Source: Bdellovibrionota bacterium
Lineage (GTDB): Bacteria; Bdellovibrionota_C; UBA2361; JAFLCA01
Length of the DNA: 64,000 nt
Direction: 5' to 3'
Assembly: GCA_030584005.1 (NCBI GenBank)
Contig: CP129486.1
Coordinates: forward strand, 435,556 to 499,555
Below, in pieces: positions 1 to 64,000 of the stretch; the stretch's first letter is position 1, and every line of letters starts with the position of its first letter. Below the pieces are notes generated by a model, which saw only the letters and a program-made list of their open reading frames with translations, had not been told where the DNA came from and ran no database searches. The position numbers and the translations under genes were made by a program.

Positions 1-1
1 A

Positions 2-442
2 GATAGAATTTCTATGGCGCACTCGTTGGAAACGCGTACACCTTTTTGGTCCCAGGAATTGGTTGCCCTTGTATCGAAAATCCCGCTGAATCATAAGCTT
101 CGCAACGGCACAACCAAGAGTATATTAAGGGATATCGCTTTTCGATTACTCCCATCTGTGGTTGCGCAGGCACCAAAGAAAGGGTTTCCGACGCCGTTTC
201 GTCTATGGTTCAGATCAGGTCTATACGAATTTCTTCGAGAACGATTGCTTTCAACGTCCAAAGTCGAGCTCTACAGAATCGTGCCGCGTAAGACGATAGA
301 AAGCTTATTGCGTTCTCACAGGAAGATACCATTGCCCTTTGCGCTAGATGAGATTCGCGCTCACAAACTTTGGATCCTATTGTGCCTTGAGTCCTGGGCA
401 AGGCAATTCCACGTGCAATTGAACTGTTCTTACAATGATTAA
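2..442 (+). CDS. asparagine synthetase (AsnB/WbpS-like), C-terminal fragment; 5-prime end outside window
   Basis: frame open from position 2; C-terminal KKGFPTPFRLWF-type region typical of AsnB-like enzymes in polysaccharide loci; end overlaps next gene start by 8 nt. Confidence 0.55.
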   Translation, partial: DRISMAHSLETRTPFWSQELVALVSKIPLNHKLRNGTTKSILRDIAFRLLPSVVAQAPKKGFPTPFRLWFRSGLYEFLRERLLSTSKVELYRIVPRKTIESLLRSHRKIPLPFALDEIRAHKLWILLCLESWARQFHVQLNCSYND

Positions 443-1769
443 TGCTCAAGACTACTGCCTGGCTCAATGCAAGAGGTATTGGCCAAAGGGCGCTACCAGC
501 TTATCCGGTCTAAGCATTGCGCAAAGTCCCTCCGATTGTCTGGGCGAAACAATACCAGCCCTGGTAATGGTGACTATGCCGCCCTGGGCGCTCGATCTCG
601 CCCCGCAAGGACAAATGCTGATCCCGGAAGGCCTCCTTGTAGCGGGAGGAGGAGATCCTTGGGAGAGAGTCGACTGGTGGCAGTCCTTGGCTTGGTTTCT
701 ACGCGGAGGACTCGAAGCTGCCTTTGAGCGTATGCACGGTCCGATACATTCCTACAGTTATCGGTTGCATAACTTTCCGCCAGAACTTTGGCAATTTGCC
801 TGGGCAAATCGCATGGCATTGTTTCTCAGAAGATATGCTTCCAGACGGGCGGCGCGCGATGAAACGGAGATGTTTGGTCCGTTACCGCCGGCACGATTAA
901 TAATGACGCATGACGTGGACGCAATCGACAAAACGGTTGCAATTACGATTAAACAGTCGAGTTTTCTCTTCTATCAGACTATCCGTGAACTCCTGCATTT
1001 GCGCTTTGCCTATGCTTGGACCAATGCTCAACGCTTATTTTCTTTCCTGACACTGCGATGTAACTATCGAGAGGCCCTTATGTCATTGTGTGAAATGGAA
1101 ACACAACTCTCTATCGCGGCCATTTACCATTTTGCCGCGCTTAACCTCAAACAGCGATCCTTGGTTAGCAGATTGTTGGATCCGTCGTACGATTTGCTCG
1201 ATTCATCTGTACAAGAGCTTTTGCGTGAAATCACGGGAAGAGGCCACACGATTGGTTTACACCCTTCATTTGAATCGTGGAATGATGAGCTGACGATGAC
1301 ACAGCAGCGATGTAAGCTCGCTGCAATAACCAGACAACAGATTCTGGTCTCGCGGCAGCATTGGCTACGCTTTAGCTGGCACTCGACTTGGCAATGCCTT
1401 GTGAAAGCGGGAATCACCTTTGATTCCACTCTTGGGTTTAATGATCGTCCCGGTTTTCGCGTTGGTGCCGCACTACGTTACCAACCGTGGATTCCCGGCA
1501 GTGACGATTCCTTGAAGATTGATATTGTCCCGCTGATCCTGATGGACTCGCATATTTTTGATTACTCGAGCTTAAAACCAGAACAACAAGAGTCGACTAT
1601 TCAATCGATAATTGACGAACTAGTATTTGTTCACGGAGAGGCGGCAATACTGTGGCACCCTCACACACTCTCGGAAGACTATGGCTGGAGTCCCAGCTTT
1701 CTGGCTGTTCTCAAATATGTGGTATCCATGAGAGAGCAGGGGAAGATTGAAGTTGCGACCTCGCAGTAA
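435..1769 (+). CDS. polysaccharide deacetylase-like (CE4-like) protein
   Basis: 444-aa ORF; MTHDVDA and GLHPSFESW blocks resemble Asp/His motifs of the polysaccharide deacetylase superfamily. Confidence 0.5.
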   Translation: MINAQDYCLAQCKRYWPKGATSLSGLSIAQSPSDCLGETIPALVMVTMPPWALDLAPQGQMLIPEGLLVAGGGDPWERVDWWQSLAWFLRGGLEAAFERMHGPIHSYSYRLHNFPPELWQFAWANRMALFLRRYASRRAARDETEMFGPLPPARLIMTHDVDAIDKTVAITIKQSSFLFYQTIRELLHLRFAYAWTNAQRLFSFLTLRCNYREALMSLCEMETQLSIAAIYHFAALNLKQRSLVSRLLDPSYDLLDSSVQELLREITGRGHTIGLHPSFESWNDELTMTQQRCKLAAITRQQILVSRQHWLRFSWHSTWQCLVKAGITFDSTLGFNDRPGFRVGAALRYQPWIPGSDDSLKIDIVPLILMDSHIFDYSSLKPEQQESTIQSIIDELVFVHGEAAILWHPHTLSEDYGWSPSFLAVLKYVVSMREQGKIEVATSQ

Positions 1770-1822
1770 AGTAATCAGAATGCGGTGCCCGCGAAGTCCG
1801 TGCTAGGAGAGTATGCTTTTCA

Positions 1823-3418
1823 ATGAACGATAACCCTTACCTTACACAGATTAACCTCGTTCTGCCTCGTGTCTTGGGTCTTCTGAATACTGACCCGCTA
1901 CATCCACTGTGTGGCCTAGGTGATCGATATTTTTGGGCCTGGAAGTTAATCGATTTCCCCAATGGTTCATTTCAAGGCATAGCTCATGGACTGTCAGTTC
2001 TCATGGACGCGGGTCTCCTACCTGAAAAGCTACCAGAACCCTACGTTCTTCATCTGGTAGACCGAATTTTCTCGGCAACAGCAAAAATTGCTCGTCGTGA
2101 TGGAAGCTTGGAGGAGGCATTTCCATTTGAAGGATCTTTTTGCGTTACCGCCTTAGTTGCGTATGACTTACTTTCCGCCATTAAAGTGTTGAGGCCTCGC
2201 ATCGATGAACACCGTTTTCAGCGATACCTCAATGTTATTCGTCCACTAATCCGATTTGTTCGCAATAGCGATGAGACTCACGGACGCATCTCAAATCATC
2301 TGATGGTTGCCGCGTTGGTGTTATTGGACTGGCACGCGCTGACCCAAGACGACACACAGATTAAAGCCCGTTCATTATTGGACCGCATTGAAGGGTGCTA
2401 CTCGGAGGAAGGTTGGTTTACCGAATATGATGGAGCTGATGCAGGCTATCAGACGATCACTCATTGGTTTTTGGCGGAACTTTGCGAACGATATGAACAA
2501 GGACGATTCGCTCAATACCTCCTCCAGGCAACTAAGTTTCTCTCCTTTTTCATCCATCCTGACGGTTCTTTCGGGGGCACGTATGGAAGTCGAAATACGC
2601 GTTTCTTTTCACCGAGTGGCTTCGAGCAGATTGCTCATAACGACCCAATCGCTGCGGGCGTGGCACAGACGATGAGGTCATCGATCGAAAAGGGAGCAGT
2701 GGTCAATTTATCGGCAGTTGACGATCATAATCTTCCAATGTTGTTTAACTCCTACTGCAGAGCAGCGAAATTCCTCCATCAAAGAACCTCACCCGTGCTT
2801 ATGATGGAGCCACCGTGTCGACAAAGTGAATCGTGGAGCAAGAAGTTTCCCGAAGCTGGGTTGGTTGTAGAAAATAGCCCTCAGAGTTACACAGTGATTT
2901 CTTGGCATAAGGGAGGTGTCGTCTACCATTTTGTCAAAGATAGCAAAAAAGCCTATATTGACTGCGGCCCGGTGGGTCGCGATTCCAACGGGCGTCTTTT
3001 TTGTTGCCAACTCATGAATCCAGAGAATGAGCTGTCACTTGGGTCAAACGAATACATTGTGACTGCGCCATTTGTTCGACTCTCTTATCCAACTCCTTCG
3101 CCCTCTCAATTTCTGGTGCTTCGATCGGCATGTTGTACGTTTATGAGACTTCGCCCCCTAAGGGAATTTATAAAACGATTACTCGTCCAACATCTTATCC
3201 CCCGGTCCAGGCCCAGCATGACGATTAATCGAAGGCATATCCGTATTGTGAATGGAGTTCTCAAGATCGAGGACAGAATAATAGAGAACCACGCGGCCTT
3301 ACAACCAGTTTCAATGAACGGCCAAGTTTTCTGGGCTGTCCATATGGCAAGTCAGGGATATTGGCAAATCGGAGATGTCCGATGCACATCGAGTGAAATG
3401 ATCGATGGCGCGATATGA
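1823..3418 (+). CDS. hypothetical protein, possibly heparinase II/III-like / polysaccharide-lyase fold (guess from context)
   Basis: 531-aa ORF, protein-like composition, co-directional, stop overlaps next start. Confidence 0.45.
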   Translation: MNDNPYLTQINLVLPRVLGLLNTDPLHPLCGLGDRYFWAWKLIDFPNGSFQGIAHGLSVLMDAGLLPEKLPEPYVLHLVDRIFSATAKIARRDGSLEEAFPFEGSFCVTALVAYDLLSAIKVLRPRIDEHRFQRYLNVIRPLIRFVRNSDETHGRISNHLMVAALVLLDWHALTQDDTQIKARSLLDRIEGCYSEEGWFTEYDGADAGYQTITHWFLAELCERYEQGRFAQYLLQATKFLSFFIHPDGSFGGTYGSRNTRFFSPSGFEQIAHNDPIAAGVAQTMRSSIEKGAVVNLSAVDDHNLPMLFNSYCRAAKFLHQRTSPVLMMEPPCRQSESWSKKFPEAGLVVENSPQSYTVISWHKGGVVYHFVKDSKKAYIDCGPVGRDSNGRLFCCQLMNPENELSLGSNEYIVTAPFVRLSYPTPSPSQFLVLRSACCTFMRLRPLREFIKRLLVQHLIPRSRPSMTINRRHIRIVNGVLKIEDRIIENHAALQPVSMNGQVFWAVHMASQGYWQIGDVRCTSSEMIDGAI

Positions 3419-4629
3419 TCCCCTGCTTTCAACCCCCTATTTCGTGGCATGGAATCTTTGATTCTTTCCTCCCTTCCAAAGGAGATTTGATTCAGCAGTT
3501 TGAGGAAGAGTTTGCGGCAAAGTTTCAACATAGATTCGCGGTCGGGTTTCCCTATGGGCGAACCGCACTGTTCTGCTTGCTAAGAGCGTTGGGAGTATCA
3601 GGAAAGGAAGTCATTGTACCTGCCTATACGTGCGTGGTCGTGCCCCATTCTGTAGTGCGTAGCGGAAACGAGCCGGTATTCATTGATTGCTGCGATCATG
3701 ATTGTAATATGGACCTTATTCAGGCGTCCGACGCCATCAATTCGAAGACCGCGGCATTAATTGCTACCTCAATCTTTGGTAGTCCAATAAACCTAGATCA
3801 GCTGAATAATATTCAAAGCAAGTATCCTCAGTTAATAATTGTTCAAGATTGCGCGCATAGTTTTGCAGCGACATGGTCAGATAAACCTGTGCAACGGGAG
3901 GGACATGCGGCGATTTACGGCCTGAATGTGAGTAAGTTAATAAGTTCAGTTTTCGGAGGAATGGTTGGTACAGATGATCCGATGTTGGCTCAGGAATTAA
4001 TCAGCATTCGCGACAAAGAAATCCAGCGAAGCACAGTATGGACTGATTGCATGCGACGTTTGTATCTCTTGCTCTGCAAAGCCGCATTTAGCCGTTCGTT
4101 GTATCGCTTCACATACCTTCTCAAGAAACGTGAACAACTTGCACGCTGGACAAAATATTACGATCAGAGCTGTATCAGTATGCCGAAAGATTGGCTTGAA
4201 CAGATGTCGAATTTCCAAGCGGCGATTGGCATTGAACAGTTGCCCCACTTTGACGAGTTCATACTTCATCGCAGAGAAACCGCACGTTACTATAGATCAC
4301 AATTAGAGAGCTTACCGCCGTGGATAACGTTAATGCCCGATACTGAAGGATGTACCTACTCGCATTTTACGCTTTTCTCTCCCCGTCGCGGTCAAATCGA
4401 AGCCGCCATGTCCAAGCGAGGCGTTGAAGTGGGCCTCGTCATTGACTACTGCGTACCGGATTTTGATGCCTACCGAGTTCGTACTGGTGCTAGGTATAAT
4501 TATCCCATTAGCAGGAGACTGGCAGCGCAAGCATTCAATTTGCCAATTTTTCCGGGTGTAAACAGAAGTCATGTCATCGGCGCCTTAGGGGATTCAATCG
4601 CCGAAATTGCGAGCACAATCGCCCGTTAG
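3415..4629 (+). CDS. DegT/DnrJ/EryC1/StrS-family PLP-dependent sugar aminotransferase
   Basis: GRTALFCLLRALG...VIVPAYTCVVVPHSV and DCAHSF blocks characteristic of DegT family. Confidence 0.7.
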   Translation: MIPCFQPPISWHGIFDSFLPSKGDLIQQFEEEFAAKFQHRFAVGFPYGRTALFCLLRALGVSGKEVIVPAYTCVVVPHSVVRSGNEPVFIDCCDHDCNMDLIQASDAINSKTAALIATSIFGSPINLDQLNNIQSKYPQLIIVQDCAHSFAATWSDKPVQREGHAAIYGLNVSKLISSVFGGMVGTDDPMLAQELISIRDKEIQRSTVWTDCMRRLYLLLCKAAFSRSLYRFTYLLKKREQLARWTKYYDQSCISMPKDWLEQMSNFQAAIGIEQLPHFDEFILHRRETARYYRSQLESLPPWITLMPDTEGCTYSHFTLFSPRRGQIEAAMSKRGVEVGLVIDYCVPDFDAYRVRTGARYNYPISRRLAAQAFNLPIFPGVNRSHVIGALGDSIAEIASTIAR

Positions 4630-5488
4630 TATTGACATTTTCGTATCATTCGCGGCAATTGAACCCTTGGAGCAGGGTGTTTTAGTAAGTATATTTAAAT
4701 CAATTGAAATGCCACGATTTCGACTCGGATCATACATGCCTCCGAAAATATCTACTGCTCTGTTTGGCGACAGGGCGCAGCATGGCTTGGCCGTACGACC
4801 CGACGATCCGCATTGGATAGAATGGCAGACAAGGTCCCTTGAATTTTATCAAAGTACACAGCGCAGTCGTTTTGGTTTTTGGATAAACCGTCTCGGATAT
4901 CGGGTGCTCTCAACAATCGATCTTTCTGGGAAAAAAGTACTGGAAGTGGGTGGTGGTGACATTCGACATTGTGAGTTTTGGAATGGCATGCCGCAGGATT
5001 ATACAGTCGTCGACAGTGATTGCAAAATGCTAGATTGTGCTTCTGAGAGCCTTCAGAAGAGAGGTATTTCAGCTCGTCGCATACTTCTGCCGCGCAAATG
5101 GCATGAGATGACTGACCTTGACCTTCCCGCCTCCGATGTCGTTGTGATGTTTTATTGTCTGGAGCATTTACATCCGCTGAACATGTACGTCGAAAAACTG
5201 GCTGCGACTCTTAGTCCAGGTGGAGTCTTAGTGGGTGCTGTGCCGTGTGAGGGCGGAATAGCATGGGGCCTCGGTCGATTAGTAACGTCGCGACGTTGGC
5301 TACGCCGAAATACCGATATTGATCCGGATAAAATAATCTGTTGGGAGCATCCGAATTTTGTTGATACGATTATCGAAACACTCGATGTCTACTTGAGTCG
5401 GGAATACTTGTCGTTCTCTCCCTGGAGAATACCAAATCTAGATGCAAACCTTATCGCCTCATTCGTCTATTCCAAACGACGTGTGTAA
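4607..5488 (+). CDS. class I SAM-dependent methyltransferase
   Basis: VLEVGGGDIRH glycine-rich motif I; true start more likely the ATG near 4711 (MPRFRLG...) since 4607 overlaps upstream gene. Confidence 0.6.
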   Translation: MRAQSPVSIDIFVSFAAIEPLEQGVLVSIFKSIEMPRFRLGSYMPPKISTALFGDRAQHGLAVRPDDPHWIEWQTRSLEFYQSTQRSRFGFWINRLGYRVLSTIDLSGKKVLEVGGGDIRHCEFWNGMPQDYTVVDSDCKMLDCASESLQKRGISARRILLPRKWHEMTDLDLPASDVVVMFYCLEHLHPLNMYVEKLAATLSPGGVLVGAVPCEGGIAWGLGRLVTSRRWLRRNTDIDPDKIICWEHPNFVDTIIETLDVYLSREYLSFSPWRIPNLDANLIASFVYSKRRV

Positions 5489-5679
5489 AATTTGTGCGGA
5501 GCACGATATGATTACTACGCAAGTTGAATACCAGCCGCGCTGGACTTTCAATTTACCAGTGGTTTCGGGTGCTAATACGAAACGGGTTTATCACGCGATG
5601 TTGGAATCTATTGAAGCGGCAGACGCAGCAAAGTTACAATACATTTATTTTTATTTAGCAAACGGAAGTTTTACTAGGA

Positions 5680-6735
5680 ATGGAGCCTATCGTTCAGCGT
5701 ACTTCAGATTTAGATGAGGCGATGCAATGGGGATGGGATCGAATGGTGTCTTCTGTAAGCTACGCACCACTATTTGCAACATTAAAATGGATCGCAATTA
5801 TTAGAGATGTTTATCATCTGACCCCACTGCTTATCCTTATTCGACGTGGATCGGAATTTTGTGCCATTACTGGTTTTACACGAAAGCGAATTTTTGCAAG
5901 TCCGTCTTATATCTCAATGCCGTTCAATTTCTATGCACCGATTGTATATTCTCACGAAGACCTTGTTCCGCTGGCATTTGAAGTCTTGAATGACCTACCA
6001 TTTGAGCGAGTAGTACTGAACCACGCTCTCCCTCCCCAATTATCAAAAGGCATCGAGTCGCACTCAGTCGAATCGTATATCAACCTCGAGTGCTCTGAGC
6101 CAGAGCTGAAAGATCGTTTTAGCAAAGGGATGTATCACGATTCTCTCCGACGAGAGCGAAGAAGTGCGGAGCAGGGAGTTACCTTCGACTTTCTCAAAAC
6201 AGAGGAGGAACTACGAAGTTTCTATTTATTGGCGGTTCGCTTTTATCAAAAGCGCTTCGCCATGATTTTCCATCCTGAATCGCTTTTTAAGCGAATCTTT
6301 ACTGATCTGATTCCCAATGATCAAGCACGCATCTACACCGCAAGGTATCGAAGCAAAATTATAGCGGGGTTGGTCATCCTGCGGGCCACCAATTCCAGCC
6401 ATTACGCGTGGGGAATAAGTGATACTGAACACTACCATTTAAGTTTGAATAAGGTTTTGCTAAGGAAAGCCATTATCGACGCCCATTCGGAAGGTCATAT
6501 ATCGTTCAATCTTGGTACCACCCCTCTTAGCAATTCAAATTTACTTGAGTACAAGAGAATGTGGGGTGGAACATCAGTCCCGGTGATGATTACCTGCGTT
6601 AAAGGACACTTCGAGTTACCAAACTACGAACGAGACGTGAAGGTAAGATTGTTTGGCCCTCTCGTTCGTCGAATTCCTGCGCCAATGCTAAAAAGAATTT
6701 TGCCCTACGTCGTTCCCCATCTGGTCGGAATTTAA
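5680..6735 (+). CDS. FemAB-like / GNAT-fold acyltransferase (Acetyltransf_6-like)
   Basis: C-terminal YAWGISD...LNKVLLRKAIIDAHSEGHISFNLGTT...LLEYKRMWGG block resembles FemAB/BioF2-like acyltransferases of polysaccharide loci. Confidence 0.45.
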   Translation: MEPIVQRTSDLDEAMQWGWDRMVSSVSYAPLFATLKWIAIIRDVYHLTPLLILIRRGSEFCAITGFTRKRIFASPSYISMPFNFYAPIVYSHEDLVPLAFEVLNDLPFERVVLNHALPPQLSKGIESHSVESYINLECSEPELKDRFSKGMYHDSLRRERRSAEQGVTFDFLKTEEELRSFYLLAVRFYQKRFAMIFHPESLFKRIFTDLIPNDQARIYTARYRSKIIAGLVILRATNSSHYAWGISDTEHYHLSLNKVLLRKAIIDAHSEGHISFNLGTTPLSNSNLLEYKRMWGGTSVPVMITCVKGHFELPNYERDVKVRLFGPLVRRIPAPMLKRILPYVVPHLVGI

Positions 6736-7517
6736 TGAAAAGAATCGGCATATTGATAGGACCGTATCCCTGGCTTCTCGATCAAGCAGACCTCATAGTA
6801 ACTGCTGTAGGGGCGGACCGTTGCCACCTCATAATCCATGATTATTCAGGATGGAAAAGCCAGTACATCGAAGCAAGACGGCGAGTGCGCCGATATGGAG
6901 TGTGCGGCACCATAAACCAAGTCGCCTTCTACTTACTCGCTAGCCGCCTCGAATCTGAGCGCGACGAGCGAACGTGGAGGGAAGTATTTGACCGTTTTCA
7001 TCGTAAGTATCCTCGGCTCCCTATTGCTACAATTCAAGATGTCAACAGCCTCGAAATGCACGCTATCTTAACGAATGCAGAATTAGATCTATTAGTAAAT
7101 ATGGGGGGTGGCTTGATGAAGGCGGCTACATTCAATCGTCCAAAAATGGGTACGATAAATGTACATCCAGGTTTAGTGCCTTACTATCGCGGAGCGAATG
7201 CAAATTTTTGGGCGGTGTATCACAATGATTTCAAAAAGGTCGGCGTCACTGTGCATCAAGTAGATTCGGGAGTTGACAGCGGACCGGTAATTCTCACAGC
7301 TACGATTCCGGTCTACAAGGATGATTCGTTGTTGAAGATTACACGACGTGCGTATGAAAGCGGTGTTAATATGCTAATTACTGCGTTAGTACAGTTTCAA
7401 TCAAGCGGCAACTTGCCGCCCGCAAAGGCATGCGACGATAAGTTCGCCGCCTATGGATGGTATGGACTTACTCATTATCTTAGGTTTCTCTCAAGACTGA
7501 AATCGCTGAATGATTAG
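6735..7517 (+). CDS. formyltransferase-family protein (Fmt/ArnA N-domain-like)
   Basis: INVHPGLVPYYRGANANFWA ... VTVHQVDSGVDSGPV matches formyl-transferase catalytic core; start overlaps preceding stop (TAATG). Confidence 0.65.
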   Translation: MKRIGILIGPYPWLLDQADLIVTAVGADRCHLIIHDYSGWKSQYIEARRRVRRYGVCGTINQVAFYLLASRLESERDERTWREVFDRFHRKYPRLPIATIQDVNSLEMHAILTNAELDLLVNMGGGLMKAATFNRPKMGTINVHPGLVPYYRGANANFWAVYHNDFKKVGVTVHQVDSGVDSGPVILTATIPVYKDDSLLKITRRAYESGVNMLITALVQFQSSGNLPPAKACDDKFAAYGWYGLTHYLRFLSRLKSLND

Positions 7518-9346
7518 AGACAGGAATTGCGATAGACGTCGAAAATGTCGTTCGAGTATACATGCACTAAAGTTCGTTGCGAATTATTAAGAGCGCCCCG
7601 AGTAACGAGAAAATCTGCCTTCAGTTCGTTCATGAGGTTACATAGCTTTCCTTCATTTGAGTCATAAATCCAACTTATATTGCCAAGAAAACTGCGACCA
7701 TCTAAGCACGCATACGGCGGAGAGTCTGTAGCCTTAATCATCTCATCAACTGGAACACCAAGAAGACTCGCGCGCCTTATGCCCTCCTGGTACATAAGTC
7801 CATTGTTAGTGTAAGCCCAGTGGTACAACCACTCGCGAATATTGCCTGCCTCGGCACGATTTGCCAAATCTCGAAACCCGGAGCCCATTGTTGGATCAAT
7901 AAAGAAAACGCTACCAGGATTAGAATTCACTTGCGCCCACCCCGCGAGCTGCTGAACGGCCCGTGACAATCTTATTTGCGCTGAACTTAATGCTCCCACC
8001 GGAGGAACAAGAGTCGCGATACTCACCAAGATACAAGCAAGTGCCCTCATTCGAAATGACTTGGCCTGCCTATTAAGGAAAATAACAAATACGAGAGGAA
8101 TGACTACAAGAAGCAGCGTAAGTCCCAGTATGGTCCTCACATCAATCTGCGACGGTTTAAACCAGACACCATACAGATAGGGCAAAGCCAACGGCAAAAC
8201 AAGAAGTGAAATCTTGAGTGGTTCTTTCAGTTTCGTGGTTTGATCGAACTCGTGAAGAAGTACTGCGATTGAGTACGCCAATGCGAGAACAATCAGAAGA
8301 TCGCTTGATCTATGTAGCGAGATTTTGATCAATGCTGGACTGATTGGAACTGCAGAAATAGCTATTCCCAACAGCACCATACTAAGTATCGCAATACAGC
8401 CACGTCGCACTGTTCGATCAAGTTCGCTGTACCGTATATTCCGCCAAAATATTTGCATTCCTCGAAATAAGATACAGATTAAGAGGACTGCGCAAGTCGT
8501 CCCTGTCAAATTCCTAAGCGGATAAAAATGGCAGCTGAAAATCTGTGTAAACCGAAACCATGCATCTGCCGGAACGGCAATTTGCAATAGGTTATTTGCC
8601 TCAAATTGAGTTGCAATCCACCATCCTGCTATTGCAAGTGAAACGAAGATCGCTGCAACCTCTCGAGCACCAGGGCGTCCCGCACCATACCGCATAGCCA
8701 GCAATATTATCGAAGTGGTAAGCCCCTGAGTCGGATGAATGGTAAAGATCATTGCAACTATAAGAATAGCGGTGCAATTTCTGCCCGTCAGCATTGACGC
8801 AATAGTCAAAAAACGGAGCGCATCAACAACATTGTAGAATTGCCCTGAAAAAAAAGGTTGCGCATATCCGGCGATGTTTATCGAACGCAGGCTCGTCGAG
8901 CTGGCATAAAGAATTACCAAAAACGGGACAATGGGATTGGAATCTAATCGCAATGCATGAACAAGCAAAAATAGTGAGATTGTAAGAAGGAGGTAATCTA
9001 CGGCAGTAATCCACTGAACGGTTACAGTCGGTGTCTGACCGAGAGCAGCTGCGATTGTGTATATTATTGAGAATGAAGACTTCGAAAATATTTCAACCCC
9101 ACTGGGATAACCATTTACATAATTTTCTGGGAATTGCTTGGTTTGCATCCATGAAAGCGGGCTAAACCCAGACAAAGCAATTCGATCGAAGACTATCGGA
9201 ATCTGCTGAATTAGTTGATACGCTAAGAAACATACCAGAATTGACACATAAAAGACCCATTCACGACTTTCTGTGTCTTTGTAAAACCGACTTGGAGAAA
9301 TCCAAGAGAAAACCTGTCTCAGTCGACTATCATTTGATACCGTCAC
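7514..9346 (-). CDS. large polytopic membrane protein, candidate Wzy-type polymerase or membrane glycosyltransferase
   Basis: 610 aa, >10 hydrophobic segments plus ~170-aa soluble C-terminal domain; sits between sugar-modification genes and flippase. Confidence 0.45.
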   Translation of the reverse strand: MTVSNDSRLRQVFSWISPSRFYKDTESREWVFYVSILVCFLAYQLIQQIPIVFDRIALSGFSPLSWMQTKQFPENYVNGYPSGVEIFSKSSFSIIYTIAAALGQTPTVTVQWITAVDYLLLTISLFLLVHALRLDSNPIVPFLVILYASSTSLRSINIAGYAQPFFSGQFYNVVDALRFLTIASMLTGRNCTAILIVAMIFTIHPTQGLTTSIILLAMRYGAGRPGAREVAAIFVSLAIAGWWIATQFEANNLLQIAVPADAWFRFTQIFSCHFYPLRNLTGTTCAVLLICILFRGMQIFWRNIRYSELDRTVRRGCIAILSMVLLGIAISAVPISPALIKISLHRSSDLLIVLALAYSIAVLLHEFDQTTKLKEPLKISLLVLPLALPYLYGVWFKPSQIDVRTILGLTLLLVVIPLVFVIFLNRQAKSFRMRALACILVSIATLVPPVGALSSAQIRLSRAVQQLAGWAQVNSNPGSVFFIDPTMGSGFRDLANRAEAGNIREWLYHWAYTNNGLMYQEGIRRASLLGVPVDEMIKATDSPPYACLDGRSFLGNISWIYDSNEGKLCNLMNELKADFLVTRGALNNSQRTLVHVYSNDIFDVYRNSCL

Positions 9347-9350
9347 TCGT

Positions 9351-10682
9351 ATGCTCTCACTCTTGAAGCAGTTTTATTGGAACGGGGGTCCTAACACGCC
9401 TTCCGTCGCAACTGTTCTATTCGGTTTATCCTGTAACGTCTTCCGCCTTGTACTTACCTTCCTCACAACAATTGTTGTCGCTCGATATTTAGGGGCCAAC
9501 GACTATGGGGTACTTGCGATCATTCTGGCCTATACATACCCGTTTATATACCTCCTGACTCTTGGTTTCGACAATGCGCTTCCAACTTTGGTTGAGCGGT
9601 GGCAGAGAAATGGCATTGGGGATGTTGCAGATCTTAAATTTCAGGTGGCTTGTTTAGTAGGATTTTGCGTATTTGCGATCCTTTTTATTACCGGACTGGC
9701 AATTGAGTTGAATGTGGTTCCACAAGTAATTGCCTCGCACCAAATCGTGACATATCTGCTCATGGCACAAGCGGGAGCATGGGCATTCGGAAGTATCTTC
9801 AACGGTGTCTTAAGAAGTCGCAATTTGATTGTTCCAGGTATTCTGCGAGAACACGTGATATTTCCTGTGTTCCACTTGCTACTTTCAGCTATCGCTTTGT
9901 CGTGGCTACACGGTGGGTTGCATGCCTATGCATCAGCATATCTTCTCAGCACCACCTTTGCTTCGGCTATTCTTTTCTTTATAGCGCTGAAAAACGACGC
10001 CATCCAAATGCGCTCACTGAATAAGTTGTCTCGAACAATTCGAACTGTTCAAGAAGTCATTCCCCTCTCAGCCATGGCCGCTCTCGATATGCTCATCTCT
10101 TCAGTGAGTATTATGGTTCTAGCCAACTATGTATCGCATCAAGAAGTAGCGACTTTCGCAATTGGGTTGCGCGTGTGTCAGTTAACTCAGATTGCTGCCG
10201 TTTCAGTTTCTCCATACATCGCGGTGCAACTCCTCAATCAATTTAAAAACCAAGTTATCATCCACCCACTGACGCACATCCGTTCTCCTCTCATTGTCGG
10301 AGCGTTAGGGGCAGCTGTTACAGCCACGCTGCTCATTGTTCTGGAACCTTGGGTCTGGTGGATCTTTGGTCTTTCTACGGCTTCTGCCCCAATGTTACTT
10401 CCTATACTCCTACTGGGATTCATTTCGGAGGCATGCAATCTTATTCTTCGCCAAGTGCTAGTTGCCACAGGGTCTAATCGCATCAATTTGGTCAGTTCTA
10501 TAGTAGGGGTGTTCTGCACTCTATTACTGACGACCATATTGTGTCCCACCTATGGATTAATTGGAGCTGCAATTGCCCTTGCGGTTGCTACTTTGGTTGC
10601 AATGCTCATGCGGGTAAGAGCAATCTTGGATCTCCCTCAGCTCTCGGGACAGTCTAAGAGTGCGGCTATTTCTAAACTTTAG
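9351..10682 (+). CDS. Wzx-like polysaccharide flippase (MOP superfamily)
   Basis: 443 aa, ~12 TM segments, N-terminal ...TTIVVARYLGANDYGVLAI... flippase signature. Confidence 0.6.
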   Translation: MLSLLKQFYWNGGPNTPSVATVLFGLSCNVFRLVLTFLTTIVVARYLGANDYGVLAIILAYTYPFIYLLTLGFDNALPTLVERWQRNGIGDVADLKFQVACLVGFCVFAILFITGLAIELNVVPQVIASHQIVTYLLMAQAGAWAFGSIFNGVLRSRNLIVPGILREHVIFPVFHLLLSAIALSWLHGGLHAYASAYLLSTTFASAILFFIALKNDAIQMRSLNKLSRTIRTVQEVIPLSAMAALDMLISSVSIMVLANYVSHQEVATFAIGLRVCQLTQIAAVSVSPYIAVQLLNQFKNQVIIHPLTHIRSPLIVGALGAAVTATLLIVLEPWVWWIFGLSTASAPMLLPILLLGFISEACNLILRQVLVATGSNRINLVSSIVGVFCTLLLTTILCPTYGLIGAAIALAVATLVAMLMRVRAILDLPQLSGQSKSAAISKL

Positions 10683-10772
10683 CTTTAGGACTCGTCTCTA
10701 CAATTGTCCATAGGAATCATAGAAGAGATTTAAAATTGTTTGGAGTACATTTGATTACACTGTCCAGCCCCC

Positions 10773-11546
10773 TTAATTTGTACCAGTTCTAATTAGAGAT
10801 TTCTCCTTTTGTTGATGTTTAAGCTTTCGAGCCAGGAGAGCTGGAGGCAGACCGACTACTCCATGGGGTCTCTCGAAATTGTATTCATGTTTCCATCGTG
10901 TCACCTTTCGTTGCGCATCTGAGATGGAGGAGAAGATCTCTTCGTTGAGGAGCTCATCTCTGACTCGTCCGTTAAACGCTTCGATGAAGGCATTCTGCTG
11001 CGGCTTTCCTGGTTGAATGGTGATGTGGCAGACGCCTCGCTTTGCGCACCAACGCTCAAATTCAGCGCCCTGGAACTCAGGCCCGCCATCGGTTCTGATA
11101 AAGCGCGGAAATCCGCGAAACGTCGCCACTGCATCGAGTCTCTCAACAAGCTTCCACCCAGGGATAGACGTATCAGCATAGAGCTCCAGACACTCCCGGG
11201 AGGCGTCATCGATGAGCGTCAAGAGCCGAAGTGCTCTGCCCGAGGACAAGGCATCACTCATAAAGTCCACTGACCAGCAGTCGTTTACCCATTCGGCAAC
11301 CACCATCTGCGCTCTCTGAACCACCTGCTTCCTGCGCCTCTTTCTCCTTATCTGAAGCTTCTCTTCGCGGTATATCCGTGCCACCCGTTTATGGTTCACC
11401 TGCCACCCAGAGTGCCTTAGCCTTCGGTAAATCATCCGATAGCCAGCTCGCCGGTACTTCTTTGCGAGGAGAATAATCTTCGCCCGAAGCCTCTCGTTCC
11501 TGTCACGCTGCCGCCGGTACCGAAGAAGTGTCCTCGATGCCCCCAC
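10773..11546 (-). CDS. IS3-family transposase OrfB (DDE integrase core)
   Basis: GTG-initiated 257-aa ORF; rve-like core (WSVDFMSD...LIDDASRE...[10 protein letters not shown]...) ; frame open ~100 nt further upstream overlapping orfA end. Confidence 0.85.
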
Positions 11547-11613
11547 CAGTGCCGCTGCCCGACGCTCAGAGAGGTTCTTCTCTTTACGAAGAAACTCAAC
11601 CGCTCGCCTCCGC

Positions 11614-11883
11614 TCATCGGGCGTCGCTGTATTTTTCGAGGAGCGCCTTTAACGCATCAATATCAAGCTCTTTATCAGCTACTATCTTCTTGAGCTTGCG
11701 GTTCTCTTCCTCGAGGCCTCTAAGCTTCCGAAGATCAAGGGCTGTCATCCCCTCGTACCTCTTCCGCCAGTTGTAGTAGGTCGCGTCGCTTATCCCGTAC
11801 CGCCTACATACCACAGCCACTTCTCCCTTCTGCGCCTCAGAAAGAATCCGAACTATCTGCTCTTCACTGTATCGTTTCTTCAT
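11614..11883 (-). CDS. IS3-family transposase OrfA (HTH + leucine zipper)
   Basis: [14 protein letters not shown]...[15 protein letters not shown]; heptad leucines in C-terminal half. Confidence 0.85.
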
Positions 11884-11953
11884 GGTTTCTCCTTTTACCA
11901 GAGAAACCTCTACTACAAACTGGTATTAATCTAGGGGCTCACAGCCATGGGAC

Positions 11954-12292
11954 TTGAGCACAGTGGACCGAGAGATGATAGTCCGGGCGTACCGCCTTCT
12001 AGGCAGCGAACTTGCCCGACTCCGGCTCGGGTTTATGCGTATCGAAAAAAACTTTGAAGCGCTGTTCCCCAACGAAGTTTGGGGTGGATGTCACCATATG
12101 GGCACTACCCGTATGAGTAGCTCAGCAGCGACCGGAGTCGTCGATCGTAATTGTAGGGTTCACGGAATGGAAAACCTCTTCATCGCTGGGAGCTCTGTTT
12201 TCTCAACAAGCGGAGCGGCGAACCCTACCCTAACCATTGTTGCCCTCTCAATTCGTCTCGCAGCTCACCTATCGAGTAAGTTATCAAATTGA
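11954..12292 (+). pseudogene. GMC-family oxidoreductase, C-terminal 112-aa remnant abutting IS copy 1
   Basis: GGCHHMGTTRM...RVHGMENLFIAGSSVFSTSGAANPTLTIVAL matches GMC_oxred_C; no N-terminal FAD-binding portion found on either side of the IS. Confidence 0.7.
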
Positions 12293-12663
12293 AAAGATGC
12301 CTTATGTCCTCACGTCGAGAGTTTCTTGGAGACACGCTTCCCACGCTGGCCTTTGCCGCCATCGCAAGCACACTGCCTGGCTGCGCAGGGAATATACCTG
12401 CCGCGCAGTTACAATCAGTGCTCATGCGAATTCAGGGCACAGCTCCTATTGGAAAAGCTTACTTGCAAGCGGTTGCGGACGAAGCGCATATCCCAGTTCT
12501 GGAAGCAGCCTTTCTCTCCACGGATCATCGAAGCGTTCTTACTCACATTCGAGACCTAATAAATCAAGATTACCTAGATGACAGGCTCATAATAGTTGAG
12601 GGTTGGCTTATGTCGAGAACAGAGGCAAGACTTGCTGCGCTGTCCTACCTTTGCTTCTCCTGA
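12289..12663 (+). CDS. Tat-signal small protein, possibly small-subunit partner of the GMC oxidoreductase
   Basis: SRREFLG twin-arginine motif, hydrophobic region, LPGCAG lipobox-like; start overlaps upstream stop. Confidence 0.45.
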   Translation: MKRCLMSSRREFLGDTLPTLAFAAIASTLPGCAGNIPAAQLQSVLMRIQGTAPIGKAYLQAVADEAHIPVLEAAFLSTDHRSVLTHIRDLINQDYLDDRLIIVEGWLMSRTEARLAALSYLCFS

Positions 12664-12689
12664 GGTGAATGTAGCTAGCGTTCCAGCGA

Positions 12690-14663
12690 TCACGTTACAT
12701 CCTGTCCGATCACTCCGGATGACTTTGAGTCCGGGATAGAAGGCGGACCAAGAAATGTCCGGAAGAATTTCCGCAGTTTGTCATTAATCTCGACCGTCGA
12801 CTGGCATATGGAAATTTCAGCCTCCAGTGTCCTCACTTGTGCAAGCATTCGAGTTTGCATTCGCTGCGAGCGAACTTCCAGAATCTTTGGTAAACTGCTC
12901 TGCGCCATAGACTCGTCATCACTGAACAGTTTCTCGTGTAGCCTCTCCCCAGGACGGATGCCGATATACTTAATCTCGATTTCAGGACGATTCGCGACCT
13001 CCAACATACGACGCGCTAGATCAACCAATCGAATCGGCGCACCCATGTCTAGCACAAAAAGGGAACATTGCTTGGAAATGGTTAGAGAATTAAGAACCAA
13101 CGAAACAGCCTCTGGAACGGACATAAAGTATCTCGTCATCTGAGGATCGGTGACTGTAACTGGACCGCCTCTTAGAATTTGCTGTCGAAACGTTGGTACT
13201 ACACTTCCCGTACTTCCAACAACATTACCAAACCGTACAATTGTTGTTTCGGTTTGGATGGTGGTACCGCCGGGTTCGGTTAGCTCTTGGACCAGGGCCT
13301 CTGCAGCTTTTTTCGTAGCTCCAAGGACATTACAGGGCTCAACTGCCTTATCTGAGCTAATCAAAAGGTAGCGTTGAGCACCAGCCCTCTGCGCGGCCGT
13401 CAGGGTATTGATCGTTCCAAGGACATTCACCTTGAAAGCTTCGAAGGGATTCGCCTCTGTCAACGGAACATGCTTCAAAGCCGCAGCATGAATCACTACA
13501 TCCTGGTTGCCTCCAAAGACCCGCTGCAATCCTCCTTCATCACAGACATCGCACAAAGAGTAAGTCGTTGGATAACCAAGCCTCAATGAGTCTAACTCTT
13601 GTTTCAAATTAAAAAGATTCAACTCACAGTTATCGATTAGGAGAAGAGACGAAATATCTAATGGCGCGATCTGTCGGACGATCTCTGACCCGATCGAACC
13701 GCCTGCTCCAGTCACTACGATTTTCTTTCCGCGTAAATACTCAGTTACAGCTGCAACACTTTCAGCATGTTCCATACGCTCGAAAAGCTGTTCCATGGGG
13801 ACATTAACGCGGTCTCCATCTCCCGCGAGAACGAGAGATTGTTGAAATGCTATTTGGTCAAGCGAGTCGATTCGGATCAGACTTCTTCCGAGCTCCTTGC
13901 ATACGCGTTGAATCTCAAACATCCGATCAAGCCCCATGGTGGGAATGGCGACGATTACGGCCTTGGCTGTTGGGTCCGATCGAAGCAACTCCGGGAGCAA
14001 GTCAAAGCCTCCCAGGACTGGGATTGTGTGAACGAGCGTCCCGTGTAGTTGCGGATTAGTGTCAAGAACAGCGATTGGAAAAAATCTTGAACTGGTCTGC
14101 GAGCGCAACATGCGGACTAGCGAGCGGCCCGTTGACCCTGCACCCAAAACGACCGCTCGATGAATTGACCCATATTCCTTGGGCTTAACCTTTGGAGTTC
14201 GTTCAAACAGTCGACGCGCTGTCAACCGAAAGCCGCCCGCGATAGCCAAGGAGAGCAACAGCTCGATCAATACTACCGAGCGCGGGAACCCCTCTATGCG
14301 CAAAAAAAGAGCAACTCCAGGGAAGAATAGGCTACTCCAAAAGTGTGCTTTGCATAACGAGAGCGCATCATCTGCTGAGAAGTATCGCCAAGGAAGCCTA
14401 GGAATTCGGAAGTACAGATAAAAGAGGGCGCGCAGTGCAAGTAACCCGAGAATCCCTCGAAGTAAATCGAGTTCTGCGGGGAACTGAGAGAAGTTAAACT
14501 CAAGCCTCAACCCTATCGCTAGTAGGTAGCTTATAGCGGTGAGCGGGATCAGCAAGACCAGTTCGCGCAGATAGGCAACCTTGCGACTTTTAAAGGATCG
14601 TTTGAGCGCTAGTACCTCTCGCTTAAACCAACCTATGATTTTGTTAAATAGCACCGCGATCAT
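12690..14663 (-). CDS. CapD/WbpM/PglF-like membrane-anchored nucleotide-sugar 4,6-dehydratase/epimerase
   Basis: 657 aa; N-terminal TM segments, two Rossmann regions incl. VTGAGGSIGSEIVRQI; typical Polysacc_synt_2 architecture. Confidence 0.8.
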   Translation of the reverse strand: MIAVLFNKIIGWFKREVLALKRSFKSRKVAYLRELVLLIPLTAISYLLAIGLRLEFNFSQFPAELDLLRGILGLLALRALFYLYFRIPRLPWRYFSADDALSLCKAHFWSSLFFPGVALFLRIEGFPRSVVLIELLLSLAIAGGFRLTARRLFERTPKVKPKEYGSIHRAVVLGAGSTGRSLVRMLRSQTSSRFFPIAVLDTNPQLHGTLVHTIPVLGGFDLLPELLRSDPTAKAVIVAIPTMGLDRMFEIQRVCKELGRSLIRIDSLDQIAFQQSLVLAGDGDRVNVPMEQLFERMEHAESVAAVTEYLRGKKIVVTGAGGSIGSEIVRQIAPLDISSLLLIDNCELNLFNLKQELDSLRLGYPTTYSLCDVCDEGGLQRVFGGNQDVVIHAAALKHVPLTEANPFEAFKVNVLGTINTLTAAQRAGAQRYLLISSDKAVEPCNVLGATKKAAEALVQELTEPGGTTIQTETTIVRFGNVVGSTGSVVPTFRQQILRGGPVTVTDPQMTRYFMSVPEAVSLVLNSLTISKQCSLFVLDMGAPIRLVDLARRMLEVANRPEIEIKYIGIRPGERLHEKLFSDDESMAQSSLPKILEVRSQRMQTRMLAQVRTLEAEISICQSTVEINDKLRKFFRTFLGPPSIPDSKSSGVIGQDVT

Positions 14664-14800
14664 TGAGTTCGAGTATATTGGTTAAACTATCGGGGTGAAA
14701 CTAGTAACCTCGTCACCTATGGATTCTTCTGGCAAATAGCTCTATCCTGGACTCCAAAGCGAGCATGATTTCTAACACACCTCTCTACTTGATTTAGAAG

Positions 14801-15694
14801 ATGGCGTCCAAAGTCAGAAAAGCCGTAATCCCCGCTGCTGGTCTCGGCACTCGGTTCTTGCCCGCGACTAAGGCCGTGCCTAAGGAGCTGCTCCCGATTG
14901 TCGATACCCCGACCATTCAGTATATCGTCGAGGAGTGCGCCGGCTCAGGTATTGATACAGTTGTGTTGGTAACTGCCAAGGGTAAGTCACGAATCGTTGA
15001 TCACTTCGACATCTACCCTGAGCTTGAGGAGAAGCTCGACAAGGAGGGGAAGCCAGAGCTCGCCGAAGCCCTGCGCAGAACCAGCAGCATGGTTCGAATG
15101 GTCATGGTTCGACAGGGCACCCCGAGAGGTCTTGGCCACGCCGTACTATGCGCCAAGGAAATTGTGGGTGACGAACCATTTGCCGTGCTGCTCGGTGATG
15201 ATCTCGTAGATGCGAAGACACCATGCCTCAAGCAAATGATCGATGTGTACGAGCGGCACAGAAAGTCGGTCGTCGCGCTTATGGAAGTTGACGAGAGTGA
15301 CGTGAGCAAATTCGGCATTTGCGGCGGTCAAGAGATAGAACCAAGAGTTTTCAATCTGGATGCAATGGTCGAGAAGCCCAAGCTGGAGCAGGCGCCTTCC
15401 CGAACGGCAATTGTCGGACGATATATCCTATCCCCAGCAATTTTCAGGATTCTCGAGAACCAAGCTCCCGGAAAGGGTGGTGAGATTCAGCTCACCGACG
15501 CCATGGCAACATTGATGAGGCAGGAAGGGTTTATAGGTTATCAATTCGAGGGCGATCGCTACGACGCCGGTGACAAATTTGGCTTCTTACAAGCAAATTT
15601 GGCATATGGCTTAAAGCGTCCCGATATCGCGCCTAAATTAATCGATTACATGAAGTCCGTGCTGACACAGCGGGGAGTCATCCGCAATGGCTGA
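14801..15694 (+). CDS. galU: UTP--glucose-1-phosphate uridylyltransferase
   Basis: KAVIPAAGLGTRFLPATKAVPKELLPIVD N-terminal signature. Confidence 0.9.
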   Translation: MASKVRKAVIPAAGLGTRFLPATKAVPKELLPIVDTPTIQYIVEECAGSGIDTVVLVTAKGKSRIVDHFDIYPELEEKLDKEGKPELAEALRRTSSMVRMVMVRQGTPRGLGHAVLCAKEIVGDEPFAVLLGDDLVDAKTPCLKQMIDVYERHRKSVVALMEVDESDVSKFGICGGQEIEPRVFNLDAMVEKPKLEQAPSRTAIVGRYILSPAIFRILENQAPGKGGEIQLTDAMATLMRQEGFIGYQFEGDRYDAGDKFGFLQANLAYGLKRPDIAPKLIDYMKSVLTQRGVIRNG

Positions 15695-15962
15695 TGCGCC
15701 GATATTGAAATGGGTTCCCTACTGGGTCCGAAATTACGGGCAACCCGGGGTCGGTGAACAGCGCGCAGTCCAGGACTTCGTAGATTGCGAAACGATGGAG
15801 GCATGGCGCGGGTTCGAATCCGAGCTCATGGCCATTGCGAGCGGAAGCGTTCCAGAGAAAACCTTGGATGGCCTGGTCGGCGTAGCCAGAAGAGTCAAGT
15901 TTAACTCTTATGAGGAGTGGGCCAAAATGATGGTCGCGTGGCTCGCGAGCTCACGACGGTAG
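15687..15962 (+). CDS. hypothetical protein (91 aa), start overlaps galU stop
   Basis: overlap of 8 nt with galU suggests translational coupling; no recognisable family. Confidence 0.4.
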   Translation: MADAPILKWVPYWVRNYGQPGVGEQRAVQDFVDCETMEAWRGFESELMAIASGSVPEKTLDGLVGVARRVKFNSYEEWAKMMVAWLASSRR

Positions 15963-16512
15963 GTCCGCGCGCACTGCACGCTCTGCCCGATAGCGCCGGC
16001 GACAATCACCCAGCGGCCCGCTTTCCAGGGGACTCAGAATGAACCCAACAGTATAATATCAAAGTTAACGCCCCTACATAAAAGAAGCTCTGGGAGTACG
16101 TAAGGCTTGTAGACAGGACAGTAGAAACGCTCATGATAAGGAAGCTCATAAATGACCGTAGCTTTTCCCCGTCACTCGACCCCAGTAGGGGACCAACAGC
16201 AAAACAGTAAAGAGGTAATCCAACTATTAAGTCAGTCGGCCACGCATGCGGCACAAATAATACTTCTACAACCGTCGAACCTCTCCATCCATAGAACAGA
16301 TCGCGAAGCGGATTACTAACCTACACCGACTGAAACGTAATTACTGAGATGCGCCGCCAAAGATGGAGACAATACTCCAACATACGCCATTGGTTGAGCG
16401 GGCGCCTGTCAGGACTGATATTACTAAGAATAGTACGGGCGCTGACACCAGGAATCGTGTCTAGCCAATAACGATTGCCTGTACAGCTGGTCTTTGTAAG
16501 CCAAGGGGCTAG

Positions 16513-17316
16513 CTATACCTTCTGCCCCTGCTTCGCCAGGAACTCATCATGATTCTTTGAAACTATGTTGAAGGCCTCCTCAGGTCCGCTGGCAATTGTT
16601 ACGCAATCGAAGTCCTTGGCGCTGACGAGCCCGCGCTTGAGCGGGTACTCCTTCATCCAGTGAATAACCCCCTCCCAGAACTCCTTGTCCATCAGCACAA
16701 TAGGACGGGGAGAAATATGCTTTACCTGGATCAGCTGCCAGGTGAAAAAGAGCTCCAAGACGGTACCGATGCCCCCTGGGGTAACTACCACCGAGTGCGA
16801 AAGCCGCATGAAGTCATCCAGTCGCGAGGAAAATTTGTGATGATGCCGCTTCACGTCCAGGTGCTGATTGGGCGTCGGTTCGAACTCCAGCTGGATGGAG
16901 ATGCCATAGGATAAACTTTTGGATTTCTTTTCATCGACCCCAAGCTTGGCACCCTTGTTGGCCGCCTCCATAAGACCCGGACCGCCGCCGGTGAGAATAT
17001 CGATGCCGCGCCACGAAAGCATCCGCGCCAACGTAAAGACATCCTGATATTCCTTTGTGTCCGGCTTAATGCGGGCACTGCCGAAAATGCAGGTGCGGTA
17101 AAACCGGTTCTCGTCGAGACTATGCAGCTCTCGCTCAATTAACATCACCCGCTGATAGAGGAGGCGCAGCCTCTCATCAAGATGCTTGCGCCGCTGGCCA
17201 CGCGAGACCTTGGCAATCTTCGGACGCTTTACTGACTCGCTCTCCGGAACCGCTACTTCCACATGCTTGATGCTTTTGCCCACTGGACTACGAGGGGTTT
17301 TTGACTTCATTTTCAT
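16513..17316 (-). CDS. LOG-family protein (cytokinin riboside 5-prime-monophosphate phosphoribohydrolase-like) with ~80-aa basic N-terminal extension
   Basis: TGGGPGLMEAANKGA and PGGIGTVLELFFTWQL motifs; lysine/arginine-rich N-terminus. Confidence 0.8.
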   Translation of the reverse strand: MKMKSKTPRSPVGKSIKHVEVAVPESESVKRPKIAKVSRGQRRKHLDERLRLLYQRVMLIERELHSLDENRFYRTCIFGSARIKPDTKEYQDVFTLARMLSWRGIDILTGGGPGLMEAANKGAKLGVDEKKSKSLSYGISIQLEFEPTPNQHLDVKRHHHKFSSRLDDFMRLSHSVVVTPGGIGTVLELFFTWQLIQVKHISPRPIVLMDKEFWEGVIHWMKEYPLKRGLVSAKDFDCVTIASGPEEAFNIVSKNHDEFLAKQGQKV

Positions 17317-17369
17317 GATGCGAGCTTACAACGAACTAGCGAAAAAGAGTATCACAGCAAAACATGATG

Positions 17370-17804
17370 CTACCCAGCAATCTTAAGTCGCGGGGGCGCT
17401 GGGATAGTGTCCTGCTCGACCTTGTGGTGATCGTTGGAGGCTGCCGCGACCTCCTGCCGGGAAGAAACCAACTGCTCCCTGATCAGCGATGTCCAACTCT
17501 CCCAACCCGAGAGCTCCGAGCGCTCCGACACCACCTGAGCTAACTCTGCTTCAGAGTCCCCCGGATGGGCGTCGCAGATAGTCTGTAGTGAGGCCTCTAC
17601 AAATCGAATGGCCTTGAGCACATCCGTGAAATGCTCGGGCATAATAGGGGGGGTCGGCGCACGTCGAGTACGCGCTTGAGCCCTTTCAAGCGCCTTACGC
17701 AACTCCGATGCCGCTTGCTCAAGTTCGCACAGCTCCTGTTGGCGCAGATGCGTGTTGTGAAGTCGTGGATTGTGATGCGGGTGGAAGAAGCGGTAAATAT
17801 CCAT
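17370..17804 (-). CDS. hypothetical protein (144 aa)
   Basis: ORF only; helical, charged composition. Confidence 0.35.
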   Translation of the reverse strand: MDIYRFFHPHHNPRLHNTHLRQQELCELEQAASELRKALERAQARTRRAPTPPIMPEHFTDVLKAIRFVEASLQTICDAHPGDSEAELAQVVSERSELSGWESWTSLIREQLVSSRQEVAAASNDHHKVEQDTIPAPPRLKIAG

Positions 17805-17934
17805 TCAGGGCACACCCATACAGCCTTAAGCTATACATGGGGCCCTATCATTCGCTCAAGGGGGAATCTTTACCCGAGTCCCGGGTCAGTATTCCACTCG
17901 GCTTCTTCAGTTTGATCAAGATTCCGGCCAGGCT

Positions 17935-18279
17935 ATGACAACCGCAATTTACGTAATTTGGTTTAGCTTACCCGCCCTCCTGTTCCTCATGGCTCTCTGG
18001 GCCTGGCTCGAAAAACTGAGTGACAAGCATAAGAAGACCCGCCCGGGTGAGCTCTTTAAGCAGGGGGTATTTGTGCTGGTTTGTGCCGGTATCGCTGTGC
18101 TCATCGATAAATACCTACTGGTCGAGGTCGCGGCTGCTATAAACTCGGAGTGGCTACCCCTCACCTTTCTCCAGATCATCCTCCTTCCGATCATCCTGCT
18201 CATTGGGGCTCGCCTATTGGGCCCCTCCGAGAAGATCCTCATCGGCAAGGAGACCAATAAACCGGGGGGACGACGTTAG
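17935..18279 (+). CDS. small membrane protein (114 aa, 3 predicted TM)
   Basis: hydrophobic segments; ends exactly where rnhB starts. Confidence 0.4.
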   Translation: MTTAIYVIWFSLPALLFLMALWAWLEKLSDKHKKTRPGELFKQGVFVLVCAGIAVLIDKYLLVEVAAAINSEWLPLTFLQIILLPIILLIGARLLGPSEKILIGKETNKPGGRR

Positions 18280-18869
18280 TGCGAATCGCAGGGGTAGACG
18301 AGGTTGGAAGAGGCCCCCTTGCTGGTCCCGTGTGCGCCGCGGCCGTGGTACTACCCCCAGGGTACCAAAACTCGTCCATACAGGACTCCAAGAAGCTCAC
18401 TCCCCGCCAAAGAGAGGCTCTGGTGCCAGAGATAAAGCGGATCGCGCTCTCTTGGGCTATCGTCTCCGTTGGTCACCACAGGATCGAATCGCTCAATATT
18501 CGTGAGGCCTCCAGAGTTGCCATGAGCCTAGCTGTGAAGCGGGTCCAGGCCGATTTGGTGCTAGTCGACGGTAATGTTCCAATAGAGGTGCCCATCCCTC
18601 AACGAACCATAGTAGGTGGGGACGCCTCTGTAATTCAGATTAGCGCGGCATCTATCCTTGCCAAGGTTTGGCGTGACCACCTCATGGCAGTCCTGGACGG
18701 TCGATACCCGCAGTATGGCTTCAAGCAGCATGCCGGGTATCCAACAAGCAGTCATCGAGCCGCCATAAGGCTCTACGGACCTTGTAATGTGCACAGAAGA
18801 ACATTTCGAGGCGTCGTCGAGTACCTTGGACTTGCCAGTGCCCCTAATGGGGCCAGCCCGGCCTCTTAG
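18279..18869 (+). CDS. rnhB: ribonuclease HII
   Basis: MRIAGVDEVGRGPLAGPV N-terminal catalytic motif. Confidence 0.9.
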   Translation: MRIAGVDEVGRGPLAGPVCAAAVVLPPGYQNSSIQDSKKLTPRQREALVPEIKRIALSWAIVSVGHHRIESLNIREASRVAMSLAVKRVQADLVLVDGNVPIEVPIPQRTIVGGDASVIQISAASILAKVWRDHLMAVLDGRYPQYGFKQHAGYPTSSHRAAIRLYGPCNVHRRTFRGVVEYLGLASAPNGASPAS

Positions 18870-18938
18870 GCGCTATTTTTTTGAGTAGCTCCTCTAGGGA
18901 AACACCCCCGATGCATCTCCGATAACAAGGATGCCCCC

Positions 18939-19412
18939 GTGTTCTGCCGCACGGCAGGAAACGAGACCCCGGCTATGCTTTCACGGATCCTTTCATCAGC
19001 GCTGCGTCCACGGGCCTTTGTTCGAGCTCTGCGAAGAAGGATACTTGGAGCTCGCGGGGAAAGCTGTGCGTGTGCATACTTGAGGAGGCGCGGATTCCTG
19101 ATCCTGGCCATGAACTGGCGGTGGCGGCGGGGTGAAATTGATATCGTGGCGGGAATTGGCCATCACCTCGTCGCTGTTGAGGTGAAAACGCGGCGGAGGC
19201 TCTGGAATCTGACCACTCAAGAGCTTGTGCGGGAGAGCCAACAGAGAGGCATGAGACACCTTCTAAAGGCCTACCGGAGTCAGCACTCAGCCCTGGTGAG
19301 ACGATTGCTTCTCTGGCACGACAGAGCTGATTTAATCATCATACGGCCCACGACGAACTTGGGTACCGCGTGGCTAAAAGTTACTCATCATCACGAGCAC
19401 TTTTTCTTTTAA
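18939..19412 (+). CDS. yraN: YraN-family (UPF0102) endonuclease-like protein
   Basis: AYLRRRGFLILAMNWR..GEIDIVA....LVAVEVKTRR matches YraN core; conserved rnhB-yraN adjacency; real start probably downstream of 18939. Confidence 0.7.
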   Translation: MFCRTAGNETPAMLSRILSSALRPRAFVRALRRRILGARGESCACAYLRRRGFLILAMNWRWRRGEIDIVAGIGHHLVAVEVKTRRRLWNLTTQELVRESQQRGMRHLLKAYRSQHSALVRRLLLWHDRADLIIIRPTTNLGTAWLKVTHHHEHFFF

Positions 19413-19428
19413 GGCCCAGAGCCAGAAC

Positions 19429-20694
19429 TTACTCCGGAAATGGCTTCACAAGGCGAATAAGCGTCTCTACAGCGGAAACCATCGAGGAAAGGGCGATCCA
19501 TTCTCGCCTTGAGTGAAACAATACCCCCCCTGCAAACAGATTGGGCGTTGGATGCCCGGCCGCGCTAAGCAGGCTGCCATCAGTGCCTCCCCGTATCGGC
19601 ACTTCCTGTAGAGTAAGCCCTGCCCTGCGGATGGCAAACCTCGCACGTTCTACTACCTCAGGGGCCTTATCGAGCACTCCCTTCATGTTCTCATACTGCT
19701 GGCGCGCCTTCATGGTGAGCTTGGCTCCGGGCACACTTTCTTGGAGAAACTGACAGGCCCGATCAAATGCCCTAATCCTCTCCAAGTTCTTCTCTCTTGC
19801 GAAATCACGCAAAATAAAGCTCAAGGTGGCTCGCTCATGATCCCCTTGAATCCCCGTGAGGTGCCAGAACCCTTCACGACCATCGCTGCGCTCGGGGGTA
19901 TCTCCTTGGGGTAGCATGCTCACCAGTCTAGATGCGAGGACCGCTGCATTTATCATCCTTCCTTTGGCATACCCCGGATGCACGCCGACCCCTTCAATCT
20001 GTATGTCGACCGCGTGAGCATCAAAGCACTCCACCTCTAGCGAACCAGGGAGCCCTCCATCAACCGTGTAGCAAGCACGCGGCAACCGAGAAAGGTCGAG
20101 CCCCAATATGCCCCTTCCGATCTCCTCATCATGGGTGAAGCATACTACCAAGTCGGTATGGGGCAGCTTCTTAAACTCAATCAGCGCTGCCACCAGGCTC
20201 ATAATCTCCGCCACACCCGCCTTGTCATCTGCTCCCAGGAGCGTACGTCCCGATGCAGTAATAATCGAGTCACCGATGAACGCGTACAGCTCTGGACAGG
20301 TTTCCTTGGTCAGCCGCAGCTCCGCATCTTCAGGAAACAGGATAGCACTGCCATCCCAGTCCCGGTGCACCTGAGGCTTCACTCCATCACCGGGCTGATC
20401 GGGCGACGTATCAACATGCGCCAATAACCCAATCGCCTCGCCCCGGCTACGCCCTGCCAGACGGGCATATAAATATCCGTACTGGTCTCGAAACACATCG
20501 GTAAGCCCCATACCCTTGAGCTCTCTTTCGAGCTGCTCGACCAGCTCGAGTTGGCATGCTGAGGAGGGATTCGAGGAGGAATTCGGATCCGAAGTGGTAT
20601 GAATCTGAACATACTCCAGGAATCTGCGCTCTACATCCGCAGCGATAAAGGAGCGCAGTTCCGCTGGCAGATCAGATCTCGATAGGCTGCTCAT
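19429..20694 (-). CDS. pepT: peptidase T (M20B tripeptide aminopeptidase)
   Basis: 421 aa; HVDTSPD and downstream M20 blocks. Confidence 0.8.
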   Translation of the reverse strand: MSSLSRSDLPAELRSFIAADVERRFLEYVQIHTTSDPNSSSNPSSACQLELVEQLERELKGMGLTDVFRDQYGYLYARLAGRSRGEAIGLLAHVDTSPDQPGDGVKPQVHRDWDGSAILFPEDAELRLTKETCPELYAFIGDSIITASGRTLLGADDKAGVAEIMSLVAALIEFKKLPHTDLVVCFTHDEEIGRGILGLDLSRLPRACYTVDGGLPGSLEVECFDAHAVDIQIEGVGVHPGYAKGRMINAAVLASRLVSMLPQGDTPERSDGREGFWHLTGIQGDHERATLSFILRDFAREKNLERIRAFDRACQFLQESVPGAKLTMKARQQYENMKGVLDKAPEVVERARFAIRRAGLTLQEVPIRGGTDGSLLSAAGHPTPNLFAGGVLFHSRREWIALSSMVSAVETLIRLVKPFPE

Positions 20695-20738
20695 AGGGAA
20701 ACCTCAATAGTTAGCTGCACCGTTACAGTGCACCAAGT

Positions 20739-23591
20739 TCATGGCGCGGGGGCACTACTCTTTGTCGATAGCTGCACGGCCGATTTACGGGCTGCTGCAT
20801 TTGCCAGAAGTTCCTGTACCTTCTCTAAAAGCTTCGAAGTCTTGAATGGTTTCTGCAAGAAGTCACTTAGAGGGTGCGGAGCCGCGTGCACGTTCTCTGT
20901 AGAGAATCCGGACATCAGAAGCAGGGGGATATCCCCGAAGGCCTGCCGCAGATCCTCTGCAAACTGCATTCCCGTCCGATGCGGCATCACGATGTCGCTT
21001 ACAATCAAAGCAAACTTCTGCGGATTGCTCTTTACAATCGAAAAGGCCTCGTCTACCGATGCCGCCTGCATCGTAGTGAAGCCGTGGGCGTTAAGGATCT
21101 CGGCTGTGCCCTGTCGTACAAGAGGTTCATCATCTAAGACGAGAATACACTCTCCGCTGCCTTGGAACACCGCCTCATTCGACTCCTCCACCCGTGTCGC
21201 ATCTCGGAAGGCCGGCAGGTATACGGCAAAAGTAGTTCCTACACCCTCTTCGGATTCCACACGAATAAAGCCGTGCGCCTGCGTTACTATTCCGTAAGCA
21301 ACAGGCAGTCCTAATCCGGTTCCGCGTCCCGCCGGTTTCGTCGTAAAGAAAGGCTCGAACAGTTTTGGCCGTACCGAGGATGGAATACCCTGCCCCGTGT
21401 CGCACACTTCGAACACCACGTAATCGCCCGCTGGTGCCTGGTCATTCCCGAGTCCTTCTGAACCATCCAGGCGCCGTTCCGATGCCCGTATGGTGAGCGT
21501 TCCTCCATGAGGCATGGCATCTATTGCGTTCAGAGCCAAATTCAACAGGACCTGCTGTAACTGGTTCGGGTCAATCAGTACCGATGGGCAATCCGAAGGG
21601 ACAGAGGTATGGAACTCGATGTTGTTCTTGACGATGGAATGAACCAGGCTGGCGAGATCGTCAATCGCCTCACTGGCCGAGAGCAGCTGCGGGTCTACTT
21701 GCTGCTTGCGTCCAAAGGTAAGGAGCTGCTGAGTTAGAGCGGACGCACGAGCAACTGCTGTTGAGATGTTCTGTACATGCCGCTCCTCTAACGGACGCCC
21801 TCCTGAGTCTCGAATCAGCCGAGAAAGCAGATCGGCATTCGCCCCGATAACCGTGAGCACGTTATTGAAGTCATGCGCCACGCCTCCGGCGAGCTGTCCC
21901 AAGGCCTCCACTCGCTGCACATGCTCGAGTTGGCGTCGCAGCTCCGCCTCTCTCTCCCGCGCCTGCACCTCATTAGTTATCTCAAGGGCCAGCCCACCAA
22001 TGTACTTTTTGCCATGCTTGTCACGAACCAGGAACTTCACGGTCATGAACACAAGAGCACCTTTATCCGTCGGTATCTCCTCCGTCACCACTATCGACTC
22101 GCCCGTGTCGAGCACATGATTATCATTGCGCGTAAACTGTTCGGCCGCCCCAGGCCACAGCTCCGCATCGGTACGCCCTACCACGTTGCTTGCAGCAAAA
22201 TGAAAGCGCTTCAAGAATGCCGTGTTCGTATACAGGTGTCGGCCAACGGAGTCCTTGATGAAGGCGATAACGGGACTATGATCCATAAACCGGTGGAATC
22301 TCTCCTCGCTTTCTTTCAGGGCGTCCTGAGCTTCTTTCTCACGGGTTACATCCTGCACGATCCCCACTACAACACCCACCGTCCCATCTGCTTCAATGAC
22401 GGGAGCCGTGTGCGCATACAGCCAGCGCTCGGATCCGTCCGCAGCACTGACTCTGAATCGAAAGCCATCGGGATCAGGTTCAGTGGGATTGAGCATTTTC
22501 TGTACGACGGACTCACGATCTTCGGGGGCGATTCGCCTCTGCCATGCGTCGGGGTGCACTGCCAGCTCGTCCGAACTGAAAGAGAACAAACGTTCAAAGC
22601 CAGAGCTCACGTAGGAGAAGGTGTTACTTTCCGCTGAGGCCACAAATAGCCCGTGTTCCAAGTAGCGGCCCAATGTCGTCAGAAAGCGATCCCGCTCGAT
22701 GAGCCTTTGCCCCAATTGCCGGCGTTCGACCACTAACGCAGCTAGCAAATGAGTGGTGATGCTGGCTACGATAAGAAACCCCTGTTCCCAAACAATCGCC
22801 AGGGTTGGATGAAGGGGCACACCTGCGGAGCCGCGTGACCCGAGTATGAGTCCTAAAGATATAGACATCCCGATCAACACGACCGAGATGGCAGTCGCAA
22901 ACGTTCCGACTCGCCAGGCTGCCCAAATTACAAAGGGGAGTAGACTCATGGTGACGAACACGGAGGCTGAATGCTCTGCGATTAAGCCAGCAAAGAGTAG
23001 GCTCGCTAGCCCCGCTACCCCGAAAAGACATAGCAATGCTTCGGAGAGGCGGACATCAAAAAGGTCCTGCTCAGCACGCAGCCTCGAAACAAGGACATGC
23101 GTCACGGGACCTGCGACGAGCACACCGGTTAATGTCCCGAATAACCAGTGTTGAAAGAAGTGGACACCCTGATAGTCCAGGGCAAAGCCTTTTGTGTAGA
23201 TCGTCGAAAGCGTCGCCGAGACGAGAGACGCTGCGAGCCCAGATCCAATGCTGAAATAAAGAACATGCTGGGGCTTTGAGAAGCTGAACGATTTGCCGCG
23301 TAACAGGGCGCGCACAATGAGAACGCCAACTATTCCTTCGATGATTGTGATGAGGGTATATACAACTGCCGTCGGAACGGATTGCCCCTCGACGAGATTC
23401 CCAAGGATGTTGGAGCAGGCGAGTGCCAAGCATATGAGCCACCAGATGTGCTTTGCGTGCAGAAGCAAAAGTGCCCCAAACACTCCGCTTGGCAGCCACA
23501 GGAGGGCAATATGTTCTGAAGGAATTACCGTTAATGCGCTCCATAGCGCACTCACAAGGAAAAGAACCGAGGCCCCGAGGAAGAGCCGCAC
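20739..23591 (-). CDS. hybrid sensor histidine kinase/response regulator (MASE1 membrane domain, PAS x2, HisKA, HATPase, REC)
   Basis: 950 aa; N-terminal multi-TM MASE1-like; H-box VAHDFNNVLTVI; G-boxes; C-terminal ILVLDDEPLV...DIVMP receiver. Confidence 0.85.
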   Translation of the reverse strand: MRLFLGASVLFLVSALWSALTVIPSEHIALLWLPSGVFGALLLLHAKHIWWLICLALACSNILGNLVEGQSVPTAVVYTLITIIEGIVGVLIVRALLRGKSFSFSKPQHVLYFSIGSGLAASLVSATLSTIYTKGFALDYQGVHFFQHWLFGTLTGVLVAGPVTHVLVSRLRAEQDLFDVRLSEALLCLFGVAGLASLLFAGLIAEHSASVFVTMSLLPFVIWAAWRVGTFATAISVVLIGMSISLGLILGSRGSAGVPLHPTLAIVWEQGFLIVASITTHLLAALVVERRQLGQRLIERDRFLTTLGRYLEHGLFVASAESNTFSYVSSGFERLFSFSSDELAVHPDAWQRRIAPEDRESVVQKMLNPTEPDPDGFRFRVSAADGSERWLYAHTAPVIEADGTVGVVVGIVQDVTREKEAQDALKESEERFHRFMDHSPVIAFIKDSVGRHLYTNTAFLKRFHFAASNVVGRTDAELWPGAAEQFTRNDNHVLDTGESIVVTEEIPTDKGALVFMTVKFLVRDKHGKKYIGGLALEITNEVQAREREAELRRQLEHVQRVEALGQLAGGVAHDFNNVLTVIGANADLLSRLIRDSGGRPLEERHVQNISTAVARASALTQQLLTFGRKQQVDPQLLSASEAIDDLASLVHSIVKNNIEFHTSVPSDCPSVLIDPNQLQQVLLNLALNAIDAMPHGGTLTIRASERRLDGSEGLGNDQAPAGDYVVFEVCDTGQGIPSSVRPKLFEPFFTTKPAGRGTGLGLPVAYGIVTQAHGFIRVESEEGVGTTFAVYLPAFRDATRVEESNEAVFQGSGECILVLDDEPLVRQGTAEILNAHGFTTMQAASVDEAFSIVKSNPQKFALIVSDIVMPHRTGMQFAEDLRQAFGDIPLLLMSGFSTENVHAAPHPLSDFLQKPFKTSKLLEKVQELLANAAARKSAVQLSTKSSAPAP

Positions 23592-23667
23592 TTGTGCTTG
23601 GGGGGGCTGTGAGCCCCTAGATTAATACCAGTTTGTAGTAGAGGTTTCTCTGGTAAAAGGAGAAACC

Positions 23668-23937
23668 ATGAAGAAACGATACAGTGAAGAGCAGATAGTT
23701 CGGATTCTTTCTGAGGCGCAGAAGGGAGAAGTGGCTGTGGTATGTAGGCGGTACGGGATAAGCGACGCGACCTACTACAACTGGCGGAAGAGGTACGAGG
23801 GGATGACGGCGCTTGATCTTCGGAAGCTTAAAAGCCTCGAGGAAGAGAACCGCAAGCTCAAGAAGATAGTAGCTGATAAGGAGCTTGATATTGATGCGTT
23901 AAAGGCGCTTCTCGAAAAATACAGCGACGCCCGATGA
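23668..23937 (+). CDS. IS3-family transposase OrfA
   Basis: identical to copy 1 except R/K, G/S substitutions. Confidence 0.85.
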
Positions 23938-24004
23938 GCGGAGGCGAGCGGTTGAGTTTCTTCGTAAAGAGAAGAACCTCTCTGAGCGTCGGGCAGCGAC
24001 ACTG

Positions 24005-24778
24005 GTGGGGGCATCGAGGACACTTCTTCGGTACCGGCGGCAGCGTGACAGGAACGAGAGGCTTCGGGCTAAGATTATTCTCCTCGCAAAGAAGTACCGG
24101 CGAGCTGGCTATCGGATGATTTACCGAAGGCTAAGGCACTCCGGGTGGCAGGTGAACCATAAACGGGTGGCACGGATATACCGCGAAGAGAAGCTTCAGA
24201 TAAGGAGAAAGAGGCGCAGGAAGCAGGTGGTTCAGAGAGCGCAGATGGTGGTTGCCGAATGGGTAAACGACTGCTGGTCAGTGGACTTTATGAGTGATGC
24301 CTTGTCCTCGGGCAGAGCACTTCGGCTCTTGACGCTCATCGATGACGCCTCCCGGGAGTGTCTGGAGCTCTATGCTGATACGTCTATCCCTGGGTGGAAG
24401 CTTGTTGAGAGACTCGATGCAGTGGCGACGTTTCGCGGATTTCCGCGCTTTATCAGAACCGATGGCGGGCCTGAGTTCCAGGGCGCTGAATTTGAGCGTT
24501 GGTGCGCAAAGCGAGGCGTCTGCCACATCACCATTCAACCAGGAAAGCCGCAGCAGAATGCCTTCATCGAAGCGTTTAACGGACGAGTCAGAGATGAGCT
24601 CCTCAACGAAGAGATCTTCTCCTCCATCTCAGATGCGCAACGAAAGGTGACACGATGGAAACATGAATACAATTTCGAGAGACCCCATGGAGTAGTCGGT
24701 CTGCCTCCAGCTCTCCTGGCTCGAAAGCTTAAACATCAACAAAAGGAGAAATCTCTAATTAGAACTGGTACAAATTAA
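24005..24778 (+). CDS. IS3-family transposase OrfB
   Basis: identical to copy 1 OrfB; frame 2 open from 23903, i.e. +1 relative to orfA. Confidence 0.85.
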
Positions 24779-25038
24779 GGGGGCTGGACAGGGGGAGGGA
24801 CGTTCAAATGATGTCGGATATGGAAGCGCCACTATTGCTGCTCTCCCGTAAAAGCTTTGACGAAGGCCGCTGGATTGTACCCTAGCTCGAACGTAACGTT
24901 AACCAGTGCATGCCGCGGGGACAGTGCTCGGAATTACTCGCTCATTCGGATCTTGCAAAGTCGTTCGAAAAGGCACACCACATCAGCTTCTTGGGCAGGT
25001 CATAAGAATAGCCCGAAAATCGAAATAACGATACAAGA

Positions 25039-27450
25039 TCACTGTTTCAGCGGGTGTCCGGCCGCGCTGAGTTTGGTGATTACTCGCTGCGAAAGGGCGT
25101 TGAGCTCTTCACCGGAGAGGGTGCCCTCCTTGCTTCCAAAGGTGAGCCTGAGAGTAACACTCTTTTCATGGTCATTCAGCTCATACACACTTAACACGCT
25201 CAAACGCTGAAGCTCCGCGAGGCTGAGGCTTCGCACGACCTCTATCACCTGCGATATCGACTGGTCACGTCCTGCGAGCACGGTTAGATCGATTTCCGAA
25301 AGCGGAAACCGCGCGAGCGGTTGGTAGCGAATAGGATCACTCAAGTACAGCTCCTCTACAGCGGTCACATTGACAACGGCAATGCTGACGTGGGCTGAGA
25401 TCTTGAAGTTCCTAAGCAGCATCGGATGAATTCTTGCTACGACTCCAACTTCGCTATCTCCGGACCATAACGACATTACCTGGTCGGGATAGAGCCCCGA
25501 CCATTCACTCGGGATTAAGCCACCGCTAGTGCCATTATCAAACCGGATAGGCACTTTGAGCCGCCGGAACAGCGCTTCGATGGTGTCCAGCAACGCCACC
25601 GTTTTATCTGCTTTCTCATCACAAAAGAGACAACCGAGATGCGTTTCCTCGCGAGAAAAATGTTTGGGATCCGCGAAGTAGGATCGTCCGATCTCGAACG
25701 CTCTAAATGCAGAGTAGTGCTTGTGGTTCAAAGCGCACACATCAAGGAGAGATGGGATGAGAGAAGGTCGCATTCGATCCCGATCTCGTGAAATGGGATT
25801 CGCCAGCTCAAGCTCTTGTGCAGCCCTCTTCCACTCTGCGCGATTGAGCAGATCCTCACCAATCATCGGGTAGGTGGTGACTTCCAGGCTGCGGCCATGC
25901 AGTACCATCACATCTCGGATCAGCCGGTGCACCCGCAGTCCAGTTGAAGGGGCAAGCGGCGAAATAACTCCCGCCGGTGCCTTGGGCGCAATATTGTCGT
26001 ACCCAATGATACGACCAACCTCTTCTGCGATATCGGCATCGAACTCGAAATCGCGGGTCCCTCTGAATGACGGTACCGTTACCAGCAGTGCTGAGCGATC
26101 CGCCTTCACCGTAAACCCCAGTCGTGTCAGTATGTCCACGATTTGATTCTCTGCTATCTCTCTACCGAGAGCCGCCTCGATGCGTTGGGTAGAGGTTCGA
26201 ATCTGCCGCAGGGGGAATGCATTCTCAGGTGGACCCGCGTATTCGAGACTTCCGCTCACCACGGCGCCAGGGCAGATCTCGAGGGTCAGTTCAGCGGCGC
26301 GTAGCACCGTTATGATTACTCGGGAAGGATCCAGTCCCTTTTCAAAGCGAGCGGATGAGTCAGTTCGCACCCCCAAACGTGTGGACAGCTTCCGGATCTC
26401 AGAGGGGAGCCAGTTGGCCGCCTCAATGAACACGCTCTGCGTATCCGGTTGAATGCCGCTGGAGAGCCCTCCGATGATGCCCCCGACTACCAGCGGGCCC
26501 TGGGCGTCGCATACCACGGTGTCCCCCGGCACAAGCTGTGCAGTCGTTCCGTCAAGTAGCGGGAGCTCAGAGGGTTGGCTGAGTCTACGCACCACTATCT
26601 TGTTGGCCCGAATCTGTGATCTATCGAACATGTGAACGGGGCCGCCCACTTCCAGCATCACATAGTTGCCGATATCCACCAAATTGTTAATAGGCCGAAG
26701 CCCTGCCGCGATAAGTCTTCGCTGCATCCACAGAGGACTTGGTGCTACCTTCACATTGTCGATGGAGAGGCCGTAATAGCAGACACAGCTGGATGGGCCA
26801 TCCAGCGATACCTGTATCGGGCCTCGATGAGGAGGGAGCTTTTCCTGCCATTTTGACTGCCAACTCTCGGCATACAGATCCTTAAATGGCCGTCGGAGAA
26901 TTGCGGCCAGCTCACGACCTACTCCCAGGTGGCCCCATAGATCTGGCCGATGGGTGAGGGACTTATTATCGAACTCAATAACGACATGCTCATCGCCAAG
27001 TATGTCCCGAACTGATTGACCCATCCGCGCTGCTGCTGGCAGCTCCCACACGCCCGAATGGTCTGAGCCAACCCCCAGTTCCTGTTGCGAGGCGAGAAAG
27101 CCGGAAGAGCGTTCCCCCTGGATATCTTTTGCCTCTACTGGCCCCGCAGGGAGCACCACTCCCGCAGGGGCATAGGCACATTTCATCCCTGAGCGCACAT
27201 TCGGAGCACCACATACCACCTGAAATTTCCCTGCCGGCCCAGCGTCGACCTCTGCCACCTGCAAATCGCGATTCTGCGGGTGCGGTCTGAGGGTCCTAAC
27301 CTCGACGACTAGACAGTGTTGGAGATGGGCCTCTGGACGAAGTACATCCTCCACCTCAGCGGTGGTTGAGGTAAAAAGTTTGGCCAAGCCCTCGGGGGAG
27401 GTGTCGTTGAGTGCTACAAAGTCTGAGAGCCAAGATAATGAAATTCGCAT
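25039..27450 (-). CDS. pheT: phenylalanine--tRNA ligase beta subunit
   Basis: 803 aa; MRISLSWLSDFV start typical of PheT. Confidence 0.9.
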   Translation of the reverse strand: MRISLSWLSDFVALNDTSPEGLAKLFTSTTAEVEDVLRPEAHLQHCLVVEVRTLRPHPQNRDLQVAEVDAGPAGKFQVVCGAPNVRSGMKCAYAPAGVVLPAGPVEAKDIQGERSSGFLASQQELGVGSDHSGVWELPAAARMGQSVRDILGDEHVVIEFDNKSLTHRPDLWGHLGVGRELAAILRRPFKDLYAESWQSKWQEKLPPHRGPIQVSLDGPSSCVCYYGLSIDNVKVAPSPLWMQRRLIAAGLRPINNLVDIGNYVMLEVGGPVHMFDRSQIRANKIVVRRLSQPSELPLLDGTTAQLVPGDTVVCDAQGPLVVGGIIGGLSSGIQPDTQSVFIEAANWLPSEIRKLSTRLGVRTDSSARFEKGLDPSRVIITVLRAAELTLEICPGAVVSGSLEYAGPPENAFPLRQIRTSTQRIEAALGREIAENQIVDILTRLGFTVKADRSALLVTVPSFRGTRDFEFDADIAEEVGRIIGYDNIAPKAPAGVISPLAPSTGLRVHRLIRDVMVLHGRSLEVTTYPMIGEDLLNRAEWKRAAQELELANPISRDRDRMRPSLIPSLLDVCALNHKHYSAFRAFEIGRSYFADPKHFSREETHLGCLFCDEKADKTVALLDTIEALFRRLKVPIRFDNGTSGGLIPSEWSGLYPDQVMSLWSGDSEVGVVARIHPMLLRNFKISAHVSIAVVNVTAVEELYLSDPIRYQPLARFPLSEIDLTVLAGRDQSISQVIEVVRSLSLAELQRLSVLSVYELNDHEKSVTLRLTFGSKEGTLSGEELNALSQRVITKLSAAGHPLKQ

Positions 27451-27461
27451 GAGGTTGTGAC

Positions 27462-28505
27462 CTAGATGGAGCGGAATTGGGAAGCAAATCTCAGATCCCC
27501 TGAGCGCAAATGACGGATATCCTCGATGCCATGTCGCATCATCAGCAGGCGATCTACCCCGAGTCCAAAGGCGAATCCGGAGTACTCCTCAGGATTGATA
27601 CCACCATTGGTAAGCACACGCGGATGCACCAGTCCGGCACCGAGGAGTTCAACCCATCCAGAGTAACCACAAACAGGGCACCCCTTCTCGGCGCACATTA
27701 AACACTTCATATCGATTTCCAGTCCTGGTTCGACGAACGGGAAATAACTCGGACGGGTGCGCACCTCGACCGTATGATGAAAAAGGCTCGAGTAGAGCTG
27801 TTGGGCGAAGTATATCAAATGGGCGATGCTAATATTCCTGTCGACAAGCATCCCCTCGAATTGAAAGAAGGTCATTTCATGGGATGCATCAGTGCGCTCG
27901 CAACGAAACACACTGCCCGGGCCGACAAATCGGAATGGGGGCTTTCTGGATTCCATGCCCCGGATCTGAATGCAGCTTGTGTGGGTGCGGAGCACATGCT
28001 GATTGTCGTGGAACCAGAAGGTGTCTTGCATGTCGCGGGCCGGATGGTCGCGAGAGACATTGAGGGCTTCAAAGTTGTGCCAATCATCTTCGATGTGTGG
28101 GCCATCGAGCACATCGAATCCCATGTAGAGGAAAATATCCTCGAGTTCACGCAAAATAGAAACCAAAGGGTGGTAGCCTGCTGATTTGAGCCCGCCTTCA
28201 AGAATGGAATCCCGGAGGCCCAGATCTACACGACCCCCTAATAGTTCCTTATTCACTCTTGCCTTGACGGCTTGCTGCAAACGTTCCTCGATCAATAACT
28301 CGGCCTTTGTTTTGGCCTGATTGACCTCGGCGCCAAAACTGCGCTTCTGATCAGGAGGCAGGTCCTTCAGGAGTTTGAGCTGCTGCGATATCTTGCCATC
28401 TTTGCCGATGAAATTTGCCTTTACTTTCAAGACCTCGGGCTCGCTGCTGGCCTGAGCAAGTGCTGTGCTTAATTCCTTCAGGATGGAGTCTAGAGACTGG
28501 CTCAT
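27462..28505 (-). CDS. pheS: phenylalanine--tRNA ligase alpha subunit
   Basis: class II aaRS motifs; table ORF extends to 28799 but PheS-length start is the ATG at 28505 (MSQSLDSILKEL...). Confidence 0.85.
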   Translation of the reverse strand: MSQSLDSILKELSTALAQASSEPEVLKVKANFIGKDGKISQQLKLLKDLPPDQKRSFGAEVNQAKTKAELLIEERLQQAVKARVNKELLGGRVDLGLRDSILEGGLKSAGYHPLVSILRELEDIFLYMGFDVLDGPHIEDDWHNFEALNVSRDHPARDMQDTFWFHDNQHVLRTHTSCIQIRGMESRKPPFRFVGPGSVFRCERTDASHEMTFFQFEGMLVDRNISIAHLIYFAQQLYSSLFHHTVEVRTRPSYFPFVEPGLEIDMKCLMCAEKGCPVCGYSGWVELLGAGLVHPRVLTNGGINPEEYSGFAFGLGVDRLLMMRHGIEDIRHLRSGDLRFASQFRSI

Positions 28506-28841
28506 AAACCTAGGGGAGAATTCAGTGCTTATGACCACAAGCAATAGCAGATCGGAGCGCCTCTCAGCAATTTCTAGAGCGCATCCGGAAATGCCCTCTA
28601 GTGTACTGTTCATTGGACTCCGGACTCCCTGTCCTGCGTCGAATTCGCTCCAAGCTCTGCTGGGCGGACCCCGAGAAGCCCAGCTCCGCGTCGCTCCAGC
28701 CGCTTCGCGGCTGCCTGGCCACCCCTGGCCGGCTAGTTTCCTGAGACTCGACTTATTTACGAAACTCATTGACTCGGGCGAAGACGGTTGAACCGACAAG
28801 AGCTGCGAAATAAAATCAAGGGCAGCGGGCTGTTCAGCAAT

Positions 28842-28876
28842 AAAAAAAGCCCTACGAGGCTTGCGCCTCGTAGGGC
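28842..28876 (-). terminator. rho-independent terminator of the rRNA operon
   Basis: minus strand GCCCTACGAGGC-GCAA-GCCTCGTAGGGC followed by TTTTTTT, 65 nt downstream of 5S. Confidence 0.75.
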
Positions 28877-28942
28877 TTCACTGAGATGGCACGAACTCAA
28901 TCGTGTCTCTCAACACCTTCCCCACTTCTCAGTGAGAAAGGT

Positions 28943-29060
28943 AAAGTCCCAGCAACTTCCTACTTTCGCGGGAAATCCCACTATCATCGGCTCTAGAGGG
29001 CTTAACGACCGTGTTCGGTATGGGAACGGGTGTGGCCCCTCCGAAATAATCACCAGGGCT
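28943..29060 (-). rRNA. rrf: 5S ribosomal RNA
   Basis: reverse complement reads GCCCTGGTGATTATTTCGGAGGGGCCACACCCGTTCCCATACCGAACACGG...GGGAC, canonical 5S. Confidence 0.9.
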
Positions 29061-29797
29061 TAAAGATCCAATAAATCTCTAAGCTCTAGCGACATCCCGC
29101 TGGCACTATTCAGGCCACACATAGAGCGCATGTGAAATCTTGGCGCTAGCCAAGTTTCACAAGCAAGCATGCTTGGCCCCTCCGAAATAATCACCAAGGC
29201 TCAAAAGTCTATTTCAACTTTAAGCTTTGAGGATCCATCGCGGAGTTCTAAAAACAGAAACTGGATTTCATGCGAGCAAAGTACAGCACTGGCCAAACTT
29301 TGCTCGCAGAAATCGTGGTAACTCCAGATTCCTGGAGTACCTCACACCAGAACTTCAGTCCTGGCGATCAACTAATCGTCATTATCGAGCGCGATTCGTA
29401 AAATAAAAATCTACGTTTCGCAGATATTGCACATCTCGGTGCTTACCCCTCGTTTCAGCAATCATTGATAGATCAAGCACGATCTAAAAAATGTCGCGTA
29501 AACCATTGGTAAAAAAAGCATTGTAGCGTCGGTGGTCTGAATTAATCAGACAACAAGCTACCTACCTTGAATTACGCAATCTCTCCACGTGCAAGCACGC
29601 TCTTGAGAAAGCGCTTCCGCGTAATTCAAATCTTGGTTTTGCCAAGTTTGAATTGCTAGAAACAAGGAGGAATTAAGAAAATTTAAGCCGATCGGCAAAT
29701 TAGTACTGGTTAGCTCCATACATTACTGTACTTCCACACCCAGCCTATCAACGTTGTAGTCTACAACATGCCTTAAGGGAGATCTTATCTTGGAGGC

Positions 29798-29830
<33 letters not shown>

Positions 29831-29946
29831 GTTCCGGACATAGCTACCCAGCTGTGCCACTGGCGTGACAACTGGTGCACCATAGGTCCGTTCACTTCGG
29901 CCCTCTCGTACTAGAAGTAACTCTCCTCAAATCTCCTACGGCCACG

Positions 29947-30005
<59 letters not shown>

Positions 30006-30036
30006 TGGCGAACAGCCAAACCCTTGGGACCTACTC

Positions 30037-30091
<55 letters not shown>

Positions 30092-30108
30092 GACTCGTGG
30101 GGGAGATA

Positions 30109-30147
<39 letters not shown>

Positions 30148-30303
30148 CGACCCTTCCATACAGGATCGCCGGATCACTAAGGCCTACTTTCGTACCTGTT
30201 CGAGATGTCCCTCTCACAGTCAAGCAAGTTTATGCCTTTACACTCGACGCGTGGTTTCCAAGCACGCTGAACTTGCCATTGCGCGCCTCCGGTACTCTTT
30301 GGG

Positions 30304-31394
30304 CAACTATGTTTTTCTCCTGCGTGGCACTTTGTAAAGAAAAGATGGCAGTATGAACGGCTCTACAAGAGCTTGGAATTGTTCATACGATCGCCCAGAT
30401 ATATATATTTGGACTCCGTCTTTTTGATGACGCTCCTTGCAAATGAGCTTGAACTTTGTCTCCAGCGTTCGAATAGCGATCGCTATACTTTGTGCGTCGT
30501 AACCCTGTGTATTTAGTATGACGGTCTTTGAGTCCTTCGATTTGAGTGACCCATCATCCATATACCAGTACGCCAGAGCCCGTGGTGTTAACCATCGGTG
30601 TAGCAGTTTTGGAATCGACTTGTGTCGGCCCTTATAAAACTGCTGCGCATAAAAGCGGAAAGCTGCATGGCTATAAGTTTGAAACGTTAAGTTTGTGGAC
30701 TTACTGCCAGTACTGCTTTGTACTATTCGCTCGCGAGGGGGAGTTCTTACCCACTCCTTGAAAAGCTCATAGAGGTGATTCACGTAATCGGCATGAGCTG
30801 CCGACTGTTCTACCTTCACTCGAAAGATGTTTCCGCCTGGCCGACGCTCCAGATGGGCGTCACCGAGGAGAATTCCGACGAGTGTTTCGTGCTGAATCTC
30901 AGAGATTCGCAACGATCTTTTGAGCTCTTCAATTTGTTTTGAGCGCATCGATTAAAGTGCCGCGAGAGTTCTGACTAATAATGTCAGCTTTCAGTCGCCT
31001 GAAAGTTCAGACTGTATCACTCTCCAATGGTACTACTGTATACCATGGAGACTTGGCGTTCAGTCGTTGAGGGGAAATCGAAGCGCAACTTGAATCTTGC
31101 TCCGAAGTCTTCCCTGCTGATTGTCCGCACCAGTGCATTTTCACTGAATCATTTTTTAACCTTCCGAATCGTGGTGTTACCAGGTTCGGATAGTTGCTGA
31201 TTCAGTAGCACATGGATTCTAACCCTTTTTCAACCGAAGCAAGAGTGAGCTTCGATGATGAAGAGACGGAGTTTCCAGCATACAGCCAAATTTGCCTTAC
31301 ACGTTACCGTGTAAGCGCCCCTAATTTCATTCCACAGGTCATTTGATCTATGGAAAGTCAATTTATCAGGCGCGATAAATTGCTTATGCGGTCG
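30304..31394 (-). other. group-I-type intron in 23S rRNA at approx. E. coli position 2262 (beside P-loop)
   Basis: exon reads ...GGGGCGGTCGCCT | intron | CCCAAAGAGTACCGGAGG; upstream exon ends in U, intron ends in G; exon between the two introns is exactly 331 nt = E. coli 1932..2262. Confidence 0.75.
30307..30948 (-). CDS. double-motif LAGLIDADG homing endonuclease encoded in the 23S intron
   Basis: 213 aa; motifs LVGILLGDAHL and LAYWYMDDGSLK; stop codon 3 nt before the intron 3-prime end. Confidence 0.8.
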   Translation of the reverse strand: MRSKQIEELKRSLRISEIQHETLVGILLGDAHLERRPGGNIFRVKVEQSAAHADYVNHLYELFKEWVRTPPRERIVQSSTGSKSTNLTFQTYSHAAFRFYAQQFYKGRHKSIPKLLHRWLTPRALAYWYMDDGSLKSKDSKTVILNTQGYDAQSIAIAIRTLETKFKLICKERHQKDGVQIYISGRSYEQFQALVEPFILPSFLYKVPRRRKT

Positions 31395-31678
31395 AGGCGA
31401 CCGCCCCAGTCAAACTACCCACCACGCGCTGTCTTGGATGAGGATTACTCATCTCAGTTAGAGGTCAGAAACTGTAAGGGTGGTATTTCAAGGTTGACTC
31501 CATTAAGGCTAGCGCCCTAACTTCAAAGTCTCCCACCTATCCTACACATACAATTCCCGACATCAACGCGAAGGTATAGTAAAGGTGCACGGGGTCTTTT
31601 CGTCCTGCCGCGGCTACCCGGCTTTTTTACCGAGATATCAATTTCACTGAGTTCGTCGTCGAGACAATGGGGATGTCG

Positions 31679-31725
<47 letters not shown>

Positions 31726-32356
31726 CAGATCTCCTAATTTGTTTCCAATTTAGCTGGACTTTCTCTTTGCAATCCGCGGTTCATCTTTATTGCTATGGAG
31801 CGAATTTCTTCAATTCCATTTTTTCTTAAATGAACCCCACCTTCCATCAATAAGAGCACTGACTTGAATAATTCAAAATCAAGCTTCTTTTTTGATTGAA
31901 GTGGATGCTTACTGAAGAACGGGATAATTATTTCACGTAGGTGTTCTAATTTTCGAACTCGATAGGCTAGACGGTCTCCGTGATTCACCCGAACCACGCC
32001 ACAACCGAAAAAGCTTTTCAAGGCTTCTAATAATTGAACGTCTCGTTTGTGTTGGACGACTGTGAATTCAGGCAAGACCTGAACACCCAGCGTCATTTCC
32101 TTATGAGTATTAATACCCACATGGAAACAACCTTCTCCATCTACAAATCCTACAACCCAATCTGCATTAAGATTCATGGGACGCACCAAACGTAAAGTCT
32201 CTGAGGGTTCCCGGAACGACCCGGGCCTTCCCTGCTGATTGCCTCCCTGTCTGTTGGATTTTCACTGCCAGAACAAGTTCTGGCGAGTACCATACAGTTT
32301 TTGAAGGGTTTCCAGCATATGGTTTAGTTTTACTAAGGCTAGCGATTCTATCTTTA
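31726..32356 (-). other. group-I-type intron in 23S rRNA at E. coli position 1931
   Basis: exon ...CGGTCCTAAGGT | intron (631 nt, ends in G) | AGCGAAATTCCTTGTCGGG. Confidence 0.8.
31734..32189 (-). CDS. single-motif LAGLIDADG homing endonuclease (I-CreI-like size class) encoded in the 23S intron
   Basis: 151 aa; WVVGFVDGEGCF motif; stop 8 nt before intron 3-prime end. Confidence 0.8.
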   Translation of the reverse strand: MVRPMNLNADWVVGFVDGEGCFHVGINTHKEMTLGVQVLPEFTVVQHKRDVQLLEALKSFFGCGVVRVNHGDRLAYRVRKLEHLREIIIPFFSKHPLQSKKKLDFELFKSVLLLMEGGVHLRKNGIEEIRSIAIKMNRGLQRESPAKLETN

Positions 32357-32401
<45 letters not shown>

Positions 32402-32485
32402 GCTCATCGCTTCGCGTAAAGCTAACGATTCACCTTAACCTTCCGGCACCGGGCAGGCGTCAGACCCTATACTTCCTCTTACGAG

Positions 32486-32519
<34 letters not shown>

Positions 32520-34074
32520 AACCCCCTGCTCTCTGCAACCCTCAATAGCTTCAAAAAGTAAATTCTTTAACTATCGAAGGCCCACCTTCTCCCGAAGTTA
32601 CGGTGGCAGTGTGTTGAGTTCCTTGACGACGATTCTCTCAAGCGCTTTAGTATACTCTACTCGCCCACCTGTGTCGGTTTACGGTACGGGCAGTGCTGTA
32701 CTCACTTAGAGGCTTTTCTTGGAAGTGTGGGATCAATCAGTTCGCTCCGGGTTTCCCCTTTGCTCCCCATTACCTCTCGGAATATGCCAGAGCGGATTTG
32801 CCTACTCCAGCTTCCTACGGGCTTAGACCGCGAACCAACATGCGGCTGATCTACCCTCCTTCGTCCCCTCATCGCTAAAACGTACAACGCTGGCACGGGA
32901 ATATTAACCCGTTTTCCATCGACTACGCCTTTCGGCCTCGCCTTAGGACCCGGCTTACCCTGGTAGGATTACCCTAGCCCAGGAACCCTTGGGCTCACAG
33001 CGGAAGAGTTTTTCACTCTTCTTATCGTTACTCATACCGGCATACTCACTTGTCTGAACTCCACGCGTCCTTACGGTCACGCTTCAATGCACAGACAACG
33101 CTCCTCTACCGCTCCTCAGGTCCGAAGACCTGTTAAACCCGTAGCTTCGGTACAATGCTTAGCCCCGTTAAATTTTCCGCGCAGGAAAGCTTGACTAGTG
33201 AGCTGTTACGCTTTCTTTAAAGGATGGCTGCTTCTAAGCCAACCTCCTAGTTGGCTTAGCTCTCCCACAACGTTTGCCACTTAGCATTGATTTTGGGACC
33301 TTAGCTGACGGTCTGGGATCTTTCCCTCTCGCGAACGGACCTTATCACCCGCCCACTGACTCCCGGATTCTGACTCTAACGGTATTCGGAGACTATCTGG
33401 ATTTGGTAGACTGGTAGGTCCCCTAGTCCAATCAGTGCTCTACCCCCGTTAGATATATTGTCCGAGGCTATACCTAAATATATTTCGAGGAGAACCAGCT
33501 ATCACCCGGCTTGTTTAGCCTTTCACTCCTACTCACAGCTCATCCGAGAAATTTTAAACTTTCACCGGTTCGGTCCTCCGCCAGGTGTTACCCTGGTTTC
33601 AACCTGTCCATGAGTAGATCGCACGGGTTTCGGGTCTACTCCGTGTAACTAGACGCCCTTTTAAGACTCGCTTTCGCTACGGCTACGCCTCACGGCTTAA
33701 CCTAACGCTACACAGAAGTAACTCGCCGGCTCATGATGCAAAAGGTACGCGGTCGCACGTTAAGTCCGAAGACTTCATAGTGCTTCCACTGCTTGTAGAT
33801 GTACGGTTTCAGGTCTATTTCACTCCCCTTTAGGGGCGCTTTTCACCTTTCCCTCACGGAACTAGTTCACTATCGGTCAGTAACGAGTATTTAGCCTTGG
33901 ATAATGGTCCACCCAGATTCCCACAAGATTCCTAGTGTCTCGTGGTACTCAGGAACGTACTCACAGCCTTTGTCGGTTTCGCTTACAGGGGTTTCACCTT
34001 CTGTGCCCTAGCTTTCCAACTAAGTTCAACTACCCACTCGGGTCTGCTTTATTGTACGCCCTACAACCCTCGAC

Positions 34075-34262
34075 GAGCATTTATGCTCGTCGAGCACGCC
34101 GGAGGCGATATGAAATACGCGTAGCGTAGTTCACGTCGCGGAGGCGGGCTCTCCTATGCATAAATGTTTCAGTCAACCTTCGCTTGCTCGCGCAAGCTCC
34201 GGCCGATCTCCTCGCATTTATGTTCGCTTCGAACATAAATGCTCGTCGAGTTTAGGCTCTTC
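34075..34262 (-). other. extra ~185-nt hairpin-rich insertion in 23S domain I (approx. E. coli position 270); candidate intervening sequence / expansion segment
   Basis: ends CTCGACGAGCATTTATG ... CATAAATGCTCGTCGAG are long inverted repeats; internal hairpins; absent from E. coli alignment. Confidence 0.5.
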
Positions 34263-34798
34263 CCTTTTCGCTCGCACTACTGGGGGAATCTCTTTTGATT
34301 TCTCTTCCTGCAGGTACTAAGATTTTTCAATTCCCTGCGTTGGCTTCCTTTCGGATGGTCATAAAGACCAGGTTTCCCTATTCAGAAATCTCCGGGTCAA
34401 AGTTTATTCGGCAACTCACCGGAGCTTATCGCAGCCATATCACGTCTTTCTTCGCCTGTTACTGCCGAGGCATCCACCGTACACCCTTAGTAGCTTAAAT
34501 ATTTCTTAATATCTGTCGCTACCGATTGATGTGCTTTCTATTCTACTACCGCAGAGCTTGCGCCCTGCGAGTCAATTCCGCCTCGTGGAAGTTTTTTGCG
34601 CGTCCACGAAGTTATCTCCAACAGGTGACACTTCACATGCTGAAGAACAAAAATTGACAAATCGCGCTCGAGAATGACGACTCAGTCAACTTATTCGTCT
34701 ACCCATATTCAATTGTAATCGCGACCTACTACTGCTCGGTCGCAAGCGGCCTTTTATGTTAGCCGCAAACAAATCTTCGACTCGTTGCCTGTGTTGAG

Positions 34799-34932
34799 CG
34801 TAATTGGAATCTTGGCAGAGCCAAGTTCCAATAGCTAACTCCCGGCGTAATTGGAATCTTGGCAGAGCCAAGTTCCAATAGCTAACTCCCGCTGTAATTG
34901 GAATCTTGGCAGAGCCAAGTTCCGATAGCTGG
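34799..34932. repeat. 3 x ~46-nt tandem repeat in the 16S-23S spacer, each unit with hairpin GGAATCTTGGCAGAGCCAAGTTCC
   Basis: GTAATTGGAATCTTGGCAGAGCCAAGTTCCAATAGCTAACTCCCG repeated three times (third unit diverged). Confidence 0.8.
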
Positions 34933-35347
34933 AAATGCCGCAACGGTCATCGATAGAAGCTGGTTTTGCTCAAGCGTAGCAGGATAGCGTGCTGTAACTA
35001 TCACCGTGTTTCCACAGTGAATCATCCAGCGTAATCAAAATATTGGCACGCCTACGTTTCGTAGAAACTACGGCGCGTAGACTCCGCCAATTTTTGATAG
35101 CTAAAAAACTGAGCTCAGGGAGTAATACTATCTTCGTCATGTAAGCGTCTTGCGACGCTATCTCGTAAAAGGTGGATCTTACCTGAGGATCCGAGATTGT
35201 TTGTCGTTTCCGTTTCGTCCAACAGAAGCAAAAAGCTCTGTCTTTCTAACGGTATCCTGATTCATGTCCAGCTTTGCTGTTTATGAATCCAATCCATTCT
35301 GAAGCCCGATGTTGATCTTTCGATCGCACGGAACTTGAGGACTCCTT

Positions 35348-36865
<1,518 letters not shown>

Positions 36866-37413
36866 GAAAAATCTGCTACGCAATTCGCTGTCTTAGGTAA
36901 ATCAACCAAGACAGCAGGTTCTTTCACGACACACAGTCGGAAAGGACCTACGTATAATCATTCTCACACCCAACGAGAATCATCTGACTTTTGGAAGGTC
37001 GATTTATCGTTCTGCGCATCCAACTAAGCAGGGGCTCAGTTTTCAGTTATCGCATGCGATAATCGACTCTACATCCTCAGTCAGTGACGGCTACTTATCG
37101 TAGCCTTCACGACGAAGACGCGTCACTCTATCTGGCCGCTCAGTTTCCTGAGCAACTCCAGCTTCTACCCATAACCGTTGTTTTGACGCGTAAAACAGCA
37201 GTCGTGTCAACCGCTTGTTATCGCCAGGCGCCGGCCACAGCTGTGGCACGGCAGACATCGCATTTCTAATGATTCCCGGTGAAAAGTCAAGCAAAGCTCC
37301 TTCACTTTTCGAAGCTAATACTTTGATTTCACTTGGGGGGAAATCTGCGAGCGAGTCGGAGAGATTAGGTTAGTTGACCCCTAGGTGTCAAGCGGGACAA
37401 ACAAATAAATATT

Positions 37414-37629
37414 TTATTGGATCTGATCGACTAGTAGTTCAAGTCGCTTTAAGCAACTACTAAGGTACTCAATCCTCCTTGAGGGATCGCGATTGGCCCT
37501 GGAATCGATCTGTAGAAGTTCGATGCCAGTCTGGAGAGCCGTGCCGATGTTCCTCAATTCATGGACGAGCCAGCGCTTATCGTCTTCGGACTGAAATGAG
37601 AGCTGTCGCTTTTCCTCACTGTTGCTCAT
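37414..37629 (-). CDS. 71-aa ORF with histidine-kinase H-box-like motif (HELRNIGTAL..GIELL); stand-alone HisKA-like fragment
   Basis: WLVHELRNIGTALQTGIELLQ resembles the HisKA phosphoacceptor helix; no ATPase domain; adjacent to rRNA operon upstream region. Confidence 0.3.
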   Translation of the reverse strand: MSNSEEKRQLSFQSEDDKRWLVHELRNIGTALQTGIELLQIDSRANRDPSRRIEYLSSCLKRLELLVDQIQ

Positions 37630-37772
37630 AGCCTCTACCTACATCTTCACCAATCGCAGTTTCGGCACCACGACATCTTTTGAGCGCCAATGCCTTTCGT
37701 TAGGGATACGCTAAATACGTTCAGTGTACTCTAAGAAACCAGGCTGGCCTTTCAGCCCATCCTCTGCTTTCC

Positions 37773-38963
37773 TTGATACCCATGCAACCCGCAGTGATGA
37801 TTTCTTCAGGTGAACTCTCCGGCGAACAGTATGGCGCCGATGTCGCGCGAGCGCTGCGTCGCGCACACCCCGATGTGCATCTGCTGGGCATGGGAGGCGG
37901 CGCCATGCGCAACGCAGAAGTTCAGCTCCTTGTTGATTGCCAATCACATGGGTCAGTAATGGGGTTTTTAGAAGCCGTCCCTTCCCTTATGAAGATTCGC
38001 GCTGCATATCGGAAGTTGGTGAACGCTCTTGACGTCGACAAGCCGGCCCTATTGATCCTCATTGACTATCCGGAATTCAATCTAAGGTTGGCCCGGGCGG
38101 CCAAGCAGCGCGGCATCAAGGTGCTCTATTACATAACTCCCAAACTCTGGGCATGGCGTGCGAGGAGGGTAAAATGGTTTCAGCGCTACGTTGATCGAGC
38201 GGCAGTGATCTTTCCATTTGAAGCACAGTGGTTTTCATCACATGGATGGAATAGCGCCGAATTCGTGGGACATCCGCTGGTTGATTCGATACCCGAGCGG
38301 CGTCTGGAAAGCCGAGAGCGCGATGAGTATCTTACCTCGCTTTCGCTTGACTCGGCCAAGCCGGTACTGGCCGTGTTTCCCGGGAGCCGTTCACAGGAGA
38401 TAGCACGCCACGTCCAGCCGCTCAGTGAGGCACTTGCGCTTCTTCATCACCAAGATCCGGATATCCAGCCAGTCGTTTGTCGTGCGCCCTCAGTTCCCGC
38501 ACGATCACTCGAATGCTTTGCTGGAGTTCCGGGAACTCGCGTCGTGGAGACTGCGCCGGTTACTTTGATGCGCAGCGCGGATGCTGGGCTGCTTAAGTCA
38601 GGTACGACCAATCTTCAGGCAGCGCTAGCGGGACTGCCATTTTCAATGTTTTATAAAGCCTCCGCCACATCGGCATGGATCGTGCGAAACTTCGTGTCGA
38701 TTCGGGAGTACTCAATTGTCAATCTGGTCCGACCAGGCGCGGTACGGGAGATTGTGCAGGAGCAGGTGACCGCAGAAGTACTGTGCACGGAGGCAATCCG
38801 ACTGATTCGGGATGCAGCGTATAGGGAGAGAGTACAACAGAATCTAGCTGGACTTAGGGAGGCGCTTTCGTTGAAAAATTCGGAGCACACGGGAATCAAA
38901 ACAGACGTACCAACGCGCGTCGCCAAGATTGCCATTTCCCTTCTCGGTGAGGGGACGCAGTGA
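37773..38963 (+). CDS. lpxB: lipid-A-disaccharide synthase
   Basis: 396 aa; N-terminal ISSGELSGEQYGA.. and central LpxB blocks. Confidence 0.85.
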   Translation: MIPMQPAVMISSGELSGEQYGADVARALRRAHPDVHLLGMGGGAMRNAEVQLLVDCQSHGSVMGFLEAVPSLMKIRAAYRKLVNALDVDKPALLILIDYPEFNLRLARAAKQRGIKVLYYITPKLWAWRARRVKWFQRYVDRAAVIFPFEAQWFSSHGWNSAEFVGHPLVDSIPERRLESRERDEYLTSLSLDSAKPVLAVFPGSRSQEIARHVQPLSEALALLHHQDPDIQPVVCRAPSVPARSLECFAGVPGTRVVETAPVTLMRSADAGLLKSGTTNLQAALAGLPFSMFYKASATSAWIVRNFVSIREYSIVNLVRPGAVREIVQEQVTAEVLCTEAIRLIRDAAYRERVQQNLAGLREALSLKNSEHTGIKTDVPTRVAKIAISLLGEGTQ

Positions 38964-39502
38964 TCATCGGTTCACAAGCAGATCGTCTAGTGACTGTCGC
39001 ACTCGGTGGAAATGTTGGGGATAGGCTAAAAACCCTGCGCTCAGCCGTGGATGGGCTCAGTAAACTCGGCGCCATGGAGCGAGTATCCCCCACTTACGAG
39101 ACCATCGCGCTGACCGCTCCGGGTATGTACTCTCCTGATGCACCGCGATTTCTCAACGCCGTGATACAGCTTCGCACAGTTCACTCCCCACCCGAGCTGC
39201 TTTCAGTACTCCTTGATATCGAACGGTATCATCAGAGGAGCAGGGACCCAAAGCAGCGCTGGGGCCCCCGAACACTTGATCTCGATATAATCGCCATTGA
39301 GGATGTAGTAGTAGAGCTGAGTGAACTCACGATCCCACATCCGGAAATGCACAGGAGGAGCTTTGTCCTCTGTCCGCTGTGCGACATCGATCCGGATTGG
39401 GTGCATCCGTTGTTAAAGAGGAGCGCACGCGAACTGCTGGCCGACCTTCCCCGCGAGGAGTTCCCTCCATATCGGATTCAAGACTCAATCGAGGCGCCTT
39501 GA
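38960..39502 (+). CDS. folK: 2-amino-4-hydroxy-6-hydroxymethyldihydropteridine pyrophosphokinase (HPPK)
   Basis: VTVALGGNVGDR...RWGPRTLDLDII HPPK motifs; start overlaps lpxB stop. Confidence 0.85.
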   Translation: MIIGSQADRLVTVALGGNVGDRLKTLRSAVDGLSKLGAMERVSPTYETIALTAPGMYSPDAPRFLNAVIQLRTVHSPPELLSVLLDIERYHQRSRDPKQRWGPRTLDLDIIAIEDVVVELSELTIPHPEMHRRSFVLCPLCDIDPDWVHPLLKRSARELLADLPREEFPPYRIQDSIEAP

Positions 39503-39846
39503 GATCGTCAGCGGTACAATTCAGACCAGCGTGCGCTGCTGTCAGACACCAGCCATTTGCTCAGCGTCATCGAACTCATTCGCTGTACTGCCGGAGAGAC
39601 CTGCCGCACCAGCGGGTCTACATTGATCGCACCTCCGTCGCCACCGTGCCCGAAGTGACGGAGCGCAACAAAAAGTGTGACAGGTCCCCTGGCGCACCTT
39701 TTTGACTAAGCGCGGAGGAGAATCGTTAGGCGAGCAGGCACTCTCTGTGAGCCACTACCACTTATCTTGGAAGCGCCTCTGGCTCCCCTGCACTTAATCA
39801 CACAAACGCACCAAACAAGTTGAGCGAAGGAAGGTAGAGCTGAAAC

Positions 39847-41053
39847 CGGCCGGGGGGAGCGTATATGACGCCCACCCCCGGCCGGGTATCGAGACCTTTT
39901 GGCGGAACCTCCACTCGGCTTACGGAGGAGGGATTCTAGCGGTGCTAAGCGCCTTGGGCTTGCACTTGCAGCGCCGACGACTCTTCACGCAGAGGGCGAC
40001 CATGGCCGCAGTACAGAACGTGTGCGGCTCTGGGACGGCAAGCGTCTCCACCCGCACCGCTGCATTGGTTCCCCATGTAAAGACGGGGTGCTGACTCAGC
40101 AACTCCGGCGGTCCAAACGGACCGACGTCCGAAGCCCACCAGTCCTCAAGGCCAGAGCCCGACATGCGCGGGGCAAAGTACGGAATCACTCCCGGCATAA
40201 TCTCCTGACCGTCGATTGACAGGGAGATCACATGCTGGGCGCCCGCTGTGGTGAGCCAGTTGTAGTCACGCACATCGATGGTGATCAGGTAGAGGTTGTG
40301 GTTGATGCCCGGCTCGTCGAGGTTGGTTGAGGTGCCGATAACATCCTGCCAGCCGGGGTTGACGATGTCTGAAGTATCGAACTCCTGGAAGTAGTTGGGG
40401 TTCTGTGGATCCCAACAAAACGGGTCATCGATGTAGGAGGTGACATCAGGGTGGAACCCCGCCCGAATGGTGAAGTCACCCTCCTCAGCCGGATGGTTCG
40501 GCGTGTAGTCACCGTAGTCGAGGGACATGACGAAGGAGATCTGACTCACCTTCTGGCCGTTGCCCGGGATGGTGAGGCCCAGACTCGCCTTCCCACTGGG
40601 GTCATAGCCCGCGGAGATGCGGTGGTACGGGATTTCACCCGTAAACTGGTTGAGGTTGTCCTTGATGATGTCAGCGTGGGCGGACTGTCCCATGATGACA
40701 GTGAGGATGAGGGTCCCCACGAGGCCCATGACGCTGTTGATGGTACGCATTCCTTCGCTCCTGTGAATTGAAACCGCGATGCTGCTCTTCCTTGTCATCC
40801 GGGTACGCCCCGGTTGATCTACTGGCAGTGAGTCCCGCGCTTAACATAAGCCCACGACTCACTGCCACAAAAAACAGCGTGAAACCTTAAGAACTCTTTA
40901 GTTCCTTCGCACGACTTCTTTGGAATTCGTGCATGCGGCTTCTACCAATTCCCTGGCGACCTGATAATGAACCTTTCAAGGCCACAAGGCTACCACCACG
41001 CTCTCCTTTAGTCACGCGCACTTACGACCGATACAAAGAGCGGAGGCTCCGAG
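39847..41053. repeat. 1.2-kb direct repeat, copy A (carries intact PEP-CTERM gene)
   Basis: ~97% identical to 45199..46406 over ~1207 bp. Confidence 0.85.
39920..40798 (-). CDS. secreted protein with PEP-CTERM-type C-terminal sorting signal
   Basis: signal peptide MRTINSVMGLVGTLILTVIMGQSAHA; C-terminus ...AVPEP-HTFCTAAMVALCV-KSRRRCK. Confidence 0.65.
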   Translation of the reverse strand: MTRKSSIAVSIHRSEGMRTINSVMGLVGTLILTVIMGQSAHADIIKDNLNQFTGEIPYHRISAGYDPSGKASLGLTIPGNGQKVSQISFVMSLDYGDYTPNHPAEEGDFTIRAGFHPDVTSYIDDPFCWDPQNPNYFQEFDTSDIVNPGWQDVIGTSTNLDEPGINHNLYLITIDVRDYNWLTTAGAQHVISLSIDGQEIMPGVIPYFAPRMSGSGLEDWWASDVGPFGPPELLSQHPVFTWGTNAAVRVETLAVPEPHTFCTAAMVALCVKSRRRCKCKPKALSTARIPPP

Positions 41054-41200
41054 AGAAGGAGTAAAGGTGAATCAAGATCTCGACAGCCGAGAAGGAGAGT
41101 TGGTTATAGGTCGTGCACCTCGAATCCCAAACCAACAGCCCCGCCGAGACAAGTACAAGCACGAGTCCAAGAAAACCTCTCGTCCGCTTCGCAACTTTCG

Positions 41201-41854
41201 TCAGGTCAAATCCGCATATTTTTGCGTCACGCAAATACCTTGTACTGCTCTATCCCCCGCCAAGTCGGGAGAATGCGTCAGATCTGAGCCGAGAGCAGAA
41301 AGGAGCGCCGATGAAAGGTCAGTCGATGAGATGACCTCCTCGTCAATCGATACTCTGATAAGAGCCGGATGCAAAGTGGCTGGATTAAACGCTACGGACT
41401 GCGGTCCTGGCATTCTACCTTCAGGATTATTACGTAGGAATAAACGGCGTGCGAAACAAAGCCCGTCCGTGGTCACTCCAAACATGTCTGTCAGCCAGAG
41501 AGGTTGCTTTGCAATGGCAAGGTCAAGCGAGCGTGCAAGACACCTGCCTTGTCCCTGCAAAGTAGGAGAAGGCAGGCCCTGTAAGTGCGCATGTAGAGCT
41601 CGCACAGAAAGAACGACCAAAGCTTTCACAGCATTGGTCCAATGGAATGTGCCACATCCCGCATGCACCCCGGCTGTCTTTCCCCTCACACACTGGAGCG
41701 TGCCTACTAGTGGGTGCTGGAAGAGCGTGGAGGATAATTCCGGCTTTGCTCTGTCATACAAGCGGAGATCAAGTAGGGTCATAACATGATTCTGGTAATT
41801 ACCCACGCCATCTGGTGAGCTATGTTCATGGTCACTTTTTATGACTATACGCAA
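41201..41854 (-). CDS. possible hypothetical protein downstream of the XRE-like gene
   Basis: 217-aa ORF co-directional with operon; overlaps a competing plus-strand ORF; weak. Confidence 0.25.
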   Translation of the reverse strand: MRIVIKSDHEHSSPDGVGNYQNHVMTLLDLRLYDRAKPELSSTLFQHPLVGTLQCVRGKTAGVHAGCGTFHWTNAVKALVVLSVRALHAHLQGLPSPTLQGQGRCLARSLDLAIAKQPLWLTDMFGVTTDGLCFARRLFLRNNPEGRMPGPQSVAFNPATLHPALIRVSIDEEVISSTDLSSALLSALGSDLTHSPDLAGDRAVQGICVTQKYADLT

Positions 41855-41889
41855 GACGGGTCAACAAGAATCGCTGCTATGGTCATGCA

Positions 41890-42741
41890 TTACCTATAGT
41901 TGTTCGCCGCGCGCCTCAGCAAAGCATTGGCCTCGTGACCTCCCACTGAGGCATCATACATCAGATCAAACGCTCGATTGAGCCACGCAATGGCTTCTTG
42001 ATCCGTGCAATGCACTGCCCCTACTGCTGTTTCAAGCGTGGCTGACATGGAATCGAAAACACAGAAACTGTACATAAGCGGAACTGGCAAATTTGTGCCA
42101 CGAGGCAAGAGGCGAAATGCTTCAGGATTAGATTTTAAAATTGCTGCTAAGTGCGCCAGCTGCTCGCCCATTACCGTGCGCGAACCTACTACGCGATACA
42201 ACGCCTCTTCATCGATTATGCAGAGAATATCTTTTCGTGAGTTAGATTTGGAGGCTGCCCTTTTGAGCATTTCCGCACCGATTCGACTTCGTAACTTGCT
42301 TGCTTCTCGAGCATCTTTCTGGTCAACAGAGTGCAACATCATCATCTCATAGGCATAGCGTTCCGTTTGACAAAGCCCTACTAAAGCCAATGTTCCGACC
42401 TCTCTGTAGGTACTTGCTTGTTTTAGACGAGCCCAATATTCGACATGCAGGTCCTCTGCGTTCTTGCTTGAGCTTCGCCACGGGTCAAATTGAATTAAGA
42501 AGACTTTGCCTAGTTCCCGCAGTCTGACATGCTCATTGGAAGATAGGGCAAGAGCTTTGGAGAAAAGATCGATGTAGTCTAGATCTATCTTGATCTCGCC
42601 TCGTTCACGCTTGAGTATTCCGGATACACTGTAGCGTCCGCGCATTGCTCTGGAGAGCGTCGCGGGGCTCTCCATGCCCTTCTGATAGCGGATCGAACGC
42701 AGGCGGCGCCCGAGGCTGTCTGGTTTATCTAACTGGGGCAT
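41890..42741 (-). CDS. XRE-family HTH regulator with DUF5753-like C-terminal domain (Scr1-family-like)
   Basis: N-terminal LGRRLRSIRYQKGMESPATLS...RYSVSGILKRERGE HTH; C-terminal ...ALVGLCQTERYAY...ILCIIDEEALYRVVG...MGEQLAHL... block pattern. Confidence 0.6.
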   Translation of the reverse strand: MPQLDKPDSLGRRLRSIRYQKGMESPATLSRAMRGRYSVSGILKRERGEIKIDLDYIDLFSKALALSSNEHVRLRELGKVFLIQFDPWRSSSKNAEDLHVEYWARLKQASTYREVGTLALVGLCQTERYAYEMMMLHSVDQKDAREASKLRSRIGAEMLKRAASKSNSRKDILCIIDEEALYRVVGSRTVMGEQLAHLAAILKSNPEAFRLLPRGTNLPVPLMYSFCVFDSMSATLETAVGAVHCTDQEAIAWLNRAFDLMYDASVGGHEANALLRRAANNYR

Positions 42742-42753
42742 AAGGAAGTAAAT

Positions 42754-43359
42754 CTAGAACGACACCCGTAATGGAGCCTCGCGCATCATCTTTAAGTAAT
42801 CGCTCAACGGTACGGCAACTTTCATTAGCTCGTCACGTAGTCCAGTGAACTTCGACACCGTTCCTGGCGTATTATCGAACTCCATATTCTTTAGCTGGCT
42901 CCCATCGAAATTAATTTCGAGCACAGATGAAGCATCGAACAGGTAGAAGTCCCTCCCGCGGAGCTCTACAAACCGCGGGTGTCTGTCAATGTTAACAAGA
43001 TAAACTTTCTCACCTGCTGGGGCATTAAACAGAGTGTATGCCCACTCTATCTCGTAGCGGAGATACGGGGTTAAGACCTCTGGGATCAAATGCACCCGCA
43101 CCATTTCCTTACCAGCCGATACTGCGGCCTTCACTCTGTCATACCAGGCCGTCCAGCCCGAGTCTGTGAACGGTGGATTGATACCACCGTTCACATACTC
43201 GCGCAGGACACGGTCGTCGTCTACCACGGCATATGTATCAAGGGTCTCGACGCGGAAGGCCGAATGATTAAACTTCCAAAATATCTCCTGCTGCTCCGCA
43301 GGAGTGACAATGCGACGTTCGCACGGATCCACATGGTGACCTTGTTGGGTAGACGGCAT
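42754..43359 (-). CDS. hypothetical protein (201 aa), middle gene of three-gene operon
   Basis: 13-nt gap to XRE-like gene, 16-nt gap to upstream gene; no recognised motif. Confidence 0.5.
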   Translation of the reverse strand: MPSTQQGHHVDPCERRIVTPAEQQEIFWKFNHSAFRVETLDTYAVVDDDRVLREYVNGGINPPFTDSGWTAWYDRVKAAVSAGKEMVRVHLIPEVLTPYLRYEIEWAYTLFNAPAGEKVYLVNIDRHPRFVELRGRDFYLFDASSVLEINFDGSQLKNMEFDNTPGTVSKFTGLRDELMKVAVPLSDYLKMMREAPLRVSF

Positions 43360-43374
43360 AAGCTCTCTCTACTA

Positions 43375-43677
43375 TTAGACCTCAGGGGCGGCAAGTTTCA
43401 ATAGTTGCGGATCAATACGGACCGCAAATTCATCATCGTAAACTTTCACGAGCCCCGTAGCTTCCAAATCCTTTAAGTCAGAAGCCATAAGTCGCTTGCC
43501 CACTATTACTATAGACCCATCTTCGCACTTAAGGATTGATGGGCACGTTCCCTGTGGGCAGCACGCCTCCTTGCCGGTAACAAACTGACCCGGGAAGCTC
43601 TCCTTGGCAATCATAGTAAACTTGGTCGACATAGATCCTCCATAAACGCGCTTCTCAAACAAGAAAAGACGAAACAC
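43375..43677 (-). CDS. small Cys-containing hypothetical protein (100 aa; possibly starts at internal Met giving ~85 aa), weakly DUF397-like
   Basis: ...ACCPQGTCPSILKCEDGSIVIVGKRL... loosely resembles the Cys + DG-x-V-x-VRDSK core of DUF397. Confidence 0.4.
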   Translation of the reverse strand: MFRLFLFEKRVYGGSMSTKFTMIAKESFPGQFVTGKEACCPQGTCPSILKCEDGSIVIVGKRLMASDLKDLEATGLVKVYDDEFAVRIDPQLLKLAAPEV

Positions 43678-43933
43678 AGCTAAGCAAACCGCCGCTAGAA
43701 ACTAGACCGGCAAATCGCTGTAGTCAATAAAATTGACCACCCCATTTGAAAGGGTGGCAATCTGAATCTATTCGCAAAATTAGCCTGTTGGAAATGCCTC
43801 CTCCAGAACGAAGCGTTCAATGTCCTGCGCGGATAATTTCTGAATCCTGGTCCCACATCTAAATGTGGTGACAGCTGCTAGTCACTAGCTACAAACCCTC
43901 ATTGACTATGCGACTAGACTGTAAGAGGCCACC

Positions 43934-44207
43934 ATGACAAAAAAGCGCTGCTCCTCACGACAAAGGAGGCAGCATCAATTCTTCGAGTCAATCGCACAAA
44001 ACTGTATGACCTCATCAAGGGAGGGGTAATTCCAGGGGTGCGAATTGGAGCTGATTGGCGCATTCCAATTGAATGCATTGAGAGACTTTGCGCGGCAACG
44101 ATCCCCGACGCGTTTTTTCAACAGCGAGTCCCTCCGCGAAGAAAAGGTGGGCGGCCGAAACTAACCGAAAAGAAGGTGCGCGCCACAATCCCCGTGGCGT
44201 CCACATA
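43934..44207 (+). pseudogene. excisionase-family HTH (HTH_17-like) gene interrupted by -1 frameshift in an A6 run
   Basis: ATGACAAAAAAG...: with one extra A the frame reads MTKKALLLTTKEAASILRVNRTKLYDLIKGGVIPGVRIGADWRIPIECIERL... to stop at 44207. Confidence 0.6.
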
Positions 44208-44241
44208 GGACCCGCAATCTTGCAGACATTAGGAACTTTAT

Positions 44242-44867
44242 ATGACGATCGAAACTGCTCTCCTATGGGTCACCTACCTTGGTGTGGTCTGCCTTATCTT
44301 TACGACCTACGAACTCGGAGTGCTCCTTGGCTCTCGATTGTTCGGGGGAACGTGCACTGGTTGTGACTGTGGATTTGGGCCACCTATAGTGGATGGTGTG
44401 GTGGGAAGTATTCACCTACGACTTCGCATTCTCCCCATCCCTATTGGCTTTACAATTGCGATGCGAGAGAAGGTCGCCGGGCATTTAGTAATCAGAAGGC
44501 CTCTTATCGAGCAGTTAAGAAGGCACTATGGCCCCCAAGTCAGGGTCGACCATCACATCAGTCCACTGCAACCTGTGCCCCACGTATGCTCATACCTCTC
44601 CTTGGAACGGCTCTGCTTGTGCTTATGCTTGTGGCATCTCTCGGCGTCGTCGCCCCTTGGTTGATTGTCATTTTATCTGCAGCAATGGGACCCATGACGT
44701 GTTGCACGGCATCCCAATGTGCTCGCATGGTGTTCATGCTAAGTGGCGCATCCGTGATTGTAGCACTCTACAACCTCTTCCCAGTTAAAAGACTGAATGA
44801 TGGCGCACTGCTTATGGAACTCATTCGAACCCCGCGGCTTCAAACCCTATACTGGACCAATACATGA
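44242..44867 (+). pseudogene. possible site-2-protease (M50)-like membrane protein, frameshifted and with degenerate HExxH (YELGV)
   Basis: two overlapping ORFs in different frames; C-terminal LYNLFPVKRLNDGALL resembles the M50 NxxPxxxLDGG motif. Confidence 0.25.
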
Positions 44868-45198
44868 GACCTCGAACGTAGCCTTCAAATGAGCTCGGCA
44901 CGGGGGGCCTGTTTTATTGGATCAGGAGTTGAGCTACTTGTCCCAGCAGAACGACCGCTACGACACCTAGAATTATCTCACACTAATGTCCAATCTTGAG
45001 CCAGTTCGGCCCACTAACATTGTGGTCGTTACTCCGCAGCGGGAGCTGGCGGCGATCCGGGACGAGTGAGCGATAGAACGACTCCGACGCAGGCTAAGCA
45101 TAGGTAGACAGTTACAAACAGTGCTAGGGCTACCGCAATCGGGACAAAGGTGAAGAAGGGTCGTAGAGGGGCACCAACGCCTCCCCGGGCTTTAGTTC

Positions 45199-46406
45199 CG
45201 GCCGAGGGAGCGTATATGACGCCCACCCCCGGCCGGGTATCGAGACCTTTTGGCGGAACCTCCACTCGGCTTACGGAGGAGGGACTCTAGCGGTGCTAAG
45301 CGCCTTGGGCTTGCACTTGCAGCGCCGACGACTCTTCACGCAGAGGGCGACCATGCCGCAGTACAGAACGTGTGCGGCCTCTGGGACGGCAAGCGTCTCC
45401 ACCCGCACCGCTGCATTGGTTCCCCATGTAAAGACGGGGTGCTGACTCAGCAACTCCGGCGGTCCAAACGGACCGACGTCCGAAGCCCACCAGTCCTCAA
45501 GGCCAGAGCCCGACATGCGCGGGGCAAAGTACGGAATCACTCCCGGCATAATCTCCTGACCGTCGATTGACAGGGAGATCACATGCTGGGCGCCCGCTGT
45601 GGTGAGCCAGTTGTAGTCACGCACATCGATGGTGATCAGGTAGAGGTTGTGGTTGATGCCCGGCTCGTCGAGGTTGGTTGAAGGTGCCGATAACATCCTG
45701 CCATCCAGGGTTGACGATGTCCTGAAGTATCGAACTCCTGGAAGTAGTTGGGGTTCTGTGGATCCCAACAAAACGGGTCATCGATGTAGGAGGTGACATC
45801 AGGGTGGAACCCCGCCCGAATGGTGAAGTCACCCTCCTCAGCCGGATGGTTCGGCGTGTAGTCACCGTAGTCGAGGGACATGACGAAGGAGATCTGACTC
45901 ACCTTCTGGCCGTTGCCCGGGATGGTGACGCCAAGACTCGTCTTGCCGCTCGGCTCGTAGCTCGCAAAGATGCGGTGGTACGGGATTTCACCCGTAAACT
46001 GGTTGAGGTTGTCCTTGATGATGTCAGCGTGGGCGGACTGTCCCATGATGACAGTGAGGATGAGGGTCCCCACGAGGCCCATGACGCTGTTGATGGTACG
46101 CATTCCTTCGCTCCTGTGAATTGAAACCGCGATGCTGCTCTTCCTTGTCATCCGGGTACGCCCCGGTTGATCTACTGGCAGTGAGTCCCGCGCTTAACAT
46201 AAGCCCACGACTCACTGCCACAAAAAACAGCGTGAAACCTTAAGAACTCTTCAGTTCCTTCGCACGACTTCTTTGGAATTCGTGCATGCGGCTTCTACCA
46301 ATTCCCTGGCGACCTGATAATGAACCTTTCAAGGCCACAAGGCTACCACCACGCTCTCCTTTAGTCACGCACACTTACGACCGATACAAAGAGCGGAGGC
46401 TCCGAG
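45199..46406. repeat. 1.2-kb direct repeat, copy B (carries decayed PEP-CTERM gene)
   Basis: see copy A. Confidence 0.85.
45271..46151 (-). pseudogene. PEP-CTERM protein gene, second copy disrupted by several 1-nt indels
   Basis: split into ORFs 45636..46151 and 45271..45771; indels clustered near 45690-45735 and 45350-45375 relative to copy A. Confidence 0.65.
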
Positions 46407-46653
46407 CAAATGGCCCGAAAAGGCATCGTTTCAAGAAGTTATGCTGCCGCTCGAGATAGTGTTTCATCAAGACGCTGGAATTTGGTGTATCTGGCCAGCG
46501 CAATGGCCTTTCTATCACTCCTGTTACTTGTAGGGGTTTCCGGGATTCCTAGTATCTCTGCTGCACTCCAGAGCTACTGGCTGGCACCCAAGGGGGTGTA
46601 CATAGACCTTCGTTCCCGACGCCCCAATAGGAAGAGTTGATATTGAGGTTACA

Positions 46654-47292
46654 TTGAACCGCGACCTTTCATTCAAGGTGCGGGAACGGACAGTCAAGGT
46701 TTTCTCTGACCCGTCCAAGATGTCACACACCTCCGCAAAATTGATTCCGCTCAAAACTGGTACCACATGCCACGGCGAGGATGCGGTAGCGATCGATGTG
46801 GTAGTAAAGAATGCAGTCACGTGGAATTTCAACGAAGCGAATAGTATTAGCAAGAATGGGAGTCCAGCTGCACAGATTACCGTCCCCTCACGCTTCACAC
46901 TGATTCCGATTGAGTCGTCTCCTGCAAATGTGCGTCAACTTGATAAGGGAGTGAGCGAGGAAGTCGAGATTCACTACACCGTGGAGGGAATATTTCGGGA
47001 ACGTGGCACACTACTTCCCTTAATAACACCGCCAAGCATTGCAGCTGACGCATTCAGTGTCTCGTTTGAAAGACCAGAAGTACTGGGCAGCGATCTAGAG
47101 GTTGCACTATGTTGGGGCAAGGATGCGGCGCTCTCTGAGCTTCCACTCAAATACAAGACAACAACCCTGGATGGAAATGTAATTACCACGTGGGAAAGCG
47201 ACATGATCCAGGGAGGAAGCATGCCGAGCCCTGCACTTCCCACACATACCACCCTGGCCCTTGCACTTAAGCCGATTAAGAACGACAGATAA
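46654..47292 (+). CDS. hypothetical protein (212 aa); may be fused by a frameshift to upstream TM-containing ORF 46410..46640
   Basis: frame 1 open from 46606 overlapping end of frame-3 ORF; no family recognised. Confidence 0.35.
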   Translation: MNRDLSFKVRERTVKVFSDPSKMSHTSAKLIPLKTGTTCHGEDAVAIDVVVKNAVTWNFNEANSISKNGSPAAQITVPSRFTLIPIESSPANVRQLDKGVSEEVEIHYTVEGIFRERGTLLPLITPPSIAADAFSVSFERPEVLGSDLEVALCWGKDAALSELPLKYKTTTLDGNVITTWESDMIQGGSMPSPALPTHTTLALALKPIKNDR

Positions 47293-47391
47293 TCACGCCG
47301 CTTGTACCGCGTCCCACTCATTGCGTCGATCCTAGAAAGTGCTCTCCCGACGCTAGCAGGGTCCAAACCCAGCACCGCAGCTACTGCCTCT

Positions 47392-48298
47392 TTATTCGAT
47401 TGAAGTTGAAGCCCTCCTCCAACCCCCCATTACCGCATTCTCAAATTCAATCGACGCGCCTTGAGTCCTCTCCCAAAAACTCGAAAAAGCTTCGCGCCAT
47501 AGCAACATTGTGCGTTCGAATGAACGAAGCTCCATTGAGATAAGCGCTGAGGCCTGCGAGCTGCGAAATGGATCTCGTTCCCCGAGAGCACCGCCTAGGA
47601 ATCCCTTTCTCGATGCACCGATCATAATAGGCTGTGATAGGCCAGCGGCTCTAAAGCGTGGCAGATCTCGCAGCAGCTCAAAGGAATAGCGTGGATCGTT
47701 GCTTACGAAGCGGCCCATACCCGGATCAACAATAATGCGAGCCGGAGAGACCCCTCTTCGCACCGCCTGTTCCACCCGCTCACAGAGAAAATCCGCGATA
47801 TGGCCCACCACGTCAATCGTACTCACGCGTCTCCGGGGTAACATGCGGCAAAGGAGCATCCTTGGCGTACATCAATACTAGGTAGGCATCGAATTCCGCT
47901 ACGACCTCGGCGAGCTGTGGGCTCGGCTCTTAGAGCCGACACATCATTATGATTCGGCATCCTGCGGCCAGGGCGAACCTCGCAACTGTAGACTTGTAGG
48001 TGTCGATGGAGCAGCAACTAATCCTGGGACCCAGAAGCTCTAACAGCGGTCTTAAGCGTTGCAATTCCTCAGAGGCTGAGAGCGGGGTTGATCCGGGACT
48101 GGTTGCTTCTGCCCCGATATCTAGGAGTGCAGCACCAGAGCGCAGCAGTGTATCGCAATATTCAACGGAGGTGCGCAGGTCTACGAGCCTACCTCCATCA
48201 CTGAATGAATCGGGAGTCACATTCACTACACCGACTAACACCGGGCACTTAGGGCTTAGCCCTAAGCCGGAATAGTCAAAGTCGAGCTGTGTGTTCAT
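47392..48298 (-). pseudogene. folP: dihydropteroate synthase with at least three frameshifts
   Basis: N-terminal part VVNVTPDSFSDGG...; motifs NDVSAL, LAEVVAEFDAYLVLMYAKDAPLP, and IIVDPGMGF each in a different frame within ~150 nt. Confidence 0.7.
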
Positions 48299-49203
48299 GG
48301 AATTTTTATTGCCATCTTCCCACGGGTGTGGCCGGCCTTACTTCGTCGCAGTGCCTCCGCGGCCTCATCCGCCGTGAGAGCAAAGCTGGCACTCACATGG
48401 GTGCGGAGTGCGCCGCCCTCGATCAGCTTGGTCAACTCCCTCAGCTGTGATTGCTCGGGGCGTACAAAAACATACTCAAATACGACCCTAGAAGGTACTT
48501 TATCGAAGGCGTCATTATGAACGATGCTCACCAAACGGCCGCCATCTTAAGCACATCGGCGCTTCGCAGGAAGATATCGCCGCCTACGGTGTCAAAAGCG
48601 AGATCTATCCCTTGTGGGAACTTCGTGCGCACTATTTCTCGAAAATCAACTAAGGAGTAGTCAATTACCTCGTCCGCACCGAGACGGCGAATAAACTCAT
48701 GGTTGCGCAGCAAGCCGGTCGAGATCACATGCGCTCCGGTGTACTTGGCAAGCTGCACGGCAAAGCCACCGACGCCGCCTGCCCCGGCATGGATGAGGAC
48801 TGTCTGCCCGGATTTGAGTGAGCCGGCCTCAAAAGGGATTGCCACGCGGTTAGTGCGGCGAGGGGCACCGTCGCAGCCTCTTCAAACGTCATATTGCGCG
48901 GCATGCGGGCACAGAAAGTCTCCGGCACAACCACATACTCGGCGTAGGTCCCCCACTTGACGACGGGCTTGCGGCAGTATGCATACACTTCATCGCCGAT
49001 CGACCATTGGGTAACACCACCGCCGGTGGACTCAACGATTCCTGCGGCATCCCAACTAGAATGATTGGAAACTCATGCGGAAGTCTATCTCGAAGCAGTC
49101 CTTCCCGGATCTTCCAGTCAACGGGGTTGACGCCGGCAGCCTTGACCCTGAGAAGTATCTCTCCCACAGCGGGCTGAGGCTTCTCGATCTCGACAAGCTT
49201 CAT
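48295..49203 (-). pseudogene. quinone oxidoreductase / zinc-type ADH superfamily gene fragmented into four frames
   Basis: fragments VKAAGVNPVDWKIREGL / YAEYVVVPE...EEAATVPLAALTAWQSL / GQTVLIHAGAGGVGGFAVQLAK / ...HTRGKMAI in successive frames. Confidence 0.65.
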
Positions 49204-49362
49204 GCGATCGCTTTGGCCAACTCCTCATAGTGATTGCTTTCATGATAACCTGCCATTTCCCCACAGGGTGAAACATATAGGAGAAGACCCTCGAGAGTAA
49301 ACGCTCAGTCGAGCCCTGACGATTTGAAACATCGAGACAGCCGGGTTATCCTGCACCCATCC

Positions 49363-49424
<62 letters not shown>

Positions 49425-49438
<14 letters not shown>

Positions 49439-50161
49439 ACTGAGCAAGGCGAAGTTGGCGGACAATAGGCAGGATTCGAACCAAGAAACAGGGCGAATCC
49501 GCGAGCGAGTGTCGCTCGCGAGCAATCTGCCGGGTACGCCAACTGAGCAAGGCGAAGTTGGCGGACAATAGGCAGGATTCGAACCAAGAAACAGGGCGAA
49601 TCCGCGAGCGAGTGTCGCTCGCGAGCAATCTGCCGGGTACGCCAACTGAGCAAGGCGAAGTTGGCGGACAGTAGGCAGGATTCGAACCAAGAAACAGGGC
49701 GAATCCGCGAGCGAGTGTCGCTCGCGAGCAATCTGCCGGGTACGCCAACTGAGCAAGGCGAAGTTGGCGGACAATAGGCAGGATTCGAACCAAGAAACAG
49801 GGCGAATCCGCGAGCGAGTGTCGCTCGCGAGCAATCTGCCGGGTACGCCAACTGAGCAAGGCGAAGTTGGCGGACAATAGGCAGGATTCGAACCAAGAAA
49901 CAGGGCGAATCCGCGAGCGAGTGCCGCTCGCGAGCAATCTGCCGGGTACGCCAACTGAGCAAGGCGAAGTTGGGCGGACAATAGGCAGGATTCGAACCAA
50001 GAAACAGGGCGAATCCGCGAGCGAGTGTCGCTCGCGAGCAATCTGCCGGGTACCGCCAACTGAGCAAGGCGAAGTTGGCGGACAATAGGCAGGATTCGAA
50101 CCAAGAAACAGGGCGAATCCGCGAGCGAGTGCCGCTCGCGAGCAATCTGCCGGGTACGCCA
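49425..50161. repeat. ~7 x 103-bp tandem repeat beginning inside the tRNA-Arg 3-prime end
   Basis: unit GGGTACGCCAACTGAGCAAGGCGAAGTTGGCGGACAATAGGCAGGATTCGAACCAAGAAACAGGGCGAATCCGCGAGCGAGTGTCGCTCGCGAGCAATCTGCC; copies differ by a few SNPs/1-nt indels. Confidence 0.85.
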
Positions 50162-50331
50162 GTGGAAAGAGGCAGGCGCTTCTCCTTAAAAAGTTGCGGT
50201 CGAGGTTATCCTGCGCGAGTCACACCACTGTATATACACGCGAGAACAGCGCATCTCCTCCCTCTACCTTGACTCGACCATTGGCTTGAAGATGCCGCAG
50301 GATAGAGAAGATGGCAGGTGTTGCGTCCTCT

Positions 50332-51842
50332 CTATCCATCGATCGAGCGAGCTGGTTCGACGCTGTAGCTCCCTGAATGCTCCCGTAAAAAGGCAAGCAC
50401 AGCGGACTGGAGCTGTAACACCTCATTAGCCGCCTTCTTTCCGGCCTCGACCCCGGGCTGGTGGTAGGCGTTTACGTTTATGAGCGAAGCGTAAAGTCCG
50501 ACCGCTCTTTCAAACAGGGCGATCAACATTCCGAGGTTGAACTCGGAAACCTCTGAAATGGTAATCGTGATGCTCTCGCGACTCTTCTCGAACAACGCCC
50601 GGCGAGTCCCCTGTAGGAACCCGCTCAGGTAATCGCCGCTTGTTACGCCGGGGTCCACCTCAAAGGCATGGGCTTGGAACTCACCAGAGAGGGCTCCGCC
50701 GCTAGTCCGTGCGAACGATCTTTGAGGACCTCGATGAAAACGGCGAAGAAATTGTTTATTCCGTCGCGGAGCTGCTGCACATACGCGTGTTGATCGGTTG
50801 ATCCCTTATTTCCATACACGGAGAGTCCCTGATCGACTCGTGCTCCATCCCTGTCCAGTTCCTTCCCTAGACTCTCCATCACAAGCTGCTGCAGATAGCG
50901 GCTAAAAAGTTCGATCCTATCGTTATAGGGGAGCACGACCATGGACTTTTGTCCCTTTCCTCCTACCCGCATAGAACCACATCAGGGCAAGGGAGGCCGC
51001 CGGATTTCGAGTGGCGTCAGGATTTCGTGTCAGGACATCCATGTGGCGGGCTCCGGCTAACAAGGCATCAAGGTCTGCCCCATGGAGAGCAGCGGGGAAG
51101 AAGTCCCACAGCACTCAGCTCGCTCGTCCTTCCTCCAACCCAGTCCCCACATTGGGAAGGTAGCAAGCCACTTCTGCGTGGTTGCTGTCCGATACAGTTC
51201 ACTGCCGTCACTGGTCACTGCTACAAAATGCTTTGAGAAATCGAGACCCAAGGAGTGCAAAGCCTGCGCCTGCAATGAACTGGCCATTACGAGTTTCCTT
51301 GGTCCCACCAGACTTAGAGATCACCACGCAAAGAGTACGAGCGAGATCGGGGATGCTTCGTAGAGTCATCTCCATCCATCTGGATCGGTATTGTCAAAGA
51401 AATAGAGTCGCAGTCCCTTACTTCCCAGCGCCCGATACACGAATTGGGGTCCCAGAGCCGAACCTCCAATGCCGATGATGAGCGCTGACTCAAAAGATGT
51501 CCATCTGAGCTCTTTATCTCGCCAGCCAGCACCGCTGCGGTGAAGCGCTTTACCGATTCAATCGTAGAATCAATCTGATTCCGATCTCCCGCGATGGTGC
51601 CCGCTGGCTATCGCGAAGCCAATAATGCCCAATCATGCGGCCCTCATCGGGATTGGAGACTGCGCCGCTCTCTAGCGCCGCCATTTCCTTCAAGGCCTTT
51701 TCAATGCGTGGTCTCATTCGACTCAAAAACGCTGAGTCAAAGTGCATTCGGGAGATGTCTAGAGAGAACTCCGTGCGCTCATCATGGAAGTAGTAATTCT
51801 TTAGGGCGTTGCCAGAGCTTTGGTTCGTCCATCGCGATACAT
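50332..51842 (-). pseudogene. pgi: glucose-6-phosphate isomerase fragmented into at least six frames
   Basis: fragments ...SNPDEGRMIGHYWLR..., ...[34 protein letters not shown]..., ...[16 protein letters not shown]..., ...[17 protein letters not shown]... match PGI blocks. Confidence 0.65.
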
Positions 51843-51992
51843 TCCAAATTAAAGTAGTTGCAGAATGACCCTATCCTTGACCGAGTAATGCCATCGGGCA
51901 AGGGCTTGAAACCCTGAGCAAAGTTCACAAGGTGGGGACTACTACTAAGAATTCGATTAGTTATGATAAGGCTTTGAGATGAACAGCGATTA

Positions 51993-52640
51993 GTGCTATT
52001 GAAGCCCTGTCAACCGTCCGGGGCACATGAATCTATGATCAGAGAAAATCTTCTTTTCTTTAAAGAGTTTCTCCAAGAGTTCGAGAACACGGGAACCTGT
52101 TTCCCGACATCGCGTCAAGCAGCGCGAGCCCTTGCCCAGCCGGTGCTTGAATCATGCGCCCCGAAGAAGATCTTAGAACTGGGGCCCGGAACCGGATCGG
52201 TCACTGTTGAGATACTGCGGGCGATGCGAGAAGGGGATGAACTGGCAATTTGCGAGATCAATCCCCGATTTATGGAGGCGCTAAAGGAACGTCTACACGA
52301 TAACCCCGACTATATTCGACACCGGGCGAGGATTAGGTTCTTCCAGTGCGCGGCCCAGGAACTTCCCGAAAATCAGCATTATGATGTGATTGTATGCGCC
52401 CTTCCATTTTTAAATTTTACCCCGGAAGTGGTCGCGGAGATCTTTCAAAAGATTGAGCGCCTTAGTCACCCGGACAGCGTCATGACCTACTATGAATACA
52501 TTGGATTGCGAAAACTAGGAATGACCGTGGCAGCGCCGCCTAGAAAGCAACGAATTAAGGAAATCAACAACTTCTACCGGAATCTGGCGTCGCGATGGCG
52601 TATTTCCCGTCGTAAGCTGGTTCAACATGCTTCCCATTAA
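51993..52640 (+). CDS. class I SAM-dependent methyltransferase (possibly phospholipid N-methyltransferase-like)
   Basis: ILELGPGTGSVT motif I. Confidence 0.6.
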   Translation: MLLKPCQPSGAHESMIRENLLFFKEFLQEFENTGTCFPTSRQAARALAQPVLESCAPKKILELGPGTGSVTVEILRAMREGDELAICEINPRFMEALKERLHDNPDYIRHRARIRFFQCAAQELPENQHYDVIVCALPFLNFTPEVVAEIFQKIERLSHPDSVMTYYEYIGLRKLGMTVAAPPRKQRIKEINNFYRNLASRWRISRRKLVQHASH

Positions 52641-52729
52641 CATCTATCGGCTCCAGATCGCCGCATAGAAATCTAACTTTTAGTTACTTAAACTTTGTTG
52701 ACTAAGGATCGCCCTGCCTGCATCATCAT

Positions 52730-54173
52730 GTGCGGGATTTACTGACTTCCCTGCACCATATGCCCCAACTCTCCACCAGTGGTCTTTCGACAACATTCTT
52801 ACCCAGCTCCGCGCAACCCCCCGTCGCGCCCCTACCAGTACGCATCCCTACTCGCGATGAGATCCGAGGATCAGCAACACTACCAGAGCGCGCCGCAGAG
52901 CATCTAGTCCTAGGATTTCGAAATATTATTAGTGCACTGGAAGGTCGCACCGAGCCAATCATCTCAGTGTACGGCAGTGCGCGATTGAACAGCGGACATC
53001 CCGCCTATGAAGCCGCGCGTGAACTCGCTCGCCAGATGGCTATCGGCGGCTGGTCGGTACTTACTGGAGCAGGACCCGGGATCATGGAAGCGGCGAATCG
53101 GGGCGCCTACGAAGCCCGACAATCAAAAGCCGGTCTTTGGGGGTAAAGGTCGATCTCCCCCGTGAGGGCCAGGTCAACCCGTATGTGAACGAGATGTATG
53201 CATACGTATATGATTTTTTTGTCCGGAAGGTGCTGCTCATTAAACCATGCAGCGCAATCGCACTCTGCACAGGCGGATACGGAACCCTCGATGAAGGGTT
53301 CGAGGTGCTCAATCTGATCTCCAAGGGGAGTGTCAAGCCCATCACATTTAAGGACGGCTCAGTAGGTCCAATGCCGGTGGTAGGAGTGGGCAAGGAATTT
53401 TGGCAGCCACTCAAGATGCGTTTGGCGAGCATTTCAAATCGCAGGGTGGCTCGGGTGCGCCGGATAATATCGATCTCCTGCAGATCGCATCAAGCGCAGA
53501 GGAGGCTGCAGCGCAGCTCCTCAAGGCCGGTATCTCACCCAAGCGTGTGCAGGTTGACGACGAGATGGCCTTCAAGGTGTGGGGAGACCTTGAAGCCGGG
53601 TTCAAAACTCTTGAGTCAGTGGGACCTCGCGTCGCCATATACGGAAGCAGCAAACATGCCCCCAATGACCCCTTTTGCAAACTTGCCGGCCGACTAGGGC
53701 ACCTTCTGGGTGAGGAGAAGATTCCCGTAGTGACTTGCGGAGCTTCCGCTCTCACCAATTCGGTTAACGCGGCAGCAAAGTTCGCGGGAGGGCGATCTGT
53801 AGGCATCAGCAGTCAACACGAACCCTCTCCTAATGGACACGTCACTGACTCAATTCGAACCACTTACAATTGCACGGCTAAGGTGTTGGCCACTCGAGGC
53901 GCCACCACATCGATATTCTTCCCCGGTGGATTCCAGACAATGGATGCTGTTTTTGAGGTGCTCACCCTGCATCAAACTGGCAAATCAGACGAAACTCCAA
54001 CTGTATTCGTTGGCAGGCCCTGGCATGTTGTCAAAGCCGGGCTTAAGACCATGCTCGATGCGGGGACAATCGAGAAGCGTGACATCGATAGGATCATGGT
54101 CGTTGAAAAGGCCGAGCACGCATTTGATATCGCTAGGGCTTCAGTCCAGAAAGCGCGTCAGCAGCTCGCATAA
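52730..54173 (+). pseudogene. two-domain LOG-family (TIGR00730-like) gene with two frameshifts
   Basis: first LOG domain split across ORFs 52730..53146, 53137..53697 (GAGPGIMEAAN; PVVGVGKEFWQPL); second degenerate LOG-like domain in 53400..54173 (PGGFQTMDAVFE). Confidence 0.55.
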
Positions 54174-54330
54174 TCGAATGATATTGCCAATCCACGCTCG
54201 TGGGGGAAAAGGCTAGAAGCTATTTTCTAAATAGCTTACAGCTTGCGACACCGAGCCGGGGCACTTTAGGCCCCCCGACGAAGCTTGGAGCGCTTTTTAA
54301 ATGGGCAGGCGGCCATTTAAAAAATAAATT

Positions 54331-55122
54331 CTAGTGGGTTGAACTATCAACAGTTCGTGCGCCCTCATTGGGAGGAATCGCGGTGACACTCCTGCCCTTT
54401 CGCCTCATAACCCAGATGCAGGGACCACTCGCTACGTAACCAGCGGCGAGGCACAGCAGGCCCAGTTGGTGATTGTACCAGATCAAAGCAATCAGAGCCC
54501 CCATCGCCACAAACACGGGCAGCGGGAGGTGTTGGATCTGGATCTTCTTAATGCTTACAAACTCAACCTTCGACACCATCAAGAAGGCAAGCAGCAGCAT
54601 CAGCACGGATGCAACAGTAAGAAAAATCATATCCATCTTAAGGTCCGGCGCGTAGTGTACCGTTGCCGCCACGAGCCCCGCTGCAGCCGGCGTAGGGAGC
54701 CCTTGAAATGTCTTTAAATTCTCGGCTGATAAGTTGAAGCGGGCCAACCGAGTTGCTGCTCCCAGCGCAAACATGAAGCTCACGAACACTCCCCACTCAT
54801 CCGCCAAGGCTCGGAATCCCCAGTGATACACCACCATTGCAGGAGCAACGCCAAAGCTCACAAAATCTGCAAACGAGTCAAACTCTCCACCAAACTTCGA
54901 AGTGGCGTTGAAGCGCCTCGCTACCCGACCATCGAGGCCATCAAAAAGAATTGCTAACCCTATGGCGAGAACCGCCTTCTCGTGACGGGCAGTGGCTGCA
55001 TATATGATCGCCAGAAAGCCGCAAAACATGCTGGCAAGTGTGACAAGGTTGGGGAGAATGTATCGGCGGCGATACAAGCGCTCCCGCAGATCGATGGGAT
55101 TTAATTTTCTCGACATGACCAT
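54331..55122 (-). CDS. pssA: CDP-diacylglycerol--serine O-phosphatidyltransferase (CDP-alcohol phosphatidyltransferase family)
   Basis: DGLDGRVAR...G...D...D motif; multiple TM segments. Confidence 0.8.
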   Translation of the reverse strand: MVMSRKLNPIDLRERLYRRRYILPNLVTLASMFCGFLAIIYAATARHEKAVLAIGLAILFDGLDGRVARRFNATSKFGGEFDSFADFVSFGVAPAMVVYHWGFRALADEWGVFVSFMFALGAATRLARFNLSAENLKTFQGLPTPAAAGLVAATVHYAPDLKMDMIFLTVASVLMLLLAFLMVSKVEFVSIKKIQIQHLPLPVFVAMGALIALIWYNHQLGLLCLAAGYVASGPCIWVMRRKGRSVTAIPPNEGARTVDSSTH

Positions 55123-55447
55123 AGTGCACTGAACGGCTTCTTAGATTCTTTCTAAGGATATACTGAAGAAGTGCCCTCCAAGACCCTTATTTAGACTCTC
55201 CACACTACGCCCGCGCGCGGCGTAGCACGGGCTTACACTTAGGTTTCAGTCCTAGCGCACGCCATCCGGGCGCGCGCTAGGGATGCGCTGAACTTGTTCA
55301 GCGTATCCCTAAGACCAGATCCGGAAATAGGCCGTAGCCGATTTCCGGATGCACTCTAGCAGTTACCACCGGGACAACTGCCCCCAATGTTCCCCTATCT
55401 TACCAGACCCGACTCTAAGCACCAACAGAGCGGCCACCCGAGCTCTA

Positions 55448-57379
55448 TCAGGCGTCCGGGCCTCTCTCCTTGAGTACGCTCTCTACCGCCATAATCTCCC
55501 CCCCGGTGCTTTGAATCTTCTCAAGTAACTTGACGTATACTCGCACCCGGCTGGGCGAGAGGCCCGGGCTTAAACCCTCCAAGATCCATAACGCTGCTGC
55601 CGGATCTGCTACAGTGAGCAAGGACCTAAACAGAGTTATCCTCCTTCTTTCGGCCAGAAAGAGCCTCTGAAAAGGAAATCCCGCGCGATACTCACCAAAA
55701 CCGATGTCAATGAAATACCTGTACAGCTCCGCCTCGGCATCTGTTGCAAACACGCTTTCAGGAAGATCCCGACAACGGCGGCTCCATAGTTCGCCTAAGC
55801 GAATTCCCTGCACGATGAGCTCCGCCGCCTCGGGATCATAGCGCTGCCCCCGACACTCCGGACAAAGCATGGCGGTAACATCGGCGACAGCAAGGGTCCT
55901 GCCAGCTCCCGCACAGTATCGGCACAAATGACTGCCATGCGGGAAAGCGATCGTATCGGCAGTTATCCCTAGAACACGCGCTTCAATGGTGCTTGAGAAA
56001 TGTGGGGCAATCAGGTCATGAAAGCCAGAGGCGACTAAAAGCGGTTGTGCCCCGCTCATTCTGCGCTTCTGTTCACATAACTGCCCGATATCCAGCACTC
56101 GTCTTGATGAGGTCACCGCTTCCCGCTGATTGGGCTTGGTCAAGAATACAACTGGCCCTTTATCTGTGCGCTCTCTCTGTTTGACGGCCGAGAGAGCATC
56201 GAGGTGTTCCGCACAGCGCGCACTGGGACCTCCAAGAACATGGAGCCTCGCCCCTTTTGAGCCCAACAACTGCACAGCACGGTTGAGGGCGGGCCACCTA
56301 TCCTTTTCCACATAGCTCCAGAGATCCTCTACGATTACCCGCACACCTGCCAACGCGAATCGGGCCATGGTCGAACCATCAAGGAGCATCAGCTGTGTCA
56401 ACCCAAGATCCTCAAGTTTTGTGCTGAGCGAGAGTTCCCCCAACCCAAAATCACACAACCCGGAAAGGGTGCTCCGCAAATCCCAGGCGCCCTGTGGGGT
56501 GGATTTCTCTAACAGGGCAAGCAATGAAGACACTGGCTGCTCCAAGAGGAGCTTGAGGCCCATACCGCCCAACCGATACTCAAACTGGGAGGAGCAAAGA
56601 TCACGCGGTCTAAGGGATTCAATCGGAACACGCACAGCGCAGTTCGAGCAAGAACATTGGAAGGGAAAGAAGCCAATGTCATCGATGACCTTGCGATCGC
56701 GAGATGCCATCACCAGTCTGCCGCCGAGCTTCAATGCTGCCAATGTATGTGCTACTCGCTCCTCCTCGCCGGGGGCAAGTGGTAGTGTCACGCTTGTGAT
56801 CACTGCGTCTAGAGCTTCGCGATCCGACGCCTCATCCTTCCGGAGCAGCCTGTTCTGCGACACATAGTACTCGACCGCAGAAAGCTCAGGCACGAGTTCT
56901 CGCTTGACTACAAACAGCAGCACTCCCTGCGCTTGTAATTCTCTGACTACCCTGTGCCATGGGACACATTCCGCCGGCGCATTGCACACAGTGCATGTCA
57001 ATAGGCCCTGCGTAGTCACTAGCGTTCCAAGCGCACTGCCCAAAGAGAGATAGCCCTCCAAGGTATGCGTGCCCACTACTGTGCGGGCACTCCAGGACAA
57101 GACAGGTGTTTCATCCGGGAACTGGAGGATCCCGTCTGCGAATTCGTGCAGTCCCGGTTCAAGCTCTCCTGAAGTGGACTCAAGCCGTTGACTTACATTA
57201 GTGCCGGGATCGAATCGAAATCGATCCATGAGGAGCATACCCCCTTGCGCTTCAAATTCGGGAGAAGTTACGTTCATGTCATCAGAACATTGGCTCACAG
57301 CCACGCATGGCTGCATCCTTAAACGATTGCACGGCACGCCCGCTCTGGATGGGGGAAGAATAAGGCGATGAACACACAC
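55448..57379 (-). CDS. UvrA-like protein lacking recognisable Walker A motifs (degenerate excinuclease ABC subunit A paralogue)
   Basis: CRYCAGAG-x17-CPECRGQRY zinc finger typical of UvrA; DFGLGELSLSTKLEDL signature-region-like; no G-x4-GK[ST] anywhere in 643 aa. Confidence 0.45.
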   Translation of the reverse strand: MCVHRLILPPSRAGVPCNRLRMQPCVAVSQCSDDMNVTSPEFEAQGGMLLMDRFRFDPGTNVSQRLESTSGELEPGLHEFADGILQFPDETPVLSWSARTVVGTHTLEGYLSLGSALGTLVTTQGLLTCTVCNAPAECVPWHRVVRELQAQGVLLFVVKRELVPELSAVEYYVSQNRLLRKDEASDREALDAVITSVTLPLAPGEEERVAHTLAALKLGGRLVMASRDRKVIDDIGFFPFQCSCSNCAVRVPIESLRPRDLCSSQFEYRLGGMGLKLLLEQPVSSLLALLEKSTPQGAWDLRSTLSGLCDFGLGELSLSTKLEDLGLTQLMLLDGSTMARFALAGVRVIVEDLWSYVEKDRWPALNRAVQLLGSKGARLHVLGGPSARCAEHLDALSAVKQRERTDKGPVVFLTKPNQREAVTSSRRVLDIGQLCEQKRRMSGAQPLLVASGFHDLIAPHFSSTIEARVLGITADTIAFPHGSHLCRYCAGAGRTLAVADVTAMLCPECRGQRYDPEAAELIVQGIRLGELWSRRCRDLPESVFATDAEAELYRYFIDIGFGEYRAGFPFQRLFLAERRRITLFRSLLTVADPAAALWILEGLSPGLSPSRVRVYVKLLEKIQSTGGEIMAVESVLKERGPDA

Positions 57380-57894
57380 GCATTTACATTACTATCTGCT
57401 CTCCCTCGATCACACTGAGTGTTTCCCCTAGCTGCAATATCGAATGAGACCAATCCCATAGCAGGAAAAAGTATAGGTAAATGTTGAAAAATTCCAGCAG
57501 GCAGTGCAACTAAGGCGCAGGATGAACTATGCTCTTTGACGCTGTTAGAGTTAACAGTCGTCCCTCGAGATCTCCTCCGTCCCTGGGAACGAAGAGCCCC
57601 GTAGTTGAAATTCGCATTGAAAGTACGGGCAGTTGCTGCGAAAAGCGCTCCTATAGCATTAGGTGATCCCGACATGACATGGTTGTGACCAAGGCATTCT
57701 AGCCCTGGAATAGATTTTGCTTTCGACAGACCATGGTCCTGTATGTACAATCTCCTGTCTGAAGGGGGGAGGCTAACTACCGCGGCTCATTCAAGGTGAT
57801 ATGTCCTTATCTCGATTCTGCGGCGGTTGATGGTAATTTGTCTGATATACTGCAGCAAAAGTGCTCGACACAATTGCTCTGAACAGATGTAGAT

Positions 57895-58581
57895 ATGGAA
57901 CAACAAACACCACCTTCTGTTCGCGTTGTACTAAGCGACGACCATGCGATCGTTCGCCACGCGATACGCACTATTATTGAAGCATCGCCTCGTTTCCAAG
58001 TTGTTGGAGAAGCAGATGATGCTTACTCTACTATGGAATTGCTTGCATCTGCGCAGCCCGATGTCCTCATTCTGGATCTCGGGCTTCCTGGGAAAAGCGG
58101 CTTGGAGGTGCTTTACGAAATTAAGGCACGAAAGTTGCCTACAAAGCTAATCATCCTGAGCATGTTTGATGACGAGCTTAAGGTAAGGCAGGCGCTTGCA
58201 GCGGGTGCACATGCATACTTAGTGAAGGACTCCAGCCCTGCTGATCTGCTGGCTGCGCTCGATGCGGTCCTGCGAGGAAACCGTTTTGTGGCGAGGCGCT
58301 TCCAACATCTTTTGGATCGTTTTAAAGAGGATGCTTCGACTAATGGGCGCTCTCCGGATCCTGGGCTTGCGCTCGATCCCCTGGGAATACTGAGTGATCG
58401 CGAACGCGAGATCTTTTATCTTTTGGCGGACGGGCTGCCCAATCGTGTTATCGCCAAGAAGCTGTTCATAAGTCCCCGCACGGTAGAAACGCACCGTGCT
58501 CGCATTCTGAAGAAATTGAACTTTTCTTCAACTGCCGAGCTTGTACGATACGCCATTCGAAATAATCTGTTGAGTGTGTAA
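57895..58581 (+). CDS. two-component response regulator, NarL/FixJ (LuxR-type HTH) family
   Basis: RVVLSDDHAIVR...DVLILDLGLPG receiver; C-terminal LSDREREIFYLLADGLPNRVIAKKLFISPRTVETHR. Confidence 0.9.
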   Translation: MEQQTPPSVRVVLSDDHAIVRHAIRTIIEASPRFQVVGEADDAYSTMELLASAQPDVLILDLGLPGKSGLEVLYEIKARKLPTKLIILSMFDDELKVRQALAAGAHAYLVKDSSPADLLAALDAVLRGNRFVARRFQHLLDRFKEDASTNGRSPDPGLALDPLGILSDREREIFYLLADGLPNRVIAKKLFISPRTVETHRARILKKLNFSSTAELVRYAIRNNLLSV

Positions 58582-58704
58582 GAATACGGCCCACGTTATC
58601 TACGGGTAGCCGATCTTTTGAGGCCAGCCTGGTTTCTCTGGCAATCTCGGCTGCATAGGCACAATCGCGGGTAGGCCCCGACACTGTTCTATTTAGGTGT
58701 ATAT

Positions 58705-60189
58705 TTGAAGACGTTCCCCTCCATTATCCCGACAGGGCGTAATAGGATGCCCTGGTCAAGGGTGCGATCTAATCTTACCTGGCGCGGTTTAATCGTGCTG
58801 TTCTTTGGACTGTATCTGCTCCTCGGGCCGGTCAAGCAGAGTCACGATGTTGTCGCTGCGATGATTGGGGTTGGGTTGCTGGTCCTTCTGGGTGTCGTCC
58901 TAGGGGCGACTTTGTTCACCGGTTTTCGGCGCAGACAACAAACCTTGGCCACACTGCATGGGGGTTTTGGGAATCTGGATTTCGGAAGTTGGTCCATTCT
59001 GCCAAGCAGGAATACACCTCACCTGCTGACGCTGGAGCTTCATGAGATTGGCGTTCCGCCGGGCTATCACCTAGTCATTGCGCCGATGTGCACGCCCTCC
59101 CTTGTGCCTGAAGTGCGGGTGGTAATTCCATCAAACGCACAGCGGGAGGTGCGCATCCCCTTCCAGATCTCTTTCCCTCACCGGGGCGTCTGGCACTTCC
59201 ATGCCCTCGACTGTGCTCTTCGTGACAACTTTGGACTGACAGCATTCCATTGGAGGGTTGGATTCGATGTCACCACGGAAGTCACCGTGGTCCCACCGTT
59301 CCAAGAGAATTCTGAGACTCCTATGTACACATCAGCAAGCCGTGAGGGTGACCTAATGACCTCACCCTATAACCGACACGGCGATCCGTTTGATATAAAA
59401 CCCTACCATCCATCGGATGGCATGAGAAAAATCCTCTGGAAGTTGTACGCAAAGCGTCGAGAGTTGCATGCGCGGCATCCGGAGTTTGCGGCGAGCCCCG
59501 AGGGTTTGTCGGCAATCATCGTTTGGGCTGACATAGATGAGGATGCTGTGTGCAGCGAAGCGCTTTCTTACACAAAGAAGCTCTTCGATGCAGAGATTGG
59601 CGTGCGCGGATTGGCCAAGTTGTCGAATGGTCCTCAGATTGCAGCATCCCCAGATGAACTTCTTGCGTTGTGCTCGCGTTTTTCCGTCACCGATGCGCCT
59701 TCTGGTTATGCTCTTGAACCTGAGCCGAGCACCCCTCAGGAGGTCGTGGAGCGACTTTGTGCCCATAACGAATTACAAAGGGCCATTATTTTCTGCTCGA
59801 GCCGGTGCACCCATGAGGACAAGGGCAGCCTGGAAAAGATAGGAACACTCCTTAGTGCACGCGGAGTGAAACCGGTGTTTGTCGTCGTCTCTCCAAGCGC
59901 CAGGCAATCGGAGGGTGGTAACGACAGAGCAAAAGCGGAGGGGCTCCTCTCTATGCTTTTTTATCCGGAGGAAAGGCACAGCCCATCGACCCTGCTGCAG
60001 CCAGCGCTCGACTTCATACAGATATGCTACAAACATGACTGGATGATCGAAGTGCCGGCGGCAGAGCTGCCCGTTCAGGACTCCAGCTCCTCTGGTCCTA
60101 CTCTGGCATACTCGGCTCCTCAATCGTATAAAATGGGGGTGGCGGCCAAACCAGGAGGTGCTCCCTCTTCACAGGCCGGAGATTCTTAG
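58705..60189 (+). CDS. DUF58-domain protein (MoxR-associated family)
   Basis: GDPFDIKPYHPSDGMRKILWKLYAKRRELHAR matches DUF58 core; N-terminal TM pair. Confidence 0.65.
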   Translation: MKTFPSIIPTGRNRMPWSRVRSNLTWRGLIVLFFGLYLLLGPVKQSHDVVAAMIGVGLLVLLGVVLGATLFTGFRRRQQTLATLHGGFGNLDFGSWSILPSRNTPHLLTLELHEIGVPPGYHLVIAPMCTPSLVPEVRVVIPSNAQREVRIPFQISFPHRGVWHFHALDCALRDNFGLTAFHWRVGFDVTTEVTVVPPFQENSETPMYTSASREGDLMTSPYNRHGDPFDIKPYHPSDGMRKILWKLYAKRRELHARHPEFAASPEGLSAIIVWADIDEDAVCSEALSYTKKLFDAEIGVRGLAKLSNGPQIAASPDELLALCSRFSVTDAPSGYALEPEPSTPQEVVERLCAHNELQRAIIFCSSRCTHEDKGSLEKIGTLLSARGVKPVFVVVSPSARQSEGGNDRAKAEGLLSMLFYPEERHSPSTLLQPALDFIQICYKHDWMIEVPAAELPVQDSSSSGPTLAYSAPQSYKMGVAAKPGGAPSSQAGDS

Positions 60190-60204
60190 AAAAGCCAACT
60201 ATAA

Positions 60205-62403
60205 ATGCCCGCGGTCTCCCATCCTCAGCTCTCCTCACCCCAGCAGCGCCGCTTCGTCGTGGTAGTTGTCCTTTTGCGCTGTCTTCTCGTGGCCGGGGTG
60301 CTCATGACATTGCGCTGGGTCATCAACCTATCGACGCCTGCGGTCCTGCTTCTGATCCCATCCCTTCTCGCTGTCCTTGGCGGTACGCGGATTGCCTTTA
60401 GTCGGCTGAGAGGGCGCGGATTAGTCATGCTCGTAATGATCGCCGCCGTGGCTTACGTCGCGCTGAAGTCCCTTCTCTTGTCATTCCCACGTTGGATCGG
60501 GGGCGGTTCTTTTCAGTTGTTGGATCTATTTTGGCACCTCGACACAATCGTCACCGCACTCATTATTACCTTTTTGAGCACGGTACTATTCTGGCGTGCT
60601 CGCTGGGTAGCAACAGCGGAGGCTCTGCTTTTCTCCGCAGGATGCATCACGCTCTTTTCGACTCACAGAAATTTCCGCCTTGACCTGCCGAGGGCCATTA
60701 ATGATATCTCGTGGTACTTTGGTCTTACCCCTCTCTCCACTCTCATTATCTTTGCCGGTGGGTGCCTGACCATCCTCATCGCCTACTTTCTTTGCGCGAG
60801 CTCTCCCAAGCGGCCAATCGCACGACTTGACCTTCCGCTGACCATTTTTGCTAGAACGAGGGCCTCGCGTCTGTCCACTTCAGCAGTAAGCGCAATCGCT
60901 GCGGTGACCGCGGTCATGCTCGGTATACAAGTGTATCGCCAGTACAATATCGCCGCAGGATCAAGACTTGCTAACGGTGTCGGGCAGGAAGATAGTGCGG
61001 GGCTTTCTCCCTTGGGATTTCACTCGGCGTTGGGCAGCACTAATCAACCTGCCGCCCTGGTACGGCTTGAGGGAGACTATAGCGAGAACCCCTTCTCCCC
61101 CATGATGTATCTGCGTGAAGGCGCACTCTCTGATTTCAATGGAACAGAGATTGTGATTGCCAAAGAGGGGTACGATCCTGATGTGCCGAGGCTCATGCCC
61201 GAGCAGGCTTTTGATCTAGAAGCTCCGAACGACAGGACGGGGCGAACAGAGGTCGTGCAATCCGTGTACCTGCTGGCTGATCATAAGCTGGCTTTTGCCC
61301 TCGATTATCCACTACGTTACGCTCGGCTTAAGAATCCAAACCCGGGGAGATTCAAGCGTGCCTATCGTGCAGTGTCCCTGGCACCAGCCTTCACTTTGGC
61401 CGCGCTTGAAGCCTTTGAGGTGGGAGACCCCTCATGGACTCCTGAGGTGCTGCAGCACTACCTGGAACCGCATAGTGACAGTCGATACTCGGAGATGGCA
61501 TTCCGACTAACTGAGGACGCCGCCTCGCCCATTGCCAAGGCGCAGCTCATTGTCGAGTACCTGAATGCAAATACAATCTACACTCTAACTCCAAAGCACG
61601 AAGTTGAGAAGGGAGCTGACCCCGTAGCTCCCTACCTATTTGGGGACATGCGTGGGTACTGCGTCCATTTCGCTCATGCGATGGTATACATGTTCCGTGC
61701 ATTGGGAATTCCCGCACGCATCGGAACGGGATACCTCACCGATCTATCCCAGGCCCGTGATGGTCACATACTGTTGAGAATGAGTGATCGACACGCATGG
61801 TCGGAGATTTACATAACCGGAATCGGCTGGGTGCCCTTTGATCTTCAGCCTCAACAGGTAGAAAGCCACGCAGACACGGAGGTCGACATGCATCTCCTAG
61901 AGGAGCTGATGGGAATGATCGATCCTGCCGAAGAAATCCTCCCGCGGCCGACCGGCGATGACAGGGAATCAGAAGCGCAATGGCCAGTGCCATCATTAGA
62001 TTCCATTCTCATCGTCATTGCTGGCTGTTTGTTGGTTCTCGTCGCGATTAAGGTGTGGTTTGTAGAGCGCTGGAGGTTTGCCTCCAGCCCTAATCGGCGA
62101 ATACGCTGGTGGTATCAGCGGGTCACGTTGCTTCTCGGCGAAATGGGGATGGTGCGTGCATTCGGTGAAACACGCTCGGAGTTCCGCGAACGCATTAGCC
62201 GCACCCTGGGTTACGACCCGTTATCGACGACACCGCTATTCTTGCGGTCGTGCTATGGGCGTTCACTGGTCTCCGAGGCGGAGAGTCGACATGCTATTCG
62301 CTCCGACCGATCTATCCTCGACGCTCGCCCCCGCTGGCTACGAATATGTACCTACCTAAGTCCCGGCGGAGCTCTTCGTGTGCTTATGGGAAAACCGCTA
62401 TGA
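60205..62403 (+). CDS. membrane-anchored transglutaminase-like (TgpA-like) protein
   Basis: multi-TM N-terminus; catalytic triad context GYCVHFAHAMV ... DRHAWSEIY ... D. Confidence 0.7.
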   Translation: MPAVSHPQLSSPQQRRFVVVVVLLRCLLVAGVLMTLRWVINLSTPAVLLLIPSLLAVLGGTRIAFSRLRGRGLVMLVMIAAVAYVALKSLLLSFPRWIGGGSFQLLDLFWHLDTIVTALIITFLSTVLFWRARWVATAEALLFSAGCITLFSTHRNFRLDLPRAINDISWYFGLTPLSTLIIFAGGCLTILIAYFLCASSPKRPIARLDLPLTIFARTRASRLSTSAVSAIAAVTAVMLGIQVYRQYNIAAGSRLANGVGQEDSAGLSPLGFHSALGSTNQPAALVRLEGDYSENPFSPMMYLREGALSDFNGTEIVIAKEGYDPDVPRLMPEQAFDLEAPNDRTGRTEVVQSVYLLADHKLAFALDYPLRYARLKNPNPGRFKRAYRAVSLAPAFTLAALEAFEVGDPSWTPEVLQHYLEPHSDSRYSEMAFRLTEDAASPIAKAQLIVEYLNANTIYTLTPKHEVEKGADPVAPYLFGDMRGYCVHFAHAMVYMFRALGIPARIGTGYLTDLSQARDGHILLRMSDRHAWSEIYITGIGWVPFDLQPQQVESHADTEVDMHLLEELMGMIDPAEEILPRPTGDDRESEAQWPVPSLDSILIVIAGCLLVLVAIKVWFVERWRFASSPNRRIRWWYQRVTLLLGEMGMVRAFGETRSEFRERISRTLGYDPLSTTPLFLRSCYGRSLVSEAESRHAIRSDRSILDARPRWLRICTYLSPGGALRVLMGKPL

Positions 62404-64000
62404 GCTGTTTGGCAAAGCGCCTTAGTCCCTTCCTCCTGTTGCTCTGCACCCTCGGAGTGATCGTTCGATCCGCGGCCCTCCATGGGCAAGTGCTTGATCC
62501 ATTCGATCCTTTCGATATCCCCCAACTCTTGGATCCATCTCAGAACGATGAGGAGAAATCCCCGGACGAACTCGTTCTAGAAGCAGCCTTCCTGATGGAG
62601 GATAAGCGGCTTTTGGATGCACGCACCAAACTGTTGAAAGCGCTCCGCAAGGACCCTGCACATCTGCGCGCACACTTGATGCTGGGCGGCTACTATCTGG
62701 TGCATGTAGGGCACTTTCGACTGGCACTGCGCTATGTCACACGAGCCCAGGAAATATTCGTGGAACAGAATGGCCCTCCTCCCTACACCGATACTATTCT
62801 TAAGAGCGAACACTCCCACATTCTCTACTTGCTCTCGCAGATTAATCTTGACCTAGACAAATACGAAGAAGCGCTCAAGCTGCTCGACGAATACAGCTCA
62901 TGGGGCTATTACGCGACCTGGTATCCCGCCTCCCGCGCGTGGATACTTATGAAGCTTGGCAAGCTCGACGAGGCTATCCGGGTTGCCAGGCTTGGTCTGC
63001 TGGCGGGTGCAGATTTTGGGAGGACCGTTAATATTCTCGGAATACTGCTGTCCATGAACGGCAATTCAAAGGAAGCCCTTGATATCTTCCGCCAAGCTAT
63101 CGAGTACGAATTCTCTCAGGGCATTCAAGGGCAGCCTGCAACGCCCCTGAATAATTCCGGAGAGGTCTATAAGGAAGCATTCCTGGAAGAGAAAGCGGAA
63201 AGCTCCTGGCTGCGTGCTACCAGTCTGCCTGATGGATGCGAGCATGTATTGCCCAGCTTGAACCTCGCCCTACTCTACATCGAACAGCTCAATTTAAGCG
63301 GTGCAACCCAGGCTATGAACAACTTTGAGAGTTGTGTGGCACAGTACCCATTGAGAAATGGTGAGGAGCACCGCGCGCTTGTTAAACTCGCTCGTGGACG
63401 GATCGCGCTCCTGTCAGGACATATAGGAACAGCGCTGGACGCACTGAATGATGCCTTGGCCCGCCGGCAGTGGTTCGGGAAAATAGGCACGAATCAGGAG
63501 GATCTTGAAGCAGCAATTCTTGTATCATTGGCCCAGGCCAATCGAGCAATGGCGAATCTACTCGATCAGCGCGCGACTTCGGGACCTCTCGAAACACTCC
63601 AGCACATGCTGCAATCGGCCCATCACCGCCTTGCCGCCTGGTGGTATCGCCGGAGAGCGCGCCAGGTCTTAATGGGACGACTGAACGATTTTGAAGATCT
63701 TGAAATTCGAAATACCGACAGCTTGCTGGAGTATCCCACGCTCGGCGAGTTACTGCGTGACATTCCCTCCTCCCATTTAAGTCAGCGTATAGGAGATATG
63801 CTCATACGAGACAAACGGCCGGAGGCGGCGGTGGTCTATCGAAGCTACCTCGCCGAGAATCTAATGGCTGGGGGAGATCGGGCCAAAGGGATTGAGCTCT
63901 TTGGTAATGTGATGGCTTCGTTGCGACCCCGTTTTGATGACCTTCTCAGAGTGCATCTATTGCTCACTCGCTTGGAGATGCTTAGCCCAACCTCTGCCGA
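62400..64000 (+). CDS. secreted TPR-repeat protein, 3-prime end beyond window
   Basis: ATG overlaps upstream stop (ATGA); signal peptide MSCLAKRLSPFLLLLCTLGVIVRSAAL; uninterrupted frame to window end; not in ORF table because no stop is reached. Confidence 0.65.
   Translation, partial: MSCLAKRLSPFLLLLCTLGVIVRSAALHGQVLDPFDPFDIPQLLDPSQNDEEKSPDELVLEAAFLMEDKRLLDARTKLLKALRKDPAHLRAHLMLGGYYLVHVGHFRLALRYVTRAQEIFVEQNGPPPYTDTILKSEHSHILYLLSQINLDLDKYEEALKLLDEYSSWGYYATWYPASRAWILMKLGKLDEAIRVARLGLLAGADFGRTVNILGILLSMNGNSKEALDIFRQAIEYEFSQGIQGQPATPLNNSGEVYKEAFLEEKAESSWLRATSLPDGCEHVLPSLNLALLYIEQLNLSGATQAMNNFESCVAQYPLRNGEEHRALVKLARGRIALLSGHIGTALDALNDALARRQWFGKIGTNQEDLEAAILVSLAQANRAMANLLDQRATSGPLETLQHMLQSAHHRLAAWWYRRRARQVLMGRLNDFEDLEIRNTDSLLEYPTLGELLRDIPSSHLSQRIGDMLIRDKRPEAAVVYRSYLAENLMAGGDRAKGIELFGNVMASLRPRFDDLLRVHLLLTRLEMLSPTSA

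What the first reader, a model, noticed from the sequence alone, without database searches (positions are those of the whole stretch)
43934..54173. Ten-kilobase tract of multiply frameshifted genes, including central-metabolism genes folP and pgi
Within this tract at least seven genes carry two or more frame disruptions each: the excisionase-like gene, an M50-like gene, PEP-CTERM copy B, folP (3+ shifts within 150 nt), a quinone oxidoreductase (3+), pgi (5+) and a two-domain LOG-like gene (2). Flanking regions (0-40 kb and 54-64 kb) have clean long ORFs. This indicates either a localised low-quality assembly stretch or genuine regional gene decay around the tRNA-linked repeat array and island. 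Loss of folP with an intact folK at 38960 would be biologically meaningful.
Basis: seen in the sequence. Interest (0 to 1): 0.6.

Follow-up and report, generated by a model that had tools for sequence, protein, structure and literature searches.

The report
Sequencing-error tract, not gene decay
The ten-kilobase run of "broken" genes, including folP and pgi, is almost certainly an uncorrected sequencing or assembly error patch in a published metagenome-assembled genome, because independent assemblies of the same bacterium carry every comparable gene intact.

Summary
Window 43,945-54,278 has no long ORFs, and folP, a quinone oxidoreductase, pgi, a two-domain LOG gene and others are split across frames, while both flanks are clean. 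The cause is not decay.

The window comes from a GenBank MAG ("Bdellovibrionota bacterium", one 2.28-Mb contig, tags QY326_02080-02140). I recovered 14 independent short-read (Logan) contigs of the same or sister strains, from seven sequencing runs.

- **Indels:** the contigs agree against the window at 34 indel events (32 of one base, two of two bases) in 8.7 kb of covered tract. There are none in 17 kb of covered flank.
- **Genes intact elsewhere:** FolP (288 aa), QOR (328), Pgi (536), MTase (211), LOG2 (471), an unknown 293-aa protein and the excisionase-like protein (91).
- **No excess divergence:** substitution divergence is the same in tract and flank.
- **Selection still visible:** with indel columns removed there are no in-frame stops and dN/dS is 0.05-0.27.
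- **Indels without substitutions:** between 46,005 and 50,577 there are 16 private indels and no private substitutions.

Frameshifts without substitutions, private to one assembly and mostly in 2-4-nt runs, fit an unpolished long-read consensus patch. Low interest, except as a warning about database pollution.

The parts
43945..54278 (.). Error tract: at least 39 small indels (34 private events against short-read contigs, 3 more in the left part of copy B, at least 1 in the M50-like gene, 1 in the tandem array), about 1 per 250 bp
43934..44208 (+). HTH_17 excisionase-like gene. It is 91 aa and intact in L003/L004; the window lacks one G at 43945 (GCGGC to GCGC).
44242..44867 (+). M50-like gene (YELGV in place of HExxH, also in the short-read contig). 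It has at least one frame switch between 44467 and about 44600. There is no close reference beyond 44467.
   Evidence: Peptidase_M50 22.2 bits, below cut-off
45198..46406 (.). Repeat R_B, the second copy of a 1.2-kb segment (R_A = 39846-41053). It carries the PEP-CTERM-like gene copy B (about 45271-46151, minus strand) with 5 private one-base indels.
46410..47292 (+). Unknown 293-aa gene, intact in L095. In the window it is cut to 212 aa (WKZ57478.1) by an extra G at 46607.
47430..48298 (-). folP (dihydropteroate synthase). It is 288 aa and intact in L094/L095/L096. The window has 6 one-base indels (47946, 47919, 47815, 47569, 47475, 47441).
48295..49276 (-). Zn-dependent quinone oxidoreductase-like gene. 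It is 328 aa and intact in L094-L096. The window lacks one base at each of 49226, 49218, 49055, 48830 and 48546.
49362..49437 (+). tRNA-Arg (CCG), intact
49428..50161 (.). Tandem array of 7.1 copies of a 103-bp unit, starting in the 3' end of the tRNA. One copy has an extra G at 50053 relative to the other copies and to L091/L092.
50220..51832 (-). pgi (glucose-6-phosphate isomerase). It is 536 aa and intact in L090-L093. The window has 10 one-base indels in the CDS.
52035..52668 (+). SAM-dependent methyltransferase. It is 211 aa in L090-L092. A 2-bp deletion at 52616 in the window replaces the C-terminus (WKZ57484.1, 201 aa).
52760..54173 (+). Two-domain LOG/SLOG gene. It is 471 aa in L090/L091. 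One-base deletions at 53133 and 53414 split it in the window, and GenBank annotates two of the resulting pieces (WKZ57485.1 128 aa, WKZ57486.1 257 aa).
54325..64000 (.). Clean right flank, 100% identical to short-read contig L001, whose end coincides with the end of the tract
36818..43944 (.). Clean left flank: no private indel or substitution against L003, L005, L006 and L007

Best explanation
The tract is a consensus-error patch in the deposited assembly, not biology. The window belongs to a closed 2.28-Mb metagenome-assembled genome. Over about 10.3 kb (43,945-54,278) its consensus carries roughly 0.4% small insertion and deletion errors, mostly plus or minus one base in runs of 2-4 identical bases. 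These fragment every gene that could be checked against a close reference; only the tRNA is untouched. The organism's real genes here are intact and under purifying selection.

Inferred, not shown: the assembly is accurate wherever short reads corrected it. This stretch sits between a duplicated 1.2-kb gene, a mobile-looking insert, a tRNA-linked tandem array and strain-variable sequence. I infer it was bridged or gap-filled from a few long reads, possibly of a slightly different co-occurring strain, and escaped polishing.
For: 1. **Source.** Fragment ORFs of the window are exact GenBank CDSs of 'MAG: Bdellovibrionota bacterium', contig 2,283,970 bp, QY326_02080-02140.

2. **Independent assemblies.** Fourteen Logan short-read contigs from seven runs cover the region. 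Flank contigs L001, L002 and L006 are 100% identical to the window.

3. **Distribution of indels.** At 34 events every covering contig (1-4 contigs, up to 4 runs) agrees against the window. All 34 lie in 43945-54278, and there are none in 17 kb of covered flank.

4. **Intact genes elsewhere.** HTH_17 91 aa, unknown 293 aa, FolP 288, QOR 328, Pgi 536, MTase 211 and LOG2 471 are all intact, with full-length Pfam matches for FolP, QOR, Pgi and LOG2.

5. **No excess substitutions.** Against the sister strain L090, identity is 96.7% in the tract and 96.6% in the flank, with 18 versus 3 indel events.

6. **No decay signature.** With indel columns removed there are zero in-frame stops in any tract gene. 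dN/dS values:
   - LOG2 0.077
   - MTase 0.052
   - Pgi 0.18
   - QOR 0.07 (vs L094; 0 vs L095, a single synonymous change)
   - FolP 0.09-0.27
   These are no higher than the flank genes, 0.03-0.36.

7. **Indels without substitutions.** From 46005 to 50577 there are 16 private indels and 0 private substitutions. QOR differs from L095 by 1 substitution and 5 indels.

8. **Repairability.** Repairing single bases restores full-length proteins. My blind repairs of QOR and of four folP sites matched the sites later seen in the references.

9. **Error type.** There are 19 deletions and 15 insertions, about 29 of 34 in short homopolymers (my reading of the contexts). They occur in coding, intergenic and repeat sequence alike.

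10. **Boundaries.** Short-read contigs break at or near the tract edges (44467, 54325) and at repeat edges, which fits a region that short reads could not span.
Against: I had no reads, coverage or assembly metadata, so the cause of the errors (platform, bridging, failed polishing) is inference.

The references come from other assemblies. A minor strain that really carries these frameshifts cannot be formally excluded.

The first indel (43945) lies 520 bp inside a region that short reads assemble cleanly, so simple absence of short reads does not explain it.

In the pgi segment the window also has 11 private substitutions. In the CDS, 5 of 7 changed codons are synonymous. That suggests the patch derives from a slightly different real haplotype rather than from the run-SRR24881069 strain plus errors alone.

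No close reference covers 44468-45197, and only paralogous or sister-strain sequence (R_A, L005, L094) covers 45198-45471.
Confidence: 0.93

Rival explanations
1. Genuine regional pseudogenisation: a strain in which a 10-kb neighbourhood next to a mobile insert and a tRNA-linked array is decaying, losing folP, pgi and others.
For: Frameshifts are really present in the deposited sequence, and GenBank annotates the fragments as separate CDSs. The tract adjoins an insert with excisionase-like and DUF5753/DUF6879 genes and a duplicated gene. The window has private, mostly synonymous substitutions in pgi, so it may represent a distinct strain.
Against: There is no nonsense codon, no large deletion, no rise in dN/dS and no extra substitutions. 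Between 46005 and 50577 there are 16 private indels and 0 private substitutions. From general knowledge, neutral decay in bacteria yields many more substitutions than indels. None of the 34 indels is shared with any of the other runs. Events fall mostly in 2-4-nt runs rather than in long runs, and hit intergenic and repeat DNA equally. Essential single-copy functions (folate synthesis next to an intact folK, glycolysis) would be lost together.
Confidence: 0.03
2. Strain-chimeric patch. The tract comes from a co-occurring minor haplotype that was stitched between contigs of the dominant strain. Its substitutions are real and its indels are errors. This refines the best explanation rather than replacing it.
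For: The flanks are 100% identical to run SRR24881069 contigs. The pgi contig of that same run (L093) differs from the window by 13 substitutions as well as 13 indels. Eleven of those substitutions are private to the window, they are biased to synonymous sites, and they are confined to 50578-52011. Short-read contigs are fragmented here (2-4 kb) although a 23-kb contig begins at 54325.
Against: Some private substitutions look like homopolymer-boundary miscalls (CCTT to CTTT, GGGG to GGGA). Three cluster at a GAATTC site, so they could be basecalling errors too. The synonymous excess rests on only 7 codons.
Confidence: 0.4
3. The genes are expressed despite the shifts, by programmed frameshifting, transcriptional slippage or editing.
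For: None beyond the presence of frameshifts in otherwise conserved genes.
Against: Up to 10 shifts per gene occur in both directions, at sites with no common motif, and also in intergenic DNA and in the tandem array. Sister strains encode the same proteins in one frame.
Confidence: 0.005

Closest known systems
Gene-fragmenting indel errors in long-read (Nanopore or PacBio CLR) assemblies
   Same: Small, mostly homopolymer-associated indels split genes into adjacent fragments that each match part of one family. The genes are restored by single-base repair against close relatives. [quoted passage not shown]
   Different: Here the errors are confined to one 10.3-kb patch of an otherwise base-perfect sequence. 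That points to a locally unpolished or bridged segment rather than a globally noisy assembly. The sequencing platform was not verified.
Long-read bridges or gap fills in hybrid or manually closed MAGs
   Same: The patch edges lie close to where independent short-read contigs end (44467, 54325). The interior contains a 1.2-kb duplicate, a 103-bp tandem array and strain-variable stretches that break short-read graphs.
   Different: The assembly method of this MAG is unknown to me. The first error lies 520 bp inside a short-read contig.
Regional or genome-wide pseudogene decay (for example Mycobacterium leprae, or recently host-restricted symbionts such as Sodalis)
   Same: Clusters of frameshifted housekeeping genes.
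   Different: Real decay comes with nonsense codons, larger deletions, raised dN/dS and lesions shared among relatives. None of these is seen here.

Membership tests
Assembly/consensus indel-error tract | The lesions are private to one assembly and absent from independent assemblies of the same or sister strains | tested here: met
   At 34 of 34 events, all covering short-read contigs (up to 4 runs) disagree with the window
Assembly/consensus indel-error tract | The lesions are almost only 1-bp indels, in both directions, mostly in short homopolymers, and irrespective of coding status | tested here: met
   32 one-base and 2 two-base events; 19 deletions and 15 insertions; they occur in CDS, intergenic and repeat DNA
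Assembly/consensus indel-error tract | No accompanying excess of substitutions | tested here: met
   96.7% identity in the tract against 96.6% in the flank, versus L090; 0 private substitutions against 16 private indels in 46005-50577
Assembly/consensus indel-error tract | Reads of the source sample contradict the consensus at the indel sites | not testable with these tools
   No read data were available. Contigs of run SRR24881069, which are 100% identical to the flanks, serve as a proxy.
Genuine pseudogene decay | Relaxed selection: dN/dS approaching 1 and in-frame stop codons | tested here: not met
   dN/dS 0.05-0.27 and zero stops after removing indel columns
Genuine pseudogene decay | At least some lesions shared with related strains | tested here: not met
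   None of the 34 events is shared
Genuine pseudogene decay | A second intact copy or a bypass elsewhere in the genome makes the loss tolerable | not testable with these tools
   Only the 64-kb window is available. No second copy lies within it.
Dihydropteroate synthase (Pfam PF00809 Pterin_bind) for the repaired folP | Full-length match to the family profile above its cut-off | tested here: met
   L095 FolP scores 191.8 bits over profile 2-244/244. The window fragments match profile 2-97 and 138-223.
Phosphoglucose isomerase (PF00342) for the repaired pgi | Full-length match to the family profile above its cut-off | tested here: met
   L090 Pgi scores 195.2 bits over profile 30-467/486. It is 58-66% identical to annotated glucose-6-phosphate isomerases.
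Peptidase M50 for the 'M50-like' gene | Profile match above the cut-off and an HExxH motif | tested here: not met
   The joined frames give 22.2 bits, below the 27.2 cut-off. The motif reads YELGV, also in short-read contig L003.

The most novel reading that the evidence does not exclude
The frameshifts are real in this one strain. That would mean a very recent burst of plus/minus-1 indels confined to 10 kb (for example error-prone synthesis during repair or recombination at the insert/tRNA-array junction) that inactivated folP, pgi and their neighbours before any substitutions accumulated.
Probability: 0.03. Interest if true: 0.6.

Novelty: not a real feature. Interest (0 to 1): 0.08.

Why it matters
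Biologically it removes a false lead. This uncultured Bdellovibrionota lineage has not lost folate synthesis or phosphoglucose isomerase. folK and folP lie in one conserved neighbourhood: lpxB, folK, PEP-CTERM-like gene, unknown gene, folP, QOR, tRNA-Arg, tandem array, pgi, MTase, LOG2, pssA.

Practically, the deposited record carries at least eight truncated CDSs (WKZ57475.1 to WKZ57486.1). Several of them already serve as representatives of 90%-identity protein clusters. Metabolic reconstructions, pseudogene counts and protein databases therefore inherit the error.

The case also shows a cheap test that needs no reads. Compare the ratio of private indels to private substitutions, and dN/dS, against independent assemblies.

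Tried and rejected
1. **Chimeric queries in the search for homologous proteins.** They returned only proteins of at least about 55% of the query length. Their failure to find near-identical FolP, QOR or LOG was therefore a tool artefact, not evidence of absence; I first misread it that way. The chimera that contained Pgi worked because Pgi was long enough.

2. **Genome-contig scan with the FolP N-terminus.** The best hit was 57% identical (a Gemmataceae MAG), so it gave no close relative and no synteny.

3. **The search of protein representatives with the FolP fragment.** The best hit was 55% identical, so it gave no close representative.

4. **E. coli Pgi as a frame guide.** It was too distant, at 28% identity.

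5. **Exact look-ups of the window's 212-aa and 190-aa unknown ORF and of my repaired proteins.** None was on record. The repairs of FolP and QOR were incomplete because more indels lay near the gene ends.

6. **The route that worked.** An exact look-up of the window's annotated fragments in the listing of cluster members gave the intact cluster mates. The look-up of encoding contigs then returned their contigs.

7. **Literature search for the run or locus-tag identifiers.** It found nothing relevant.

8. **Island-specific loss.** I considered that the tract was absent from other populations, then rejected it. The same gene order occurs in runs SRR16693997 and SRR10807626 (right part, L090/L091) and in SRR16693997, SRR34646263 and SRR10807626 (left part, L094-L096). 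DRR779145 (L092) carries MTase-pgi, and SRR24881069 (L093) carries intact pgi.
Full report
**1. The observation**

A stop-to-stop ORF map of the window shows long ORFs (200-960 aa) in 0-28.9 kb, 37.7-43.4 kb and 54.3-64 kb. Between 43.9 and 54.2 kb there are only short, overlapping ORFs. The other ORF-poor stretch, 28.9-36.9 kb, is a 5S-23S-16S rRNA operon.

In the tract, Pfam places parts of single families in different frames:
- Pterin_bind profile 2-97 (47933-48337) and 138-223 (47395-47871)
- ADH_N and ADH_zinc_N
- PGI
- two Lysine_decarbox/SLOG units

Hand-chaining the frames of pgi needs nine or more switches.

**2. Where the window comes from**

Exact look-ups show that the fragment ORFs are deposited GenBank proteins of "MAG: Bdellovibrionota bacterium". 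The contig is 2,283,970 bp and the locus tags are QY326_02080 to QY326_02140:

| GenBank protein | Window fragment |
|---|---|
| WKZ57475.1 | M50-like, 140 aa |
| WKZ57477.1 | PEP-CTERM-like copy B, 171 aa |
| WKZ57478.1 | unknown, 212 aa |
| WKZ57480.1 | dihydropteroate synthase, 122 aa |
| WKZ57482.1 | zinc-binding dehydrogenase, 105 aa |
| WKZ57484.1 | methyltransferase, 201 aa |
| WKZ57485.1 and WKZ57486.1 | LOG, 128 and 257 aa |

A single closed 2.28-Mb MAG contig suggests long-read assembly. That is inference; I did not see the method.

**3. Independent sequence of the same organism**

Exact-protein look-ups in Logan assemblies of public runs gave 14 contigs from seven runs.

Flanks:
- L001 (SRR24881069) equals window 54325-64000 at 100%.
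- L002 equals 56844-59399 at 100%.
- L006 equals 36818-39840 at 100%.
- L005 and L007 are 99.8-99.96% identical with no gaps.
- L003 and L004 equal 41024-44467 and 42586-44103, with a single difference: the window lacks one G at 43945. That breaks a 91-aa HTH_17 gene which is intact in both contigs.

Tract:
- L090 and L091 (SRR16693997, SRR10807626) cover 50.1-61.9 kb.
- L092 (DRR779145) covers 50102-52733.
- L093 (SRR24881069) covers 50132-52150.
- L094, L095 and L096 (SRR16693997, SRR34646263, SRR10807626) cover 46729-49410, 45472-49394 and 47390-49407.

In these contigs the genes are intact: QOR 328 aa, FolP 288 aa, unknown 293 aa, Pgi 536 aa, MTase 211 aa and LOG2 471 aa. FolP, QOR, Pgi and LOG2 give full-length Pfam matches.

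**4. What differs**

I placed every contig on the window and asked where all covering contigs agree with each other against the window. This gave 34 indel events between 43945 and 54278. Thirty-two are one base and two are two bases; 19 are deletions and 15 insertions. About 29 of 34 change the length of a 1-5-nt run (my reading of the contexts). In the 17,000 covered flank bases there are none.

The few indels in the flanks separate the sister strain (L090/L091/L094) from both the window and the same-strain contigs, so they are real strain differences.

Further events not counted among the 34:
- Three more private indels lie in the left part of PEP-CTERM-like copy B (45204-45208, 45355, 45378), judged against copy A, L005 and L094.
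- At least one lies in the M50-like gene.
- One lies in a copy of the tandem array (50053).

Counts per CDS (plus the three copy-B sites above): HTH_17 1, copy B 5, unknown 1, FolP 6, QOR 5, Pgi 10, MTase 1 (2 bp), LOG2 2.

**5. Error or evolution**

Four results point the same way.

- **Equal substitution divergence.** Against the 3%-diverged sister strain L090, identity is 96.6% in the flank (211 substitutions, 3 indel events in 6.5 kb) and 96.7% in the tract (147 substitutions, 18 indel events in 5.0 kb).
- **No decay signature.** With indel columns removed, no tract gene has an in-frame stop, and dN/dS is low: LOG2 0.077 (54 synonymous, 14 non-synonymous), MTase 0.052, Pgi 0.18, QOR 0.07, FolP 0.09-0.27. 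Flank genes range from 0.03 to 0.36.
- **Indels without substitutions.** From 46005 to 50577 the window has 16 private indels and no private substitution. QOR differs from L095 by one synonymous substitution and five indels. The unknown gene differs by no substitution and one indel. From general knowledge, neutral decay produces several-fold more substitutions than indels, plus stops and larger deletions.
- **No lesion shared.** None of the 34 events is shared with any other run.

In addition, single-base repairs that I made blind restored open frames at the very sites the references later showed. Together these findings mean that the frameshifts did not arise under evolution in a living lineage. 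They are consensus errors.

**6. Why here (inference)**

The patch lies in sequence that short reads assemble poorly.
- The 1.2-kb repeat R_A (39846-41053) and R_B (45198-46406) flanks a 4.1-kb insert. Short-read contigs end within about 30 bases of these repeat edges (L006 at 39840, L003 from 41024, L005 at 41053).
- A 103-bp tandem array follows the tRNA.
- The strains differ locally. L093 stops at 52150, next to a cluster of variants.
- L003 ends at 44467 and the 23-kb contig L001 starts at 54325, close to the patch edges.

The error density of about 0.4% is typical of an unpolished long-read consensus rather than of raw reads (my knowledge). The likeliest history is a long-read bridge or gap closure that was never corrected by short reads.

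One complication remains. In 50578-52011 the window has 11 private substitutions, and in the pgi CDS 5 of 7 changed codons are synonymous. Some look like run-boundary miscalls, and three sit at a GAATTC site. Their restriction to one segment and their synonymous bias suggest instead that the bridging reads came from a slightly different co-occurring haplotype. This refines the conclusion and does not change it.

**7. What is really there**

The sister strain L094 gives the ancestral order: lpxB, folK, PEP-CTERM-like gene, unknown gene, folP, QOR. L090 continues it on the far side of the tRNA and array: pgi, MTase, LOG2, pssA.

The window's strain additionally has R_A, the 4.1-kb insert X and R_B. 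X carries DUF5753, DUF6879, HTH_17 and the M50-like gene. The R-to-X junction is confirmed in short reads (L003). The X-to-R_B junction is not covered by any reference.

**8. Comparison with known cases and verdict**

This matches the known problem of gene-fragmenting indels in long-read assemblies (PMC12007338). It fails every tested criterion of genuine pseudogene decay. It is not a real genomic feature. Its only importance is as a correction to the record and a caution for databases. Confidence in the artefact explanation is 0.93. The residual 0.03 goes to real strain-specific frameshifts, which read mapping would decide.

Noticed in passing
window 29679-34500 (-), ORFs 30310-30951 and 31737-32261 (-): The 23S rRNA gene spans 4.8 kb instead of about 2.9 kb. 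Rfam finds a group I intron (30988-31364). Two ORFs inside the gene are LAGLIDADG homing endonucleases (LAGLIDADG_2 at 158 bits, LAGLIDADG_1 at 92 bits), so there are probably two introns. No tRNA lies in the 848-bp 16S-23S spacer.
   Followed up: partly
window 49362-50161: tRNA-Arg(CCG) is followed by 7.1 tandem copies of a 103-bp unit (98% alike) that begins within the last 10 nt of the tRNA. The unit contains GGATTCGAACC, a T-arm-like sequence on the opposite strand. It folds strongly as RNA (-41.7 kcal/mol, z = -4.9). It has no Rfam match. The array is also present at the contig ends of L090-L093, so it is real and conserved.
   Followed up: partly
window 39846-41053, 41054-45197, 45198-46406: A 1.2-kb direct repeat carries a PEP-CTERM-like gene (VPEP plus hydrophobic plus basic tail; no Pfam hit). 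It flanks a 4.1-kb segment with DUF5753, DUF6879, HTH_17 excisionase-like and M50-like genes and no recombinase. The sister strain L094 has one copy and no insert. The copies differ by an 11-substitution patch in 39 bp (40576-40614 versus 45929-45967), and the B-type patch is the one shared with L094 and L095.
   Followed up: partly
window 10760-11946 and 23605-24791: An inverted pair of 1,187-bp repeats (99.2% identical, no gaps), each encoding a 291-aa rve-family transposase (HTH_21, rve, rve_3). They bracket about 11.7 kb, a composite-transposon-like layout.
   Followed up: no
GenBank proteins WKZ57486.1, WKZ57484.1, WKZ57482.1, WKZ57477.1, WKZ57475.1 (window 44242-54173): Truncated CDSs produced by the error patch are representatives of their 90%-identity clusters in the large protein collection. 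In two of these clusters (LOG, methyltransferase) an intact Logan protein of 471 or 211 aa is filed under the shorter artefact; the other three are singletons.
   Followed up: yes
window 50680-50685: Three window-private substitutions within 6 bp turn a GAATTC site, present in four other assemblies, into GAGTTC. This could be a basecalling error at a methylated site or a real allele.
   Followed up: no
window 44305-44320: The M50-like gene has YELGV where M50 proteases have HExxH. The same sequence is in short-read contig L003, so the catalytic motif is really absent.
   Followed up: partly
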